Below are positions 1 to 64,000 of a stretch of DNA of 64,000 nt, one piece after another (within the stretch, counting starts at the first letter, position 1; each line of letters starts with the position of its first letter). Source of the stretch: a candidate division WOR-3 bacterium (GTDB lineage: Bacteria > Hydrothermota > Tepidihabitantia > Tepidihabitantales > Tepidihabitantaceae); contig JANLFQ010000003.1 in assembly GCA_024653355.1 (NCBI GenBank), forward strand, positions 6,931 through 70,930. The letters are read 5' to 3'. The notes below the pieces were generated by a model. That model ran no database searches. It had not been told where the DNA came from and was given only the letters and a program-made list of their open reading frames with translations. Both the position numbers and the translations under genes were made by a program.

Positions 1-1632
1 ATTGGCCCTTACAACAATATTGGTTATATAACCGTTGCCGACTCCTTTGCCTTCATAAGTTTTGAGCCACCCAGTTCTGACACCGGCTTGCGTATCATCA
101 ATATCCAGAACCCGGCAAACCCTTATGAGGTTGGGAGTTACAAAAGCATAAATATATATGCGATTGCGGTTGCCGGCCGGTTTGCCTATTGCACAACTGA
201 TAGTCACGGTTTCGTGGTGATTGACGTCTCCAATCCATTAATCCCTCATCAGGTTGGTCGCTGCAGTGTTCCTAACCCGGTGTGTGTTGTGGTGCGCGGC
301 TCATATGCGTATCTGGGTGCCTGGGGTTTGACGATAGTTGATGTGAGTAATCCCACCGAGCCTTATCTGGTGGCAAATCTGACCCCAGCAGGCTATCAAG
401 GGGTAAAGGGTGTGGCTTTACTGGACAGTTTTGCCTTTCTGACCGACTGGAGCGATATCGGTTTATGGGTTGCTAACATCAAAAACCCTTTGGCGCCGTT
501 TGAGGTCGGGGGTTATCGAGTCCCGGGCTGGACTACCTGGGTGGAAATCGGTGGTGAATATGCCTACCTTTGTGACTGGGACTATGGCTTAACAATTCTC
601 AACATCACAAACCCTTGTGAGCCTTATGAAGTTTCGAGGTTCGACGTTGAATGGGGTTGTGCCCATATCGCGGTGCGGGATACAATTGGCTATTTGAGCC
701 ACCAGGGCCATGGCTTGAGGATATTAAATCTCAGTAACTCCGCAAATCCGGTTGAAATCGGGTTCTGTCCCACACCAGGCGCAGCAAGTGCCTGCGCGGT
801 AAAGGGCTCCTACGCCTATGTTGCTGATGGTGCCCACGGTTTGATGGTGATAGATGTCAGCAATCCTTATGCGCCGTGTGAGGTTGGCAACTATGATACC
901 CCTGGTTATGCCTGGTTTGTTGATGTTGGTGAATCCCTCGCCTATGTGGCTGATGAGAACGGTGGATTGCGGATAATAAACATCAAGAACCCGGCCGCAC
1001 CTTATGAGGTTGGTTCGGTCTTTTTATCCAATTATCCGGTTATCCTGCAGGTAAAGGACTCTTTCGCCTATGTTGGTGGTGCTAACGGCAATATGGTGAT
1101 TGTCAATGTATCAGAACCAGCCCATCCCCGTCCGGTCGGTCTTTATCAGACCGTGGGCCCTTGCTGGGGCATTGACATATCATACCCTTATGCCTATGTC
1201 TCGGACTGGTTTATCTGGTTTCACATTGTTGACATCTCTGACCCATCAAATCCAGTTCTTGCCGGGTATCATTGGGCACCAAACTGTCCCTATGGCTTGA
1301 AGTTTGTCTCACCCTATATTTATGTAACAACCGGATTGTGTGGTCTGCAGATTTATGAAAGTTTGATGCCCGGGCTTCAAGAGCGAACTGAAATGGACCT
1401 CTTGCAAAAGTTTACCCTCTATCCCAACCCCGCGCACCAGAGTTTTTCCATCAGCGCACCGGTTGCCATACAGAGCATCCGGTTATATGACATTGCCGGT
1501 AAACTGGTCAGGGTTTATAACCATATTGAAAGCAATAATAAACTCTCGCTTGCCGGTGTCCCAGCCGGGGTTTATCTGGTGAAAATCCAGACCGAAGATA
1601 GCCGCACAACCCAAAAACTGATTGTCCGATGA
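1..1632 (+). CDS. LVIVD-repeat beta-propeller protein with T9SS (Por) C-terminal sorting domain; 5' end lies outside the window
   Basis: Frame 1 is open from nt 1, so the listed TTG at 88 is internal. About ten repeats end in G[LF].[IV][IV][DN][IV]SNP..P (GLTIVDVSNPTEP, GLMVIDVSNPYAP, GLRIINIKNPAAP), the LVIVD signature. The tail FTLYPNPAHQSFSI...IRLYDIAGKLV...GVYLVKIQTEDSRTTQKLIVR fits the T9SS CTD pattern. Confidence 0.8.
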   Translation: MGPYNNIGYITVADSFAFISFEPPSSDTGLRIINIQNPANPYEVGSYKSINIYAIAVAGRFAYCTTDSHGFVVIDVSNPLIPHQVGRCSVPNPVCVVVRGSYAYLGAWGLTIVDVSNPTEPYLVANLTPAGYQGVKGVALLDSFAFLTDWSDIGLWVANIKNPLAPFEVGGYRVPGWTTWVEIGGEYAYLCDWDYGLTILNITNPCEPYEVSRFDVEWGCAHIAVRDTIGYLSHQGHGLRILNLSNSANPVEIGFCPTPGAASACAVKGSYAYVADGAHGLMVIDVSNPYAPCEVGNYDTPGYAWFVDVGESLAYVADENGGLRIINIKNPAAPYEVGSVFLSNYPVILQVKDSFAYVGGANGNMVIVNVSEPAHPRPVGLYQTVGPCWGIDISYPYAYVSDWFIWFHIVDISDPSNPVLAGYHWAPNCPYGLKFVSPYIYVTTGLCGLQIYESLMPGLQERTEMDLLQKFTLYPNPAHQSFSISAPVAIQSIRLYDIAGKLVRVYNHIESNNKLSLAGVPAGVYLVKIQTEDSRTTQKLIVR

Positions 1633-1648
1633 GGTTTTCCTATATTGA

Positions 1649-1753
1649 CTTTTTGCCGCGCAGGAAAATAATCGCAATGGCACAAGCGGCGTGTACTTCT
1701 TGCGGTTTACTGCGGGTCAGTATCAGGAGAAGAGAAAACTGATCGTTCATTAA
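1649..1753 (+). pseudogene. orphan relic of a T9SS C-terminal sorting domain (34 codons, no start codon)
   Basis: Frame 2 between TGA 1646-1648 and TAA 1751-1753 reads LFAAQENNRNGTSGVYFLRFTAGQYQEKRKLIVH*. These are the last strands of a CTD (GVYF.R......K.IV.). It sits just after the complete CTD of the preceding gene and before the terminator. Confidence 0.45.
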
Positions 1754-1772
1754 CCGAGCCAGCAAAACCTAT

Positions 1773-1805
1773 CAGGCAGGGCGAATCTCCACCCTGCCTG
1801 TTTCT
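1773..1805 (+). terminator. rho-independent terminator
   Basis: CAGGCAGGG (1773-1781) pairs with CCCTGCCTG (1792-1800), 10-nt loop, followed by TTTCT. Confidence 0.6.
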
Positions 1806-1859
1806 ATACTTGATTGGGCACGATAATAACGGACTGAAAACCGTTACACAAACTTTCGC

Positions 1860-1887
1860 TTGACTTGAATGTTAGATAGGGTATAAT
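1860..1887 (+). promoter_or_regulatory. sigma70-type promoter of the BNR-repeat gene
   Basis: TTGACT (1860-1865), 16-nt spacer, TATAAT (1882-1887), about 100 nt upstream of the ATG at 1989. Confidence 0.55.
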
Positions 1888-1988
1888 TTAAACAAAGAGA
1901 AGTATCCCTGAAGCAAACCACCAACGGGTACAGAGAGGCTTTTGAGGATATTTTTCACAAGTAAAAAAAGAATAAAAGGAGAGTATAG

Positions 1989-3683
1989 ATGAAAAGCAAG
2001 ATAGTCGCGCTGGCATTGATTTTAATGCTCAGCAGTATCTGGGCGGCGGTTGACCGCAACGCTCCGGAAACTCTGTTTGAAAACCGATTTCCAGTTATTC
2101 AGAATGGCGCCTCATCTGAAGGAGCGGTTCCGTACCGATTCACGAACGAAGGTGATGCTTTGCCCGGACAGGTTGATAAACCAGCAGCACCCGCTATAGG
2201 CGCACCACCCCAAACTTCAGAGATGACCGACGAAGGGACACCGGTTGAACCCAAGCCATTGTGGGGAGAGGATTTTCAGGTTTATGATGGTGGAATCAAG
2301 AGCCCGGCACAACCTGGTTCGGAGCGGATGATTGCCTATGACCAAACCCACGCCGGGGTTCTGTTTGCTGCCTTTGTGGTTGCGAGTGGTGACACAATTA
2401 AAATCTATCGCTCAACCAATGGCGGTAGCAACTGGAATCTTTGGAATTTGGTTTTTCATACGGGTAATGTATTGAGTTCACCAGAATTGGTGGTGGCAGA
2501 GGGCGACTCCAGTTTTGTATTTCTTTTTATGCGCACCTCGGCAAACAATGGTGATGTTTACTGTATCAGATTCGGATTAACCGGCGGTTCTAATGTTTTT
2601 GCGGTTAAGGCGGATGGCGATACCATCGTCAATCTTGCGGCGTGCAAGGACAACGGCACACCCTACTACCTCTATGTTACCTATGAGTATCATAACGGCG
2701 ATTATAATGTCCGGCTGATGCGCTCAACCGATTATGGCAGAACCTGGACCGCACCAGCGACTTTTGTTGATAATACCCTTGTCCCCCCGAAACCGGACAT
2801 TGCGGTAGGTTACAACAACCGGATATATGTGTCTTACCTTGACAAACGGCTGAGTTCGGTTGACTCGGCTTCTTTCCGGGTTAAGCGTTCTACGGACCAG
2901 GGTAATAGCTGGGAGCAGTCAAGACAGGTAGGGACGCCGTTTGTACGGGTGTTTGATGGAGTGATTGGGGCTGATAATACCGACCCGAGCATCTGGCTGG
3001 TTCATGTCCGGGATATGGAGCCTTTCAATGGAATGGGGCTGGGGGTATTCTATTACTACACCACCACTGATGACACCATCTGGTATTACGGTGGTGATGA
3101 CGGTATCGGTCACGGGGATACCGATAACAACGAAATGATGCCCAGTATCGCTACCGATTGGTCAACTGGTGCTCCAACGGTATGTTATGCCATCGTGCCA
3201 TCGGAATCACTGATGTTCACCTGGTGTTCTGGAGATACAAACTGGACAACGCCGGTCAAGGTGAACGACCATCGGCACACGGGCAATTTTGCGCCGGCTG
3301 CGGGCTGGAAAAATGTCGGTTCCTCTTCTTATTCAACTGTGCTCTATGCCGGTATTGGACCGGATGAACTGTGGTTTGACTCCTGGGATAATACAACCGG
3401 AGTGAATGAGGAAAAACCGGCAGGAGTCAAACAACTGGTTACGGTTAAGCCAAACCCGGTAGCGGGCAGAGCGGTAATCAACTGGGCAACTGTTAGCAGC
3501 GGCACAGTGGAACTGACGATTCACGATGTTGCCGGCAGACGGGTTGCAACACTTGTTCAGGGACAGTTGAATCCGGGTGAGCATCAGGCGGTCTGGAACT
3601 GCGCGGATGTGCCAGCGGGTGTGTATCTGTACCGGCTGAATGGAACATTAGCGGAGACAGGCAGGATTGTAGTTTCCCATTAA
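1989..3683 (+). CDS. secreted BNR/sialidase-like repeat protein with T9SS CTD
   Basis: SD AAAGGAG precedes the ATG; N-terminal signal peptide MKSKIVALALILMLSSIWA. BNR motifs S.D.G..W are present (RSTDYGRTW, RSTDQGNSW, degenerate RSTNGGSNW). CTD tail is VKPNPVAG...LTIHDVAGRRV...GVYLYRLNGTLAETGRIVVSH. Confidence 0.75.
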   Translation: MKSKIVALALILMLSSIWAAVDRNAPETLFENRFPVIQNGASSEGAVPYRFTNEGDALPGQVDKPAAPAIGAPPQTSEMTDEGTPVEPKPLWGEDFQVYDGGIKSPAQPGSERMIAYDQTHAGVLFAAFVVASGDTIKIYRSTNGGSNWNLWNLVFHTGNVLSSPELVVAEGDSSFVFLFMRTSANNGDVYCIRFGLTGGSNVFAVKADGDTIVNLAACKDNGTPYYLYVTYEYHNGDYNVRLMRSTDYGRTWTAPATFVDNTLVPPKPDIAVGYNNRIYVSYLDKRLSSVDSASFRVKRSTDQGNSWEQSRQVGTPFVRVFDGVIGADNTDPSIWLVHVRDMEPFNGMGLGVFYYYTTTDDTIWYYGGDDGIGHGDTDNNEMMPSIATDWSTGAPTVCYAIVPSESLMFTWCSGDTNWTTPVKVNDHRHTGNFAPAAGWKNVGSSSYSTVLYAGIGPDELWFDSWDNTTGVNEEKPAGVKQLVTVKPNPVAGRAVINWATVSSGTVELTIHDVAGRRVATLVQGQLNPGEHQAVWNCADVPAGVYLYRLNGTLAETGRIVVSH

Positions 3684-3696
3684 ACGCTGCTGATTT

Positions 3697-3730
3697 AAGG
3701 GGCAGGATGGATTCCTTCCTGCCCCTTTTC
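3697..3730 (+). terminator. rho-independent terminator
   Basis: AAGGGGCAGGA (3697-3707) pairs with TCCTGCCCCTT (3717-3727), then a T-rich run. Confidence 0.65.
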
Positions 3731-3867
3731 TTTCGGTAACTGGTATATTCCCCATACAATATCGGATAGTCACTGATTGTGGCTTGAGAAAGCACAGTGA
3801 CACTTCGGTTCTTATAATCGGGCGCACCGGTGTTTAATTACTGCCCGACATCAGCCGGATATTTGAT

Positions 3868-3896
3868 TTGACTTTTAAGGATGGGGTAATTATAAT
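3868..3896 (+). promoter_or_regulatory. sigma70-type promoter of rpmA
   Basis: TTGACT (3868-3873), 17-nt spacer, TATAAT (3891-3896). Confidence 0.55.
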
Positions 3897-3940
3897 CTAC
3901 CCTTGTGTTCATCTTAAAGGAGTAAGAGAAAGGAGTAGTT

Positions 3941-4198
3941 ATGGCGCATAAGAAGGGTGGCGGAACCGCCAAAAACGGCCGCGACAGTGCTGGCAAGCGG
4001 CTGGGTGTAAAGGCTTATGGCGGTGAGCTGGTGCGCACCGGCGAGGTTTTGGTCCGGCAGCGCGGCACAAGGATTCTGCCGGGCAAAAATGTTGGTCGGG
4101 GTAGTGATGATACACTTTACGCCTTGCAGGATGGTGTGGTGCGTTTTGAATGGGCAAGCCGGGATAAGAAACGGATTTCGGTTTACCCGGTAAATTAA
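3941..4198 (+). CDS. rpmA: 50S ribosomal protein L27
   Basis: [29 protein letters not shown]...[24 protein letters not shown] is the canonical L27 sequence; SD AAGGAG lies upstream. Confidence 0.95.
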
Positions 4199-4226
4199 AG
4201 ATGACTTTTTCCGAAAAGGGGATGCG

Positions 4227-4883
4227 ATGAAGGTCAAGTGGTTGGGCCATGCGGCATTTCTTTTTACCGCTGATGACGGGACGAAAATACTCACCGACCC
4301 TTATGTGCCCGGTGCTTATGATGGTGCGGTCGGGTATGGTAAGATAGAGGAGGTTGCGGACATCGTTACGGTGAGCCATGAGCATGCGGACCACAATGGG
4401 GCACGGGATTTACCGGGAAAACCGCAGGTTCTGAAAGGAAGCGGTGAATGGGCGATAAAAGGGGTGAAGGTTAAGGGGGTGGCGACTTTTCACGACCCGA
4501 CAAAGGGCAAAGAGCGGGGCACAAATACTATTTTTATCTATGAGGTTGACAACCTGCGTTTGGTGCACCTCGGCGACCTGGGACACATCCTTGATGAAGG
4601 AGTGTTGCCAGTTCTGGGCAGGGTTGATGTGCTTTTCGTGCCGGTAGGTGGCGTGTTTACGATTGATGCCCATCAGGCGGCTGAACTGGTGAAGATGGTT
4701 AAACCGCGGCTGGTGATTCCGATGCACTACAAGACACCGAAACTGGGTTTTGGTATTGCCGGGGTTGAGGACTTTTTGAAACTGGCACCCGGGGTGAAGC
4801 AGGTTGGCAAATCTGAGGTTGAGGTCAAGCCGGCACTACTGCCCGCAGGTACCGAGACCTGGGTGCTTTTACCGGCGCTCTAA
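4227..4883 (+). CDS. MBL-fold metal-dependent hydrolase (UPF0173-like)
   Basis: MKVKWLGHAAFLF...ILTDPY start and the HEHADHNG (H.H.DH) metal motif. Confidence 0.7.
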   Translation: MKVKWLGHAAFLFTADDGTKILTDPYVPGAYDGAVGYGKIEEVADIVTVSHEHADHNGARDLPGKPQVLKGSGEWAIKGVKVKGVATFHDPTKGKERGTNTIFIYEVDNLRLVHLGDLGHILDEGVLPVLGRVDVLFVPVGGVFTIDAHQAAELVKMVKPRLVIPMHYKTPKLGFGIAGVEDFLKLAPGVKQVGKSEVEVKPALLPAGTETWVLLPAL

Positions 4884-4892
4884 GCGGAGGCG

Positions 4893-5765
4893 ATGGTGGC
4901 TGAATCGGGTAATGGTTGTCAATGCCGGGAGATTCCGTTTGCACAGGTTAAGGAAACTGTTGCCCGGTTGTGCATTGAGGCAAACTGTGTTTTAGGCGAT
5001 GATATGGTGCGGGCGCTGGAGAATGGGTTGAAGGCGGAAGAGTCGGAGACCGGTAAGGAGATTTTCCAGCAACTGCTGAAGAATCAGGAGATTGCCCGTG
5101 CCGATATGATGCCGATATGTCAGGACACCGGTTGGGCGGTTGTCTGGGTGGAGATTGGTTCGGAGGTGCGCATTACCGGCGGCGCGCTGGGCACCGCAAT
5201 TCAGGAAGGGGTGGCAAAGGGCTATACCGAAGGTTATTTAAGAAAGTCAATCGTTGCTGACCCGATACGCCGGAAAAATACCGGCAACAATACGCCGGCG
5301 ATTGTTTATTATGAGATTGTGCCCGGTAACAAGTTAAAGATTACGGTGCAGCCCAAAGGCGGGGGCAGTGAAAATATGAGTGAGGTGAAGATGCTTTCTG
5401 CCGCTGATGGGGTTGAAGGTATTAAGCGGTTTGTTGTTGACCGGGTGTGGCGTTCGCAGGCGAACCCGTGCCCGCCGATTATCGTGGGTGTGGGTATTGG
5501 CGGGACATTTGAGAAGTGTGCGCAACTGGCAAAGAGGGCGCTTTTGCGGGAGGTGGGCTCGGTGCATCCGGACCCGTTCTATGCGCAACTGGAGCAGGAG
5601 TTGCTGCAAGAAATCAATAAACTGGGAATTGGACCCCAGGGTTTTGGGGGCAGGGTCACCGCCTTAGCGGTGTTCATTGAGGCGTTCCCCTGTCACATTG
5701 CGATGATGCCCTGTGCGGTCAATATCAACTGCCATGCGGCAAGGCATAAGAGCGCAATTTTATGA
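4893..5765 (+). CDS. Fe-S (class I) fumarate/tartrate hydro-lyase, alpha subunit
   Basis: CQDTGWAVVWVEIG motif, PKGGGSENMS, and a length typical of the two-subunit class-I fumarase alpha chain. Confidence 0.85.
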   Translation: MVAESGNGCQCREIPFAQVKETVARLCIEANCVLGDDMVRALENGLKAEESETGKEIFQQLLKNQEIARADMMPICQDTGWAVVWVEIGSEVRITGGALGTAIQEGVAKGYTEGYLRKSIVADPIRRKNTGNNTPAIVYYEIVPGNKLKITVQPKGGGSENMSEVKMLSAADGVEGIKRFVVDRVWRSQANPCPPIIVGVGIGGTFEKCAQLAKRALLREVGSVHPDPFYAQLEQELLQEINKLGIGPQGFGGRVTALAVFIEAFPCHIAMMPCAVNINCHAARHKSAIL

Positions 5766-6325
5766 CGAGCGATAAGAAACACATCACGACGCCATTGACC
5801 GAAGAGGTGGTGCGCAATTTGCGTGCCGGGGATGCGGTGCTTTTGTCGGGCAAGATTTACACCGCCCGGGATTTGGCGCACCGGCGTTTGGTTGAAAGTT
5901 TAGAACGGGGCGAGAAACTGCCGTTTCAGATTCAGGGTGCGGTTGTTTACTATGTTGGACCGAGTCCGGCAAAACCGGGTAAGCCGATTGGCGCGTGCGG
6001 GCCCACCACATCTTATCGGATGGACCCTTACACCCCGAAACTGCTGTCCGTGGGGCTCAAAGGGATGATTGGTAAAGGCAACCGCAGTCCGGCAGTGATT
6101 GAAGCGCTGAAGCAATACTGTGCGGTTTACTTTGCAGCGGTGGGTGGTGCGGCAGCACTTCTTGCCCAGCGGGTAAAACAGGCAACGCCGGTTGCCTATG
6201 AGGATTTGGGACCGGAAGCGGTACAGGAACTGTTGGTTGAGGACCTACCGCTGATTGTGGTCAATGACTGTTATGGTGGCGACCTTTACGAGGAGGGCGT
6301 GAGGAGGTTTCGAAAGGAGGGTTGA
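5762..6325 (+). CDS. Fe-S (class I) fumarate/tartrate hydro-lyase, beta subunit
   Basis: ATGA start/stop overlap with the alpha gene. GKIYTARDLAHRRL, YYVGPSPAKPG and GKGNRS are typical of the beta chain. Confidence 0.85.
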   Translation: MTSDKKHITTPLTEEVVRNLRAGDAVLLSGKIYTARDLAHRRLVESLERGEKLPFQIQGAVVYYVGPSPAKPGKPIGACGPTTSYRMDPYTPKLLSVGLKGMIGKGNRSPAVIEALKQYCAVYFAAVGGAAALLAQRVKQATPVAYEDLGPEAVQELLVEDLPLIVVNDCYGGDLYEEGVRRFRKEG

Positions 6326-6330
6326 GGATT

Positions 6331-7083
6331 ATGGAAAAGGAGAAGACAAAAGGGCGCAGACCAAAGACAAAAAAGGTTGCGGAGCAGGAAGCGGCTAACG
6401 GTTCCCAGCAGTTCGTGACGATATATGTGATGGGTGAGGCGTATCAGGTGCCCAAAGAGTTGACGATAATGAAGGCGATGGAGTATGCCGGGTACCGTTT
6501 TATCCGGGGTTGCGGTTGTCGGGGCGGATTCTGCGGTGCCTGCGGTACGGTTTATCGAACCCGGGACTCCTACAAACTCAAGGTCGGGCTTGCCTGTCAG
6601 ACGGTGGTGGAAGATGGGATGTATCTGACCCAGATTCCATTCTATCCGGCGAATAAGAAGATTTACAACATCGAGGAACTCAAGGCGGACACGCAGGTCC
6701 TGGTGCGGCACTATCCGGAACTGATGCGCTGTATCGCCTGCAACTCCTGCACGAAAATCTGTCCCCAGGATATCGATGTGATGGGATATGTGCAGGCGGC
6801 GATTCGGGGTGACATCGCCCGGGTGGCAGATATGTCGTTTGACTGTATTATGTGCGGGCTGTGTGCCAGCCGATGTCCGGCAGAGATTGTCCATTACAAT
6901 GTGGCGCTGCTTGCCCGCCGGCTTTACGGTGCCAAGATTGCCCCGCGCGCGGCACATCTTCAGGAACGGCTGAAGGAGATTGAAGCCGGGGCGTTTGAGC
7001 CCGGTCTGGACAAACTTACCAAGATGAGTGAAGAAGAGCTTTCCCGCCTGTATTACGAGGCGCGGGATATTGAACCGGAGTAA
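6331..7083 (+). CDS. iron-sulfur subunit (2Fe-2S-like plus two 4Fe-4S motifs), SdhB/FrdB-like partner of the next gene
   Basis: CGCRGGFCGACG, CIACNSCTKICP and CIMCGLCASRCP motifs. I prefer the ATG at 6331 (SD AAGGAGG at 6314-6320) over the listed TTG at 6322. Confidence 0.65.
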   Translation: MEKEKTKGRRPKTKKVAEQEAANGSQQFVTIYVMGEAYQVPKELTIMKAMEYAGYRFIRGCGCRGGFCGACGTVYRTRDSYKLKVGLACQTVVEDGMYLTQIPFYPANKKIYNIEELKADTQVLVRHYPELMRCIACNSCTKICPQDIDVMGYVQAAIRGDIARVADMSFDCIMCGLCASRCPAEIVHYNVALLARRLYGAKIAPRAAHLQERLKEIEAGAFEPGLDKLTKMSEEELSRLYYEARDIEPE

Positions 7084-7086
7084 AAG

Positions 7087-8715
7087 ATGTACCCAGAATC
7101 AATGCAGGAGTCAATTAAAAAACTGGAGGCGACAAGGCAGGAACGAATCAAGCAGGGTAAGATTCAGTTGCTCGATGCTGAAAGTAAAAAGGCGCTCTTG
7201 AAGTCGTTCCACCCCGATTACATTGAGACCAGTATGCGGGCGCTGGTTGTTGGTCCGAACAAAGGCGACCGAACACCCCACGAACTCGCGGACTTGCTTG
7301 AAGCCTGGCCTTTGGTCGAGCAAAAGCGGTTTGACCCGGACAACCCGAAGTTTGATGTTGATGTGTTAATCATTGGCGGTGGTGGTGCCGGGGTCGCGGC
7401 GGCATTAACGGCGGCGGAGCACGGGGCAAAGGTACTTTTAACCACGAAACTGCGGCTGGGTGACGCCAACACGATGATGGCGCAGGGCGGAATTCAGGCG
7501 GCAGACAAGCCGAACGATTCACCAGAAAGGCACTACCTTGATGTACTTGGCGGCGGGCATTTCAAAAACATCCCGGCGCTGGCAAGGGCGCTGGTCACTG
7601 ATGCCCCGGGCGTCATCGCCTGGCTGGAAGAGTTAGGGGTGATGTTTGACAAAGAGCCGGACGGCACGATGAAGACGATTCACGGCGGCGGCACTTCCCG
7701 GAAGCGGATGCACGCCTGCCGGGACTACACCGGTGCCGAGATTATGCGGACACTGCGGGACGAGTTTCGCAACCGGGAACTGACGGTCTTGGAGTTCTGT
7801 GCCGCGCTGGAACTGTTGACCGATGATGATGGTGCTTGCACCGGTGCGGCGTTTGTCAACTTAGATACGAACGAGTTGTTTACGGTGCGGGCAAAGACGG
7901 TAATTCTGGCGACGGGCGGTTGTGGCAGACTGCACATCCAGGGTTTCCCCTGCACGAATCATTACGGCGCCACTGCGGACGGGCTGGTTTTAGCCTATCG
8001 GGCGGGTGCAAAACTGGCGTTCATCGACACGATTCAGTACCATCCGACCGGGGTTGCCTATCCGGAGCAGATTGTCGGGCAGTTGATTACCGAGAAGGTG
8101 CGCGGACTTGGTGCCCATCTGGTCAATGTGCATGGCAACCGGTTTATCTACGAACTGGAGAGCCGGGACATCACCGCTTCGGCAATAATACGGGAGTGCG
8201 TGGGCAGAGGAAATGGGGTTAAGACGCCCACGGGTCGCCTTGGAGTGTGGCTTGATACGCCGCTCATTGAACAACTCAAAGGTGAAGGTGCGGTCAAAGC
8301 GAATCTGCCCGCAATGTACCACCAGTTTGCCCGGTTCGGGATTTTTATGGACAAGGAGCCAATCTTGACCTATCCAACCCAGCACTATCAGAACGGTGGG
8401 ATTCTAATCAACGACCAGGGCGAGACCGGGGTTAAGAACCTTTATGCCGCGGGTGAAGTGGCGGGCGGAATTCACGGCAGAAACCGGTTGATGGGTAATT
8501 CACTTCTTGACATACTGGTTTTTGGTCGCAGGGCGGGCAGAAGTGCGGCGGAAAAGGCAAAGGTGACAACGGTGCGCAATTGCGGGTTCAAACACATCAT
8601 CCAGTTTGAAGCGGAACTGAAAAAGGCGGGGGTACCCAAAAACCGGCGCGCACCGATGCTTCTGCCCGAATACCGCAGGCCGGAACTACAAACCCCGTTG
8701 GCGTTTGTCGATTAG
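7087..8715 (+). CDS. SdhA/FrdA/NadB-family FAD flavoprotein (probable soluble fumarate reductase catalytic subunit)
   Basis: DVLIIGGGGAGVAAA dinucleotide fold, MAQGGIQA, IQYHPTG, AAGEVAGGIHGRNRLMGNSLLD. There is no His at the covalent-FAD position, and a roughly 90-aa N-terminal extension. Confidence 0.7.
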   Translation: MYPESMQESIKKLEATRQERIKQGKIQLLDAESKKALLKSFHPDYIETSMRALVVGPNKGDRTPHELADLLEAWPLVEQKRFDPDNPKFDVDVLIIGGGGAGVAAALTAAEHGAKVLLTTKLRLGDANTMMAQGGIQAADKPNDSPERHYLDVLGGGHFKNIPALARALVTDAPGVIAWLEELGVMFDKEPDGTMKTIHGGGTSRKRMHACRDYTGAEIMRTLRDEFRNRELTVLEFCAALELLTDDDGACTGAAFVNLDTNELFTVRAKTVILATGGCGRLHIQGFPCTNHYGATADGLVLAYRAGAKLAFIDTIQYHPTGVAYPEQIVGQLITEKVRGLGAHLVNVHGNRFIYELESRDITASAIIRECVGRGNGVKTPTGRLGVWLDTPLIEQLKGEGAVKANLPAMYHQFARFGIFMDKEPILTYPTQHYQNGGILINDQGETGVKNLYAAGEVAGGIHGRNRLMGNSLLDILVFGRRAGRSAAEKAKVTTVRNCGFKHIIQFEAELKKAGVPKNRRAPMLLPEYRRPELQTPLAFVD

Positions 8716-8726
8716 TTTTCGGTGTT

Positions 8727-9389
8727 TTAGTTTAATAAAAGCAGTTTCTGTTTTTCTTCCTGTCCGTTGACCTGGACACGAATGATATAGGCACCACGGG
8801 GTAGTGCTCTCAGGTCTAAACTCAACCCATCTTGCCGGGTCAGCCCTGACTTATGAACAACCATTTTGCCGGTAATGTCGTAGAGATTCAGGTTGACATT
8901 AATTCCTGCAGGGAAACCGTTAACCCGAACCTTGCCTGAGGTTGTGGGGTTAGGAGTAATTGAGAACAGACTATTTCTATACGGGGAGCCACTTTCATAA
9001 AGTCCGCTGATGGAGTCGTCTTCAAACCGCACCTTGGGGGTTTGAAAACCGAGGTAACCGGGCAGGTCGTACCAGGTGTCGGGAAGGAGCGGGTAGATTT
9101 CTAAACGGGACGGAATTCCCTGAACCCGGTAGAACATTTCGAGCCGGCTGGGCCATTCACTTTTCGGGGCAAACTGGATTGTGTCAACGGTTCCCGGGTC
9201 TCCTCCCCAGTTCGGGGTCTGTTCAACAATCGGACCGGGCGCACTGGTTAAATACCAGATGATACTGTCACCATACACGGTAAGATTCCCGGTTTCGAGA
9301 ATTCCGGCGACAGGTATGCCTGACAAATAGGGCACAAACAGAAAACAGAGACTGATGACTGCAACCATTCCCTTCATTTTTACCTCCAT
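8727..9389 (-). CDS. small secreted protein with T9SS CTD (paralog of 15647-16192)
   Basis: Signal peptide, then CTD tail ITPNP...LNLYDITGKMV...GAYIIRVQVNGQEEKQKLLLLN. Confidence 0.7.
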   Translation of the reverse strand: MEVKMKGMVAVISLCFLFVPYLSGIPVAGILETGNLTVYGDSIIWYLTSAPGPIVEQTPNWGGDPGTVDTIQFAPKSEWPSRLEMFYRVQGIPSRLEIYPLLPDTWYDLPGYLGFQTPKVRFEDDSISGLYESGSPYRNSLFSITPNPTTSGKVRVNGFPAGINVNLNLYDITGKMVVHKSGLTRQDGLSLDLRALPRGAYIIRVQVNGQEEKQKLLLLN

Positions 9390-9442
9390 TCCTTATTAAT
9401 TAATTATACCGGATAAAGAGCGGTCGGTCAACCGATTTTATT

Positions 9443-9931
9443 TTACAGTTCATTGTAGGTGTGGGCGATAACAATGACCGTTTTGTTCTCCTGAGGAGAG
9501 ACGGTGATGTCAACAACCTCTTTGTCCACACCGTCAACATAGCCGATAAAACTGCGCCGGGTAAAACGTTCGTGTTGGACATCTTCTGCCTGTTTCCAGT
9601 CGGAGAGGAGATTGGTGAAGTAACGCCATACCTTATCTGCGGGGTCCGATGTTTCGAAGTTGTAAGAGCAACCCCAGCGGGCTCTTTCGTATTTGCCGTA
9701 GCGGGCGAGCGGTTTAGCACCGGGGTAGTACAGTTTTTTGGGCAAACCGGTCAAGTCGACACCACCGACAGTGCCAATGAACACTTCACCGAGAAGGCTG
9801 TTGAATTGCGGTTTTGCGCCGGCGGCTTTTTCTTTGCCTGCTGGTTTGATTTCGGGTTTGGCGGCTTTGGGACAGCCGAACAGCCCAATGACAGCAAGAG
9901 TAATGATAAAGATTAGGCAGATGCGTCGCAT
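9443..9931 (-). CDS. hypothetical lipoprotein
   Basis: Lipobox LFGC after a hydrophobic N-terminus (MRRICLIFIITLAVIGLFGC); SD AAGGAG upstream; no recognisable domain. Confidence 0.6.
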   Translation of the reverse strand: MRRICLIFIITLAVIGLFGCPKAAKPEIKPAGKEKAAGAKPQFNSLLGEVFIGTVGGVDLTGLPKKLYYPGAKPLARYGKYERARWGCSYNFETSDPADKVWRYFTNLLSDWKQAEDVQHERFTRRSFIGYVDGVDKEVVDITVSPQENKTVIVIAHTYNEL

Positions 9932-9952
9932 TGCGTCTCCTTTTTTATATCT

Positions 9953-9980
9953 AATATACCGAATTTCCTGATGTTGTCAA
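9953..9980 (-). promoter_or_regulatory. sigma70-type promoter of the lipoprotein gene
   Basis: On the minus strand: TTGACA (9980-9975), 16-nt spacer, TATATT (9958-9953). Confidence 0.55.
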
Positions 9981-10005
9981 CACTCCGGGGTCAATTGGGA
10001 ACTAT

Positions 10006-10033
10006 TTGACAAAATGGTATTGGTGATTAAAAT
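10006..10033 (+). promoter_or_regulatory. sigma70-type promoter of the SBBP-repeat gene
   Basis: TTGACA (10006-10011), 16-nt spacer, TAAAAT (10028-10033), back to back with the divergent promoter. Confidence 0.55.
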
Positions 10034-10062
10034 TAAGAATACGAACTTTAAAAGGAGGAGCA

Positions 10063-11673
10063 ATGAGTAAGAAGGTTATCATCCCGGTTTTCGGGATAGT
10101 GCTGGTGATTTGCGGAACAGTTTTTGCAGTTGATGGTACACTCTGGGTTCGCCGCTACGATGGACCCGGACACGGTGATGACCAGGTTTGTGCGGTTTTA
10201 ACCGATGCAGAGCGCAATGTGATTGTTGTGGGCACGGCATTAAGCACAACTACCGCTTACGACATTATTGTGTTTAAGTACTCTCCTGATGGGGACAGTG
10301 TCTGGGCAAAAAGGATTGCTGGGTCCGGGGCATCAAATGAGATAGCGGTTGCGGCCGCGATTGATGCGACGGGTGCAGTTTATCTCACCGGCACAACCGG
10401 AACTTATCCAGACTATAACATTTTGACGATTAAACTCAATCCTGATGGCAGTGAGGTTTGGCGTGACATTTATCAGGGACCAGCGGGGAAGGACGACAGT
10501 CCAACCGCGCTGGCGATTGATGGAGCGGGCAATGTTTATGTGACCGGGTATGAGAAGAATGCGGACAATGTTGAGGACTATATTACCATTAAGTACAATG
10601 CCACCGGTGGAAGGGAATGGCACCAGAGTTACGATGGCGGGGGTGTGGATGTGAGCCGGGCGATTGCGGTTGGTACCGACGGTGCGGTTTATGTGACCGG
10701 TTCCAGTGTTCAGGGGGGGAACAACGACAACATCCTCACGGTGAAGTACACGGCGAACGGTGCTCAGGAGTGGGACAAATTTTATGGCAGTGACAGCACA
10801 CCGGAAAACGGACTGGGTATTGCGGTTGATGGGTCTGGTGTTTATGTTGTGGGCAAGGGAGCAACCCGACCTTTGCCTGCGCCCTATAAAATGATTGTGG
10901 TGAAGTACTCTACTGCGGGAAACCAGTTGTGGGCAAAGAGTTATACCGGTTCCAATCGCGGTGTAGAGCCGACCGGCCTGGCGCTTGGTAGTTCTGCTTT
11001 GTATGTAACAGGGACTGTTACCCAGTCTGCGAATACCGACATCTACACAGTTGCCTATAACAACGGAACCGGTGATACCCTATGGCTCCGGCTGTTCAAT
11101 GCGCCTGCGAACAAGAACGATGTTGGGGGCGGAATTTTGCTTGACGGTCAGGGTCGGGTTCATATCATCGGGTCAGCCCAGAACGCGGCAAACAACTCGG
11201 ACTACTGCCGGTTGCGCTACTCGCCGACCGGTGTGCTTCAGGGTAGCGGGCTTTACAACAGTTCTTACAACAACGATGACAAAGGTGTTGCCATTGCGAT
11301 TGATGCCCAGCAGGATGTTGTGGTAACCGGTGTGTCATTCGGTGGTTCGCCGGTTATGACCTATGACATTGTGACTGTAAAGTACGACTCAGCGGTTCCA
11401 GGCATCGCTGAGGCGCGGCAGTTAACCGCCCGTACTCAACCGGAACTGCGGCTCAAGCCCAATCCGGCACAAAGTTCGGTGGTGATGCAACTTAACGGGA
11501 CAGCAGGGGTGTTCAAAGTCTGGGCGGTGAACGGTGCGTTGTGCCGTGAGGGTTTGATTCGTGCCGGTTTGAAAGAGTACAGGTTGAGCCTTAATGGTCT
11601 GGTTCCGGGTGTTTATCTGGTTGAGGTTAAAGATGGGGCTATAAGCCGGCGGGCAAAGTTGATTGTTGAGTAG
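10063..11673 (+). CDS. SBBP (beta-propeller) repeat protein with T9SS CTD
   Basis: Repeats of the type D.G..IA.D..G.VYVTG........DI.T.KY...G...W (WVRRYDGPGHGDD..., GAVYLTGTT, GNVYVTGYE, GAVYVTGSS). CTD tail is LKPNPAQSS...GVYLVEVKDGAISRRAKLIVE. Confidence 0.75.
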   Translation: MSKKVIIPVFGIVLVICGTVFAVDGTLWVRRYDGPGHGDDQVCAVLTDAERNVIVVGTALSTTTAYDIIVFKYSPDGDSVWAKRIAGSGASNEIAVAAAIDATGAVYLTGTTGTYPDYNILTIKLNPDGSEVWRDIYQGPAGKDDSPTALAIDGAGNVYVTGYEKNADNVEDYITIKYNATGGREWHQSYDGGGVDVSRAIAVGTDGAVYVTGSSVQGGNNDNILTVKYTANGAQEWDKFYGSDSTPENGLGIAVDGSGVYVVGKGATRPLPAPYKMIVVKYSTAGNQLWAKSYTGSNRGVEPTGLALGSSALYVTGTVTQSANTDIYTVAYNNGTGDTLWLRLFNAPANKNDVGGGILLDGQGRVHIIGSAQNAANNSDYCRLRYSPTGVLQGSGLYNSSYNNDDKGVAIAIDAQQDVVVTGVSFGGSPVMTYDIVTVKYDSAVPGIAEARQLTARTQPELRLKPNPAQSSVVMQLNGTAGVFKVWAVNGALCREGLIRAGLKEYRLSLNGLVPGVYLVEVKDGAISRRAKLIVE

Positions 11674-11691
11674 GCTTATCCCGATATCTCA

Positions 11692-11717
11692 GGGGCGGGT
11701 TTTTACCCGCCCTTTTT
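11692..11717 (+). terminator. rho-independent terminator
   Basis: GGGCGGGT (11693-11700), loop TTTT, ACCCGCCC (11705-11712), then TTTTT. Confidence 0.7.
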
Positions 11718-11753
11718 GATTGTGGGCAGTTTCAGGTTGTACCAAATTTTTGC

Positions 11754-11782
11754 TTGACAAAAGGGTCAGGGATTGGTATAAT
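11754..11782 (+). promoter_or_regulatory. sigma70-type promoter of the 1220-aa gene
   Basis: TTGACA (11754-11759), 17-nt spacer, TATAAT (11777-11782). Confidence 0.6.
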
Positions 11783-11920
11783 TTACTCGCAGGGTTTGCC
11801 CCGTTGATAACAGCAGTCTGGGTTACGCTGCTTTAAGGGCAGGTTTGCTGTTGTCATCGGGTTTATAGTTTTGTAAACCCTCGCATAATGCAAAGGTAAA
11901 ACTCAAAAAGGAGGCATAAG

Positions 11921-14900
11921 ATGACCAAAAAGTATAAAGCAGCCTGGCTGCTGGTGATTCTCGCCACCGCGGCGTTTGCGGCGTCACCGGTAATGTCGGC
12001 TGCAAAGGTCCACTACCACTGGGCGCCCACCGCCTTGCACGCGGAGCCCTGCACAGGGACCGACTGTGATGAGGCGACAATCTGGCGTCCTGGCTCTGGA
12101 CCGCATCCCCAGATTATCGGTGAAGGCACAGACGGCACCTGGGTGTCGGTTCCGGCACCATCAAGCAACGCAGACCGGATGTGCTCGGCAAACCCCTACG
12201 ATGCGGTCAACAATATGGTGTATATGATTGGTGGTGACCCGGCAGGTTACTACGGTGTTGCCTACTGCCAGCGGTTCAATCCGGTTACCAACACCTGGAC
12301 CAACCTTGCTGATATGCCTGGTGCCCGCACCTGGCTTGATGGTGAAGGTTCGTACTGCCGGCACTTAGGTAAAATCTACATCGCGGGTGGGTACACCGGT
12401 TCTGCCAACAACCAGATGTACATCTACGACATCGCAACCAATCAATGGACAACCGGTGCAACGATGCCTTCTGCCACGCTTGCCTATATGTCTGGCATCT
12501 GGAACGACTCGTTAATCTACATTATGGGTGGCACCGGTCCATCGCTTTCCGGCTCCAATGTGGTTCAGGTTTACAATGTGAACCGAAACACCTGGGCGAC
12601 CGCAACCGCTATGCCTGAAGCGGGTGATATGGGTTCGGGCACAATCGTGGGCGATACCATCTACATTACGAACGCGTACAACCGGTCGAGCGGGGCGCTC
12701 TGGACGACGGCGCGTAAGGGTGCAATCAACCCGTCCAACCCGCTTTCCATCACCTGGTCAAACTGGACCGGTGTTGACCCACTGGGATTCAACGGTGGCA
12801 CAACCCAGTGTCAGGGCTGGGTTTACCGTCTGGGCGGTTATACTAGCCTAACTGGAAGTGCGCACAAGCGCGGCTGGCGTTACAACATCTCAACCGGCCA
12901 GGTTGAGACCCTGCCCTGGTTGCCAAGCCCACCGTCAACCGGTGTTGCCCGCTGCAACTTCCTGTCCCATGTAGACGTGAGCAACGAACTTTTCAAGATT
13001 GCGGGTGATGACGAAGGAGACTGGAGCACGCCGAACAACACCTATTACCGGAATCAGTTCACACCACCGCACGATGTCGGCGTTTCAAAGATTGTTGAGC
13101 CATCTTCCCCGAAACTGGAAATCGGTGTGCCGGTGACACCGACGATTATGGTGAAGAACTACGGGTTGAACAAGGAGTACAACTTCCCGGTTACCTTCCG
13201 GGTTGATTCTGCCGGGGAGTTGATTTACGAGGAGGCGTTGCTCGTTGACTCCATCGCACCGAATGAAGAGGTTACGATTGTGTTCCCCAGCGACTGGACA
13301 CCGAACTGTGCACTGTGGTCGGGCTACACGGTTTACGCCTTTACCTATCTCACCGGCGATGCGATTCGCAATAACGACACCTGCAAAATGTACACGATTC
13401 ACACCGTTGACACCGTGTACTCCTACCGTTCCAGCAGTGCGCCATCAATTGATGGCTACATTGCGTCCGGTGAGTGGGATGACGCGTACTATGTGAGCGC
13501 ACCTAATGTGTTCGGTTGGGAAGGCGACCCGTATCCGTGGAATGCGGCACGTGCCTGGTTTAAGCACGATGGCAACTACCTGTACGCCGCCTATGCGATG
13601 CCGCTCGCTAATATCCGGGACATCGGTGACCAGATTGGCTTCTATCTTGATGAGAACAACGATGGCCAGTGGGCAACCGACAACTCAGAAGGCAACTACT
13701 GGTTCTGGGTGAACGGCTCAGGAGTTGATGAGGTGCTGTATCGGCCCATCACACCGAGCGGAGTCGGGACCGCTGGTGTGGCACCCGGGGCGCAGTTGGT
13801 AACCGGCACATTCAACGGCTATCTGGTTTTTGAAACCAAGGTACCGTTTGGGGTGCTGCCTTATCAGTTGAATATGAACCCGTCTGGTGACACGGGCAAA
13901 CTCTGGTTCTTTGAACTGGACAATAACCGGTTCTTTGGCTGGTGGCCCGTTGATATGCCGGCTGACTCCTGGCAGGTGCCTTTGATGTACGGCACCTTGA
14001 TTCTCAAGACCCTGCAGACCGGTGATGTGGGTGTGAAGTCAATCGATGCCCCGCGCAATGCTCGTCCGGGCGATGCGGTTGTGCCCAAGGCGACCTGGAA
14101 GAACTTTGGCACAACATCAATGAACTTCACCGCCTACTACCTGATGAACGACCCGAGTGGGACAAGGGTTTACACCGAATCTCAGACCGCGACCCTTGCG
14201 GGTGGGGCTGAGGTGCAGTTGACCTTCCCGTCCTATGTGGTCAACACCGAGGGTGACTGGGCGGTTAAGTGCTCAACCGTTGCCGGCGGTGATGTCAATC
14301 CGGCAAACGACATCAAGACCGGCACATTCCGGGTGAGCACCGCGCCACCGGTAACTCCGGGCTGGGTTGAGGTGAAGTCAATTCCGGGCGCAACGAAGGA
14401 CGGCGCATTCCTCGCATTCAATCCGGACAACGGGTTGATTTATGCGGCGCGCGGCAACAAGTCGGGTGACTTCTACGCCTATGACCCGAATGCGGACAGT
14501 GCCGGTAACTGGACAACACTGACTTCAATTCCTGCAACCGAAGGCAAACTGCCGGCAAAGGGTGCGAACGGCTGCTATGGTGACGGCTATGTGTATGCGA
14601 CAATCGGTAACAACACCCAGGGCTTCCTGCGTTACTCGGTTGAAGGAAACGCCTGGGAGCCGCTGACGCCGGTACCGCTGGGTGCCAGTGGTAAGAAGGT
14701 CAAGGGCGGCACCGACCTGGTGTATGTTGACGGCTATGTGTACCTGCTGAAGGGTTACAAGACTGACTTCTTCCGGTACAATGTCGCAGCCGCTGCCTGG
14801 GAGTCGCTGCCTTCGGCGCCGGCTGGTGCTCGACCCAAGTGGGACAAGGGCTCCTGGCTGGTCTGGGACGGTGCAAACACGCTCTACGCTCACAAGGCGA

Positions 14901-15583
14901 AGTACGGTGAGATGTGGGCGTTTGACCTGACAACCCAGCAGTGGGGCACGAGTGCGCTTCCGGGAATGCCGACTTCCAGCTCCAAGACCGGCAAGAACAA
15001 GAAGTCTAAGGATGGTGCCGACGGCGCCTACTACAACGGCTACATCTATGCGCTCAAGGGTGGCAACACCTGCGAGTGGTGGCGTTGTGAAGTGGGTACG
15101 GGCACCTACACCTGGACCGAACTTGACCCGATGCCCGAGGTTGGTTCAACCGCCAAGAAGAAACGGGTTAAGGCGGGTGGTGCGCTTGCCGGCTACGGTG
15201 CCAACCCAATCTTCTTTGCCCTGAAGGGTGGCAAGACCCAGGAGTTCTGGCGCTACTTTGACACGACCGTGGTTGTGTTCGCCGCGCAGCCGGAGCGCTC
15301 GGGCGTGATGGCGGAGCAGGTGAATGCGAACCGGTTCGGGTTCAGCGTGGCGCCGAATCCGGTGGTTAAGGGTTATGGCTTGCTCTCCTACAGCGTGCCG
15401 CAGCAGGCAACGGCGCGGTTGACGGTGTACGATGTGACCGGTCGAGATGTGATGCATCTCTCCTTTGTTGCGTCGGGTACCGGTACGCGCAACCTTGACC
15501 TGCGGTCGCTGGCAGCGGGTGTGTATCTGGTGAAGTTTGAGAGCGCCGGATACAATGCGAGCCAGAAGCTCATCGTCCGGTAA
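11921..15583 (+). CDS. large secreted multidomain protein: Kelch-like propeller, CARDB/Ig-like and CBM9-like domains, six-blade 'KG..T.EFWRY' propeller, T9SS CTD
   Basis: Signal peptide. Kelch-like blades (MVYMIGG, KIYIAGGY...IYDIATNQWT, LIYIMGG). Six repeats such as YLLKGYKTDFFRY and FALKGGKTQEFWRY. CTD tail is VAPNP...LTVYDVTGRDV...GVYLVKFESAGYNASQKLIVR. Confidence 0.75.
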   Translation: MTKKYKAAWLLVILATAAFAASPVMSAAKVHYHWAPTALHAEPCTGTDCDEATIWRPGSGPHPQIIGEGTDGTWVSVPAPSSNADRMCSANPYDAVNNMVYMIGGDPAGYYGVAYCQRFNPVTNTWTNLADMPGARTWLDGEGSYCRHLGKIYIAGGYTGSANNQMYIYDIATNQWTTGATMPSATLAYMSGIWNDSLIYIMGGTGPSLSGSNVVQVYNVNRNTWATATAMPEAGDMGSGTIVGDTIYITNAYNRSSGALWTTARKGAINPSNPLSITWSNWTGVDPLGFNGGTTQCQGWVYRLGGYTSLTGSAHKRGWRYNISTGQVETLPWLPSPPSTGVARCNFLSHVDVSNELFKIAGDDEGDWSTPNNTYYRNQFTPPHDVGVSKIVEPSSPKLEIGVPVTPTIMVKNYGLNKEYNFPVTFRVDSAGELIYEEALLVDSIAPNEEVTIVFPSDWTPNCALWSGYTVYAFTYLTGDAIRNNDTCKMYTIHTVDTVYSYRSSSAPSIDGYIASGEWDDAYYVSAPNVFGWEGDPYPWNAARAWFKHDGNYLYAAYAMPLANIRDIGDQIGFYLDENNDGQWATDNSEGNYWFWVNGSGVDEVLYRPITPSGVGTAGVAPGAQLVTGTFNGYLVFETKVPFGVLPYQLNMNPSGDTGKLWFFELDNNRFFGWWPVDMPADSWQVPLMYGTLILKTLQTGDVGVKSIDAPRNARPGDAVVPKATWKNFGTTSMNFTAYYLMNDPSGTRVYTESQTATLAGGAEVQLTFPSYVVNTEGDWAVKCSTVAGGDVNPANDIKTGTFRVSTAPPVTPGWVEVKSIPGATKDGAFLAFNPDNGLIYAARGNKSGDFYAYDPNADSAGNWTTLTSIPATEGKLPAKGANGCYGDGYVYATIGNNTQGFLRYSVEGNAWEPLTPVPLGASGKKVKGGTDLVYVDGYVYLLKGYKTDFFRYNVAAAAWESLPSAPAGARPKWDKGSWLVWDGANTLYAHKAKYGEMWAFDLTTQQWGTSALPGMPTSSSKTGKNKKSKDGADGAYYNGYIYALKGGNTCEWWRCEVGTGTYTWTELDPMPEVGSTAKKKRVKAGGALAGYGANPIFFALKGGKTQEFWRYFDTTVVVFAAQPERSGVMAEQVNANRFGFSVAPNPVVKGYGLLSYSVPQQATARLTVYDVTGRDVMHLSFVASGTGTRNLDLRSLAAGVYLVKFESAGYNASQKLIVR

Positions 15584-15600
15584 GGCAACCGGTTAAAAGT

Positions 15601-15631
15601 GAAGGGGGGCTTTAAGCCCCCCTTCTTTTTT
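15601..15631. terminator. hairpin terminator between convergent genes
   Basis: GAAGGGGGGCT (15601-15611) pairs with AGCCCCCCTTC (15615-15625), followed by TTTTTT on the plus strand. On the minus strand the trailing sequence is only ACTTTT. Confidence 0.7.
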
Positions 15632-15646
15632 ATTTAAGTTGTTAAA

Positions 15647-16192
15647 TTAATGGATGACGAGGAAACGGCGCACGATGTTGGGCTGCTCTTTTGAGCGGAT
15701 GAAGTAAACTCCCGGTGCCAGGGTACGGGAGCGCACCACCATTCCGGAGGCGTTCAGGATTTCAATCCCGGTGTTGGCAAGCAGGTTGTTGAGCATTGCA
15801 GGAAAGGCGATTGCGCCCGGAATCTCTTCAATGCCGGTCTGACCCACGAACTTAATTTTGACCAGGTCAAAGGGCGGTGGGAACGAATACCAGGAGTCGG
15901 AAACAGGACGGTAAATGCTGTCCGTAATCGGCATCCCGGCAACATTTGCGGAGTATTTTATTATTGCGGGCCAGCCCGGAAACTCGGGGAACTGGAATTG
16001 ATTGGTTTCTCCCGGGTTTGCTGCCCAGCCCGGGGTTGGTATCCAGGTTCCGGTAGAGCCGTAGAAGAAATAGACCGAATCCACTTCCACCGGTTCAGTC
16101 TCGGTCGTCAGGTAGCCGGTAATCTGCCACTGGGCGGTGCTCAGCGTCACCAGTCCCAGAGCGATGAGGACGATAAAGAACTTATGCTTCAA
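15647..16192 (-). CDS. small secreted protein with T9SS CTD (paralog of 8727-9389)
   Basis: TTG start 6 nt after AGGAGG; signal peptide; shares TP.W...PG....QF and D.WY motifs with the 8727-9389 product; tail GVYFIRSKEQPNIVRRFLVIH. Confidence 0.65.
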   Translation of the reverse strand: MKHKFFIVLIALGLVTLSTAQWQITGYLTTETEPVEVDSVYFFYGSTGTWIPTPGWAANPGETNQFQFPEFPGWPAIIKYSANVAGMPITDSIYRPVSDSWYSFPPPFDLVKIKFVGQTGIEEIPGAIAFPAMLNNLLANTGIEILNASGMVVRSRTLAPGVYFIRSKEQPNIVRRFLVIH

Positions 16193-16216
16193 AATTACCT
16201 CCTTTTTTATGCATTT

Positions 16217-16245
16217 AGTTTAGTTACGCCCCTTTTTAATGTCAA
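16217..16245 (-). promoter_or_regulatory. sigma70-type promoter of 15647-16192
   Basis: On the minus strand: TTGACA (16245-16240), 17-nt spacer, TAAACT (16222-16217). Confidence 0.5.
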
Positions 16246-16365
16246 GGAAAAAAGTTTGGTTTGTTTACGCCCCTAAGACAAAGGAACAGGTTTGTCCGGT
16301 AAAATTTGTTGGTCAGTTGTGATGGAAAAAGTTAAAACAGTGATTAACTTTTTCGTTTTTCAAAC

Positions 16366-16387
16366 CTGTATACTTTAAAGTATACAG
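16366..16387. promoter_or_regulatory. 22-bp perfect palindrome, candidate operator
   Basis: CTGTATAC-TTTAAA-GTATACAG is fully self-complementary and lies in the 755-bp divergent intergenic region. Two related TGT.TAACACA motifs follow at 16406-16418 and 16431-16440. Confidence 0.5.
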
Positions 16388-16448
16388 CAATAAACGGGTG
16401 TTTTTATGTGTAACACATTGTAATTTGGATTGTTAACACAATGAGACC

Positions 16449-16500
16449 CAATTTTCCCTACCCAACCCCGGTACGGTCTCGGGGATGGTATGGGAAATTG
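16449..16500. repeat. long imperfect inverted repeat (about 20-bp stem)
   Basis: CAATTTTCCCTACCCAACCCCG (16449-16470) and CGGGGATGGTATGGGAAATTG (16480-16500) pair with a few bulges around a 9-nt loop. Confidence 0.45.
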
Positions 16501-16666
16501 AGTTTGAGGTGGTTTTCCGCGCAGGGGTTGATTTACCGGCGCCTATTGCGGTCGGTATTGACGCCGGCTGTGATGAAGGGGTAAGGACGGGCTGAAAAAC
16601 GGTGGCGAAGTTGAGGGGTAGACTGGTTGCTAATTGGAAGGGGTGATGTTATCCCGATATTCGGGC

Positions 16667-16695
16667 TTGACCGAACTTAAATTTACCGATAGAAT
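16667..16695 (+). promoter_or_regulatory. sigma70-type promoter of the 16948 operon
   Basis: TTGACC (16667-16672), 17-nt spacer, TAGAAT (16690-16695). Confidence 0.5.
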
Positions 16696-16947
16696 CTGTT
16701 AGGTGAACAGTAGGCAAAAGGTTGTTCGCAGGAGGTGGCGTAGATGAGGCGCTCCTTTTACCGGAGCGGTCTGCTCCACCTTCAGATGCAGAAAAACGCG
16801 GTTCGGTTAGTTTCGTTTAAGCAGTTAAAGACCGGCAGGCAGGAAAGATGAAACTCCGGTTCTGTACCGGCGGTCTGCCGGCGCGAGAAAATCAGCACAA
16901 ACTAAAAACCCAACTAAAAACCAACCAACCAAACAAAAGGAGGTAAG
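16696..16947 (+). promoter_or_regulatory. about 245-nt structured 5' leader (candidate cis-regulatory RNA, class unknown)
   Basis: Nested and alternative hairpins: GGAGGTGG 16731-38 with CCACCTTC 16776-83; CGCTCC 16750-55 with GGAGCG 16763-68, or GGAGC 16763-67 with GCTCC 16773-77; CCGGCAGGC 16832-40 with GTCTGCCGG 16873-81. A 43-nt G-free CA-rich tract (16896-16938) precedes the SD. Confidence 0.4.
16744..16851 (+). CDS. possible 35-codon upstream ORF / leader peptide
   Basis: GGAGG (16731-16735) lies 8 nt before ATG 16744. It encodes MRRSFYRSGLLHLQMQKNAVRLVSFKQLKTGRQER. Its SD is one arm of the leader hairpin. Confidence 0.25.
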   Translation: MRRSFYRSGLLHLQMQKNAVRLVSFKQLKTGRQER

Positions 16948-17739
16948 ATGGCAAAGCGTTACGACTATACCGGTAAAGATGTGCAGGAGGTTTACGACGG
17001 TCCGGGTGGTCTGCTCTGGGAGGCGGTAATGGGTGAGCAGATTCACTCAGGTGGACCTGATGCCACTGACCGGCTGGCACAGGCGCTGGGTCTGAAGCCC
17101 GGGATGCATGTGCTTGATGTGTGCAGTGCGCTGGGCGCACCGGCAAGGCAGATCGCCCAGAAGTATGGGGTCAAAGTTACCGGTCTTGACTTCACAAAGA
17201 CAATGCTGGAAAAGGCGCGGCAGCGGACCAAAGAGGCGGGTCTTGACCATCTGATTACCTTTGTTGAAGGCAATGCGCTTGATATGCCGTTCAAGGCGAA
17301 CACCTTTGATGTGGTCTGGGGGCAGGAGGCGTGGTGCTATGTGACCGACAAGGAACTGCTGGCGCGGGAGTGCTATCGGGTGCTGAAGCCAGGCGGGAAG
17401 ATTGGTTTTACCGACTGGGTGATTACTGGAAAGGTGGAGGAGGATTTGCTGGCAAAACTTTACGAGTCGATGGCGTTTCCTTATATGGAGACCTTTGAAG
17501 GCTGGCAGGAGGTTCTGCGCCGTGCCGGGTTTAAAATCCTTGATGCCCAGGACCAGACTGAGGAGTTCGCCCGCTGCTTTGATGATTACAAGGTGATGGT
17601 GGAGGAGAAACTGAAGCCGACAATTCTTCAGAACTTCGGCAACGACCTTTACCAGTTTGCGGTGAATTTAGTTAATATGTGGCGGGATGCGGCGCATCGG
17701 CATCAGGTGGGCAGAGGCTTTTACATCGGGCAGAAGTGA
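16948..17739 (+). CDS. class I SAM-dependent methyltransferase
   Basis: SD AAAGGAGG upstream. Motif I VLDVCSALGAPARQIA, then VTGLDF, FDVVWGQEAW and VLKPGGKIGFTDW. Substrate cannot be determined. Confidence 0.75.
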   Translation: MAKRYDYTGKDVQEVYDGPGGLLWEAVMGEQIHSGGPDATDRLAQALGLKPGMHVLDVCSALGAPARQIAQKYGVKVTGLDFTKTMLEKARQRTKEAGLDHLITFVEGNALDMPFKANTFDVVWGQEAWCYVTDKELLARECYRVLKPGGKIGFTDWVITGKVEEDLLAKLYESMAFPYMETFEGWQEVLRRAGFKILDAQDQTEEFARCFDDYKVMVEEKLKPTILQNFGNDLYQFAVNLVNMWRDAAHRHQVGRGFYIGQK

Positions 17740-17873
17740 GACGGCGTATCCTGTTCTGGGTGCTGATTGGGCTCGGTGCTGGGGCGCTGATTTTTGGCTC
17801 TTTAGTTGGCGCCTGGGCACGCATTGGCTACTTCAGCAGCCAGATATGCCTCTCCTGTATGGGCATGGTTTAG
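17736..17873 (+). CDS. 45-aa membrane peptide with C-terminal CxxC (not in ORF track as such)
   Basis: GTG overlaps the methyltransferase stop (GTGA). It encodes MRRRILFWVLIGLGAGALIFGSLVGAWARIGYFSSQICLSCMGMV: positive N-terminus, one TM helix, CLSC. It ends 17 nt before the next ATG. Confidence 0.4.
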   Translation: MRRRILFWVLIGLGAGALIFGSLVGAWARIGYFSSQICLSCMGMV

Positions 17874-17889
17874 GAAAAAGGAGGTGTTT

Positions 17890-19689
17890 ATGAGAGGTAA
17901 GTTGCTGATAGTTGCCGGGCTGTTTTTCGCGTTCGGCGTCGCACTGGCAACCCAGCGGGTGATGGTGATGGAAGATTTCACCGCCACCTGGTGCACCTAT
18001 TGTCCGGGTGCGGCACGCGGTGCCGAGGAGTTGAAGTTCCGGGCGTTTGATTCGGTGGTGGTGATTGCCTATCATTCGTCAAACAGCGACCCGTTTTACA
18101 CTGCAGAGGCGGCAAGCCGGATGAGTTACTACGGCGTGACCGGCTATCCGACGATGCGCCTGGATGGCGGACAAGCGGTGGTGGGCGGATTGCACTACGG
18201 CACGATGTATCCGACCTACCGGCAGTTCTTTGACACCCGCAAACTGGAGCCAAGTCCGCTTGATATTAAGCTGGCGGTCACCTATGACTCAGCAACGCGC
18301 AGCGGGGTGTTGACAATCGTGGTTCGCAACACCAGTTCGAGTGCGGTGAGCGGGCAGTTGCACACGGTTCTGACCGAGAGTCACATCTACTACCCGTGGC
18401 AGGGCATGGACAGTCTGCACGATGTAGAACGGCTGATGTTGCCCAATGCCAGCGGTGAGGCGATAACGGTCAACCCCGGGGATTCGGTGGTGCGGACGAG
18501 AAATTTCACCATCAATGCCGGCTGGGTGGCAAGGAACTGCGAGTTTGTCGTGTTCGTGCAGAACAACACCACGAAGTGGATGTATCAGGGTGCGAGTATC
18601 GGGGTGATTGCCGAGCCGGAACTGGAGTTTGTCGGTTATCAACCGGTGCGGCCGCTCCCGGGGCAGAGTTTCAACCTGACGGTCGGGGTGCGCAACATCG
18701 GTAGTACGGCGCTGAGCGGCGCGAGCGCGGTATTGACAACCGACGACCCGTATCTTACGGTTGTTCAGGGAACGAGCAGTTTCGGGCAGATCAACCGGGG
18801 CGCAGATGGTTACTGCGCTACGCCGTTTCAACTGCAGGTGAGTTCTTCGTGCCCGGACCCGCATCGGGCGACGCTTCGGCTGGTAGTTTCGAGTACCGAT
18901 ATGGGCGTGGATACAATGACATTTCCTTTGAACATAACAACCAGCCCGGGTTTTGCCGATGATATGGAACACGGCATCGGGGGCTGGACTCACAGCGGCA
19001 CCAGTGACAACTGGCACCTTTCAACTTATCGTTCCTCATCACCGAGTTACTCCTGGTACTGCGGGGTGGAGTCAAACCACCAGTACACGAATGAGAACGA
19101 CTCCCGTTTGATGACCCCGTTTTTCACTCTGGGCGACTCTGCCTGGGTGCGGTTCAAGCATTACTACGACACCGAGGCGGACTATGACTTCTGCATCCTG
19201 GAGATAAACAACGGTTCGCCGTTCTGGGTACCGCTCGGGATGTGGAGTGGCTCAAGTAACGGCTGGCAGCAGGAGGCGATAGATTTGAGCCCGTTCCGCA
19301 ACCAGACAGTGCGGTTGAGGTTCCGGTTTATCAGCGACTACAATGTCACGGGCGAGGGCTGGTATGTTGACGACTTTGAATGTGGCGCCCAGGTCGGAGT
19401 TGCCGAACCGCGGGTGAATCAGGTGCTGCCAATGGTTCTGGTAAGCAGTCCGGTGCGAATGCGGGCACAGGTGCGGTTTGTGCTGCCCGCCGGGGTTAAG
19501 GCAGAGGCGCAAGTTTACGACATCACCGGAAAGATGGTGCGGCAACTGGGCGACAATCTGAGTGGGACCGGTACGGTGGTGTGGAATCTGACCGACCAGA
19601 GGGGTAAAAAGGTGAGTTCGGGCGGTTACTTTATCCGGCTCTCTTACAGTAACAGTACGGTCAGTGTGCCGGTAGTGGTTGCGAGGTAA
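17890..19689 (+). CDS. secreted thioredoxin-fold (CxxC) / Ig-like / choice-of-anchor-like protein with T9SS CTD
   Basis: ATG at 17890 follows AAAAAGGAGG; signal peptide. VMVMEDFTATWCTYCPGAARG thioredoxin-like motif. The C-terminal beta-sandwich (GGWTHSG..DNWHLS...VRLRFRFISD...GWYVDDFEC) resembles choice-of-anchor/MAM-like domains. Tail is AQVYDITGKMV...GGYFIRLSYSNSTVSVPVVVAR. Confidence 0.7.
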   Translation: MRGKLLIVAGLFFAFGVALATQRVMVMEDFTATWCTYCPGAARGAEELKFRAFDSVVVIAYHSSNSDPFYTAEAASRMSYYGVTGYPTMRLDGGQAVVGGLHYGTMYPTYRQFFDTRKLEPSPLDIKLAVTYDSATRSGVLTIVVRNTSSSAVSGQLHTVLTESHIYYPWQGMDSLHDVERLMLPNASGEAITVNPGDSVVRTRNFTINAGWVARNCEFVVFVQNNTTKWMYQGASIGVIAEPELEFVGYQPVRPLPGQSFNLTVGVRNIGSTALSGASAVLTTDDPYLTVVQGTSSFGQINRGADGYCATPFQLQVSSSCPDPHRATLRLVVSSTDMGVDTMTFPLNITTSPGFADDMEHGIGGWTHSGTSDNWHLSTYRSSSPSYSWYCGVESNHQYTNENDSRLMTPFFTLGDSAWVRFKHYYDTEADYDFCILEINNGSPFWVPLGMWSGSSNGWQQEAIDLSPFRNQTVRLRFRFISDYNVTGEGWYVDDFECGAQVGVAEPRVNQVLPMVLVSSPVRMRAQVRFVLPAGVKAEAQVYDITGKMVRQLGDNLSGTGTVVWNLTDQRGKKVSSGGYFIRLSYSNSTVSVPVVVAR

Positions 19690-19692
19690 GAG

Positions 19693-20454
19693 GTGCGGTT
19701 AAACAGGGGCAGGTTGCTGTTTTTCTTCAGCAGCCTGCTCCTGATTTTCGGCTGTTCGGATGCGCCTTTGATTCCCCTCGTGCCGACCGATCGGGTGGTG
19801 CTGGTGGAATTTTTTACCTGGCAGCGCTGCGTTTACTGCCCGTATGCGGCACGGGCGCTGGACAGTTTGCAGAAGGAGTTTGCCGACAGCGTGGTGGTGA
19901 TTGCCTATCACCGCCGGGTTGCGGGTGACACCCTTTCACCGGCGTATGTTGAGGAGCGGCGCCAAATTTATTACGAGTCCGGCGGTGAACCAGCAACAAT
20001 TTTTGATGGCGGTCCGGTGGTGCGCACCCCGGGACCGGAGTACAACTACGAAACTTTTAAGAACTACATCCTCGGGGCAAAGGCGGTTTTACCGCAAGTG
20101 GAACTGGCGGTCGCGGTGCAGCGCGACTCTTCGCGGGCAACTGTTGTCGTCCGGGTTTTTGGCGTAGATTCCACACCCGCGGAAAGTTTACGGCTTTTTA
20201 TTGTGATAACCGAGGATTCGGTGCGGGCGGCTTTGACCGGGGCAACCGATTCGGTTTTCAACGATGTGATGCGGGCGATGCTGCCTGATGTCAATGGTTT
20301 GCCCTGCTGGTTGCGCCGGGGTGATAGTCTCCGGTTTGAACAGACGGTTCAATTTCCGGTTCACTGGAATCCCGGGCAGTTGAATGTGGTTTGTTTTGTT
20401 CAGGAGCCTTCAAGCCGGCGGGTTCTGCAAGCCTGCCATAAGAAATTGAATTGA
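19693..20454 (+). CDS. thioredoxin-fold (CxxC) lipoprotein, paralogous to the N-terminus of 17890-19689
   Basis: Lipobox LIFGC. RVVLVEFFTWQRCVYCPYAARALD...DSVVVIAYH aligns with RVMVMEDFTATWCTYCPGAARGAE...DSVVVIAYH. GTG start lies 3 nt after the upstream stop. Confidence 0.65.
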   Translation: MRLNRGRLLFFFSSLLLIFGCSDAPLIPLVPTDRVVLVEFFTWQRCVYCPYAARALDSLQKEFADSVVVIAYHRRVAGDTLSPAYVEERRQIYYESGGEPATIFDGGPVVRTPGPEYNYETFKNYILGAKAVLPQVELAVAVQRDSSRATVVVRVFGVDSTPAESLRLFIVITEDSVRAALTGATDSVFNDVMRAMLPDVNGLPCWLRRGDSLRFEQTVQFPVHWNPGQLNVVCFVQEPSSRRVLQACHKKLN

Positions 20455-20469
20455 CAACAGGGGGTGAAT

Positions 20470-21048
20470 ATGAAAAGGTTGGTTTTTTGTCTGATGATTC
20501 TGGCGGGATGGGTGATGCCGGTGCAAGCCGATTACAGTTTTACCTTTGTGTGCCGGAGTGATACCCTGCAACAGGTAGTACCGGGCGGTGTTGGCGTTTA
20601 CTACTTCACCCTGACCAACACCGGGACCGAACCCGATGTTTATCTGTTTGACTGCCGGATTTTGCAGGAGGTGCCGGGCTGGAGCGCAATATACTGTTTG
20701 CGCGGGCGTTGTGTTGAACCCGGGGTGCCGATGTTTGACTCGCTGGCGCCGGGCGAGGTGGATACGACTATTGACATCACGGTGTTCACGACCAATACCG
20801 AGGGCGAAGAAGTGATTCAGATGACGGTGACTTCTCAGGGCGACCCATCACAGGTCAGTTCAATTAAGACTTACACCCGGGTGAGTTGCGGGGTTGAAGA
20901 AGGGGTAACTTATCTTGAGCGTAAGCCGCTGCCCGGTCTGATGTTTGATTATGCCGGAAGAAGGGTACGGACGGTGTTGACACCCGGCGTTTATTTTGTC
21001 CGTCAAGATTCCGGTGCCGGTTTTAAGAAAGTCGTTGTCCTTCGTTAG
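20470..21048 (+). CDS. secreted Ig-like protein with short T9SS-CTD-like tail
   Basis: ATG at 20470 (MKRLVFCLMILAGW...) is preferred to the listed GTG at 20464. Four conserved-looking Cys residues. Tail is GVYFVRQDSGAGFKKVVVLR. Confidence 0.55.
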   Translation: MKRLVFCLMILAGWVMPVQADYSFTFVCRSDTLQQVVPGGVGVYYFTLTNTGTEPDVYLFDCRILQEVPGWSAIYCLRGRCVEPGVPMFDSLAPGEVDTTIDITVFTTNTEGEEVIQMTVTSQGDPSQVSSIKTYTRVSCGVEEGVTYLERKPLPGLMFDYAGRRVRTVLTPGVYFVRQDSGAGFKKVVVLR

Positions 21049-21057
21049 GGGTGTAAT

Positions 21058-22101
21058 TTGAGGAAAAGGGGTCTTTTGAGTTATGCCCGCGCCGCGGGCT
21101 GCGCGGGTAAGGCGTGTCAGACAGACCTGTTTGCTATGCTGGACGGGTTGCCCGTTTTTCACCATCCCGATTTGCTGGTGAGCGGGGCAACCGCGGACGA
21201 TGCCGGAATTTTTCGGCTGGATAAAAACCGGGCGCTGGTTCTGACGGTGGATGTTTTACCACCGGTTGCCGACGAACCTTATGTTTTCGGACAGATTGCG
21301 GCAGCGAACTCCCTCTCGGATGTGTATGCGATGGGTGGCAAACCGCTCGCGGCACTGGCGATTCTCGGAGTGCCGGTTGAAGAGATTGAGTTTACGACGG
21401 TGCGGACCGTGCTCGCCGGTGCCTGGGACAAGGTGAAGGAGGCGGGTGCGGTTGTTGCCGGCGGTCACACGGTAAGAGATTTAGAGTTGAAGTTCGGGCT
21501 GGCGGTAACCGGAATTGTTCATCCCGAAAAGGTGGTGACCAACGCCGGTGCCAGACCCGGTGACCGGTTGCTGTTGACAAAACCGCTCGGGACCGGGGTG
21601 ATTACAACCGCCCAGAAGCACCACCAGGCACCGCCGCAACTGGTGGCAAAGGTGAACAAATTGATGGCGCAGTTGAATCGCGCGGCAGCAGAAGCGATGA
21701 CCGCGGTTGGGGTGAACGCGGCAACCGACATCACCGGTTTCGGGTTGCTGGGGCATTGCTGGGAGATGGCACAGGCGAGCGGAGTTGACATAGTAATCAA
21801 GGCGGACGCAGTGCCTTTTCTCCCCGGGGTTCAGAGGCTGGCTGAGGAAGGGTGGTTTCCGGGCGGAACATTGAAGAATTATGAGTTTATTAGAAGACGA
21901 GCGGAGTTTGCCCGGGGGATAAATAAGACGCTGCGGCTTTTACTGTGTGATGCCCAGACTTCAGGCGGTTTGTTGATTGCGGTGTCCGAAAAGAAGTTTG
22001 CCCGGCTGGAGCAAGAGTTAATAAGAGCCGGCGTTTCGGAGTTCAAGGAGGTTGGGGTAGTAACAGTTGGCACCGGCCGGGTGCGGGTGGTGGCGCGATA
22101 A
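21058..22101 (+). CDS. selD: selenide, water dikinase (selenophosphate synthetase), Cys type
   Basis: LLSYARAAGCAGKACQTDL aligns with E. coli LTQYSHGAGCGCKISPKVL, with Cys at the Cys17/Sec position and the Lys retained. DDAGIF, GQIAAANSLSDVYAMGGKP and the AIR-synthase-like fold are also present. Confidence 0.9.
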   Translation: MRKRGLLSYARAAGCAGKACQTDLFAMLDGLPVFHHPDLLVSGATADDAGIFRLDKNRALVLTVDVLPPVADEPYVFGQIAAANSLSDVYAMGGKPLAALAILGVPVEEIEFTTVRTVLAGAWDKVKEAGAVVAGGHTVRDLELKFGLAVTGIVHPEKVVTNAGARPGDRLLLTKPLGTGVITTAQKHHQAPPQLVAKVNKLMAQLNRAAAEAMTAVGVNAATDITGFGLLGHCWEMAQASGVDIVIKADAVPFLPGVQRLAEEGWFPGGTLKNYEFIRRRAEFARGINKTLRLLLCDAQTSGGLLIAVSEKKFARLEQELIRAGVSEFKEVGVVTVGTGRVRVVAR

Positions 22102-22106
22102 GTTTG

Positions 22107-22134
22107 TTGCCGTGGTCCGGTCATTTCCTATAAT
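22107..22134 (+). promoter_or_regulatory. candidate internal promoter abutting the corrinoid-protein start codon
   Basis: TTGCCG (22107-22112), 16-nt spacer, TATAAT (22129-22134), then only 9 nt (no SD) before ATG 22144. Confidence 0.4.
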
Positions 22135-22143
22135 ATTTAATCT

Positions 22144-22782
22144 ATGGAAAACTCCCGGGATTTATTTTCCTTGCTCGTTGATGCGGTTGTTGCCCTTGAC
22201 CCGGTGCGGGTAGCGCAACTTTGTCAGGAAGCGTTGCGCCAGGGTTTGGCACCTGAGGAGGCGCTGGAGAAAGGTCTGGCACGGGGAATGCGGGTCGTGG
22301 GTGAGAAGTTTGCCGCCCGGGAGTTTTTTGTCCCGGAGGTGCTTCTGGCATCAAAGGCGATGTATGCCGGGTTTGATATCCTGAAGGAACAACTGCCCAG
22401 GGGAACGCGAAGCCGGGGCCGGGTGGCGCTGGGTGTGGTGCAGGGTGATATCCACGACATCGGCAAGAACATCGTTAAGGTGATGGTGCAGGCGGCAGGG
22501 TTTGAGGTTGTGGATTTAGGAAGGAATGTGCCGATTGAGCGGTTTGTCACCGCCGCTGAAGAAGGTGTCCAGATTGTCGGGATGTCTTCTTTGATGACAA
22601 CGACGATGCCCAATATGGCAAAGGTGATTGAGGCACTGAAAAAGCAGGGGTTGCGGGAACGGGTGAAGGTGCTGGTCGGCGGTGCACCGGTGACGCGCCT
22701 TTTTGCCGAACGGATTGGTGCGGACGGTTATGCGCCTGATGCCCACAGTGCGGTGGTTGAGGTTGAACGATTGTTGAAATAG
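22144..22782 (+). CDS. corrinoid (cobalamin-binding) methyl-carrier protein, MtaC/MtbC-like
   Basis: N-terminal helical B12-binding_2-type domain, then DIHDIGKNIV (D.H..G), SSLMTTT (S.L) and VLVGGAP (GG) motifs of base-off/His-on corrinoid binding. Confidence 0.9.
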   Translation: MENSRDLFSLLVDAVVALDPVRVAQLCQEALRQGLAPEEALEKGLARGMRVVGEKFAAREFFVPEVLLASKAMYAGFDILKEQLPRGTRSRGRVALGVVQGDIHDIGKNIVKVMVQAAGFEVVDLGRNVPIERFVTAAEEGVQIVGMSSLMTTTMPNMAKVIEALKKQGLRERVKVLVGGAPVTRLFAERIGADGYAPDAHSAVVEVERLLK

Positions 22783-22785
22783 AAA

Positions 22786-23778
22786 GTGGCAAGGGCAAAA
22801 GAGCGATTGAGAACCGTTTTACAGCCTGACTTGTCCCGGGTCAAACCGCCGCTGGTGTTTCCGATTGTGGTGGCAAATCATGCCGCTTGGGTCGCGGGTG
22901 AACGGTTGAGCCGGGCTTTGACCGATAGCCGAATTTTGAGCGCCGTGCTCTATCAAGCATATCGGCTTTACAATTATGACCTGATTATGGTGTTTGCTGA
23001 TGTCCTTGTTGAGGCGGAGGCGATGGGGTGCGAGATTGAGATGGCGGAAGACGAGCCACCGATTCTGGTCCGGGCTGCCGGACAAAGGGCACAGGTTGTC
23101 AATCCGGTCCGGGCATGCCGGATGCCAATGATTCTTGATGCGACTGAAGGACTGGTGCGGATGGCGGGTAAAGATGTTTATGTCCTGACATCGCTCAAGG
23201 GTCCATTTTCCCTTGCCAGTTTTCTTGCTGGACCAGAGGAGTTTTTTGAGATTTTACTATCGGCACCAGAGCGGGCAGCGCAATTTCTGCGCCTGGCGAC
23301 CGAGAATCAGAAAATCTTTGCCCGGGAGATTGTGAAGCGGGGTGGGGTGCCATTTATCGGTGACCCGATGGCTTCTGGTAGTGTTATAAGTCCGGCACTG
23401 TTTGAGCGGTTTGCCCTGCCCTATTTGAAGGAACTGGTGGCGGCGATTCACCAGCTGGGCTCCTGGACCGGGTTGCATATCTGCGGCGACACGACCAAGA
23501 TTTTGCGGCTGATGTGCGCTACCGGTGCCGAGATTATAAGTGTTGACGAGATGGATATCGGTTTTGTCCGGCAGGAGGTGGGCGCGGACCGGGTGATTAT
23601 GGGTAATGTGTCAACCGGGTTGCTGGAGAGCGGCAGACCGGAACAGATTTATCAGGCGGCGCAGGACTGTTTGAAAAAGGGGTTGCCGAAGATGATTCTT
23701 GCCAGCGCCTGCGATGTACCGACAGCAACACCGGTGGCGAATGTGCAGGCGCTGGTTTCGGCGGCACAGGGGTGGTGA
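22786..23778 (+). CDS. MtaA/CmuA (uroporphyrinogen-decarboxylase) family methyltransferase, Zn type
   Basis: URO-D-like TIM-barrel sequence with HICGDT and SACDVP, matching the His-x-Cys...Cys zinc ligands of MtaA-type MT2 enzymes. Confidence 0.8.
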   Translation: MARAKERLRTVLQPDLSRVKPPLVFPIVVANHAAWVAGERLSRALTDSRILSAVLYQAYRLYNYDLIMVFADVLVEAEAMGCEIEMAEDEPPILVRAAGQRAQVVNPVRACRMPMILDATEGLVRMAGKDVYVLTSLKGPFSLASFLAGPEEFFEILLSAPERAAQFLRLATENQKIFAREIVKRGGVPFIGDPMASGSVISPALFERFALPYLKELVAAIHQLGSWTGLHICGDTTKILRLMCATGAEIISVDEMDIGFVRQEVGADRVIMGNVSTGLLESGRPEQIYQAAQDCLKKGLPKMILASACDVPTATPVANVQALVSAAQGW

Positions 23779-25181
23779 TGATTGTTCGCTGTAAACCAGC
23801 GGGGTGTAAGTCGCTGCTGGAACTGTTATGGGCTCAGGATATTGATTTACCGGGCGATTGCGGCGGCAGGGGTTCGTGCGGCAAGTGCCGGGTGCGGCTG
23901 TTGTCCGATGGTTCTTATGTGCTTGCCTGTCAGTTTGTGCCCAAGCGTTCGGTGGTGGTTGAGATTGAGGGCAATTTCAATAAAGCGGTGCGCGGTAAAC
24001 GTAGTGGTGCAGGACACCCTGAAATCAGGCATAAGGATACGGTGGTGGTTGCGGACATCGGCACGACAACTTTACGGCTGGCATTGGTTGACCGGGTAAA
24101 AGGGCGGCGGATTAAAACCGTAACGCAGTTAAATCCGCAGATAAGATTCGGTGCTGATGTCCTTACCCGGATAAGCCAGGAAAAGAAGGTGCGCCGGGCA
24201 GGACTGGGCAATTGTCTCCAAGAGTTTATCAGCCAGAACAGGGTTTGGCGGTCAAATCCGGTCACGGTGGTGGGCAATACGGTGATGATGCACTTTGTTT
24301 TCGGGAAGAGTCCGAAGGGTTTAGGTCAATTTCCCTATCGCCCGAACCTGCCTTTGCGCCGGGTGATTCAAAGAAAGCAGGACGGCCTGAAGTTGTGTAC
24401 CCTGCCGCTGCTCGGTTCGTTCATCGGCAGTGACTGCACCGCTGCGATTCTCGCGGCAGGGATAAACCAGACCGAAAGGTTGACACTTTTAGTTGATGCC
24501 GGGACCAACGGTGAGGTGGTATTAGGTAACCGGCACAAAATTGTTGCCTGTTCAACTGCGGCCGGACCGGCTTTTGAGGGGGCAACTTTGAGTTGTGGTG
24601 CTCTTGCCGTACCAGGGGCGATTACCGGTTGCCGGTTTTACCGGGGAAGATGGGTCGTGAAGACGGTGGGGAACAAAGTTCCAACTGGAATCTGCGGTTC
24701 TGGGGTGCTGGATGCTATTGCCGAGGCGGTGCGTACTGGATTGATTGAACCCGGGGGCAGGCTGAAGCAGGGGGAACGGCTTCAGATTTACGGTGCGGAG
24801 CCGGCAGGGGTTTACCTGACGCAGGCGGACATCAGGGAGGTGCAACTCGCCAAGGCGGCGATTGCCAGCGGCATAAAATTACTCCATAAAGAGTGGTCCG
24901 GAAGACCGATTGAACGGGTGGTGATAACCGGTCGGTTTGGGGGCAGGTTGAACAGTCAGGCGGCAATGGCGATTGGACTTTTGCCGGTCGTGCCCGCAGC
25001 GGTGGTAAAACAAAAGCCCGACTTGGCGCTTGCGGGCGCGATAAAGGCGGTGCTTGCGCCCGATGTTCTGAAACAGGCGGCGGATTTGAGTGCCCGTGTT
25101 ACCGAAATTCGGCTCGCCGAACACCCGGATTTTGAAGCGATGTTTGTTGAGTCACTGGCACTAACAGAATGGCGATTTTAG
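23778..25181 (+). CDS. RamA/RACE-type ATP-dependent reductive activase of corrinoid proteins (2Fe-2S ferredoxin + ASKHA domain)
   Basis: CGGRGSCGKCRV...ACQ 2Fe-2S motif, then ASKHA phosphate motifs (VVADIGTTTLRLALVD, LLVDAGTNGEVVLG). ATG 23778 overlaps the upstream stop (TGATG); a GTG at 23772 is an alternative start. Confidence 0.75.
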   Translation: MIVRCKPAGCKSLLELLWAQDIDLPGDCGGRGSCGKCRVRLLSDGSYVLACQFVPKRSVVVEIEGNFNKAVRGKRSGAGHPEIRHKDTVVVADIGTTTLRLALVDRVKGRRIKTVTQLNPQIRFGADVLTRISQEKKVRRAGLGNCLQEFISQNRVWRSNPVTVVGNTVMMHFVFGKSPKGLGQFPYRPNLPLRRVIQRKQDGLKLCTLPLLGSFIGSDCTAAILAAGINQTERLTLLVDAGTNGEVVLGNRHKIVACSTAAGPAFEGATLSCGALAVPGAITGCRFYRGRWVVKTVGNKVPTGICGSGVLDAIAEAVRTGLIEPGGRLKQGERLQIYGAEPAGVYLTQADIREVQLAKAAIASGIKLLHKEWSGRPIERVVITGRFGGRLNSQAAMAIGLLPVVPAAVVKQKPDLALAGAIKAVLAPDVLKQAADLSARVTEIRLAEHPDFEAMFVESLALTEWRF

Positions 25182-26290
25182 ATAGCGCCCGGCTTGAGAG
25201 TTTACGCTTGGAACGGTTTGAGGAATTGACGGGTTTGAAGGCGCAGGGTAAGAAGGTGGTGGGTTACTTCTGCCTTTATGCGCCGGTGGAAATTGTTCAG
25301 GCAGCAGGAGCGATTCCGGTGCGGCTCGCACGCGCCGATTATGGAAGCGCACTTGCGGGTGAACGGTTTCTGCGCGCCGATGCCTGTCCGTTCTGTAAGG
25401 CGAGTCTGGGTAAATTTGTCCAGGACCCGTTGTATCAACTGGTTGACGGGGTGGTAATTGTCAACACCTGTGATATGATGCGCCGGTTACCCGAGGCGCT
25501 AACAACTAACTTTTCGGTGCCGGTTTTTTTGCTTTATCTGCCGCGCACGAGTGAGTTGTTTCCCAATCGGTTGCAGGGGTTCCAAGCCGGATTGAGTGAC
25601 CTTAAGGCGTGGTTGGGCGGTTTGACCGGTCAGGAGTGGCAAGAGGAACGGTTGCTGGAAGCGATTGACGAGGCAAACCAGTTGCGGCGCAAACTTCAGG
25701 AATTGGACCAAACCCGGGCAGAAATGCCGCCCAAAATTTCGGGGGGCGAACTGTTTGATATCGTGGCACTGGCAACGCTTTTACCACCAAAAAGGATGTT
25801 AAATCTACTCAATGATTTGTTAGCAGTGCTCCGGAAGCCGGCGGAAGCGATGAACAAAAACCGCGCGCGGCTACTTCTGACCGGCAGCATCTTATCCGAA
25901 GAGGACCGCACCCTGATTGAAATTGTTGAAGAAAAAGCGGATATTGTTGCGGATACGGTTTGCACCGGCAGCAGATGGTTTAACGAGGAGATTACGGTTG
26001 CGGAGGAGCCGTTTGCCGGTCTTGCCCGATTTTACTTTAGCCGAACACCGTGCGCCTGCCGCCGGCCCAATACCGCTCTTTTTGAGTACATCAAGCAGCA
26101 GGTGGCGGCGCGAAAGGTTCAGGGAATTGTCAGTAAGAGTTTGCTTTACTGCGATGCCTACCGGTTTGAGGTTAAACAACTGCGGCAGGAGGTGGGGCTT
26201 CCGGTGTTAGAGGTTGATGGCGACTATTCGCAGGTGAACCGCCAGCAGTTGCGTACCCGAGTTGAGGCGTTTCTCGAGATGTTGCGATGA
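25169..26290 (+). CDS. 2-hydroxyacyl-CoA dehydratase / benzoyl-CoA reductase family subunit (HgdB/BcrC-like)
   Basis: GKKVVGYFCLYAPVEIVQAAGAIPVRL, ADACPFCKASLG and VNTCDMM are typical HGD-D family features. It overlaps the upstream gene by 13 nt. Confidence 0.75.
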   Translation: MAILDSARLESLRLERFEELTGLKAQGKKVVGYFCLYAPVEIVQAAGAIPVRLARADYGSALAGERFLRADACPFCKASLGKFVQDPLYQLVDGVVIVNTCDMMRRLPEALTTNFSVPVFLLYLPRTSELFPNRLQGFQAGLSDLKAWLGGLTGQEWQEERLLEAIDEANQLRRKLQELDQTRAEMPPKISGGELFDIVALATLLPPKRMLNLLNDLLAVLRKPAEAMNKNRARLLLTGSILSEEDRTLIEIVEEKADIVADTVCTGSRWFNEEITVAEEPFAGLARFYFSRTPCACRRPNTALFEYIKQQVAARKVQGIVSKSLLYCDAYRFEVKQLRQEVGLPVLEVDGDYSQVNRQQLRTRVEAFLEMLR

Positions 26291-27699
26291 GTTGGTTTGA
26301 TTATCAGGACCCAACACCAGCCCGGATTACATTTGACGAGTGGGACGATTTGTTTCAACAAATACCGGACGAGTTGATTGACCAATTTCACTACTTTCCG
26401 CCCAATCAGGAGGCGTGGTCAAAATATCTGTTTCCGCCCCAGGTGTTCGCCATCTACGGGGCAAGGCATCTGCGCCGATTGAAGTTTGACAATTCGCTGG
26501 CGGCGCTGCGGCTCTGGGGTTTTGTCCAGAATGAAATTGAACGGTTGTTTCGCGCCCGGCAGGTGGGGAAGAAGGTGGTGGCGGTGATGGGTGACCTGGG
26601 TCCGCTGGCGGTGATTGTGAATTCGGTGGCGGCAAGGGCTGGTTCGAGCAAGGATGGTGGGGGATGCGTCGCCTTTTATCCTGACTGCTGGTGGTGGACA
26701 CCTTTTGCGATGGAGAGCAAGGTGTTACTGGACAAAGCGGCAGAACTTGGTATCGGTGATGCCACCTGTTTTTCCCGGGCGGCACTGGGCGCTTTTGCCA
26801 AGCACAGTTATTTTCCCGACCCGGATTTGGTGATTGCCGCAACCGGTGCATCGTGCGACGACTATTCCGGGGTGGAAAGTCTCGTAGCAAAGATGGTGCC
26901 CGAGGTCGTCTGGGTGGAAACACCGCTGCGGCGCGTTGAACCTGAGGCAAGGGAACGGGTTGAGCGGATGGTAGTTGAGGAGTATCAACGGGTGCTCAAA
27001 AAACTGGAGGAGTTGACCGGAGTCAAGGTGACCGAAGCGATGTTGCAACAGGGAATACGCCGGGCAAATCACCTGCGGCGCCTGACTCAGCGATTGAAGG
27101 AACTCGCTTACGGTTATGGCGTGTTTCCAGCACTGGAAACGATGGTCGTGGAGTTTGGTTGTCTGCACGGCTATTCCGACATTGTGGAGTGGACCGCAAT
27201 TGTGGAACATCTGGTCCAGACCGGGGAGGCACGGCTTGCGGCGGGGAAAACGGTGCTGGCATTGGACAGTTTGCGGATTGGCTGGGTAACACCGCCCGCG
27301 GACCCGTTACTTTTGTGTTATGTTGAAGACCGGGGGGCACGAATTGTAGCGAGCGAATATGTGATTAATCAGGCGTTGAGTTTGATTGACGAGTCGGTGC
27401 CGCCGCTTTTGGGGATTGCCCGTTCCCTGCTCACCGGTTCGCTGATTGGCACGTCAAGAGAACGGGCGGAGATGTTTGTCACTGCCGCGCAAGGGCGTCG
27501 AGCCGAAGGGGTGATTGTTTCGGGAATTTTAGGCGGTTCGCACTGCGCAATGGAGTCTCGGTTGATTGGTGATTACATTAAACAGAAACTGGACATCCCG
27601 ATTCTGGAGTTTGATGTCGCACCACCCAACAAGGCGATTGACCGCCAGACGCAGACAAGGATTGATGCGTTTCTGGAACTGGTGCGGAGCCGGCGATGA
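26287..27699 (+). CDS. 2-hydroxyacyl-CoA dehydratase / benzoyl-CoA reductase family subunit (HgdA/BcrB-like)
   Basis: ATGA overlap with the preceding gene. GKKVVAVMGDLGP, DATCFSRAALG, ASCDDYSG and a C-terminal GILGGSHCAME...ILEFDV are typical of the larger HGD-D subunit. Confidence 0.7.
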   Translation: MSWFDYQDPTPARITFDEWDDLFQQIPDELIDQFHYFPPNQEAWSKYLFPPQVFAIYGARHLRRLKFDNSLAALRLWGFVQNEIERLFRARQVGKKVVAVMGDLGPLAVIVNSVAARAGSSKDGGGCVAFYPDCWWWTPFAMESKVLLDKAAELGIGDATCFSRAALGAFAKHSYFPDPDLVIAATGASCDDYSGVESLVAKMVPEVVWVETPLRRVEPEARERVERMVVEEYQRVLKKLEELTGVKVTEAMLQQGIRRANHLRRLTQRLKELAYGYGVFPALETMVVEFGCLHGYSDIVEWTAIVEHLVQTGEARLAAGKTVLALDSLRIGWVTPPADPLLLCYVEDRGARIVASEYVINQALSLIDESVPPLLGIARSLLTGSLIGTSRERAEMFVTAAQGRRAEGVIVSGILGGSHCAMESRLIGDYIKQKLDIPILEFDVAPPNKAIDRQTQTRIDAFLELVRSRR

Positions 27700-28757
27700 A
27701 GGAGTTGCTCAATCCCCGGGAGCGGTTTTCGCTTCTGGTTATTGACGAACCACAGGACCGGGTGCCAATTTTTCCGTTGTTGACCGCCCATGCCGCAAAA
27801 TTTTCCGGGGTGAGTTTACGCGACTACTACACCGATGGGGTGGTGATGGCAAAGTGCCAGTTAAGAGCAAGGGAGTTTTACAACACCGACTTTATCTCGA
27901 TTTTTTCTGAGGTTGGTTTGATTGCCGAGGCACTAGGTTCAGAGTTTTTGTATCCGGAGGATGACCTGCCGGTGCTGGCACGACCGCGCTGGCAGAAAAT
28001 CGAGGAGGCGGCGCGCGGTCTAAAAGAAAATCTGACCCTTAAGGGTCGGGTGGCGGTTTATCTTGATGCGATAAATTATGCCTGGGAGGCGATTGCTGAT
28101 GTTGTGCCAGTCCTTGCTTATGTACCGGCACCTTTTACCACCGCGCAGCAACTGGTTGAACCTGAGGAGTTTCTCCTTGCCCTGCTGGAAAAGCCGGAAC
28201 TGGTAAAATCGGTCCTTGACGAAGTGACACAGGTGGTAAAAAATTTTTCCCGGCTCGTGATTCGAGCCGGGGCGTTGCCCATTTTAGTTGACCCGCTGGC
28301 TTCGGGTAGCGTACTCAGCCCCAGGGAGTATCGGGAGTTTGCCCTGCCCGCGGAAAAGGCGGTAATAGATTTCTGGCACCGCTATGACCTCGATGTGGTT
28401 TTACACATCTGTGGCGATACGAGCGAAATCGCACCGTTGATGCCTGAGACCGGTGCCGACCTGATAAGCGTTGATAAAGTGGACCTTAGTCAGGTTGTTG
28501 CGGCAGTGGGAGAAAAGGTGCGGGTCATCGGCAATTTTGATACGACCGAGTTGTGGCTGGGCACCGCAAAGGAGATTGGCGATAAGGTCAGCGGGATGGT
28601 GGCGCAGGCAAAGAGTTGTCCCCGGGGCTATGTGGCGGCGACCGGATGTGAGGTGCCGATTGCCACACCGGAGGAAAATTTGCAGGCTTTTGTCAGCGCG
28701 GCTAAGGAGGCAGGAAGGTATCAATTTCCGCCTGCCCGGATAAGTGAAAGGAGATAG
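27696..28757 (+). CDS. second MtaA/CmuA (URO-D) family methyltransferase, Zn type
   Basis: ATGA overlap with the upstream gene. HICGDTSEI and ATGCEVP zinc-ligand motifs. Clearly divergent from the 22786 paralog. Confidence 0.8.
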   Translation: MKELLNPRERFSLLVIDEPQDRVPIFPLLTAHAAKFSGVSLRDYYTDGVVMAKCQLRAREFYNTDFISIFSEVGLIAEALGSEFLYPEDDLPVLARPRWQKIEEAARGLKENLTLKGRVAVYLDAINYAWEAIADVVPVLAYVPAPFTTAQQLVEPEEFLLALLEKPELVKSVLDEVTQVVKNFSRLVIRAGALPILVDPLASGSVLSPREYREFALPAEKAVIDFWHRYDLDVVLHICGDTSEIAPLMPETGADLISVDKVDLSQVVAAVGEKVRVIGNFDTTELWLGTAKEIGDKVSGMVAQAKSCPRGYVAATGCEVPIATPEENLQAFVSAAKEAGRYQFPPARISERR

Positions 28758-28763
28758 CACAAG

Positions 28764-29543
28764 ATGTTGAGCGTTGGCATTGATGTCGGTTCGGTTAACA
28801 CCAAGGTGTTGATTTACGATTCAGCACGGGATGAGGTGGTTGCCCGATGTGTGGCACCAACCGGAATGAAGCCCAGGGAGCAGGCACAGCGGGTGTTTGA
28901 GTTTTGTGTGGCGAATGCCGGTCTGGAGCGCTCGGCACTGGGACACATCGTTGCTACCGGTTATGCCCGGCAGGCGGTTGATTTTGCCCGGCAGACGGTG
29001 ACCGAGATTACCGCGACGGGCCGGGGGATAAGAAAGTGGCATCCTTCCAGTCGAACGGTCATTGACATCGGCGGCCAGGATTCAAAGGTGATAGCGCTTG
29101 ATGAACAGGGACGGGTGCAGGACTTTGTAATGAACGACCGTTGTGCCGCCGGCACGGGTAGTTTTCTTGAGTTTATTGCCCGGGCGCTGAATGTGCCGAT
29201 TGAGCAGTTCGGGGAGTTGAGTGCGCGTTCCCAGAAACCGGTGCTGCTCTCCAGCCTCTGTGTGGTGATGGCGGAGTCGGAAATCCTTTCGCTTGTTGCT
29301 GCGGATGTGCCCCGCGAGGATATCATCGCCGGTTTACATCTGGCGCTGGCAACGAGGGTTGTCAATATGGCGGCACGGGTTAATGTTTTGCCCGAGGTGA
29401 TTTTTACCGGCGGTACCGCGCTCAATTCAGGGCTGCGCCAGGCGCTGGAACGAGTTCTGGGGTTAAAGGTCCAAAGCTCTCAGGAGCCGCTTTTTGCGGC
29501 GGCAATGGGCGCGGCACTGTTAGGTGCCGACACTACTTTTTAA
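28764..29543 (+). CDS. HgdC/BcrAD_BadFG-type ATPase ('archerase' activator of radical dehydratases/reductases)
   Basis: SVGIDVGSVNTKVLIY, IDIGGQDSKVI, NDRCAAGTGSFLE and SSLCVVMAESE (the two cluster-bridging Cys contexts of HgdC). About 260 aa, like homodimeric activators. Confidence 0.85.
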   Translation: MLSVGIDVGSVNTKVLIYDSARDEVVARCVAPTGMKPREQAQRVFEFCVANAGLERSALGHIVATGYARQAVDFARQTVTEITATGRGIRKWHPSSRTVIDIGGQDSKVIALDEQGRVQDFVMNDRCAAGTGSFLEFIARALNVPIEQFGELSARSQKPVLLSSLCVVMAESEILSLVAADVPREDIIAGLHLALATRVVNMAARVNVLPEVIFTGGTALNSGLRQALERVLGLKVQSSQEPLFAAAMGAALLGADTTF

Positions 29544-30879
29544 GGACAAGCAGGCGTTGAACAGCGCCATCGTTTGGGATGAAGAAAATCCCGGTAGAGC
29601 GAGCGGGAGAAGCGATTCTACCGGTGATGTCATAAACCGGGAAGGAGTTTGGCGGGAGCGAATTTAAATGGAGCGTGGTCAAGGGCGGGTGATGATTGGG
29701 ATACTGTTTTTCTAATTCAACCGTCTGCCAGAAGTTCTGGTAGGTGGCCAGTATCAACCGACAGATTGAGTCGGTCAGGGTTTGCGCCGCGGTGCGGGAG
29801 GGACCAATGGCACCCCACTCGGTTTCGCATCGGGCGACGAGGGCAAAAATTGTTGACTCGGTGGGTGCGCTGAACTGTAACCAGCGCGCCAGGCGCTGGG
29901 TGTTGATTGCCTTGGGGTATTCGGGAAGGGGGTAAAGGTAACTAACCAGCCGCTGGGCTTCATCGCAGATTGGTGCGGTTATTGTGCCGTCAAGGTAAGA
30001 AGGGACTGTTTCGGCCGCGACCCAGAGTGGGATAGGAAGGGTGGCAACCGGTTGACCAAGGAGCACCCACATCATACCGGTTCGAAGATGGGCACCGGGT
30101 GCAGGCCCAACCATTATCTCAACGGAGCGGGTCTGGGAACGGCAGATGGTGGTATCGGTGGGAAGGTAACCGAATGGTAAAGAACCGAACTTACCAAGAA
30201 AAGGCAAGGGGTAAGGCTCAAATCCGACCTGGCCCAAGTCGCGAGCAAGGGTGCAGATGATAAAAGGAAGATTGAGGCGGTTTTCATAAAAGGCGGCACG
30301 ACAGAGTTGTTCTGCCCGCTCGTAGCGGTTTTTCCCCAATAACCGATTCGGTCCCCCGGACATTGAGTAGTTTGCCCGGATGAGAAATCCTAAGGAGTCG
30401 TTCTTGGTATCGTAGCGGGTATAAGATGTGTAACCGGCTTCGAAGATGGCGGTGGTACCGGTAGAGTCAAAAACCCCAAAGTTTGCCGGTGTTTCCCGGC
30501 CAACGATGTTTAAGGAGTCAAGGAGATGGGCAAAGTCTTCCACCGTGGCACAGGAGCCAAGGGCAAGACGCATTATGTTGCCGTCGTCGGCAGCAGTGAT
30601 GTTGCCGGTGAGGTTGTAGGAGTTGGAGTTCATAATTGCAAATCCAACCTCATTGATGCCCGCCCAGACATCGAGCGTTTCCCCCGCATAAACATTGGCG
30701 ACAAACCGGAACCGGGGACCGCGGAAGAATTTCATCTCCTGGTCGGGATTGTTGACATCGCGATTTTTCCAGAGAACGGCACGACCTTCACTCAGCGCTG
30801 TGGGACCGAAGGCACCGATGGTACAGGCGAAGGTAAAACTAAGGTGTAGAAGGAGTAGCGGGACGGGTTTAAATCTCAT
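29533..30879 (-). CDS. secreted Ntn-hydrolase (C45/choloylglycine-hydrolase-like) with T9SS CTD
   Basis: I prefer the ATG at 30879 (MRFKPVPLLLLHLSFTFA|CTIGAFGP). Signal-peptide cleavage would expose an N-terminal Cys followed by ...AVLWKNRD. Tail is PVYDITGRIAS...GIFFIPNDGAVQRLLVLKK. Confidence 0.6.
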   Translation of the reverse strand: MRFKPVPLLLLHLSFTFACTIGAFGPTALSEGRAVLWKNRDVNNPDQEMKFFRGPRFRFVANVYAGETLDVWAGINEVGFAIMNSNSYNLTGNITAADDGNIMRLALGSCATVEDFAHLLDSLNIVGRETPANFGVFDSTGTTAIFEAGYTSYTRYDTKNDSLGFLIRANYSMSGGPNRLLGKNRYERAEQLCRAAFYENRLNLPFIICTLARDLGQVGFEPYPLPFLGKFGSLPFGYLPTDTTICRSQTRSVEIMVGPAPGAHLRTGMMWVLLGQPVATLPIPLWVAAETVPSYLDGTITAPICDEAQRLVSYLYPLPEYPKAINTQRLARWLQFSAPTESTIFALVARCETEWGAIGPSRTAAQTLTDSICRLILATYQNFWQTVELEKQYPNHHPPLTTLHLNSLPPNSFPVYDITGRIASPARSTGIFFIPNDGAVQRLLVLKK

Positions 30880-31921
30880 TGTTGAGGTGCCGCTTGATTT
30901 CTTTGCCGAGCGCCGCCACAAGCCGGGACTCAGGATAGGTGCCGATTACTTTACCCTTGACAAACAAAACACCTTTTCCTTTGCCGCCGGCGATGCCAAA
31001 ATCGGCTTCACGGGCTTCACCCGGTCCATTGACAACACACCCCATTACCGCGACCTTCAACGGCGCAGTGATGCCCTGGAGGCTTTTCTGAACCTGACGG
31101 GTCAGGCGGACGATGTCAATCCTGGTGCGGCCACAACCGGGACAGGAGTAGACGACCGGTTTAATCTGACGCCGATTGAGCGCAGCGAGGAGTTCGTAGG
31201 CGGCAACGACTTCAAGGACCGGGTCACCGGTAAGGGAAATGCGGATCGTGTCACCGATACCCTGGCGCAGGAGCGGTGCAAGCGCTGCGGCGGAGCGAAT
31301 GCTGCCTTCAAGGGGCGGACCGGCTTCAGTCAAACCGATATGCAGTGGATAGGGAAAACGGTGGGCGAGTTCTTCATTGACGGCAATCAGGTCTTCAGCG
31401 ACGGTGGTTTTTGCTGATAAAACCAGGGCTTTGAAGTTCAGTCTTTCAAACGGTTCCAGGGCCCGTGCCATCGCCTCAATCAGCGCTTTGACTTCGGGAT
31501 GACGGTAGCGCGCCCGGACCTCTTTGGGCAACGAGCCGGCATTGACCCCGATGCGGATTGCCACGCCCCGGTCCTGGGCAGCACGGATAATTTCTTCGAT
31601 GCGCCGGATAGAGCCAATATTGCCGGGGTTGATACGGATTTTGTCGAAGCCGGCTTTGATTGCCGCAAGTGCCAACCGGTAGTCAAAGTGGATGTCAGCA
31701 ATCAAGGGTAGGTCAACACGAGCCCGGATTTCGGGTAAGGCGGCAGCCGCTGCCGCATCAGGGACGGCGAGGCGCACCAGTTCGCAGCCGGCGGCAGTTA
31801 AACGGCGAATTGAACGCACGGTTGCAGTAACATCGTCGGTTCGAGTTTTGGTCATTGACTGGACACGCACCGGCGCGCCGCCGCCAATCTGGATGTTACG
31901 CACCAGGACCGGCAGCGACAA
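30869..31921 (-). CDS. ispG: 4-hydroxy-3-methylbut-2-en-1-yl diphosphate synthase
   Basis: VRNIQIGGGAPVRVQSMTKT, RLAVPD, ADIHFD, RINPGNIG and SCPGCGRT are IspG signatures. I place the start at TTG 31921, just after the murA stop. The listed 410-aa ORF would overlap murA by about 180 nt. Confidence 0.85.
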   Translation of the reverse strand: MSLPVLVRNIQIGGGAPVRVQSMTKTRTDDVTATVRSIRRLTAAGCELVRLAVPDAAAAAALPEIRARVDLPLIADIHFDYRLALAAIKAGFDKIRINPGNIGSIRRIEEIIRAAQDRGVAIRIGVNAGSLPKEVRARYRHPEVKALIEAMARALEPFERLNFKALVLSAKTTVAEDLIAVNEELAHRFPYPLHIGLTEAGPPLEGSIRSAAALAPLLRQGIGDTIRISLTGDPVLEVVAAYELLAALNRRQIKPVVYSCPGCGRTRIDIVRLTRQVQKSLQGITAPLKVAVMGCVVNGPGEAREADFGIAGGKGKGVLFVKGKVIGTYPESRLVAALGKEIKRHLNNEI

Positions 31922-31925
31922 GCGT

Positions 31926-33191
31926 TTAGGTGGACTTGATGCGCTTGATTTTTCCGCCAAGCCGGGCGATTTTCTTTTCGAGGTGTTCATAACCCCGGTC
32001 CAAATGATAGATGCGCAGGATTTCAGTTTTGCCTCGGGCGGCAAGACCGGCAAGGACCAGCGCTGCTGAGGCGCGCAGGTCTGAAGCCATAACCTGAGCA
32101 CCCTGCAGTTTTTCTACGCCATGAATTACCGCCATATTGCCGTTGATGTCAATTGATGCACCCATCCGGTTGAGTTCCAGAGCATGGAGAAACCGGGACT
32201 CAAAGATGTTTTCGGTAATGGTGCTTGTGCCCGCGGCGATTGCGAGCAGAGCGGTGAACTGTGCCTGGAGGTCGGTGGGAAAACCGGGATAGGGTGCGGT
32301 GGAGATTTTTGTTGCCCGGGGGCGCGATTTCATCTCCACCTGAATGCTGGTTTGGTCAATGTCGATGCGGGCACCAATTTCTTTTAACTTGGTTAACACC
32401 GCTGTGAGATGCTCAGGCTGGCAGTCGGTGATTTGCACCGTACCACGGGTGATAGCAGCGGCAACAGCAAATGTGCCGGCTTCAATCCGGTCGGCAATTG
32501 GGCGATGGGTGGTGCCCGATAGTTGTTTTACACCCTGAATTCGGATTTCCGGAGTGCCCGCACCGGAAATCCGGGCGCCCATTGCGTTGAGAAAATTTGC
32601 CAGGTCAACGACCTCCGGTTCGCAGGCTGCGCCCTCAATTACCGTTTCGCCCCGGGCGAGCGTTGCCGCCATCATCGTGTTGATGGTTGCACCAACACTG
32701 GGACCTTTGTAACCTTCCAGCATCATTGTGTTGCCGTTTAGTTTTTTTGCCTGGGCATGGATGTAACCCCGCTCAACAGCGACTTTGGCACCCAGCGCCG
32801 TGACGCCTTTGATGTGGAGGTCAACCGGCCGGGGTCCAATGGCACAACCACCAGGGAGTGATACGCGACAGGTGCCAAACCGGGCAAGGAGCGGTCCCAG
32901 GACATAGTAACTGGCGCGCATCTTGCGTACGATGTCGTAAGGTGCCTCGTGATTCAGTTTGCCCCGGGCGGTGAGATGTACGGTGCGGTTCTCTTGTTCG
33001 ATACGAACGCCAATCAGCCTTAGCAGTTTGAGCATAGTATTGACATCTTCCAGTGCCGGGACATCTTCAATTGTGCAGGTGTCTTCAGTTAACAGGCAGG
33101 CGGCGAGTAAAGGCAGGACGGCGTTTTTCGCCCGGGCGGTTGAAATTGTGCCTTGGAGTGGTTCCCCACCCTGAATCAGAAAGCGGTCCAT
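31926..33191 (-). CDS. murA: UDP-N-acetylglucosamine 1-carboxyvinyltransferase
   Basis: MDRFLIQGGEPLQGTISTARAKNAVLPLLAACLL..., LPGGCAIGPRPVDLH (active-site Cys loop), 421 aa. Confidence 0.95.
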   Translation of the reverse strand: MDRFLIQGGEPLQGTISTARAKNAVLPLLAACLLTEDTCTIEDVPALEDVNTMLKLLRLIGVRIEQENRTVHLTARGKLNHEAPYDIVRKMRASYYVLGPLLARFGTCRVSLPGGCAIGPRPVDLHIKGVTALGAKVAVERGYIHAQAKKLNGNTMMLEGYKGPSVGATINTMMAATLARGETVIEGAACEPEVVDLANFLNAMGARISGAGTPEIRIQGVKQLSGTTHRPIADRIEAGTFAVAAAITRGTVQITDCQPEHLTAVLTKLKEIGARIDIDQTSIQVEMKSRPRATKISTAPYPGFPTDLQAQFTALLAIAAGTSTITENIFESRFLHALELNRMGASIDINGNMAVIHGVEKLQGAQVMASDLRASAALVLAGLAARGKTEILRIYHLDRGYEHLEKKIARLGGKIKRIKST

Positions 33192-33292
33192 TGGAATATT
33201 TTCAATGATTATCGGTAAAAGTCAAGGAGATGGTAAAATGTTAAAGATAGGCGTGATGGATATTAGCCCAACCGATTGAACCGATAAATAGT

Positions 33293-33321
33293 TTGACATT
33301 TACCTTTTCGGCACTTATATT
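33293..33321 (+). promoter_or_regulatory. sigma70-type promoter of 33378 gene
   Basis: TTGACA (33293-33298), 17-nt spacer, TATATT (33316-33321). Confidence 0.55.
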
Positions 33322-33377
33322 ATTGAAGGTAAGTTAAGATGTTTAATCGCCCTGAAATGGGGCGGTAAGGAGGTAAA

Positions 33378-35192
33378 ATGTTTGTAACTATCGTCGTATC
33401 GCTGGTAATCGCCCTGAGCCCGGGCGGCGTGCAAAACAATTTGCCGCCGGTATGGGGTGGTGGCGGTCCGGACTCTTTTGGGTATCGGTACTTTGACTCC
33501 GATACCGTTTGCCCAGAGGCGCCCACCTACAACTGGATTAATATCAAAGGTGTAGGCACGCGGGTAACCGGTCTTGGAGACGACAATGTTGTTGGTCCGT
33601 TCGATATCGGGTTCGACTTCCCCTATTACTGGTATAAGGTTCGCCAGGTTTACATCGGGTCCAACGGGTACATCGCATTTCACGACAATGCGCTGGCGGC
33701 TTCACCCTTCCCGAGGGTGCCAGCGCCCTCAAGGCCCAACAACACGGTTGCGCCGATGATGAGCGATATCGACTGTTCGGCGTCAGGCTCGCCTAACGGC
33801 TCGGTCTGGTACTGGCGCAGCCCGGACAACGACACCTTCATTGTGGAGTACGATAGCGTCCGGTTCTGGTCAACCGGGGGCAACAACACATTCCAGATTA
33901 TTTTGTCCCGGCCCGACTCTTCAATCACTTTCCAGTATAAGGAGCAGTCGGGCGCACCTTACAACGGCTGGGTGCCGGATGCCAATCAGTGCGGGATTGA
34001 GAATGTGTCCGGGAGAATCGGGTTGAACTACTTATCGGGCAACATCCCGCCCGGTAATATGTACCATCCTGAGCTGGCGGTTAAGTTTATTCCGCCCGAA
34101 TCGACGACGCTACAGGTACACGATGCCGCGGTGCGCAATGCAATGAACGACCGGTCCGGAGGAATGTTTGCCGTCAACGGCCGCCCGATTACCTTCTGGG
34201 CGGTGATTGCCAACACGGGCAATCAGCCCGAGAGCCAGTTTAAAGCGTTAGTGCGGGTGCGTTCTCAGGCAGGTTCAGTTTTGTTTATCGATTCTACGAT
34301 GGTCCGTGCGCTTAATCCGGCAGAGACCGATTCGGTCGTGTTCAGTCGCACCTGGACACCGAGTTCAAACGGTGTGTACACGATTCAGGCGATAAGCAAA
34401 CTGCCCGGTGATGCGGTGCCGGTTAACGACACGGTAACGATTGAGTTGCGGGTCGTCACCCTGCCGGCAACTTTGACTTACGACCGGGGTACACCGACCA
34501 ACTCGATGTACTGGAATGGGCCGGGCGGATTTGGCAACCGTTTTGTATCACCAGTTTACCCCTGCACAGTGACCAGTGCCCGGGTTTATATGCAGGCAAC
34601 CTCTACCACTCCCTGCGCAATTGGAATCTATGACGATAATGGACCAGGTGGCAGTCCGGGTGATACCCTTTACATTTCAACGGTGCAGGTTAGTGCTGCC
34701 GACTGGTACACCATTACCCCGCCCAGTCCAATCGTGATTGAAGAAGGTGCCTTTTTTGTCGGGGCGACTTCTGAGGTGAGCGCTTCACCATCATTCGGGA
34801 TGGATTCGGTGCCACCGCTTTCCTATCAGGGTTGGGAGTACACTGGTGTCTGGGCACCTTCGCGTGACGCCGCGGCGCGAGATGTAATGGCGAATGCGAC
34901 GGTTTCGGGTACGGTTGGTGTTCTGGAGCTTGCGCCGGAGGTGGCGCCAGTACGCCGGGTTCTTGAGCTAAGTCCAAATCCGGCATCAGACCTGGTTACA
35001 GTGCGGTTCGCTCGTTCTGCCGGTACTGCCCAGACCCTGGAACTTTACAACGCAGCGGGTACGGTGGTACGGACTTCTGAGGTTAGAGATGAGCGGGTGG
35101 TTCTTGATACACGACAGATTCCCGCCGGTGTCTACTTCGTGCGCGTAAAGAACAGTGACTATTCGGTGGCGAAACTGGTAATTCAGCGGTAA
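33378..35192 (+). CDS. secreted protein of unknown function with CARDB/Ig-like region and T9SS CTD
   Basis: SD AAGGAGG upstream. GGPDSFGYRYFDSD N-terminal motif. Tail is LSPNPASD...LELYNAAGTVV...GVYFVRVKNSDYSVAKLVIQR. Confidence 0.7.
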   Translation: MFVTIVVSLVIALSPGGVQNNLPPVWGGGGPDSFGYRYFDSDTVCPEAPTYNWINIKGVGTRVTGLGDDNVVGPFDIGFDFPYYWYKVRQVYIGSNGYIAFHDNALAASPFPRVPAPSRPNNTVAPMMSDIDCSASGSPNGSVWYWRSPDNDTFIVEYDSVRFWSTGGNNTFQIILSRPDSSITFQYKEQSGAPYNGWVPDANQCGIENVSGRIGLNYLSGNIPPGNMYHPELAVKFIPPESTTLQVHDAAVRNAMNDRSGGMFAVNGRPITFWAVIANTGNQPESQFKALVRVRSQAGSVLFIDSTMVRALNPAETDSVVFSRTWTPSSNGVYTIQAISKLPGDAVPVNDTVTIELRVVTLPATLTYDRGTPTNSMYWNGPGGFGNRFVSPVYPCTVTSARVYMQATSTTPCAIGIYDDNGPGGSPGDTLYISTVQVSAADWYTITPPSPIVIEEGAFFVGATSEVSASPSFGMDSVPPLSYQGWEYTGVWAPSRDAAARDVMANATVSGTVGVLELAPEVAPVRRVLELSPNPASDLVTVRFARSAGTAQTLELYNAAGTVVRTSEVRDERVVLDTRQIPAGVYFVRVKNSDYSVAKLVIQR

Positions 35193-35210
35193 GGTTCACC
35201 GAGTAAATCA

Positions 35211-35245
35211 GGTTGGGCGGCCCTTATTGTGCCGCCCAACCTTTT
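35211..35245 (+). terminator. rho-independent terminator
   Basis: GGTTGGGCGGC (35211-35221) pairs with GCCGCCCAACC (35231-35241), then TTTT. It lies between convergent genes. Confidence 0.7.
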
Positions 35246-35254
35246 AATTTTAAA

Positions 35255-35995
35255 TTATTTTTTTATGTTGAGGTGAAATTCAGCGTAGAGGTTAATCAGT
35301 TGCGTGAGGGAGACGGGCAGAGTCAAATTGGTAAGTTTTGCCATCGGTGTATGGAGCAGGGTTTTTAAAATTTCAAGTTCAGCAGTTTTTAACTCAACAC
35401 CTTCGTTTTGTGATAATGGTTTATCTTCCTTTCTGAGGCAGGTCGGGCAGAGTAGTCCACCGCGCCGGATGATAAACCAGGCGGATGAGGAGTTGATGGA
35501 TTGATGGCAGATGGTACAACGGTCAAAGCGCGGGCGGAATCCCAAAAAGGATACCGCTTTGAGAAGAAAGGAACCAACCAGTCCACTAAGTTCATTACAT
35601 TCCGGGGGTGCTTGGGCGATAGCGGTGAGCGTTGTTTCGAGCAGGGTGTAGAGCCGGGGTTCGGGGTGGTTGGGAAGCAGGGCACGCAGGAGAAACTGGT
35701 TGAGCCGGGCAGCGATAAGGAATCGTTCATAGTTAGCGGTGAGCGCCGGGTAACGGGTGATAAGTTCGGCGTCGCTCAAGGTGGCGAGCCCACTCGTCTT
35801 GGGCAAATAGATGGTGATTTCGGAGCGAGCGAATAGGTCAAGGGCGGCAGCGAGTCGGCTTTTGGGTCTTCGGGCACCACGGGCAACTGCGGTAACAAGA
35901 CCGAGGTCCGGGGTTAGTAAAGTGACGATGCGGGACGATTCGCGCCAGTTGCGCACCCGCAGGCAAATGGCGCTTGTCTTCACAAGCCGGCGCAC
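35255..35995 (-). CDS. recO: DNA repair protein RecO
   Basis: N-terminal OB-fold pattern (AICLRVRNWRESSRIVTLLTPDLGLVTAVARGARRPKSRL) and zinc finger CTICHQ...CPTC. It sits in the conserved phoH-ybeY-corC-recO neighbourhood. Confidence 0.8.
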   Translation of the reverse strand: MRRLVKTSAICLRVRNWRESSRIVTLLTPDLGLVTAVARGARRPKSRLAAALDLFARSEITIYLPKTSGLATLSDAELITRYPALTANYERFLIAARLNQFLLRALLPNHPEPRLYTLLETTLTAIAQAPPECNELSGLVGSFLLKAVSFLGFRPRFDRCTICHQSINSSSAWFIIRRGGLLCPTCLRKEDKPLSQNEGVELKTAELEILKTLLHTPMAKLTNLTLPVSLTQLINLYAEFHLNIKK

Positions 35996-36940
35996 TTAGT
36001 CCTCACTGCGAATCTCACCGACCAGTTCTTCGACCAGGTCTTCAAGGGTTACGATGCCGATGTTGTTACCGGCAAGGTTGGTGACAACCGCCAGATGTTC
36101 GCCGCGCTGTTGCATCTGGCGCAGGACATCAAGCGCCCGGGTGTCCTGAGAAAGATATTGAACCGGCCGGATGCGAACATTTTTTTCCCCTGTTGCTCCG
36201 GGGGCAACAACCTCGAGTAAATCTTTTGCAACGATGACACCTATGATGTTGACGGGTTTTTCCCGGTAGACCGGTATTCGGCTGTAACCGTATTGATTGA
36301 GTAGTGCCAGGATTGTGGTGAGGTCGGCATCAGCGGGTACCGATTTGACCTGTTTGAGCGGAATAGCGATTTCACCGATTTTCATTTGCGAGAAGCGGAA
36401 GAGCCGCGCCGTCATACTTGCGGTTGTCGGACGGCTGGCAAGCGGCTTTTCCCGCTGGGCGATAACCTTGAGGAAGTCGTCGCGACTGATACTGGTGTTA
36501 CCGGTGCGGGGCAGGATTCGGACCAGAAAATAGGTGAGCGGTGTAAAAGCGAATCGACTGAGGTTCAAAAGAAAAGCGGTTGTTCGTAACCAGCGACTGG
36601 GGATGGCTTGGGCGAGCGCCTTGGGCAGGTAGTCACCGAGAATCAGTGTGAGGATGACGACCAGAATTACGGCAACAGGGGTGAAGCCGGCACCGAGATG
36701 GGTGACAATATAACGTTGAAACAGGATGGTGGCGAATACACTGGCGAAGTTGGTGCCGATGATGGTTGCGATGAGCGTCGGGCTTGTTTTTTCGAGCGCC
36801 TTAAGCGCATCCCGGGCACCGGGGACACGATTTTTTGCCCAGTGGTTGAGTCGTACCAGGTTTGCGCGGTAAAGGGCGGTTTCAGAACCGGCGTAAAAAC
36901 CGGTGAGGAGGATTAAAAGAAAACCGGCGAGGAGTTCCAT
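35996..36940 (-). CDS. CNNM/DUF21 + CBS-pair membrane protein (no CorC_HlyC domain)
   Basis: Four N-terminal TM helices, then a CBS pair (IGEIAIPL...VIGVIVAKDLL...LAVVTNLAGNNIGIVTLEDLVEELVGEI). It ends right after the CBS pair. Confidence 0.75.
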   Translation of the reverse strand: MELLAGFLLILLTGFYAGSETALYRANLVRLNHWAKNRVPGARDALKALEKTSPTLIATIIGTNFASVFATILFQRYIVTHLGAGFTPVAVILVVILTLILGDYLPKALAQAIPSRWLRTTAFLLNLSRFAFTPLTYFLVRILPRTGNTSISRDDFLKVIAQREKPLASRPTTASMTARLFRFSQMKIGEIAIPLKQVKSVPADADLTTILALLNQYGYSRIPVYREKPVNIIGVIVAKDLLEVVAPGATGEKNVRIRPVQYLSQDTRALDVLRQMQQRGEHLAVVTNLAGNNIGIVTLEDLVEELVGEIRSED

Positions 36941-36943
36941 CGG

Positions 36944-38161
36944 TCAGGGCTCCTTTTGTCTAATCAGCACCCTTTCCAGTTTGCGTTCCGACACCTCCTG
37001 GACTACGATTTCCAGTTTGTTCAGTTCAATCCGGTCACCGGGTTTTGGTAGCCGTCCCAGATAGTCCTGGATAAGCGCGGAAAGCCGTTCAAAATTAAAG
37101 GGGCGAAAGGCGTTGGGGAAAAGCCGGTTGAGGGTGGCAAGGTCAATTTCGCCATCAACCAGAAAGGCGTCCTCGGCAACCTTTTTGTAGGGCAGTTCTT
37201 CAACGAGGTCAAACTCGTCGGTGATTTCCCCGAAAATTGCCTCAAGGATGTCTTCCAGCGTAACGAGCCCGGCGGTCTGGCCGAATTCATCGACCACGAT
37301 GGCGATATGGGAGTTCTTGCGCCGCAGTTCGTCAAGCAAAGGGAGGAGTTTCTTTACTTCGGGCACAAAATAAGGGGCACGGGCAAAAGTTTTAACCGGA
37401 GTTGCGGGGTCGGAGACCGTGAGTAACTCTTTGGCGTAGACGATGCCGGTGATTTGTTCGAGGTTGTCCCGGAAAATTGGTATTCGGGAAAAGCCGCTTT
37501 CCCGGCACACCTTTAAGGTTTCCGAGACCGGGGTGTTTTCGGGCACGGCGACGATGTCACTGCGCGGGGTCATCACCTCGGATACGGTTCGGCGTTCCAG
37601 GTCAACAAGGTTGCGTAAAATTTCTTCTTCTCCCGCAAGGAGAATTCCCCGCTCCTGTCCCAGTTCAATCATCGTATGCAGTTCCTCGTCGGTCAGGGTG
37701 TTTTCTTCCCGGGGAAAGGCGGCGACGAGGGCGTTGAGCCGTTCAAAGATGCGGGTTAAAGGTGATAGAACAAAATGGGTCACTTTGATAATCGGTGCCA
37801 TAAGGAGCGCTGACTTTTCCGGGTTAAGACGGGCAATGACTTTGGGGGAAATTTCGCCCAACACCAGAAGGAGTCCGGTCATCACGATGCCCCCGACTCC
37901 AAGAACGACAGCGGTGTTCATTCCCGTGCGGTGAGCGAGATTGATGAGAAAGAGTGTGAAAAGGGCGGTGGCGGTGGTGTTGACAAGAAGATTGGCAAGC
38001 AGGAGGGTGCCGAGGAGCAACTGGGGTTTGTTAAGCAGGTGTTTTAACTTTGGTAATCCGGCAATGCGCCAGGTCGGGATTGAGAAAAATGCTGCCTCAG
38101 AGCCGGAAAAAACCGCTGATAGGATTAGTAATAAACCGGTGCCGAGAAGAAAGATAAGCAT
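36944..38161 (-). CDS. CNNM/hemolysin-family (TlyC/CorC-like) membrane protein: DUF21 + CBS pair + CorC_HlyC
   Basis: TM region, CBS pair (VSEVMTPRSDIVAV...IAIVVDEFGQTAGLVTLEDILEAIFGEI) and a C-terminal transporter-associated domain (FLVDGEIDL...LEIVVQEV...RVLI). Confidence 0.8.
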   Translation of the reverse strand: MLIFLLGTGLLLILSAVFSGSEAAFFSIPTWRIAGLPKLKHLLNKPQLLLGTLLLANLLVNTTATALFTLFLINLAHRTGMNTAVVLGVGGIVMTGLLLVLGEISPKVIARLNPEKSALLMAPIIKVTHFVLSPLTRIFERLNALVAAFPREENTLTDEELHTMIELGQERGILLAGEEEILRNLVDLERRTVSEVMTPRSDIVAVPENTPVSETLKVCRESGFSRIPIFRDNLEQITGIVYAKELLTVSDPATPVKTFARAPYFVPEVKKLLPLLDELRRKNSHIAIVVDEFGQTAGLVTLEDILEAIFGEITDEFDLVEELPYKKVAEDAFLVDGEIDLATLNRLFPNAFRPFNFERLSALIQDYLGRLPKPGDRIELNKLEIVVQEVSERKLERVLIRQKEP

Positions 38162-38173
38162 CGGCGGGAAAAA

Positions 38174-38572
38174 TCAGTTCAGGTGTTTCATCTGGGCGTG
38201 CGAAAGCCCAGCAAGGTGGAGTAGACCGTGTTGAACGAGAAAGAGCAGTTCATCACGTACCCGGATGCCCGCTTTCTTTGCCTGGAGATGTGCCTGCTCC
38301 CGGGAGATGTAAATTTCACCGATGAGGTGTGGTCCCTTTTTTGAACCCGGTACAAGCGGTGCATCGAGACGGAAGGAGAGGACATCGGTTGGCCGGTCTC
38401 TTCCCAGAAACTGACGGTTGAGTTGATGGATGTACCGGTTGTTGACAAAGACAATGTTGATTTTTCCCCGCGGCATCTTGTTTCCCAGTAATCGGCTGAT
38501 GCGCCGGATTAAACGTTTTATCTCTTGCTGGAGAAGGCGGTTACGGGTGCCGAATATCTCAACCTGTAGCAT
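38174..38572 (-). CDS. ybeY: rRNA maturation RNase YbeY
   Basis: PTDVLSF and HGLLHLAGLSH metal motif; about 130 aa; downstream of phoH. Confidence 0.85.
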   Translation of the reverse strand: MLQVEIFGTRNRLLQQEIKRLIRRISRLLGNKMPRGKINIVFVNNRYIHQLNRQFLGRDRPTDVLSFRLDAPLVPGSKKGPHLIGEIYISREQAHLQAKKAGIRVRDELLFLVQHGLLHLAGLSHAQMKHLN

Positions 38573-39597
38573 CAGCCGGAGGGTTCGGATTTTTTTTCTT
38601 GATTCTGGTTGTTGCGTTTTTCGTCGCGCGATTCATAGGCGTGGATGATTCGGGAAACCAAAGGCGGGCGGACAACATCACCTTTGTCAAAATAGACGAT
38701 GCTGATGCCGGGGATGCCAATCAACAGTTTTTCTGCTTCCACCAGTCCGGAGGTGTACTGGTGGGAAAGGTCAATCTGGGTGATGTCACCGGTGACAATC
38801 GCTTTGGAGTTCCAGCCCAGCCGGGTAAGAAACATCTTCATCTGGGTTGAGGTGGTGTTCTGGGCTTCGTCAAGGATAATGTAGGCATCGGAAAGCGTGC
38901 GGCCCCGCATAAACGCCAAAGGAGCAACCTCAATTACTTCCTGTTCGATCAAGCGCTGGGTTCGTTCCAGCGGTACCATATCAAACAGGGCATCGTAAAG
39001 CGGGCGGAGATAGGGGTCAATCTTTTCCTTAAAGGTTCCGGGTAGATATCCCAGCGATTCGCCCGCTTCTACCGCGGGCCGGGTGAGAATAAGCCGGCTG
39101 CATCGGCCGGAGATGAGCGCCGATACCGCAGCGGCAACCGCCAGATAGGTTTTACCAGTGCCGGCAGGTCCGATGGCAAATACGATGTCATTGCGGGCAA
39201 TCTCCTCAAGGTAACGGCGCTGGTTTTCACCTTTGGGTACGATAGTTTTGCGCGGTGTGTGAATGATGCCAACTTCAGGAGGTGGGGCGGGAGATTTTAT
39301 TTCATTCTCAATTTCTTCTGTCGGTTCCAGCTGGGCACGGCGTTCGGCACGCAATCTTTTGACTTCTGCCTCGACCAGTTCCGGAGTTATGCGTTCACCG
39401 CGGCGACAGCGAGAGATAAGACGGGAGAAAATCTCTTCCAGTTCCTTTTTTTCCGAACGGGGTCCAGAAAGGCGGAGTAGCCCATCCCGGTAAACAACAT
39501 AAGACCGATAAAACCGGGCAAGGGTTGTAAGGTTTATGTCTGCCGGACCGAGGAGTTCAACCTGGTCAACGTCCTCGGCAGGGATAATGTAACGCAA
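38572..39597 (-). CDS. phoH: PhoH-family ATPase
   Basis: P-loop [46 protein letters not shown] and [13 protein letters not shown]. The only in-frame start after the upstream TAA is TTG 39597. Confidence 0.9.
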
Positions 39598-39606
39598 CCT
39601 GTAATA

Positions 39607-39634
39607 ATTTTAGCCTCAAACTCGTTGCGGTCAA
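39607..39634 (-). promoter_or_regulatory. candidate promoter abutting the phoH start codon
   Basis: On the minus strand: TTGACC (39634-39629), 16-nt spacer, TAAAAT (39612-39607), then 9 nt with no SD before TTG 39597. Confidence 0.35.
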
Positions 39635-40208
39635 GTTAACAGCGGTTGGGAAATTTTGTTTTTGTTGGTTTATGACAGTTATCAGACATTAACCATCAGG
39701 CGAAAAGATTTTAGTTGGTTAATTGATAGGGGATACATTTATAAATATATACGAAAAAACTGGGAAAAGTGACAAAATTTCATCCCCTCCACAGTCCGGG
39801 GGCAATCCCTGGGATAGTCTCAAACACCTTTTTCTTAATCATCCTTTTTGCCATCATTCTTACCCTACCGAAAACCTTTTTGAATGCGGTTTTGGAGTCT
39901 ATCTTATTGACAATCAATAGGGTTATGTGCTATGCCCAATCTGGCACTACATTTTAAACAACGAAGCAACTAATCTCCGCATCTGTCTTTGCTACTGTTT
40001 GCAAGCCTATTTCTAAGGCGGTCTCAGTGGTTCTGTTCAGACCCCCGGTCCTGAGTATTGCGGGCTTTACTTGAGCCTGAATTCGTTTAGTAAAAACGGG
40101 GACACTGACATTAGTCATCACGGTGGTGCCAATTTCGGATGGCTGTTGGAATATTTTTAACCGGTGCTGATAGGAAATTTCTCATCAACACCCATCAAAG
40201 GTTATCTC

Positions 40209-40236
40209 TTGACATTCACCAGAAGTTAAATATAAT
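40209..40236 (+). promoter_or_regulatory. sigma70-type promoter of 40302 gene
   Basis: TTGACA (40209-40214), 16-nt spacer, TATAAT (40231-40236). Confidence 0.6.
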
Positions 40237-40301
40237 TAAACCCGGTGCGGGTTACATCCACGGTGAGGCGCGAATCAAATTCCGTAAAAAAGGAGGAAGT
40301 A

Positions 40302-43235
40302 ATGGCACGGTTTGGTATTGCGGTTCTCAAACAACACCGGGACAGCAAAATCTTCTATTTAAAATTCGTATTGTCAACTTTTTTAGGTCTATTTTTTACC
40401 GTAAATGCTCAGGTCGACACCAATTGGGTAAGACGGTTTGCCGGACCGGGCGCAGCCAGCGACGGGTTTACGGCACTGGCGGTTGATAGCCGGGGACAAG
40501 TTTATGTTGCCGGGTATGTTACCGACACCTTAACGGGTATCAATATGTTAACGATGAAATTTAGTGCAAATGGTGTTTTACAATGGTTTCAGCGATATAA
40601 TGGTCCTGCGGATGGCACTGATTATGCGTTCGGTATTGCGGTTGATTTAAATGGCAATGTTTATGTAACCGGTTATGCAACAACCAGTACCGGTTCTGAC
40701 TACTGCACGATAAAATATGACTCTTCCGGCAACCAGCAATGGGTCAATTTTTACAACGGGTCAAGTACGACAACAGCACCGTACGATGTTGCGACAGCGA
40801 TTGCGCTTGACCAGCAAGGCAATGTGTATGTGACCGGATACAGCGAAGGTGCGGGAACTTCTTATGACTTCTGCACAATTAAGTACAGCCCAACTGGAGT
40901 TCAGCAGTGGGTTGCCCGTTACAACAACAGTTCGGTAAACGGTGTTGACCAGGCATATGCGATTGCTGTTGACCCCCAGGGTAATGTCTATGTTACCGGT
41001 TACAGCACGGCAAGTAACTACGACTTTCTCACCATCAAATACAACACATCTGGAACCCAGCAATGGGTGGCGCGTTACGATGGGGGTTATGGTACCGATT
41101 ACGCCCGGGCAATCGCGCTTGACCGAATGGGTAACTGTTATGTCTCCGGATACGGCTGGGGCGGTGGAACTGCCGACTACGACTATCTGACAGTAAAATA
41201 TACGAGCACCGGTACCCGGGAGTGGGTTGCACGTTACAACGGTGATGGTAATGACAATGATTACGCTTACTCAGTGGCGGTGGATGAAGCGGGATATGTG
41301 GTGGTGACTGGCGCCAGTGATGGGCTGGGGACAAGTAGCGATATTACAACTGTTAGATACGACCAGAACGGGAATTTAATCTGGGTCAGGCGTTATGACA
41401 CCACGCAACGCGAAGACATCGGTCGGAGCGTTGCCCTGGATAACAGCGGTAATATCTATGTGACGGGCTACTCCCGGAGAACCAATATCGACTTCACGAC
41501 ACTTTCTTACGAACCAAACGGAAATCTGCGCTGGACGGCTTTTTACAATGACATCGGTAATGGTGCTGACTATGCGAATGTAACAAAGGTTGACCGGACC
41601 GGAAATGTCCTTGTCGCGGGTTACGGTTATGGCGGTTCTCAAACCGGAACCGATGCCGTCGTGATAAAGTACATTCAACCCGATGTCGCCGCGAAGGAGA
41701 TTATCTCCCCCGGGGTCAGGGTTGATACTGTAAGTTCGGTGGTGCCAACTGCGGTTATCGCCAACTTTGGTAGTGCGCCAACCGCCATAAAGGTTTATTT
41801 CACAATAAGGCGGCCGGGTGGTTCCCGGCTATTCTACGACAGCGCGCTGGTGAGTGGGGTTGGTCCGGGTGAAACCACAGTTGTAACTTTTGCCGAGTGG
41901 CCTAAACCGCACCCGGTTGGATTTTATGTTGCCAGTTGTTCAACCTATCGTGCCTTCGACCAGAACTTGAGTAACAATGTGCGGACGCGCGATTTTCAGG
42001 TTACCGCTGGTCCTTACGGCTGGGTGGAAGTGATGTCGTTGCCCGGCGCACCTTCAGGCCGGGCAGTGAAGGATGGAGCGGCTTTAGCCTACTGTGCGGG
42101 ACTTGACCGAATTTACTGTGCCAAGGGGAACCGAACGGGCGATTTCTACTATTATCAGCCCACACAGCAGAACTGGGTTACCTTGCCGATAATACCAAAT
42201 GGTCCATCGGGAAAAACGCCAGGCCGGGGCGCCTGTATGGTGAGCGACAACAATCGATACATCTATCTTGTGCGGGGTAACAAGACGCTTGAGTTCTGGC
42301 GCTTTGATGTGGACAGTACCACCTGGTTGCAGATGACGAACATCCCCCCTGGTCCATCTAATAGACCGGTGAAATGCGGGGCGGATATGGTTTTCGTTCC
42401 GCAGGAGAACAGCATTTATCTTTTGAAGGGGTATCGAAATGAGTTTTACCGCTATCTGATAGCGACCGACGAGTGGCAGGCGCTGCCCGAGGCGCCATTG
42501 GCTTCGAAGCCCAAATGGGACGACGGTTCATTTCTGGCGTTTGACGGCGCAAACAGTATTTATGCCGGAAAGGCTAAGTACAACGAGTTCTGGCGTTACG
42601 ACCGGGTGATTGGTGCTTGGGATACCTTACACCGGCTCAGCTCAATACCTTTTGTTGGTCGGAGTGGGAAAAGCGTAAAACTTAAGGACGGCGGGTGTGG
42701 GGTTTATTACGATGGCAGTGTCTATGTGCTCAAGGGGTCAAACTCCTGCGATTTCTGGCGTTACGATGTTAGTGGTGACTCGTGGACTGAACTGGACCCG
42801 ATGCCAGAGGTCGGCTCAACACAGAAAAGAAAGCGGATTAAACGCGGGGCTGATATTGTCTTTGGCGGCGATGCCTTGTATGCGTTAAAGGGTAATAAAA
42901 CGCTTGAGTTCTGGCGCTATGCGATTCCGCCCAGCGTTTTTTCCAATTTCAGCGGCGGGCAGGGACATAGTCAATGTAGGGTGGCAAGCAAGTTTGTTTG
43001 TGTGCCCAATCCGGTTCGGGGGACAAGCGTTAAACTGCTGTTACCGGCTGAAGTTAACGGCAAAGTGAGCATTAAGGTTTTTGATGCCACCGGCCAGGTA
43101 CGAATTGCCCGCAATGGTGTAATGGTGACACCAACAATCGATTTAGCCCTCAAGGGGTTGAGCGCCGGGGTGTATCTCGTGCGGCTGGATGCAGAGAGGG
43201 GAAGTTTCACAAGCAGGTTAGTTATCGAGAAGTAA
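40302..43235 (+). CDS. secreted SBBP-repeat + CARDB/Ig-like + six-blade 'KG..T.EFWRY' propeller protein with T9SS CTD
   Basis: ATG at 40302 follows AAAAAGGAGG (listed start 40245 rejected). Many SBBP repeats (GQVYVAGYV, GNVYVTGYA, ..., D..T.KY...G...W). Six repeats such as YLVRGNKTLEFWRF and YALKGNKTLEFWRY. Tail is VPNPVRG...IKVFDATGQV...GVYLVRLDAERGSFTSRLVIEK. Confidence 0.75.
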   Translation: MARFGIAVLKQHRDSKIFYLKFVLSTFLGLFFTVNAQVDTNWVRRFAGPGAASDGFTALAVDSRGQVYVAGYVTDTLTGINMLTMKFSANGVLQWFQRYNGPADGTDYAFGIAVDLNGNVYVTGYATTSTGSDYCTIKYDSSGNQQWVNFYNGSSTTTAPYDVATAIALDQQGNVYVTGYSEGAGTSYDFCTIKYSPTGVQQWVARYNNSSVNGVDQAYAIAVDPQGNVYVTGYSTASNYDFLTIKYNTSGTQQWVARYDGGYGTDYARAIALDRMGNCYVSGYGWGGGTADYDYLTVKYTSTGTREWVARYNGDGNDNDYAYSVAVDEAGYVVVTGASDGLGTSSDITTVRYDQNGNLIWVRRYDTTQREDIGRSVALDNSGNIYVTGYSRRTNIDFTTLSYEPNGNLRWTAFYNDIGNGADYANVTKVDRTGNVLVAGYGYGGSQTGTDAVVIKYIQPDVAAKEIISPGVRVDTVSSVVPTAVIANFGSAPTAIKVYFTIRRPGGSRLFYDSALVSGVGPGETTVVTFAEWPKPHPVGFYVASCSTYRAFDQNLSNNVRTRDFQVTAGPYGWVEVMSLPGAPSGRAVKDGAALAYCAGLDRIYCAKGNRTGDFYYYQPTQQNWVTLPIIPNGPSGKTPGRGACMVSDNNRYIYLVRGNKTLEFWRFDVDSTTWLQMTNIPPGPSNRPVKCGADMVFVPQENSIYLLKGYRNEFYRYLIATDEWQALPEAPLASKPKWDDGSFLAFDGANSIYAGKAKYNEFWRYDRVIGAWDTLHRLSSIPFVGRSGKSVKLKDGGCGVYYDGSVYVLKGSNSCDFWRYDVSGDSWTELDPMPEVGSTQKRKRIKRGADIVFGGDALYALKGNKTLEFWRYAIPPSVFSNFSGGQGHSQCRVASKFVCVPNPVRGTSVKLLLPAEVNGKVSIKVFDATGQVRIARNGVMVTPTIDLALKGLSAGVYLVRLDAERGSFTSRLVIEK

Positions 43236-43433
43236 ATCTTAAAAGTAAAAGTTAAAGAGTTAGGTTAATAAAAAGGGTATAGCCTTTTTTTAATACCCTG
43301 CTCAAGAGTGCCGGGGCACAATTTGACTTTTACCCTTTAAAAAGTATCCTTCAATAAATAGGGGGGAGTTCGGGGTAGAAATGGTAACTGTTTTAGTTGA
43401 TTAAGGTTAAGTTTGTAAAATCAGGAGGATAAT

Positions 43434-44978
43434 ATGTTACCGAAGTTTAGCAATGAGCCGTATCTTGATTTTTCGGTGCCCGAGAATGCCCAGAGGATGC
43501 AAAAAGCAATTGCGGCACTGAAAGAAAAGTCAGGCGCTGAGTATGAGATAATTATCGGCGGAAAAAGGTTGAAGACAAAGGAGAAGTTTCAGTCCTTTAA
43601 CCCTTCGGATAAAAAGCCGGTCGGCACATTTCAACAGGCGACAGTAAAAGAGGCGGAGGCGGCAGTCAAAGCCGCATGGCAGGCGTTTGAGGAGTGGCGA
43701 TTTGTCCCGGCGATTGAACGGGCGTCCATCTTTTTGCGGGCGGCAAGGATAATGCGGCAGCGTCGGTTTGAGTTTGATGCCGCAATGGTACTTGAGGTGG
43801 GCAAGAACTGGGTTGAGGCGGATGCGGATTTTGCCGAGGCGGTCGATTTTCTTGAATTTTACAGCCGGGAGGCGATAAGGTACGATGCACCCTGTGGGGT
43901 TACGCCGTATCCAGGTGAGATTCAGGAGGTGCGGTACATTCCGCTCGGCGTCGGGTTGGTTATTCCACCTTGGAATTTTCCCTGCGCAATTATGGCGGGT
44001 ATGACAACCGCGGCGGCGGTCAGCGGCAATACGGTGATTTTGAAGCCGGCGTCGGACGCACCGCTGATTGCGGCACTTTTTATGGAATGCCTTGAAGAGG
44101 CGGGTCTGCCTGCGGGAGTGGTTAACTTTTTGACCGGACCAGGTTCCACAGTCGGGAATTACCTTGTTGAACATCCGAAGACCCGTTTTATCTCCTTCAC
44201 CGGGTCAAAAGATGTTGGTTTAAGAATTGTGGAGGCGGCAGGAAAAACGGTGCCGGGTCAGATATGGATAAAGCGGGTGGTGGCAGAGATGGGCGGTAAG
44301 GACTGCATTATCGTTGACTCAGAGGCGGACCTGAACAGTGCGGTTGAAGGGGTCGTGGTTTCGGCTTTTGGATATCAGGGCCAGAAATGCTCCGCCTGTT
44401 CAAGGTTAATCCTTGACGCCAAAATTCACGATGAGTTTCTTGATATGCTCATACCCCGAATCAAGAAAATCAAGGTGGGCCCGGTTGAGGTTCAGGAAAA
44501 CTGGATGGGTCCGGTGATAAATCAGGGCGCCTTCCGAAAGATTATGGAGTATATCAGTCTCGGAAAAAAGGAAGGCAAACTGTTGTGCGGCGGTAAGGGT
44601 GATGACCGTGAGGGGTATTTTATCCAGCCGACGGTTTTTGCCGATGTTAAGCGGTCGGCTCGTATTGCCCAGGAGGAGATTTTTGGACCGGTGCTGGCGG
44701 TGATTAAGGCGCGAAACTTTACCGACGCGCTGGACATCGCCAACTCCACCGAATACGGTTTAACCGGAGCGCTCTACACCCGAAATCGGGAAAAGATTCT
44801 GCGGGCGAAAAGGGAGTTTCATGTCGGCAATCTTTATTTCAACCGTAAGTGCACCGGTGCCTTAGTTGATGTCCAGCCGTTTGGTGGTTTCAACATGTCA
44901 GGCACGGACTCCAAAGCCGGAGGCCGCGATTACCTGCTGCTTTTCCTCCAGGCAAAGTCGATGACCGAACGGTTTTAA
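43434..44978 (+). CDS. pruA: L-glutamate gamma-semialdehyde (1-pyrroline-5-carboxylate) dehydrogenase
   Basis: ALDH family with VAEMGGKDCIIVD (catalytic Glu) and FGYQGQKCSACSR (Cys). 514 aa, with N-terminus and motifs like the RocA/PruA type. SD CAGGAGG upstream. Confidence 0.8.
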   Translation: MLPKFSNEPYLDFSVPENAQRMQKAIAALKEKSGAEYEIIIGGKRLKTKEKFQSFNPSDKKPVGTFQQATVKEAEAAVKAAWQAFEEWRFVPAIERASIFLRAARIMRQRRFEFDAAMVLEVGKNWVEADADFAEAVDFLEFYSREAIRYDAPCGVTPYPGEIQEVRYIPLGVGLVIPPWNFPCAIMAGMTTAAAVSGNTVILKPASDAPLIAALFMECLEEAGLPAGVVNFLTGPGSTVGNYLVEHPKTRFISFTGSKDVGLRIVEAAGKTVPGQIWIKRVVAEMGGKDCIIVDSEADLNSAVEGVVVSAFGYQGQKCSACSRLILDAKIHDEFLDMLIPRIKKIKVGPVEVQENWMGPVINQGAFRKIMEYISLGKKEGKLLCGGKGDDREGYFIQPTVFADVKRSARIAQEEIFGPVLAVIKARNFTDALDIANSTEYGLTGALYTRNREKILRAKREFHVGNLYFNRKCTGALVDVQPFGGFNMSGTDSKAGGRDYLLLFLQAKSMTERF

Positions 44979-45033
44979 TAAATAATAAATAGCGGTTATG
45001 CGATTAAACTTCAAACTGTAAAAAGGAGCGTCA

Positions 45034-46386
45034 ATGGCGGAACGGAAACGGGTAATAATAATGGGCGCCGCGGGAATGGATTACCATGTCTTTAATATGT
45101 TTTTCCGTGACCGGGAGGAGTTTGAGGTGGTTGGTTTCACGATGGCGGCGGAGCAGAATCTGGGTACGGTTGGGAAGTTGCGCACCTACCCGCCGGTCCT
45201 TGCGGGTAAACTTTATCCCCGGGGAATTCCAACATACTACGAGCGGGAATTGCCCGAGTTGATTAGAAAATTTAAGGTTGACCAGGTGGTTTTTGCCTAT
45301 TCCGATGTCAAACACGAGTTTGTGATGCACCGGGCTTCGGAAGCGCTGGCAGCGGGTGCCCAGTTTGTGCTTTTGCCTCCCCGGGTGCTGCAGATTCGGG
45401 CTAACAAGCCCGTTATCGCGGTTTGTGCGGTGCGAACCGGTTGCGGTAAATCCCAGACCTCGCGTCGGGTTTACGAGATTTTGAAGGGGATGGGGTTAAA
45501 GGTGGTGGCGATACGGGAACCGATGCCGTACGGTGAGCTTGAAAAACAAATCTGGCAGCGGTTTGCCAGTTACGAAGACCTGGACCGTGCCGGCGTGACA
45601 ATCGAGGAGCGCGAGGAGTATGAACCCTACATTGAGCAGGGGATGGTGATATATGCCGGGTGTGACTATCAGGAGATTTTGCAGCATGCCGAGTCCGAGG
45701 CGGATGTTATCGTCTGGGATGGCGGCAACAACGAAATTTCTTTTTATGTTCCGGACCTTTTGATTGTGCTTACCGACCCGTTGCGTGCTGACCATACGGT
45801 GATATACCATCCCGGTGAGATCAATCTATTGATGGCGGATGTGGTGGTCATCAACAAAGAGGACTCCGCAAAACCGGAAGCGATTGCCCGGTTAAAAGAG
45901 TTCATCCGGGAGCGAAATGCCCGGGCGGTAATCGTTGATGCCGATTCCCCTCTGATGGTTGACGACCCGGATAGAATCAGGGGTAAACGGGTGCTGGTAA
46001 TTGAAGATGGCCCGACGGTTACGCACGGTGAAATGCCTTACGGTGCGGGCAGAATTGCGGCAGAAAGGCTGGGAGCAAAGGAGATTGTTGACCCGAAGCC
46101 TTATGCCCAGGGAAGTCTGGCTGAGGAACTGAAAAGGAGCAGCCATCTTGACCGGGTTTTACCAGCGATGGGTTACTCGGTTGAACAGTTGCGGGAACTG
46201 GAAGAGGCGGTTAATCGTGCCCAGTGCGACCTGGTAGTGAGCGGTACGCCGATTGACCTGAGCCGGCTTTTGAAAACAAATAAACCGATTGTGCGGGTAC
46301 GGTATCGATTACAGGAGAAGTCGCAACCTGACCTTGAGAAGATTATCACCGAGCGGCTCCGGAATCTGAATGTTGTCAAAAAATAA
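45034..46386 (+). CDS. COG2403-type P-loop protein (annotated elsewhere as predicted GTPase / cyclic 2,3-diphosphoglycerate-synthetase-like)
   Basis: RVIIMGAAGMDYHVFNMFFRDREEFEVVGFT start, VVFAYSDV, P-loop AVRTGCGKSQTS, about 450 aa. Function cannot be determined. Confidence 0.55.
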   Translation: MAERKRVIIMGAAGMDYHVFNMFFRDREEFEVVGFTMAAEQNLGTVGKLRTYPPVLAGKLYPRGIPTYYERELPELIRKFKVDQVVFAYSDVKHEFVMHRASEALAAGAQFVLLPPRVLQIRANKPVIAVCAVRTGCGKSQTSRRVYEILKGMGLKVVAIREPMPYGELEKQIWQRFASYEDLDRAGVTIEEREEYEPYIEQGMVIYAGCDYQEILQHAESEADVIVWDGGNNEISFYVPDLLIVLTDPLRADHTVIYHPGEINLLMADVVVINKEDSAKPEAIARLKEFIRERNARAVIVDADSPLMVDDPDRIRGKRVLVIEDGPTVTHGEMPYGAGRIAAERLGAKEIVDPKPYAQGSLAEELKRSSHLDRVLPAMGYSVEQLRELEEAVNRAQCDLVVSGTPIDLSRLLKTNKPIVRVRYRLQEKSQPDLEKIITERLRNLNVVKK

Positions 46387-46392
46387 CACCTG

Positions 46393-47940
46393 GTGAAAGC
46401 GATGGGTGTTGAACAGTGGCGGCCCGAGGAGGTTGCATTACTGAAGGCGCTGGGCAGTATTCCCCAAAAGCCGGTTAAAATTTCGGAACTGGTCAAAATT
46501 CTGTGCCAGGACCAGTCGCTAGTAACAGCGGCGGCGGTGAGTTTGTCACAAAAGGGCTTGGTGCAGATTCAAGAGGAGGAACAGATAGAACTGGCACGGG
46601 GGCCTGAATGGGACGAAAAACTGCCCGAGCGCAAGGCGCTGGAGGTTATCGCCCGGGAGTTTAAATCGGAACAGGATACTATTTCCCTGAGCCAGTTGCC
46701 AGCACTTTTAAACAAGGCTGATGTTCGTTCCGAGGTCAAATTCCTGTTGCGGAAGGGCTGGTGCGAGCGAGAAGCACAAAATCTGCGCCTTAGCGCCCGG
46801 GGTAAAGAGGCGCTTGCCGGTAAACTTGAGGCGGATGAAATCGTCGTTCAGCAGTTGAGAGAAAAACCGGTGCTCCTGGCGAGCGAGTTGCAGGATAAGT
46901 TATCAGGTGTTGATATTGCGGCAGGGATTAATCTACTTAAAGGACGGGATGGGGTGGTGAAGATTAAAAAGCGCATTGGGCGCCTGGTTTCGCTTACCCA
47001 AGAAGGTGCGGCAGCAGTTCAGAAAGTGGATAAGGTTGGGGCGGAGGTGACGCAATTAACGCCGGAAATGCTTGCAACCGGCAAGTGGCGCGAGGTCAGT
47101 TTTCGGCGCTACGATGTTACCCTGGGAACCAAGCCCCGGTATCCGGGCAAGGAGCACCCTTTACAGCGGATAATTCAGGAGGCACGCCGGGCGTTTTTTG
47201 AACTGGGGTTTGAGGAGGTTTCATCACCGGTTGTCGAAGTTGCCTTCTGGGATTTTGATGCTTTGTTTCAACCTCAAGACCATCCCGCCCGGGAGATGCA
47301 AGACACTTTTTATCTTGCTAAACCGGCACGCGGTTCTCTGCCGGCGGAAGAGCTGGTACGGCGTGTTGCTGAGGCGCACGAACGGGGCGGTGACACCGGT
47401 TCTCGAGGCTGGCGCTACCATTGGGACCAGGAACAGGCGAGAAGGTTGCTTTTGCGCACCCATACGACCGCAGCAACAATCCGGGCACTGGCCCAAAACC
47501 CCAATCCGCCTCGCAAGGTGTTCTGCATCGGTAAAGTTTTCCGCCGGGAGAACATTGATGCCACTCATCTGCCCGAGTTTACCCAGCTCGACGGGATAAT
47601 CATTGATGACCATGCATCGCTTGTGACTTTGTTTGGGACCTTGGCAGAGTTTTACCGCAAGATGGGAGCGCACGAGGTGCGTTTTCGACCCTCATATTTC
47701 CCTTACACTGAGCCGAGTGTTGAGGTTTTTGCCAATCTCGGAAGTTTGGGTTGGGTTGAGATGGGTGGGGCGGGCGTATTTCGGCAGGAGGTGGTTAAAC
47801 CGTTGCGTTGTCAATCAAGAGTTCTTGCCTGGGGTTTGGGTTTGGAACGGCTCGCAATGATGCGTTTTGGAGTGCAGGATATCCGGCGTCTTTACTGGGC
47901 GGATATAAACTGGCTCCGGGAGGCAAAACTTTGCCGGTAG
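46393..47940 (+). CDS. pheS: phenylalanine--tRNA ligase alpha subunit, archaeal/eukaryotic type
   Basis: About 515 aa with a long N-terminal winged-helix-like region, then a class II core (HPLQRII, FDALFQPQDHPARE, LLRTHTT, FRRE..DATHLPEFTQLDG, FPYTEPS, GAGVFR). Confidence 0.85.
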   Translation: MKAMGVEQWRPEEVALLKALGSIPQKPVKISELVKILCQDQSLVTAAAVSLSQKGLVQIQEEEQIELARGPEWDEKLPERKALEVIAREFKSEQDTISLSQLPALLNKADVRSEVKFLLRKGWCEREAQNLRLSARGKEALAGKLEADEIVVQQLREKPVLLASELQDKLSGVDIAAGINLLKGRDGVVKIKKRIGRLVSLTQEGAAAVQKVDKVGAEVTQLTPEMLATGKWREVSFRRYDVTLGTKPRYPGKEHPLQRIIQEARRAFFELGFEEVSSPVVEVAFWDFDALFQPQDHPAREMQDTFYLAKPARGSLPAEELVRRVAEAHERGGDTGSRGWRYHWDQEQARRLLLRTHTTAATIRALAQNPNPPRKVFCIGKVFRRENIDATHLPEFTQLDGIIIDDHASLVTLFGTLAEFYRKMGAHEVRFRPSYFPYTEPSVEVFANLGSLGWVEMGGAGVFRQEVVKPLRCQSRVLAWGLGLERLAMMRFGVQDIRRLYWADINWLREAKLCR

Positions 47941-49643
47941 TTGCGGTTCCCCTTAACATTCTTTCCCGTCTTACCGGGAAAATGCTGACACCGGAGGAGA
48001 TTATCGGTCTGCTGGGTGAGTTGGGGTGCGATGTTGAAGGGTTTGAGCCCCTTACCAACAGACTAAAACTGAATCTCCTGCCGGCAAGGCCTGATATGTT
48101 TGATGTGTGCGGTCTGGCGCGCTGTTTGCGGGGTTATCTTGGCGTTGAAACGGGGCTGAAGGAATACGCCTTTGACTCTTCTGGGATAACGGTTCAGGTG
48201 GCAAAAGGGCTCGAAGAGGTGCGGCGGTTTATTGTGGCGGCGGTGATTAAAAATGTTCGGCTCGATGAAGAACAGGTGGCGGTGTTGATGGAGATGCAGG
48301 AAAATCTACACTGGGGTTTAGGCCGAGACCGGCGTCGGGCATCGATTGGCATTTACGACTTGAGCACGGTCGCACCCGATTTTGTCTATCGGCCGGTGGC
48401 ACCGGATGGCGTAAGGTTTGCACCGCTCGGTGGGGTGGAGTTAAAGGGGACGGTGCCGTTGACGCCAGCCGAGATTCTTGAGTTTCATCCCAAGGGCAGA
48501 GCTTACCGGCATCTGTTAGCAGACTATAAGGTTTATCCGCTGCTTACTGACAGCAATGGTAAAGTGCTTTCAATGCCACCGATAATCAACAGTGATGAAA
48601 CGAAGGTGACAGAAAAGAGTCGGGAACTTTTTGTCGATGTCACCGGCCCGGACGAGTGGGCGGTGAAGAAGTGTCTGGCGGTGGTGGCAGCGGCATTCGC
48701 CGATTTAGGGGGTGAGGTACAAACGGTGCGGGTTGTTTATCCTGCTGGTAGAGCGGATGTGACACCGGATATGACGCCGGAACGAATGACGGTTAACCTT
48801 GATGATGTGGTTGCGGTCGTTGGCGTGCAACTTCCCCCTGATAAAGTAGTTGAGCTCTTGCGCCGGATGCGCTACGAGGTTGTTAAAGAGAGTGTCCGTC
48901 CTGATGCGATGGAAGTTTTAATTCCGGCTTATCGGGTAGATGTACTTCATCCCTGGGACATCGTTGAGGATGTGGCAATCGCCTATGGCTATCACCATCT
49001 TCCCCGGAAGTTGATACCGACGGTAACAACCAGTAGACCGCAGGCGATTGAGGAGTTCAGTCAGTTGTGTCGCCGGGTGCTTATCGGGCTGGGGTTTATT
49101 GAGACGATGACGCTGGCATTGACCTGTCCCGAGGTCCATTTCGTAAAACTGAACCTGCAGGATGACGGGCGAAGTGTGCAACTGGAAAATCCCGCAACGG
49201 TTGAACAGACAATACTCCGCCGGCATCTTTTTTCCGGATTACTGGAGACATTCAGTATCAACACCACCCAGCCTTTGCCCCAGCAGATTTTTGAGGTCGG
49301 TGATGTCTTTTATGTTGACGAAAAAGCCGAGACGGGCACAATTACCCAACGGCATCTGGCGGTGGGAATGGCGGACGCCAAAGCCGGTTTTGCCGATATC
49401 AAAGCGGTAATTGAGGCGGTGAATCGGGAGCTGGACTTTACGGTTGCATTCGTGCCCAGCGATGAGATGCCTTTCATTCCCGGACGGTGCGCAGTGCTTC
49501 AAACCTCCAGTGGCAAGCGGGTTGGTATCTTGGGTGAGGTGCATCCTGAGGTGCTGGAGCGGTTTGGGTTGACGGTGCCGCTGGTTATGGCAGAGGTTGA
49601 TATTGAATGTTTACAGGCAGAAAGAACTCTGCCGCGCCATTAG
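47931..49643 (+). CDS. pheT: phenylalanine--tRNA ligase beta subunit, archaeal/eukaryotic type (about 570 aa)
   Basis: TTG 47931 gives MPVVAVPLNILSRLTGKMLTPEEIIGLLGELGCDVEG, the usual start of archaeal-type beta chains, and overlaps the pheS stop by 10 nt. B3_4/B5-like core. The length is far short of the roughly 800-aa bacterial PheT. Confidence 0.8.
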   Translation: MPVVAVPLNILSRLTGKMLTPEEIIGLLGELGCDVEGFEPLTNRLKLNLLPARPDMFDVCGLARCLRGYLGVETGLKEYAFDSSGITVQVAKGLEEVRRFIVAAVIKNVRLDEEQVAVLMEMQENLHWGLGRDRRRASIGIYDLSTVAPDFVYRPVAPDGVRFAPLGGVELKGTVPLTPAEILEFHPKGRAYRHLLADYKVYPLLTDSNGKVLSMPPIINSDETKVTEKSRELFVDVTGPDEWAVKKCLAVVAAAFADLGGEVQTVRVVYPAGRADVTPDMTPERMTVNLDDVVAVVGVQLPPDKVVELLRRMRYEVVKESVRPDAMEVLIPAYRVDVLHPWDIVEDVAIAYGYHHLPRKLIPTVTTSRPQAIEEFSQLCRRVLIGLGFIETMTLALTCPEVHFVKLNLQDDGRSVQLENPATVEQTILRRHLFSGLLETFSINTTQPLPQQIFEVGDVFYVDEKAETGTITQRHLAVGMADAKAGFADIKAVIEAVNRELDFTVAFVPSDEMPFIPGRCAVLQTSSGKRVGILGEVHPEVLERFGLTVPLVMAEVDIECLQAERTLPRH

Positions 49644-49646
49644 ATT

Positions 49647-50240
49647 ATGCGTTGTCCTCATTGTGGTGAACCGGTGCGGCCCGGTCAAGAGACCTGTTTT
49701 GCCTGTGGTGAGAAGTTAAGAACAAGACATTTTCGCCGCCAGCAAAACTTTGATGTTCGGATTGTGATTTTCGGCGTGGCGCTGTTGGTTGTCGGGCTGG
49801 TGGGTTTTTTGATTGTTCAGTTAGGAGGGCGCGCTGCGGTTACAAAAGACGGCAATCGTAAACCTATCAAGCAAGTTTCCGGAAATAAATCCCGTAAGCC
49901 CGCATTGAAGCATGATACGACAAGCGGGCTATCAGCGGATACGATACGATCGGTGACCGATGCGGTAGAGGTGGCGCGGGCAAAAGAACAGCTGGAGCGC
50001 CTGAAAAAGCGCTACGAGACGGTGAAAGGTCAGGTTCTTGGTGAAAGTCCAACGCCCGAACAAAGGGATTTGATGGCGTTGATTGACCGGGAGTTGACTC
50101 TCTTTCAGCGGAAGATAGGTGAGTTTGCCGGTTCGTTAACCGCCCAACGCAAACAGGCGCTCGAGAAGGAGATTGCCGCGCAACAGCGGGAAATCAACAA
50201 CTTGATTTCCAAATTTTCGCGCGCACCGAAAAACCGTTAA
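49647..50240 (+). CDS. zinc-ribbon, single-pass membrane, coiled-coil protein (unknown function)
   Basis: MRCPHCGEPVRPGQETCFACGEKL zinc ribbon, TM helix IVIFGVALLVVGLVGFLIV, then a charged helical tail. Confidence 0.55.
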   Translation: MRCPHCGEPVRPGQETCFACGEKLRTRHFRRQQNFDVRIVIFGVALLVVGLVGFLIVQLGGRAAVTKDGNRKPIKQVSGNKSRKPALKHDTTSGLSADTIRSVTDAVEVARAKEQLERLKKRYETVKGQVLGESPTPEQRDLMALIDRELTLFQRKIGEFAGSLTAQRKQALEKEIAAQQREINNLISKFSRAPKNR

Positions 50241-50773
50241 AAGGGCGCAAAGTGGGCGTCCTGCCAGTAGGAGTCCCGCAACTGATTTAACTGCTTTTGC
50301 AATGCTGCCGCATGGGTTTCTTCCCAGCGGACCAGGTTTGTGAAGAAATTTTGCACTTCTGGAATGGTGGTGGAAGATGCCAGATTGCGATACCGCTGGA
50401 TAGAAGCCTGTTCCAGAGCCAGACCAACTGAAAGCGCGGTCATTTCCCAGTGGGCGGTGTTCAGCCGGGATGTGAGTTCAGAAGAAAAAATCGGGCTTGC
50501 CTGCGCCGGGTTGATACGAGAAGTCTCGTTTAGCGGTTCAAAACGGGAGTTTTCCATCAGGTGTCCGTACTGACGTTTCAGGTATTCGAGGTGTTTGCGC
50601 TCTTCTTCGGCAAGGAGGGCAAAAATCTCTCGCCCCTGGACATCAACGGTCTTTTCTGCGGCGGTGGTGTAGAATTCAATTCCTGCCATTTCGGTGAGCA
50701 TCGCCTCTTTTAAACCGGCAAGGAGTTGTTTATTAGTCATACAATTTAATAATAGCGACTTTGGCAACGACAA
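50237..50773 (-). CDS. ferritin-like / rubrerythrin-like diiron domain protein
   Basis: E...EMAGIEFY and LAEEERKHLEYL (E..H) in the first half; ALEQASIQRY and WEETHAAAL in the second half. Confidence 0.6.
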   Translation of the reverse strand: MSLPKSLLLNCMTNKQLLAGLKEAMLTEMAGIEFYTTAAEKTVDVQGREIFALLAEEERKHLEYLKRQYGHLMENSRFEPLNETSRINPAQASPIFSSELTSRLNTAHWEMTALSVGLALEQASIQRYRNLASSTTIPEVQNFFTNLVRWEETHAAALQKQLNQLRDSYWQDAHFAPF

Positions 50774-50786
50774 TCAACTATCACCA

Positions 50787-51017
50787 TTATTGCCTGAGGA
50801 GCGAGTCAGGCTGGGTTAGTAATAAATAGAGAATTTTGAACCGGGGGAGGTTGAGTAAGAATACGATTGTGATGGCGAGGAGTAAAACGAGGGTTACGAG
50901 CCAGAGCAGGTTAATACCCGGACGCCGCCGGTTCTGGTCAAGCCGGGCTTTTTGCAGCGCGGCAAGAATTTTTCGGGCTCTTTCTTCGTCGTTTTCCGGT
51001 AGTGGCGGTTTCATCAT
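50787..51017 (-). CDS. small membrane protein (hypothetical)
   Basis: 76 aa with one clear TM helix (INLLWLVTLVLLLAITIVFLL); no other evidence. Confidence 0.35.
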   Translation of the reverse strand: MMKPPLPENDEERARKILAALQKARLDQNRRRPGINLLWLVTLVLLLAITIVFLLNLPRFKILYLLLTQPDSLLRQ

Positions 51018-51060
51018 TGCCCCGCAGGGGTTTTTTTGTTATTGTGTCTAATTGTATAGT

Positions 51061-53526
51061 ATGAAAAAGTTTCTGACAACTTTTATCGTTTTAGCCGGGG
51101 CGGCGGTGTGTTTTAGCCAGCCCCGCAGTGGTATGGGGTCATTGCCGAGAACTGGAATCATCCGGGGTCAGGTGACTGATGCCCAAGAGGGAATTCCGAT
51201 TGAGTATGCGAATGTGGTGCTTTACCGGATGCGCGACACAACTCAGCGGTGGATGGCGGGGATGGACACCAACCGGGTGGTGAGCGGAACCGTCACTGAC
51301 GCCCAGGGCCGTTTTGTTCTGCGCGAGTTGCCACCGGGCCGGTTCTACCTTGAGGTTTCGTTTATCGGCTACAAGACCCGAAGGGTAGAAGACATCCGGC
51401 TTGCTCCGGATGGCAATATCGATCTGGGACGGTTGACAATTGAACCGGCGGTAATCTCGATGCCCGGTGCCGAGGTGACGGCGGATAAGCCGCGGATTGA
51501 ATACAAGATTGACAAAAAGATTATCAATGTGGCGCAAGACCCGGCGTTGCAGTCGGGAACAGCGGTTGATGCGCTGGAAAAGGCGCCCGCGGTGAAGGTT
51601 GATATTGAAGGGAATGTTACGCTACGGGGACTTTCCAGTTTCACGGTTCTGGTTGATGGCAAGCCATCGGTAGTTGATGGTAGTGAAGCGCTGCAACAGA
51701 TTCCGGCGTCAACGATTGAGCGAATTGAGATTGTGACCAACCCTTCGGCGAAGTTTGACCCGGAGGGCAAGGCGGGAATTATCAATGTAATTCTGAAAAA
51801 GCAGCGGGCCAGCGGTTTAAGCGGGGTTTTGAATCTGAACCTCGGGAACAACGCCAGTTACGGCGGGAATTTGCTCCTGACCCTGCGCCAGGGTATCGCC
51901 ACATTTTATTTCAGCCCGAACTTTAACCAGATGAACTTTCCCGGTAACAGAGTTGTTAACCGCTGGGTCGAAAGGGACGGAATCAGGTACTTCAGCAGTT
52001 CCACCGGCACGATGAACTTTGGTCGGCAGTTTTACGGCATCAGAATTGGTGCCGACTTTCAGCCGAATGCCAACAACTACCTGAGCCTCGGCACCCGGTT
52101 GGGAGGAATGGCGGGAACGCGCTCCCAGGAGGCAGATTACGAGGAGTGGCGATCAGGGGCTGAAGACACTACGAGGTACCGGGGAGTTACATCTTCGACG
52201 GACAGACACCCTCAGGTGTCGGCTTACCTTGAGGCAAACCACAACTTCGGTAAGAAGGACCATAAGGCGACAGTAAGGTTGAACTACAGCGGTAACTGGC
52301 GTAACGGGTCGGATTGGTCTGAAAACCGGATTGGGGATAGCGTTTTTGACGGCAAGATGACGACTGATACCCGGAATGGCAACCGTTTAGACTGGAAACT
52401 GGATTACAGTTTGCCCTTGCGGGAAAAGGACCGGTTGGAAGCCGGTTACCAGGCACGGTTAAGGCGCATGAGCCAGCGGACGACATTCGCCCAGTTTAAT
52501 CCGGCGACCGGCGGTTATGAGTCGCTGGCGCAGTACAGCCACAGAATAATTCAGGGTGATGATGCTCAGGCGATTTATTCCAGTTACAGTTTAAACTGGC
52601 ACGATTTCGGCGCGATGCTGGGCTTGCGCACCGAGTTCACGGGCCGGAGCACAACCGTTGACAGCGCGGCGATGACGCCGGTATATCGCTGGGACTTTTT
52701 CCCCAGCGCTCATCTCTCATACAGTTTTCCCCAGGAACGGCAGGTGATGGCAAGTTATACCAGAAGGATTGACCGGCCGCGGGGCTGGGATTTGACTCCG
52801 GAAACGACCTGGATGGATGCCAACAATGTGCGAACTGGCAACCCGGCTCTTTTACCCGAGTTTATCGACTCCTATGAGGCAGGGCTGGTTTTCCCGCTAG
52901 GAAAACACCGGATATCTCTTGACGGTTACTATCGAGTAACGCACAATGTGATTGAGCGGTTCCAGCGGGTGTGGCAGGGTGCGGTGCTGCTCAACACGGT
53001 GGAAAATGTCGGTACCGAGTATGCGCTTGGTTCGGAGTTCAATCTTGACTTTGCCCCATTTTCTTTCTGGAACATCACCCTGAACGGTGACATCTACGAC
53101 CAGCGACTCAGAACCGTGCTGCCGGAAGCCCAGAGCACCGCGGGCTTTAACTGGGAGGGAGGAATAACTACCGATTTTACTTTGCCAACAATGACCCGGA
53201 TTCAGCTCTCAGCCCGATACGAGAGCCCGCACGCCACCGTCCAGGGAAAAGAATCCGGTCGTATCTGGACCAGTGCCGGAGTCCGGCAGGTGCTCTTCAA
53301 CCGGCAACTTTTGTTGAGTCTGTCGGTCCGGGATATCTTTGCCCAATCGTTGCACGAGAGCGAGAATCAGGGGGAAAATTTTTACTCTTATCACCGTTTT
53401 GCCCGCCGGGCGCCAACCGTTGCGCTTGCACTAACCTATAACTTTAACAACTACAAACCGGAAAGAAGGCGCCAGAACCAGGATAACGGTGATGAGGAGC
53501 TGATGCGTCCTTACGACGAGTACTGA
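51061..53526 (+). CDS. outer-membrane beta-barrel / TonB-dependent-receptor-like protein with carboxypeptidase-regulatory-like N-domain
   Basis: ATG 51061 (MKKFLTTFIVLAGAAVCFSQ). CarboxypepD_reg-like GIIRGQVTDAQEGIPIEYANVVLY...FIGY. Plug-like region (LRG....VLVDGKP), then a long amphipathic-strand region. Confidence 0.7.
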   Translation: MKKFLTTFIVLAGAAVCFSQPRSGMGSLPRTGIIRGQVTDAQEGIPIEYANVVLYRMRDTTQRWMAGMDTNRVVSGTVTDAQGRFVLRELPPGRFYLEVSFIGYKTRRVEDIRLAPDGNIDLGRLTIEPAVISMPGAEVTADKPRIEYKIDKKIINVAQDPALQSGTAVDALEKAPAVKVDIEGNVTLRGLSSFTVLVDGKPSVVDGSEALQQIPASTIERIEIVTNPSAKFDPEGKAGIINVILKKQRASGLSGVLNLNLGNNASYGGNLLLTLRQGIATFYFSPNFNQMNFPGNRVVNRWVERDGIRYFSSSTGTMNFGRQFYGIRIGADFQPNANNYLSLGTRLGGMAGTRSQEADYEEWRSGAEDTTRYRGVTSSTDRHPQVSAYLEANHNFGKKDHKATVRLNYSGNWRNGSDWSENRIGDSVFDGKMTTDTRNGNRLDWKLDYSLPLREKDRLEAGYQARLRRMSQRTTFAQFNPATGGYESLAQYSHRIIQGDDAQAIYSSYSLNWHDFGAMLGLRTEFTGRSTTVDSAAMTPVYRWDFFPSAHLSYSFPQERQVMASYTRRIDRPRGWDLTPETTWMDANNVRTGNPALLPEFIDSYEAGLVFPLGKHRISLDGYYRVTHNVIERFQRVWQGAVLLNTVENVGTEYALGSEFNLDFAPFSFWNITLNGDIYDQRLRTVLPEAQSTAGFNWEGGITTDFTLPTMTRIQLSARYESPHATVQGKESGRIWTSAGVRQVLFNRQLLLSLSVRDIFAQSLHESENQGENFYSYHRFARRAPTVALALTYNFNNYKPERRRQNQDNGDEELMRPYDEY

Positions 53527-53646
53527 GCGTACCAGTTCAAGGTAGAATTAATCTCTCGTTTCTGACCAGGGGCCGGTTTCGGGGTGGAAAAGGGAATCGG
53601 GCAGTGCAAGCAACGCGTTAGCCAGATAGTGCCGGAGCGCAGTGGT

Positions 53647-54261
53647 TCAGAGTGGTAACTCTTCAAGGAGGCGGTTAATCGTTTCGAGGGCAAAGCCGCG
53701 GCGGGCAAGGATACCGGCAAGGCGGCGTTTTTTTGTCTTCCCGTCCAGTTTCCGGTACCGGGGCAGGAAGTGCTCTAACACCATCTGTGCTGCCGCTGTT
53801 TCGTCCGGTGCCGCGACGAGGGCGCGGTTGATCAGTTCTTTTGCGATGCCGATTTTTGTCAGTTCCTGCTGGATGCGCCATTTGCCTTTGTGTCCGATGG
53901 TAATGCGGTCCTGGACATAGCGCCGCGCCAGTTTTTCGTCATCCACCAGCCCGGTTTCCTTAAACTTTTTAATAACCGCTTCAATTACCGCCGGGGTCCA
54001 GCCTTTCTTCTCCAGCCTTTCCCGGAGTTCTTTTTCCGACCGTGCCCGGTAGGAAAGGAGGAGCAGGGCATACTCCCGGCATTTGCGGAGTTGTTCGGCG
54101 AGAACGACATCTTCCAGGAGTCGGGCATCAACCCGTGCCCCTTCTTTGAGCCGGAACTGTTTTACGGTTTCCCGGTCAAGGGAGAAGGCGAATTCGCCGT
54201 CAACGAATACCGAAACCCTTTTTTTACTTCTTCTTTGGGGCTTGAGCCCGGTTATCTTCAT
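53647..54261 (-). CDS. recX: RecA regulator RecX
   Basis: Directly downstream of recA with a 38-nt overlap. Three-repeat helical pattern ([24 protein letters not shown]..., [15 protein letters not shown]...). Confidence 0.8.
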
Positions 54262-55270
54262 CCTTGAACTTAGGACGGCCGAGTTTTAATTTTTCTCTTA
54301 GGGCGGTTTCTATCCGGGTGGCAACATCTTTATGGCTTTTAAGAAACTCAACCGCCGCATCCCGGCCTTGACCCAGTTTTGTGGTGCCGTAGGTGAACCA
54401 GGCACCGGATTTGTCGATGATACCCTGTTCAACACCGATGTCGATCAGTTCTCCTTCCCGGGAGATGCCTTCGCCGTAGATGATGTCAAATTCTGCCTCG
54501 CGGAAGGGCGGGGCGATTTTGTTTTTCACCACCCGAACCTTGGTGCGGGAGCCAATTACCTGTTCACCCTTTTTGAGCGCAGCGATGCGCCGGACATCAA
54601 GCCGCACCGTAGCGTAGAACTTCAATGCCAGTCCGCCCGGTGTCGTCTCCGGATTGCCGAACATCACGCCAATCTTGTGCCGAATCTGATTGGTGAAGAT
54701 GGCACAGGTGCGGGATTTGTGGATGACGCCCGCCAGTTTGCGTAACGCCTGGGACATCAATCTTGCCTGAACACCAACAAAGGCGTCGCCCATCTCGCCC
54801 TCAATCTCGGCGCGGGGCACGAGCGCGGCAACCGAGTCAATGACAAACAGGTCCAAGCCACCAGAGCGGGTGAGGAGTTCGGCGATTTCCAGCGCCTGTT
54901 CGCCGGAATCGGGCTGGGAGACCAGAAGGTCTTTGAGGTTGACACCAAGTTTTTCGGCATATTTCGGGTCCAGGGCATGCTCGGCGTCGATGAAGGCGGC
55001 GGTGCCACCCAATTTCTGACACTGGGCGATGATTTCAAGGGCAAGGGTTGTTTTGCCCGAGGATTCGGGACCAAAAATCTCAACGATGCGACCTTTGGGA
55101 ACACCGCCAACTCCTAAAACCATATCCATCGCCAGAGAGCCGGTGGGGATAACATCGATGTCAATGACTGCGCCCTCTTCGCCCAGACGCATTACCGCCC
55201 CTTTACCAAACTGCTTTTCAATCTGACCGAGCGCACTGCTCAGCGCCTTAACCTTTTCTTCTTTTGCCAT
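54224..55270 (-). CDS. recA: recombinase RecA
   Basis: [34 protein letters not shown] and [12 protein letters not shown] are canonical RecA sequences. Confidence 0.97.
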
Positions 55271-55323
55271 AAAGCCTCCGGTGGTTTAATTTCATCTCCT
55301 GTCCTGTCCAGTATAAAAATACC

Positions 55324-55770
55324 CTATGGCAAGTCAAGGTTAATTTTGTTTGCCGCCCGGAGTGTTGCCTTTTCCAGGTCGTAGAGGGTAAAGCGGACTT
55401 TTTTTATCCTGCGAGCGTAGCCGGGGAGGTCGATTTTCAACACCTCCTCCAGCACCCGTGCCGCCTCCTGGGTGCGTTTGAAATTGGCAAACAGGACATC
55501 GTTCAGGCTCTGCCGTTTCAGGCGGTCAAACCGGTCACTCCGGCCCGGGTCCTGTTTACTGTTACGAAATTGCACGACCGCACGGCGCAATCGGGTGAAC
55601 TCCTTCCCGAACCTGGTACGCAGTTGGCGGATTCGGTTTAAAAGGGCGGGTTCGTTTATTGTCAGGCGGGTGATGTCTTCAATTACTTTCAGTCCTTCGC
55701 TTAGCCGGTTGAGATTGGCGTCAACAATCCTGCCAACCGCGGGCGACAGGTCATTTGCCCTTTTTGGCAT
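55324..55770 (-). CDS. stand-alone domain resembling the N-terminal extension of some thiamine-phosphate synthases (function unknown)
   Basis: RIVDANLNRLSEGLKVIEDITR and QEAARVLEEV resemble the helical N-domain fused to ThiE in Thermotoga/Aquifex-type enzymes. No catalytic domain is present. Confidence 0.4.
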   Translation of the reverse strand: MPKRANDLSPAVGRIVDANLNRLSEGLKVIEDITRLTINEPALLNRIRQLRTRFGKEFTRLRRAVVQFRNSKQDPGRSDRFDRLKRQSLNDVLFANFKRTQEAARVLEEVLKIDLPGYARRIKKVRFTLYDLEKATLRAANKINLDLP

Positions 55771-55837
55771 TTGTTAGATTATAAGGAAATGCCCGGCGCA
55801 TGCAACGCCGGGCAAAATCGCAGTGGGCTGGCGCCGA

Positions 55838-55999
55838 TTAACCGCCGCAGCAGCAGGAACGGTACGGTTTGTCTTCGCCTTTTTTCTTCATCGGTTTGTC
55901 GCAGCAGAGAATAACGCAGTCGTCGCCGCAACCGCAGGGTTTGGACACGGTAACTTCCAGGCCGCATTCGGTGCAGTAAAGCACATCGTCTTTTTTCAT
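55838..55999 (-). CDS. 53-aa desulforedoxin-like Cys-rich protein (below ORF-track cutoff)
   Basis: AGGAGG lies 7 nt upstream of the ATG (55999). It encodes MKKDDVLYCTECGLEVTVSKPCGCGDDCVILCCDKPMKKKGEDKPYRSCCCGG. C..CG...V.V....CC...M matches the Fe(Cys)4 desulforedoxin core, with 6 extra Cys. Confidence 0.6.
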   Translation of the reverse strand: MKKDDVLYCTECGLEVTVSKPCGCGDDCVILCCDKPMKKKGEDKPYRSCCCGG

Positions 56000-56057
56000 A
56001 GTGACCTCCTTTATATATCAAGTTTACTTGCGCGCCGCCGGTTGTCAAATACGCCCG

Positions 56058-56894
56058 CTAAGGCAGCGTCGTCCAGATGTCCAGCCCAAGATAGTAGTCG
56101 GCGATACCACCACCTTTTGACATTGATTTCAAGGGCAGGCTGAACTTGGGCCGAACGGTGAGTAGGGGCAGCGGCTGGTACATAAGGAGGAAGGTTAAAT
56201 TGGTTCGGCTCAATTCGCTGTTGGCAACGGGTGTACCGTTGACCCTTTTTTGGTCCTGCCAGTAGCCGGTAAGCGCTACCTGCGGGGTGAGTTTGGGGAT
56301 GACCGGAAAGTCCAGACCCGCCATATATTCAAACATATTGCCCAGTTTTGTCGAGTCGTTCGTTTTGCCGTTGAGCCAGTAGGCACCGCGCAAATGGCCG
56401 ACGAGAAATAAAAGTTTGGTAGTGTTGAATGCCAGCGCCGCGGCAAAGTCGGTTGAGCCGTCACCAAGTGCGGGCGCTGCGTCTTTGTCACCGGTAGGAA
56501 GCGAGGCACCAATGGACAGGGCACCTTTGACCGGCAGGAGCGGAAACTGCAAAAAGCCGTAGCGGGCAACGACGAGCACATCGCCGATACCGCTCGAATG
56601 GAGTTCACCCTGCTTTTTGTCCATAATCGGCACAACCCCACCCAGTTCAATTTTGAAGGGCAGCCCGAGGCTGGCGAGGATGTCCGCGGACAGGACATTA
56701 AGGCTCGGGTCAAATTTGTTGAAGCGGTTGTTCGTCCAGTCGTACAACTGATTGTTCTGGTAATAGGTCAGTGTTGCCCAGGCGAGGACCTGAAAAGGCT
56801 TGTTGACCGCGCCGGTGCGAATGATAAGGGGTGTTGCCTGAACATCAGCGGTTAGAAAAAACAGGACAAGAACAGCCGGTTTTATCAGTTTCAT
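56058..56894 (-). CDS. outer-membrane beta-barrel transporter (MetA-pathway/phenol-degradation-like family)
   Basis: Signal peptide, GIGDVLVVARYGF and LGDGSTDF motifs, alternating amphipathic strands. Confidence 0.5.
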   Translation of the reverse strand: MKLIKPAVLVLFFLTADVQATPLIIRTGAVNKPFQVLAWATLTYYQNNQLYDWTNNRFNKFDPSLNVLSADILASLGLPFKIELGGVVPIMDKKQGELHSSGIGDVLVVARYGFLQFPLLPVKGALSIGASLPTGDKDAAPALGDGSTDFAAALAFNTTKLLFLVGHLRGAYWLNGKTNDSTKLGNMFEYMAGLDFPVIPKLTPQVALTGYWQDQKRVNGTPVANSELSRTNLTFLLMYQPLPLLTVRPKFSLPLKSMSKGGGIADYYLGLDIWTTLP

Positions 56895-56958
56895 TTTTCC
56901 TCCTTTTGTTTACGCAAACACTATACCGTTGATTGAACAGAAGGTCAACCTCTGCGAT

Positions 56959-56986
56959 TTGACACCCGACGGTTCGTGTCTATACT
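56959..56986 (+). promoter_or_regulatory. candidate promoter abutting the start codon of 56993 gene
   Basis: TTGACA (56959-56964), 16-nt spacer, TATACT (56981-56986), then 6 nt with no SD before GTG 56993. Confidence 0.4.
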
Positions 56987-56992
56987 CTTTTT

Positions 56993-57682
56993 GTGCGGCG
57001 GTTGATTGTAATCGCGGTATTCACCCTGCCGGTCTTTATCCGGGCACAGGCGCCAGAAGGGTGGCTGGTGCCGTTTGGCTGTGCTTTTCAACCGGACATC
57101 GCCGATTTCAATAACGCCTTTGTACAAAGGGGTCTGCCCGGTGCGGCGGAGCGCCATTTTGGCTGGGGAATAGAGTTAAGGTCGGGCATCGGGGGCGGTT
57201 TTCTTGCCGGTCCGATGTTTTTCCGCACCTATAACGATGTGGAGAACGATAGGTTTCATCTGCGCACCGAGCACACCGGTATTATGGCGGAACTCGGTTA
57301 TAAACTGCCGTTGTTTAAGTTCCTTACCATCGTGCCGCTCGTCGGTGTGGGTGGTGTTCAGCCGGGCTTTCACATCCGGGAAAAGACCAATGCGATTTCT
57401 TTGGACTCTTTGCTGCAGGCACCGGGCAACACCGCGGTGCTCTCACCCGGGATGAAAATCACCGGTCTTGGCGCCCTGGAACTTCATCTCCTGGTGCCGA
57501 CCAATACCGGCAGTTATGGCCTTGCACTACGGGGTGGGTATCTCTACTCGCCTTTTCGTCTTGACTGGCATCTGGCGAACGGGTCGCGGATTTTTGGTAC
57601 ACCGGACAGCAAAATTCAGGGGCTGTGGTTTTCGGTCGGGATAACCTTGATTCCCGCACCGGAGGTTGCGACATTAGAATGA
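56993..57682 (+). CDS. outer-membrane beta-barrel protein (hypothetical)
   Basis: Signal peptide MRRLIVIAVFTLPVFIRAQA, followed by Gly/aromatic-rich alternating strands. Confidence 0.5.
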   Translation: MRRLIVIAVFTLPVFIRAQAPEGWLVPFGCAFQPDIADFNNAFVQRGLPGAAERHFGWGIELRSGIGGGFLAGPMFFRTYNDVENDRFHLRTEHTGIMAELGYKLPLFKFLTIVPLVGVGGVQPGFHIREKTNAISLDSLLQAPGNTAVLSPGMKITGLGALELHLLVPTNTGSYGLALRGGYLYSPFRLDWHLANGSRIFGTPDSKIQGLWFSVGITLIPAPEVATLE

Positions 57683-58488
57683 GAAACCGGTTGTTTTTAA
57701 TTGGTGGCGGTGCGATTTTTGCCCTGACCTGTGTTCTTGCCTACCGGCTGGAACTACCCGAATTGCATACCAAGCCAGCACAGCTGGTGTCAATGCTAAA
57801 TGTTACCAGTCACAACGGTGCGGTAACGGCAAACACCACCGCGGATACCCTTGTTGCGGTGTTGGTAACCCGTTACGCCTATGGCAGAGACAGTAGCGAT
57901 GCCCGCAGGCGTGTTGAGCAGGTTGTTATCACCGATACGCTGGTCGGGGATAGCTGGATGCTCAATGCAGAAATTCCCGCCGCGACCCAGCCAATCGGTG
58001 CGGTTTTTGACATTCAAGCCCCGCGCACCGTTGATTTGAACATCACGACGAGCAACGGTAAGGTTACGGTGAACGGTTTTGAAGCCGATGTTGGGGTGGT
58101 CACAACCAATAGCCCGGTAATTTTCACCGGGACAAAGGGTGATGGCACAATCATCACGACCAACGGCAAGGTCACGGTGCAGGTCCATTCCGGGGCAATG
58201 ACCGTTCAGACATCAAACGGGGAAATAGATTGTGATATCGCCTATCTACCGGCAACGAAGTCGGTGCAGTTGACAACCACCAATGCCAAGGTTACGCTGC
58301 GTCTTCCCCCTGATGTTTCGGCGCTGGTTACGGCGACGACGACAAACGGTACGGTGGTGGTCACCGGTTATCAGGTAGAGTATCTGGAACAGAGTAGAAG
58401 CCGAATCCGGGCGAAGATTGGCTCGGGTGCTTCAACAATCAACATCAACACAACAAACGGCGACATTTTAATTCAGTCCCGTTATTAA
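57679..58488 (+). CDS. DUF4097-like (putative adhesin, beta-helical) membrane-anchored protein
   Basis: ATG 57679 (MRNRLFLIGGGAIFALTCVLAY) overlaps the upstream stop by 4 nt. Repeats: TSNGKVTV, TTNGKVTV, TSNGEIDC, TTNAKVTL, TTNGTVVV, TTNGDILI. Confidence 0.6.
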   Translation: MRNRLFLIGGGAIFALTCVLAYRLELPELHTKPAQLVSMLNVTSHNGAVTANTTADTLVAVLVTRYAYGRDSSDARRRVEQVVITDTLVGDSWMLNAEIPAATQPIGAVFDIQAPRTVDLNITTSNGKVTVNGFEADVGVVTTNSPVIFTGTKGDGTIITTNGKVTVQVHSGAMTVQTSNGEIDCDIAYLPATKSVQLTTTNAKVTLRLPPDVSALVTATTTNGTVVVTGYQVEYLEQSRSRIRAKIGSGASTININTTNGDILIQSRY

Positions 58489-58503
58489 ACAAAGGAGGAA
58501 AAA

Positions 58504-58842
58504 ATGGCAGAAGAGAAAGGTCTGGTAACTCATCTGACCGATGAAAATTTTGACCGCGAAATCAATAACTCCACCGTTCCAATTCTGGTTGATTTCTGGG
58601 CACCCTGGTGCGGTCCCTGCCGGATGCTGGCACCGATTCTGGAGAAGATTGCGGCACGGTTTGAGGGTAAATTGAAGGTGACAAAGGTCAATGTGGATGA
58701 GAGCCCCGGGGTTGCGGGCAGATTTGGCATTATGAGCATCCCGACCCTGATTTTGTTTAAAGAAGGCAAGGAGACCGAGCGGATGGTTGGAGCAATGCCC
58801 GAGGGGATTCTGGCAGAGAAACTGACGCAGTTGCTGGGTTAA
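58504..58842 (+). CDS. trxA: thioredoxin
   Basis: PILVDFWAPWCGPCRMLAPILE...KVNVDESPGVAGRFGIMSIPTLILFK is canonical. Confidence 0.95.
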   Translation: MAEEKGLVTHLTDENFDREINNSTVPILVDFWAPWCGPCRMLAPILEKIAARFEGKLKVTKVNVDESPGVAGRFGIMSIPTLILFKEGKETERMVGAMPEGILAEKLTQLLG

Positions 58843-58854
58843 AACATACCGATT

Positions 58855-60246
58855 ATGGTTTTGCCCCGGGTTGTTACCCGGTTGAAAGAGATTTGTGCGG
58901 CGCAGCGGGTGATAACCGACCCGGAAAAACTAGTTGACTATAGCCACGATGAGGGTCCGGAAAAACCCCACCTGCCGGATTTGGTTGTGAAGCCGGTAAC
59001 GGTTGCTGAGATTAGCGAGATAGTCAGACTGGCGCAGGAGGAGAAAATTCCGGTGACACCGCGCGGCCTGGGCACCGGTCTGGCTGGGGGCGCGGTACCA
59101 ATCGAGGGTGGTATTGTACTGTCAACCGAACTGATGGACAAAGTGATTGAGGTTGACGCGGACAACCTGATGGTCCGGACTCAACCCGGGGTGAGAACCG
59201 TGCGGCTCCAGGAAGTTTGTGCCGAGTTTAATCTTTACTATCCGGTGGACCCGGCATCGCTTGACGACTGTTCAATCGGCGGCAATGTTGCAACCAATGC
59301 CGGTGGTGCGCGGGCGTTTAAGTACGGCGTGACCGGCGATTATGTAACCGGAATACAGGCGGTGCTGGCAGACGGTTCGGTGCTTAATTACGGCGGAAAG
59401 TTGAGAAAGAATGTCACCGGCTACGACCTTAATAAACTCCTTATCGGTTCCGAGGGTACCCTGGGTATCGTCACCGAAATCACCTTCCGGCTCGTGCCCA
59501 AGCCCCGTTATCAGGTTGACCTGTTAATCCCTTTTCGGGGTCTGCATCTCGGGGTGGAACTGGTGTTGCGGCTGGTAAAAGAGAAACGGTTTGTGCCGGC
59601 GGTGATTGAGTTTATTGAGAGAAAGGGGATAGAAGCCTGTGCCCAAGTGTTTCAGGAAAATCTGCCGTTTAAAGAGGCGGCGCTACAGGTCCTGGTTGAA
59701 GTTGAGGGTAGCGAAAAGGAGGCGGTGCTGGATGATGCCCTAACGGTAGCACAGATGGCAAAGGCACTGGGTGGCGAAGAGCCGCTCATTGCCGACAATC
59801 AAGCCAGTCAGGCAAGGCTGTGGAAAACCCGGCGTTCAATTGCGAAAACATTGAAACAGGTCTATCCAGAGGTGATGGCAGAGGATATCGTGGTGCCGCT
59901 GGCGCGCCTGCCCGAGACGGTTGAGTTTATCACCAAACTGGAAAAACAGTTCCAAACCGTAATCGTGCCTTTCGGTCATATCGGCGATGGCAACATCCAT
60001 GTTGACATCTGCCGGGACAGTGATGACCGGGCAAACTGGCAAAAAACCTGCGCCCGGATTGTTGACCAGTTGATTGAGTTTGTTGTGAAGGTCGGGGGGC
60101 AGATAACTGCGGAGCACGGTATCGGTTCACTCAAAAAGCATCTTTTGAAAAAAGGGCTTTCCGAGGTTGAGATTAAGGTTATGAAGGAGATGAAACGGGC
60201 GCTAGACCCGAACGGTCTCTTAAACCCGGGCAAAATATTTCCCTGA
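58855..60246 (+). CDS. FAD-linked oxidase (GlcD / D-lactate dehydrogenase family)
   Basis: IPVTPRGLGTGLAGGAVP, NVATNAGG, GSEGTLGIVTE and C-terminal GQITAEHGIG...LDPNGLLNPGK. Confidence 0.8.
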   Translation: MVLPRVVTRLKEICAAQRVITDPEKLVDYSHDEGPEKPHLPDLVVKPVTVAEISEIVRLAQEEKIPVTPRGLGTGLAGGAVPIEGGIVLSTELMDKVIEVDADNLMVRTQPGVRTVRLQEVCAEFNLYYPVDPASLDDCSIGGNVATNAGGARAFKYGVTGDYVTGIQAVLADGSVLNYGGKLRKNVTGYDLNKLLIGSEGTLGIVTEITFRLVPKPRYQVDLLIPFRGLHLGVELVLRLVKEKRFVPAVIEFIERKGIEACAQVFQENLPFKEAALQVLVEVEGSEKEAVLDDALTVAQMAKALGGEEPLIADNQASQARLWKTRRSIAKTLKQVYPEVMAEDIVVPLARLPETVEFITKLEKQFQTVIVPFGHIGDGNIHVDICRDSDDRANWQKTCARIVDQLIEFVVKVGGQITAEHGIGSLKKHLLKKGLSEVEIKVMKEMKRALDPNGLLNPGKIFP

Positions 60247-60275
60247 GATAAGAGTTAATACATTTAGACCCCGAT

Positions 60276-60304
60276 TTGACCCGAAAGTTCACATATCATA
60301 TAAT
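60276..60304 (+). promoter_or_regulatory. consensus sigma70-type promoter with no obvious gene
   Basis: TTGACC (60276-60281), 17-nt spacer, TATAAT (60299-60304). The next credible start codon (alaS) is about 380 nt downstream. Confidence 0.5.
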
Positions 60305-60329
60305 CTATTGAAAACCGGTTGATTGGCTG

Positions 60330-60353
60330 CCGGATACAGTCCCGGATACGGTC
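60330..60353 (+). repeat. tandem 12-mer
   Basis: CCGGATACAGTC followed by CCGGATACGGTC, head to tail, about 20 nt after the predicted TSS of the orphan promoter. Confidence 0.6.
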
Positions 60354-60647
60354 CTCTCCCCCCTTCCGGGAATAGTAACCATCGCCATCACAACCTATGC
60401 TTTATGTGCCCGGACCATAGCCATCATACAATCATTAATAACCACCGATTTAAGGTGAATTTACCCTGATAGTCGCAGTAACATTTTCCGTCTATCATCC
60501 CTTTATGTTGAGGGGTTAAGTTGTCGAACGGAAGTTTGTTAGGTGCTGCTGGGGCTCGTTGGGTGAACGGCAACGGCGGAAGCGAATTAGGTTGACGATA
60601 GAGAGCGGGAGATGAAATCTTTTGGCGCCACAGCGTTAAGTCAAAAG

Positions 60648-60675
60648 TTGCCTGAGATTTTTTTGTCATTACAAT
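60648..60675 (+). promoter_or_regulatory. candidate proximal promoter abutting the alaS start codon
   Basis: TTGCCT (60648-60653), 16-nt spacer, TACAAT (60670-60675), then 9 nt (AACAGCAGT, no SD) before ATG 60685. Confidence 0.4.
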
Positions 60676-60684
60676 AACAGCAGT

Positions 60685-63276
60685 ATGAACCATCGGGAGT
60701 TGCGTCGAACATTTCTTGAGTTTTATGCCCAGCGGGAGCACAAGATTGTGCCCAGTTCATCTCTGATTCCCAAGGACGACCCAACGCTTTTGTTTACGAG
60801 CGCGGGAATGGTGCAGTTTAAGGCGCTGTGGGCGGGTGCGGTGGAGTTACCGTACCGGCGGGCGTGCTCAATCCAGAAGTGTCTAAGGGCATCTGATTTG
60901 GAAAAGGTTGGGAAGACACCAAGACACTGCACATTTTTTGAGATGCTGGGCAACTTTTCGTTTGGCGACTATTTTAAGGCGGAGGCAATTCCCTGGGCAT
61001 GGGAGTATTTAACACAGGTGGTGAAACTCGACCCGGCAAAACTTTATGTCTCAGTTTTTGAGGATGATGAGGAGGCTTATGAGGTGTGGCATAAGAAGGT
61101 GGGGTTGCCTGAGAAGAAGATTTATCGGCTGGGTGAGAAGGACAATTTCTGGGGTCCAGCAGGCGGAACTGGTGCCTGCGGTCCCTGTTCCGAGATTTAT
61201 GTTGACCTGGGTCCGGAGTTCGGTTGCGGCAAGGACAGTTGCGGGCCCGGTTGCGATTGCGACCGATTTTCTGAGGTTTACAACATCGTGTTTCCCCAGT
61301 TTAATCAGTTGCCTGATGGCAAGCGCGAGCCGTTGAAGAACCGGGGTATTGACACCGGTATGGGGCTGGAGCGCCTGGCGATGGTTTCCCAGGGTAAGAG
61401 GACGATTTTTGACACCGACCTGTTTTTGCCGCTGGTGCGGGCAACCGAGGAGATTCTGGGCAAGGGTTTAGACGCCGAAAACCGGCAGATGTTTTATGTC
61501 GCGGTGGACCATGCCCGGGCTTTGACCTTTGCGATTACCGATGGTGCAATTCCTTCCAATGAGGGCCGGGGTTATGTGTTGCGGAATATTCTGCGCCGTG
61601 CTTTGCTGTTTGCGTTTCGTGGCGGGGTGCAGGAACCGTTTCTTTTTCGGGTGTGTGGCGCGGTGGTCGAGTTGATGCGTCAGTTTTATCCGGAGTTGAC
61701 CGCAAAACGGGAGCAGGTTGCCTTGATTGTTCGTGCCGAGGAGGAGCGGTTTTTGCGGACGCTGGCGGCGGGATTGGAGCGCTGGGAAGAGACCCGGATA
61801 CGATATCAGCAGGACGGAACGATTCCGGGTGAAGAGCTTTTTAAGTTGCACGACACCTACGGGTTTCACATTGAACTGGTGGAGGAACTTGCCGCTGATG
61901 CCGGGTTGAAACTGGACCGGGCGGGTTTTGAGCGGGCGATGCAGGAGCAGAAGGAACGGAGCCGGAAGGCAACATTTATCACTACCGGGTTAGGGGGAAT
62001 ACCGGTTGAGGCGGGCACAAGCAGCGAGACGGAGTTTGTGGGGTATGAGAGCGATGAGACCGAGAGCGAACTGGTGAGTTTTGTCCGGCAGGAGGATGGG
62101 AGTTATGAGCTGGTTTTGCGCCGGACACCGTTTTACGCCGAAGCAGGAGGCCAGGTGGGCGATACCGGTCGGGTTGTGGGTGAGGGTTTTGAGTTTGAGG
62201 TGCAGGACAGTTACTTTAAGCATGGGGTGCGGGTTTTGCGGGCGGTTTTGAAATCGGGTGAGCCGAAGACCGGGGTGGTGTTTGCGGCAATTGATAAAGA
62301 GCGGCGCCGGGAGATTGAACGGGCGCACACCGCGACCCATCTTTTGCATGCGGCGCTGCGCCGGGTAGTGGGCGATTATGTAAAGCAGGAGGGTTCGCTC
62401 GTTGAGCCCGGACGATTGCGTTTTGACTTTGCCGCATTTGAACCGCTGAAGTTAGAACAGATAAACGAGGTGGAGCGGCTGGTTTATGAAGCGGTTTTGC
62501 GCGACATCAAGGTTGAGCGGCTGGTTGATGTACCTTTAGAGGAGGCAAAGCGGATGGGGGCGCTGGCGTTTTTCGGTGAGCAGTACGGCGAGCGGGTACG
62601 GGTTTTGAAGATTGGCGATTTTTCAATGGAGTTGTGCGGTGGTACCCATCTGCGCCGAACCGGAGAGGTCGGGTTGTTGCGGATAGTCGCCGAAACCGGT
62701 GTTGCCGCGGGAATCCGGCGGATTGAAGCGGTTGTGGGCCGGCAGGCGTTTGAACGGGTGAAGCGGGAAAGACAGACTCTGGACCAGATTGAGGAGCATT
62801 TGGGCGTGGGTGAGGAGGCGCTTTTCAAAAAGGTGGTGGGTTTGACCGAGGAGTTGAAGCGGGTTGAGGCAAGGGTGCGGCAGTTGTCGGCGCAACTGGC
62901 GCGCAATGCCGCCGCTGAGCTGGTAAACCGAGTTGAGACAGTTGCTGGAGTTCAAATGGTGCAGGGCGATTTTCCTTTTTTTGAGGTAGAGGAGTTGCGC
63001 ATTGTCGCCGACCGGCTGCGGGAGTTGCTGATGGGAAGTTATGCGGTTTTGTTGACCGGAGCGGTTGCCCAGGACCGGTTGCGCTTTGTGGTGATGGTGA
63101 GCCCGGATTTGCAGTCCAAACTGCCAGCAGGTAAACTGGCAAAGGTTGTGGGAAGCGCGATGGCAGGGGGTGGTGGTGGCAGGCAGGACATTGCCGAAGG
63201 AGGCGGCAGGATTGACCGGCGCGATGCGGGCCGACAGGCGCTGACACAGGCGTTGATTGATGCCCAGGCGGGATGA
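60685..63276 (+). CDS. alaS: alanine--tRNA ligase
   Basis: LRRTFLEFYAQREHKIVPSSSLIPKDDPTLLFTSAGMVQFK, FFEMLGNFSFGDYFK, editing-domain HTATHLLHAALR and CGGTH, C-terminal DHHA1-like GGGGG. Confidence 0.97.
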   Translation: MNHRELRRTFLEFYAQREHKIVPSSSLIPKDDPTLLFTSAGMVQFKALWAGAVELPYRRACSIQKCLRASDLEKVGKTPRHCTFFEMLGNFSFGDYFKAEAIPWAWEYLTQVVKLDPAKLYVSVFEDDEEAYEVWHKKVGLPEKKIYRLGEKDNFWGPAGGTGACGPCSEIYVDLGPEFGCGKDSCGPGCDCDRFSEVYNIVFPQFNQLPDGKREPLKNRGIDTGMGLERLAMVSQGKRTIFDTDLFLPLVRATEEILGKGLDAENRQMFYVAVDHARALTFAITDGAIPSNEGRGYVLRNILRRALLFAFRGGVQEPFLFRVCGAVVELMRQFYPELTAKREQVALIVRAEEERFLRTLAAGLERWEETRIRYQQDGTIPGEELFKLHDTYGFHIELVEELAADAGLKLDRAGFERAMQEQKERSRKATFITTGLGGIPVEAGTSSETEFVGYESDETESELVSFVRQEDGSYELVLRRTPFYAEAGGQVGDTGRVVGEGFEFEVQDSYFKHGVRVLRAVLKSGEPKTGVVFAAIDKERRREIERAHTATHLLHAALRRVVGDYVKQEGSLVEPGRLRFDFAAFEPLKLEQINEVERLVYEAVLRDIKVERLVDVPLEEAKRMGALAFFGEQYGERVRVLKIGDFSMELCGGTHLRRTGEVGLLRIVAETGVAAGIRRIEAVVGRQAFERVKRERQTLDQIEEHLGVGEEALFKKVVGLTEELKRVEARVRQLSAQLARNAAAELVNRVETVAGVQMVQGDFPFFEVEELRIVADRLRELLMGSYAVLLTGAVAQDRLRFVVMVSPDLQSKLPAGKLAKVVGSAMAGGGGGRQDIAEGGGRIDRRDAGRQALTQALIDAQAG

Positions 63277-64000
63277 TCAGTTGCTTTCGCCAGCAGGGTA
63301 TTGCAGTTCTAAGATTCTCTTGACAATCTCCTCGCGTTTTAGGGTGTCGGTGCGGTAGTCGGGTAAAAGGTCGTAGTTTTTGGTCATATAATCGGGCCAA
63401 AGGTAGCGTTGCTGGGTCATGAAATCCAAAGCGGAAATTGTGTCTTGGTCGCGAAGGAAGCGGGCAATCTGTTTTTCCATTTCCGGGTAGATGGGCAAGT
63501 AGCAGGATAAGGTCATTGCGTAGCGGTCCAGAGTTACGGGTCTGCCTTCGCTGACGAGAACCGCAGTCTGGATGTGGTTTGGGGTGAACTTTTGATGGCG
63601 TAACCGGCTGATGAGTTCTTTTGTTTCGGTCAGGGTGAGGTCAGTGTCGGTACCGATGATGGCGAAGAGGCGCTTGAGCAGGAGGTCAGCGATTCGGGTG
63701 TCGGCAAGACGCCAGAGGCGGATGGCGATAGTTTTGATGAAGTTGAGGGTGTTGCGACAGCGGTCAAGGTCGTCGTAGGTTAAGCCGTTGCGCTGGCGGA
63801 CAAATTTGAGCGCCTGGTCCGGGTCAGCAAGTTTTACCGTGCCCAGGGAGATGGTGCCAATGATGGAGCGGAGCAGGCGAAAGGTCATCCGGAAGGAGTC
63901 AAAGTCAAAGGCGATGAAGCGGTCGATTTTGATGCCGAGGAGGTGTTCAAGGGTACGGCGTAAAAGCGGTTCACCGCCGATTGCATAGGTGTGGGTGATT
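63277..64000 (-). CDS. LytR-CpsA-Psr (LCP) family protein; 5' end outside the window
   Basis: The minus frame is open to nt 64000 (the listed ATG at 63888 is internal). It reads ...YAIGGEPLLRRTLEHLLGIKIDRFIAFDFDSFRMTFRLL...ALKFVRQRNGLTYDDLDRCRN, matching the LCP core. Its stop abuts the alaS stop. Confidence 0.65.
   Translation of the reverse strand, partial: ITHTYAIGGEPLLRRTLEHLLGIKIDRFIAFDFDSFRMTFRLLRSIIGTISLGTVKLADPDQALKFVRQRNGLTYDDLDRCRNTLNFIKTIAIRLWRLADTRIADLLLKRLFAIIGTDTDLTLTETKELISRLRHQKFTPNHIQTAVLVSEGRPVTLDRYAMTLSCYLPIYPEMEKQIARFLRDQDTISALDFMTQQRYLWPDYMTKNYDLLPDYRTDTLKREEIVKRILELQYPAGESN

Follow-up and report, generated by a model that had tools for sequence, protein, structure and literature searches.

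Organisation of the locus

The window, i.e. the whole stretch of 64,000 nucleotides analysed here, stems from an uncultured WOR-3-type bacterium and harbours a conserved operon interleaving two ATP-assisted redox/methyl systems. Seven intact and closely spaced ORFs on the + strand (22144-29543), adjoining SelD, encode a corrinoid methyl-transfer system interleaved with an ATP-driven iron-sulfur reductase. An earlier note had described these seven genes, and their coordinates, strand and overlaps were borne out. The boundary drawn there was too narrow, however, as the conserved unit begins upstream of 22144, at a SAM methyltransferase gene (16948). In the lineage of the window, an insertion of SelD and three secreted proteins separates it from the corrinoid gene, resulting in a unit of 12 same-strand genes (16948-29543):

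16948-17739, + strand: class-I SAM-dependent methyltransferase, 263 aa (Pfam Methyltransf_11/25/31)
17806-19689, + strand: secreted Omp28-family protein, 627 aa (Pfam Omp28, InhA-like_MAM, FlgD_ig)
19693-20454, + strand: Omp28-family lipoprotein-like protein, 253 aa (Pfam Omp28, DUF1223)
20464-21048, + strand: 194-aa protein with hydrophobic N-terminus, no family assigned
21058-22101, + strand: SelD, selenide water dikinase, Cys form (AAGCAGK; TIGR00476 357 bits, cut-off 125)
22107-22134, + strand: promoter-like site TTGCCG-16-TATAAT in the 42-nt gap between selD and the corrinoid gene
22144-22782, + strand: CoP, corrinoid (B12-binding) methyl-carrier protein, 212 aa (Pfam B12-binding_2 + B12-binding)
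22786-23778, + strand: MlpA, MtaA-like Zn methyltransferase, 330 aa (URO-D 206 bits; URO-D / MtaA-CmuA)
23772-25181, + strand: RACo/Ram-type ATP-dependent corrinoid reductive activase, 469 aa (Fer2 + RACo_middle + RACo_C_ter)
25169-26290, + strand: HgdS, small HGD-D subunit, 373 aa (HGD-D 275.9 bits)
26287-27699, + strand: HgdL, large HGD-D subunit, 470 aa (HGD-D 118.5 bits)
27696-28757, + strand: MlpB, MtaA-like Zn methyltransferase, 353 aa, Mlp2-like (URO-D 227 bits; URO-D / MtaA-CmuA)
28764-29543, + strand: HgdC/DCCP-R-type ATP-dependent electron-activating ATPase, 259 aa (BcrAD_BadFG 202 bits)

The junctions of the seven genes are, in order, +3, -7, -13, -4 (ATGA), -4 (ATGA) and +6 nt. Taking the ATG at 23778 as the RACo start codon would reduce the second of these to an overlap of 1 nt (TGATG). 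The start of MlpB overlaps the stop of HgdL. The promoter-like site matches 10 of 12 positions in a consensus scan and is weak evidence. Pfam profile search returned every family predicted in the earlier note (B12-binding_2 + B12-binding, two URO-D, RACo, two HGD-D and BcrAD_BadFG). That note had overlooked the SAM methyltransferase and the Omp28-like genes, and also that the HGD-D subunits share their work in a BzdNO-like manner.

By Pfam, neither a CoA ligase/transferase, as already stated in the earlier note, nor a pterin/H4folate methyltransferase domain was found in the ORFs of at least 194 aa between 16948 and 35192 and most larger ORFs between 1989 and 53526. Genes for methionine salvage or sulfur assimilation did not turn up among the window ORFs scanned, nor did known aromatic-degradation families among the neighbouring genes scanned.

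Cofactor sites of the methyl-transfer and reductase proteins

CoP contains the motifs DIHDIG (DxHxxG), SSL and GG quoted in the earlier note, just misses the cut-off of TIGR02370 (208 bits, cut-off 215) and shows 42.5% identity to the corrinoid protein of the Acetoanaerobium noterae mlp cluster. RACo carries an N-terminal [2Fe-2S] domain with conserved Cys30, 36, 39 and 53; it is 33% identical to A. noterae Ram but has no linker region. Both Mlp proteins align with MtaA (4AY7, the top solved structure for MlpA) including the HxC...C zinc ligands, and Cys233 and Cys309 of MlpA as well as Cys239 and Cys318 of MlpB are conserved. Within the A. noterae cluster, MlpB matches the Mlp2-position gene best (179 bits, compared to 80 bits for the Mlp3-position gene), and MlpA was placed on the Mlp2 side in a rough NJ tree. 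Both are diverged enzymes that look Mlp2-like. No Mlp3-type enzyme was found in the cluster, which puts it outside the published 'type 1' definition. The zinc site of both Mlps is His-Cys-Cys as in enzymes acting on sulfur or selenium, whereas O-type enzymes exhibit a carboxylate-containing site.

Among solved structures, HgdS matched DCCP (6ENO/7YYL) best, followed by BzdN, while its score against NF040772 double_cubane (235 bits) did not reach the cut-off of 350. Its Cys35/73/101/265/295/328 pair one-to-one with the BzdN ligands Cys36/73/100/263/293/327 and are conserved in homologues. With all six ligands kept, HgdS is predicted to carry an [8Fe-9S] double-cubane cluster; the seventh, non-ligand Cys of DCCP is missing. 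In HgdL, Cys161/190/420 align with HgdS Cys73/101/328, the remaining three ligand positions are lost, and all of 120 homologues retain Cys134, 161, 190 and 420. We predict that catalysis takes place in HgdL, which would hold a single [4Fe-4S] site of three Cys and has the extra conserved Cys134. The pair therefore looks like a BzdNO-type heterodimer of a six-ligand small and a three-Cys large subunit. The family of HgdL is a narrow one, with 214 out of 1.84 billion representatives, and fusions of HgdL to an HgdS-type domain exist. The AlphaFold2 model of HgdL (pLDDT 80) matched DCCP, BzdO and HadB about equally.

The ATPase clearly exceeds the cut-off of TIGR00241 (249 bits, cut-off 125) and possesses both motifs named in the earlier note, NDRCAAGTG and SSLCVVMAESE. 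Its Cys127 and Cys166, invariant in 75 homologues, probably correspond to the cluster-bridging C115/C152 of DCCP-R, judging from the matching sequence context.

These data bear on the proposal of the earlier note that methoxylated aromatics are O-demethylated and the product is dearomatised or dehydroxylated at the expense of ATP. The URO-D family includes phenolic O-demethylases, and the HGD-D pair is BzdNO-like in its ligand pattern. However, the His-Cys-Cys sites differ from the O-type zinc site, and CoA ligase/transferase, H4folate methyltransferase and aromatic-degradation families are absent from the scanned ORFs. Furthermore, the HGD-D proteins scored only 87-90 bits against the BzdN/BcrC models (cut-offs 421-454), all BCR-model scores being far short, and there is one ATPase gene instead of the two known from BCR. 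We consider this proposal hardly credible.

Conservation of the cluster and its neighbourhood

The gene order CoP-MlpA-RACo-HgdS-HgdL-MlpB-ATPase was found again in 98 non-redundant loci, with 39-100% identity of the large HGD-D subunit to that of the window. The linkage is therefore not a chance juxtaposition, a possibility the earlier note had allowed for. It had also considered pseudogenes or mis-assembly; the ORFs are intact, and two metagenome contigs (L025, L026) encode an identical large subunit (100%) and other cluster proteins with 96-100% identity. In the loci with enough flank, HgdS was present in 76 of 79, MlpB downstream of HgdL in 67 of 74 and the ATPase in 60 of 67, followed by RACo (46/64), MlpA (45/56) and CoP (43/53). 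A minimal variant, HgdL-MlpB-ATPase with one gene intervening before the ATPase, occurs in three loci (L062/L064/L065). In distant relatives of the reductase the corrinoid genes are absent, the SAM methyltransferase is kept and SelD adjoins in some.

As the earlier note had suggested, the HGD-D pair might assist the methyltransferases by activating their substrate through radical or low-potential chemistry. HgdL would then make a reduced or radical intermediate that the neighbouring enzyme (de)methylates. Another option is reductive release of the methyl group of CH3-Co(III) by HgdL; this would account for the lack of an acceptor, as neither an H4folate methyltransferase nor another methyl acceptor is encoded in the ORFs scanned. 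HgdL indeed always lies beside a methyltransferase, either MlpB, with stop/start overlap (67 of 74 loci), or the SAM methyltransferase in corrinoid-free clusters, and the minimal variant fits this arrangement. Nevertheless, adjacency by itself is no proof of a shared intermediate, the corrinoid-free variants imply that the reductase works without corrinoid, and we know of no precedent for such chemistry. We regard this explanation as quite improbable.

The SAM methyltransferase is a conserved eighth partner of the seven-gene cluster. It lies directly 5' of the corrinoid gene in 18 loci, in one of which (L106) its stop overlaps the corrinoid start. Its identity amounts to 62-74% in loci where MlpA, RACo and HgdS reach only 29-42%, and to 37-44% with the counterpart in corrinoid-free clusters. 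Cys59, Cys130 and Cys210 are conserved. No NCBIfam model reached its cut-off for this protein; sarcosine/dimethylglycine N-MT, the DVU_1556 family and ArsM-type came nearest. ArsM-type and selenoprotein methyltransferases are among its distant relatives.

The upstream gene at 21058-22101 is a bona fide SelD (also 323 bits against NF002098, cut-off 299). In seven loci, the SelD orthologue adjoining the cluster has TGA (Sec) at the position of the catalytic Cys15. SelD was detected within the fetched flanks of 10 of 30 well-flanked loci; the link is thus recurrent without being universal. It occurs in at least four arrangements: between SAM methyltransferase and CoP (the window, L007, L008, L036 and others), 5' of the SAM methyltransferase (L073, L092), 3' of the ATPase (L080, L022) and as a SelD-AhpD fusion immediately before the SAM methyltransferase (L017). 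SelD and the SAM methyltransferase of L092 are separated by a YeeE/YedE-type transporter (PF04143); YedE is a selenium-linked candidate (PMC5322559).

Both Omp28-like proteins contain a CxxC motif, invariant in the aligned homologues (Cys63 and Cys66 in 20 homologues of the 627-aa protein, Cys46 and Cys49 in 21 of the 253-aa protein). The larger one has a T9SS-type C-terminal tail and matches NF045500 'Omp28-related selenoprotein' weakly (68 bits, cut-off 200); the smaller one scored 72 bits against lipoprot_Omp28 and 47 bits against Omp28_seleno (NCBIfam), both under cut-off. The 627-aa protein and SelD occur together in 12 fetched loci (9 distinct contigs), the upstream block being full in L007/L027, L008, L026, L036, L043, L045, L052 and L053 and truncated where the contig stops in L001/L028 and L025. 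The 194-aa protein, without match in Pfam or NCBIfam, is conserved together with SelD and the Omp28-like genes in the lineage of the window.

Proposed function and alternatives

Selenium-linked Mlp/corrinoid/Ram clusters, some including a double-cubane protein, its reductase and selD, have already been described, and methyl-selenide metabolism was proposed for them (PMC10418091). The earlier note's view of an uncharacterised composition therefore holds in part: similar clusters are published, but no biochemical role has been demonstrated in the literature for the HGD-D component. New here are the putative BzdNO-type heterodimer with a large subunit from a very narrow family, the SAM methyltransferase as eighth partner, the 12-gene unit, the corrinoid-free reductase relatives keeping the SAM methyltransferase, and two apparently Mlp2-like Mlps with no Mlp3-type enzyme found. 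The cluster could help to reveal the cellular role of double-cubane-cluster reductases.

We tentatively favour a role in the processing of selenium (or broader soft-chalcogen) compounds, in which methyl transfer and ATP-driven reduction feed SelD. Of the three functions suggested in the earlier note, the one with most support is selD-linked methyl-chalcogen metabolism, which agrees with the published hypothesis. Beside the observed gene content, cofactor-ligand patterns, gene order and SelD juxtaposition, we infer on which substrate the system acts, in which direction methyl groups flow and what the SAM methyltransferase does. CoP would serve as B12-binding methyl carrier for both Mlps, whose zinc site would suit thiolate or selenolate substrates and which may transfer methyl groups to or from this carrier (Co(I)/CH3-Co(III)), with methyl-selenium (or methyl-sulfur) compounds at the other end. 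RACo would return inactive Co(II) to Co(I). The ATPase would energise electrons, to be received and stored by the double cubane of HgdS and spent by HgdL at its [4Fe-4S] site with an open iron, probably on a small substrate other than a CoA ester. This might be a hard reductive step on a selenium species, e.g. an Se-Se bond, Se(0)/polyselenide or a C-Se bond, and SelD, encoded next to it, could take over the selenide formed. Extracellular capture of selenium may be the task of the secreted Omp28-like CxxC proteins. The published scheme, however, needs no ATP-driven low-potential reductase. Selenium is indistinguishable from sulfur, arsenic or tellurium at the sequence level. To our knowledge, most selenium reductions have no obvious need for such an enzyme.

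The substrate might also be methyl-sulfur, i.e. methanethiol, DMS, methylthio compounds or methionine salvage, as suggested for 'non-selenium' mlp clusters. These pair with MarHDK-like ATP-driven, nitrogenase-like methylthio-alkane reductases (PMC10418091), which may be functional analogues of the reductase described here. The zinc site would fit sulfur equally well, about two thirds of the well-flanked loci have no SelD nearby, and TusA and DsrE genes lie near one corrinoid-free cluster. On the other hand, SelD, often in its Sec form, was recruited beside the module several times independently, a YedE-type transporter is present once, and genes for methionine salvage or sulfur assimilation were missing from the window scan. 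A methyl-sulfur substrate is thus distinctly unlikely.

The SAM methyltransferase, which has no place in a pure demethylation or salvage scheme, hints at the reverse reaction, methylation. The ATP-driven reductase might make a nucleophile (selenide, telluride, sulfide or a reduced arsenical) to be methylated by the SAM methyltransferase directly in corrinoid-free clusters, and here via SAM, corrinoid protein and Mlps, leading to detoxification or buffering of the pool SelD draws on. No other partner is shared as widely as the SAM methyltransferase, which is found in all corrinoid-free variants and ranks among the better conserved proteins of the system; its three conserved Cys and its ArsM-type and selenoprotein methyltransferase relatives would fit too. 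Such a relay would be wasteful, however, as SAM could methylate the acceptor directly; we know of no class-I methyltransferase acting on a corrinoid protein, and the nearest curated relatives are N-methyltransferases, all under cut-off. In the literature, the ClMlp2 assay ran in the methylating direction, from methylcobalamin to selenide (PMC10418091), whereas M. voltae sdm genetics (PMC10418091) and the homologous M. maripaludis locus, upregulated 5.6-7.8 log2-fold on selenium starvation (PMC11097638), point to methyl-selenide use under selenium starvation. We consider methylation or volatilisation rather unlikely.

Finally, SelD might supply selenium to the reductase itself, e.g. as a selenide bridge in the double cubane, the methyl-transfer substrate being unrelated. 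Double-cubane proteins are linked genome-wide to SelD (955 of 970 in SelD-positive genomes), a co-occurrence for which Haft & Gwadz knew no reason while speculating on a 2(4Fe-4S)-Se cluster (bioRxiv 10.1101/2022.07.06.499078). This explanation is very improbable, as the bridge is sulfide in the crystal structures of DCCP and BzdN and independent experiments tie Mlp/Sdm to methyl-selenide use (PMC10418091, PMC11097638).

Gene content and conserved order of the operon

ORF calling recovered seven plus-strand reading frames at exactly the coordinates proposed in the earlier note. Every protein family predicted there was found in a Pfam and NCBIfam profile search with the seven proteins, and the sequence motifs it had cited were confirmed, too.

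Genes of the operon (positions along the window)
16948-17739, + strand: class I SAM methyltransferase
17806-20454, + strand: two Omp28-family genes
20464-21048, + strand: gene of a 194-aa protein
21058-22101, + strand: SelD
22144-22782, + strand: CoP, corrinoid carrier, 212 aa (B12-binding_2 + B12-binding)
22786-23778, + strand: MlpA, MtaA-like zinc methyltransferase, 330 aa (URO-D / MtaA-CmuA)
23772-25181, + strand: RACo, reductive activase, 469 aa (Fer2 + RACo_middle + RACo_C_ter)
25169-26290, + strand: HgdS, small HGD-D subunit, 373 aa (HGD-D, 276 bits)
26287-27699, + strand: HgdL, large HGD-D subunit, 470 aa (HGD-D, 118 bits)
27696-28757, + strand: MlpB, MtaA-like zinc methyltransferase, 353 aa (URO-D / MtaA-CmuA)
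28764-29543, + strand: ATPase of the HgdC/DCCP-R type, 259 aa (BcrAD_BadFG / TIGR00241, 249 bits)

The junctions between the seven genes from CoP to the ATPase measure +3, -7, -13, -4, -4 and +6 nt in order; the second is a one-base TGATG overlap instead if RACo starts at the ATG at 23778. The SAM methyltransferase, located 3.3 kb 5' of selD, is a member of the system that the earlier note had overlooked. In the lineage of the window it is separated from CoP by a block of four genes encoding the two Omp28-family proteins, the 194-aa protein and SelD. With this insertion taken into account, the real unit spans 16948-29543 and comprises 12 genes, all on one strand, in which the gaps measure 3-66 nt. 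A scan for promoters and terminators gave weak consensus sites only, and tRNA and Rfam scans of the whole window revealed no tRNA-Sec, no cobalamin riboswitch and no SECIS family. Among the neighbouring ORFs scanned with Pfam there was no CoA ligase, CoA transferase or pterin (H4folate) methyltransferase. NCBIfam holds no curated family for the SAM methyltransferase, HgdL or the 194-aa protein.

For the comparison of loci, 11 were obtained from a scan of genome collections and 80 more from a metagenome scan with a comparatively narrow alignment of HgdL. Look-ups of distant HgdL relatives added further loci, giving a total of 98 that are non-redundant (L-numbers below). The order CoP-MlpA-RACo-HgdS-HgdL-MlpB-ATPase is retained at HgdL identities as low as 39%. 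In loci whose flanks were long enough, HgdS was present in 76 of 79, MlpB in 67 of 74, the ATPase in 60 of 67, RACo in 46 of 64, MlpA in 45 of 56 and CoP in 43 of 53. The linkage is thus conserved, and chance juxtaposition fails as an explanation. The overlapping start and stop codons together with an order kept across about 100 diverged loci argue for direct functional coupling rather than a loose neighbourhood.

In 18 diverged loci CoP directly follows the SAM methyltransferase gene, whose stop codon in L106 overlaps the CoP start. The methyltransferase shows 62-74% identity in loci in which MlpA, RACo and HgdS reach no more than 29-42%. Clustering of all flanking ORFs yielded no additional widely conserved partner, only lineage-level synteny with downstream housekeeping genes.

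Pseudogenes and mis-assembly are ruled out, the ORFs being intact and independent assemblies identical. Two contigs carry an HgdL 100% identical to that of the window and other cluster proteins 96-100% identical; evidently they either gave rise to the window sequence or represent a second sampling of it. With intact ORFs and a linkage that recurs in the 98-locus comparison, the objections of chance juxtaposition, pseudogenes and mis-assembly raised in the earlier note do not hold.

A predicted heterodimeric reductase with a single ATPase

Among solved structures, HgdS is nearest to the double-cubane cluster protein DCCP (6ENO/7YYL, 147 bits), followed by BzdN (94 bits). Cys35, Cys73, Cys101, Cys265, Cys295 and Cys328 of HgdS align one-to-one with the BzdN [8Fe-9S] ligands Cys36, Cys73, Cys100, Cys263, Cys293 and Cys327, and these six cysteines are conserved among the homologues. 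HgdS lacks the seventh cysteine of the DCCP motif, which is not a ligand; Ala54/Arg55 stand in place of Cys94 of DCCP. Both subunits score below the cut-off of the double-cubane model NF040772 (350 bits), HgdS with 235 and HgdL with 65 bits.

HgdL contains only four cysteines that are invariant among 120 homologues. Cys161, Cys190 and Cys420 align with Cys73, Cys101 and Cys328 of HgdS, the other three ligand positions being lost, and Cys134 is an extra conserved cysteine specific to the HgdL family. HgdL is among the best conserved proteins of the cluster and belongs to a small family: an exhaustive search of 1.84 billion representatives detected 214 relatives with E <= 1e-3. Its AlphaFold2 model (pLDDT 80, pTM 0.87) matched DCCP, BzdO and HadB about equally. 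Since Foldseek placed the catalytic-type chains BzdO and HadB as well as the electron-storage-type chains BzdN and DCCP at TM 0.59-0.77 and thereby cannot separate the two kinds of relatives, the assignment of subunit roles follows the cysteine patterns. The HgdS and HgdL genes overlap at stop and start, are co-conserved in the 76 of 79 loci, and occur in fused forms, too. In the ATPase the two presumed cluster cysteines, Cys127 and Cys166, are invariant.

From these patterns we read HgdS and HgdL as a probable BzdNO-like heterodimer served by a single ATPase of the HgdC/DCCP-R type, unlike the homodimeric DCCP. The predicted pairing of an [8Fe-9S] electron-store subunit with a larger subunit, whose three cysteines would hold a [4Fe-4S] cluster with an open iron, resembles BzdNO (8S02; PMC11971306). 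The three-cysteine pattern of HgdL is the one described for BzdO and HadB, in which one sub-cluster has been lost and a catalytic [4Fe-4S] cluster with open iron remains (PMC11971306). Overall similarity to BzdNO is low, however, with 94 bits to BzdN and, for MbdO, an E-value of 5e-4 obtained with the family profile only. HgdL differs from BzdO by the conserved Cys134 and a long N-terminal extension. Furthermore, class I benzoyl-CoA reductases have two ATPase subunits whereas the window contains one BcrAD_BadFG gene, and the cut-offs of the class I models were missed (TIGR03190, 90 of 454 bits; TIGR02263, 87 of 421; TIGR03192, 160 of 380). Neither a CoA ligase nor an aromatic-degradation context was found among the neighbouring genes scanned.

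DCCP and its reductase DCCP-R from Carboxydothermus hydrogenoformans (6ENO, 7YYL) provide the closest solved structure for both HgdS and HgdL. The likeness extends to the six [8Fe-9S] ligand cysteines of HgdS and to the one homodimer-type ATPase with its two conserved cysteines; a small-molecule rather than a CoA-ester substrate is plausible. DCCP carries a double cubane in each of two identical subunits, whereas the window encodes two unlike subunits, the large one lacking three ligands.

With the 2-hydroxyacyl-CoA dehydratases HgdAB/HgdC and HadBC/HadI the cluster shares the HGD-D fold and the presence of just one TIGR00241-type activator gene. Among catalytic (alpha/BzdO-type) subunits, HadB has the lowest rmsd to the HgdL model (3.8 A, TM 0.77); the value for the BzdN chain is 3.7 A. 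The dehydratases, however, contain single cubanes in both subunits, whereas HgdS has the full six-cysteine set for a double cubane. The CoA transferase of the dehydratase pathway was not found near the cluster, and the HadC model NF052456 scored 99 bits (cut-off 700).

Distant HgdL relatives (29-36% identity, tblastn) reside in clusters without any corrinoid or URO-D gene. The order there is SAM methyltransferase - HGD-D - HgdL-like - (second HGD-D) - ATPase, with some genes fused, and the SAM methyltransferase was found in all of these corrinoid-free relatives. A minimal variant consists of HgdL, MlpB and the ATPase, with one gene before the ATPase in L062, L064 and L065. These variants indicate that the reductase always has a methyltransferase as its companion, whichever of the two kinds it may be. 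Direct radical or methyl coupling of HgdL with these methyltransferases seems quite improbable to us. Another reading, doubtful but possible, is that HgdS, HgdL and the ATPase form a previously unrecognised branch of the BCR/HAD/DCCP superfamily. Such a heterodimeric reductase, with [8Fe-9S] and [4Fe-4S] clusters, would have a SAM- or corrinoid-dependent methyltransferase as an obligate partner and would carry out an ATP-driven reduction of selenium (chalcogen) species. Candidate reactions may be the conversion of Se(0) or diselenide to selenide, reductive C-Se cleavage, or the reductive discharge of CH3-Co(III).

Some further arrangements of HGD-D genes were observed. HgdL-like and HgdS-like parts are joined in single polypeptides in the protein homologues P0129 (867 aa), P0139 (861 aa) and P0147 (656 aa) and at 8001-10604 of L015/L016, where another separate HGD-D gene 5' of the fusion brings the number of HGD-D modules per cluster to three. 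In L038, L076, L082, L084 and L087 (0.2-3 kb of the locus) a second HGD-D protein, 28-30% identical to HgdS, and a second BcrAD_BadFG ATPase are encoded about 2-4 kb 5' of the main operon; they may represent a separate pair of the DCCP/DCCP-R type.

Predicted methyl transfer and the proposed link to selenium

For both MlpA and MlpB, MtaA (4AY7) is the best match among solved structures. Their zinc ligands follow the pattern H-x-C...C (LHICGD...ACD in MlpA, LHICGD...GCE in MlpB) and align with those of MtaA; the cysteines of this site are conserved in about 130 homologues. Similarity to MtaA amounts to 0.20-0.23 in the neighbour-joining analysis, a value that is 1 minus a BLOSUM62-based distance and not a percent identity, and with 190 and 165 bits the two proteins remain below the cut-off of TIGR01463 (235). 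CoP carries the DxHxxG motif. The aromatic O-demethylation with dearomatisation suggested in the earlier note is barely conceivable with this His-Cys-Cys zinc site, which is not of the carboxylate-containing O-type.

The cluster resembles the 'mlp gene clusters' defined by Kountz & Balskus (bioRxiv 2023, PMC10418091), which occur in more than 100 genera, mostly of Firmicutes. In many of them selD and further selenium genes are present, as are genes of a 'dicubane cluster protein' and of the reductase of this protein (PMC10418091). The earlier note had called the composition uncharacterised. This is only partly right, for the core association of mlp genes, double-cubane protein and selD and the selenium hypothesis are already published; the methyl-chalcogen metabolism linked to selD, offered in that note as a third reading, is in fact the published mlp hypothesis. 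WOR-3 does not appear in the part of the published mlp genome list considered here (PMC10418091), and neither 'WOR-3' nor 'candidate division' occurs as a term anywhere in the supplementary files of that study. A literature search returned nothing uniting a 2-hydroxyacyl-CoA dehydratase, a corrinoid protein and MtaA.

The likeness to type 1 mlp clusters and SdmABC comprises the corrinoid protein and the Ram/RACE activase. Type 1 clusters share with the window the His-Cys-Cys coordination of zinc, seen in both Mlps, and the lack of an H4folate methyltransferase in the cluster, none being present in the neighbouring ORFs scanned, and some published ones have a double-cubane protein, its reductase and selD. 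By definition they contain at least two MtaA-like proteins (>25% identity to soluble CoM methyltransferase); the window encodes two URO-D/MtaA-CmuA proteins. They also require Mlp2 and Mlp3. Assignment to Mlp1, Mlp2 or Mlp3 was made against a single reference cluster, that of Acetoanaerobium noterae (a species included in the published list), in which the labels are given by gene order only. The order there is URO-D, URO-D, CoP, URO-D, Ram, URO-D and matches Mlp1-Mlp2-CoP-Mlp3-Ram of C. ljungdahlii. MlpB is clearly nearest to the gene at the Mlp2 position (179 bits, compared to 80 bits for the Mlp3 position), but MlpA is ambiguous (124 and 111 bits, respectively). In a rough neighbour-joining tree both fell on the Mlp2 side and neither grouped with the Mlp3-position gene or MtaA, so that in this crude test with one reference genome no enzyme of the Mlp3 or Mlp1 type was found in the window cluster. 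CoP and RACo are 42.5% and 33% identical to their A. noterae counterparts. Unlike type 1 clusters, the window has its reductase genes embedded between the activase and MlpB instead of as accessory neighbours, the reductase is predicted to be heterodimeric with a specialised large subunit, and the SAM methyltransferase is a conserved member.

The MtaA-fold zinc methyltransferase, corrinoid protein and ATP-dependent activase are common to the methylthiol and methanol systems of methanogens (MtsAB, MtaABC) and the O-demethylases of acetogens (Odm/Vdm), too. In contrast to these, the window shows no methanogenesis or Wood-Ljungdahl context, no MT1 of the MtaB/MttB type and no H4folate methyltransferase. 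In Odm/Vdm/Mto a carboxylate replaces a cysteine of the O-type zinc site, whereas the window Mlps have the His-Cys-Cys set of the S/Se type; the methyl-H4folate/H4MPT methyltransferase that partners those systems was absent from the window ORFs scanned. Overall, the cluster would function in the manner of an mlp/Sdm corrinoid system combined with an ATP-driven reductase of the DCCP/BCR type. For every one of the named families, at least one defining feature is missing from it or left undecided.

The SelD of the window is a bona fide one (TIGR00476, 357 bits with a cut-off of 125; NF002098, 323 bits with a cut-off of 299; motif GCAGK). At least four arrangements, independent of each other, put a SelD gene beside the module:

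Positions of SelD relative to the module
Between the SAM methyltransferase and CoP: the window, among others
5' of the SAM methyltransferase: L073, L092
3' of the ATPase: L080, L022
As a SelD-AhpD fusion directly before the SAM methyltransferase: L017

At the catalytic position of SelD, a cysteine is encoded in the window and in its closest relatives. An in-frame TGA (Sec) takes the place of this codon in the cluster-adjacent SelD of L036, L043, L053, L061, L073, L080 and L092, indicating that at least some of those organisms decode selenocysteine. In L092 a membrane protein of the YeeE/YedE type (PF04143, 2636-3775) is encoded between SelD and the SAM methyltransferase; YedE is a selenium-associated candidate in published work (PMC5322559). 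A selenium demand of cofactors as the cause of the SelD link appears very improbable to us. Of the 30 loci with good flanks, only 10 had a SelD within the sequence retrieved, which counts against the selenium link. A purely sulfur-based version of the pathway is unlikely.

Gene content, ligand patterns, conserved order and repeated recruitment of SelD are the basis on which we regard processing of selenium or another chalcogen as a plausible function of the cluster, with a chance somewhat short of even. Methyl groups would be exchanged by the Mlps between the Co(I)/CH3-Co(III) couple on CoP and compounds of methyl-selenium (or methyl-sulfur), with RACo repairing oxidised Co(II). The ATPase would feed energised electrons into the double cubane of HgdS, and HgdL would spend them on a small selenium or sulfur species, not on a CoA ester; the selenide could then be passed to SelD. 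A version of this pathway running towards methylation and volatilisation would give the SAM methyltransferase a natural role, but we consider it rather unlikely. In published experiments, Mlp2 of C. ljungdahlii slowly transferred methyl groups from methylcobalamin to selenide (PMC10418091). Salvage of methyl-selenides was proposed by the authors of that study with reference to the genetics of sdmABC in M. voltae (Niess & Klein 2004, cited in PMC10418091), and the homologous locus of M. maripaludis is induced 5.6-7.8 log2-fold on selenium starvation (PMC11097638).

What double-cubane-cluster reductases do in the cell has been an open question since 2018 (PMC9351452), and the case for a function of the widespread mlp clusters consists of one weak in-vitro activity and methanogen genetics. 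Both problems are tied together here in one compact, widely conserved operon, with HgdL as a narrow, highly conserved subunit of predicted catalytic type and the SAM methyltransferase as an overlooked partner. The corrinoid-free relatives are simpler and keep the core. In all, a small defined set of proteins is available for anaerobic reconstitution and the role of the reductase is directly testable. If HgdS and HgdL were a selenium reductase, an enzyme of the double-cubane type would for the first time have a physiological role other than the reduction of aromatic rings. There would also be a reason for the so far unexplained association of double-cubane proteins with SelD across genomes, 955 of 970 such proteins being found in SelD-positive genomes (Haft & Gwadz, bioRxiv 10.1101/2022.07.06.499078). 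The selenium reading, if true, would further describe how SelD is supplied with selenide in anaerobes living in sediments poor in selenium, and add an ATP-driven step to the selenium cycle.

Neighbouring genes and further observations

Additional neighbours of the module in L080 (10287-11312), L022 (1570-2721) and L073 (363-1496, - strand) comprise Fer4_5 polyferredoxin-like membrane proteins and a class-V aminotransferase (NifS/Sec-lyase type). The Fer4_5 proteins could be electron donors. Both Omp28-family proteins of the 17806-21048 block are secreted and have an invariant CxxC, one of them with a tail of the type IX secretion (T9SS) kind; they distantly and weakly resemble the NCBIfam 'Omp28-related selenoprotein' family, with cysteine here.

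The mlp cluster of A. noterae was found in L108 (NZ_CP154629.1, PLSDB), a 2.63 Mb record labelled 'Acetoanaerobium noterae plasmid pTPELB2' that also contains housekeeping genes and is probably a chromosome filed as a plasmid. In this cluster a fourth URO-D gene follows Ram, and an ABC transporter and a CobW-like gene lie 5'.

The flanks of the operon in the window consist of ordinary chromosomal genes (pheST, recO, ispG, fumarase and many Por_Secre_tail proteins), and homologues carry the name 'candidate division WOR-3', the phylum of the host. No ORF scanned in the window matched an integrase or transposase Pfam family, and the GC content of the cluster is in line with its flanks, and a mobile-element origin was set aside. 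Convergent to the operon, a C45/AAT-like protein, IspG (GcpE) and an enzyme of the EPSP-synthase family (29533-33191, - strand) are co-conserved in 22-25 loci, which looks like lineage-level housekeeping synteny outside the system. A 450-aa ORF without Pfam match (45034-46386) is located immediately 5' of pheS. The genes at 4893-8715 encode, in order, the two subunits of a class-I fumarate hydratase, a 2Fe-2S/4Fe-4S protein and an FAD_binding_2 flavoprotein; they look like a set of the fumarate reductase or succinate dehydrogenase kind without an obvious membrane anchor. The host uses a type IX secretion system. Large secreted proteins with a Por_Secre_tail (T9SS) are unusually dense in the window (1989-3683, 8727-9389, 11921-15583, 33378-35192 and 40245-43235) and contain Kelch, SBBP and BNR beta-propeller repeats, too.
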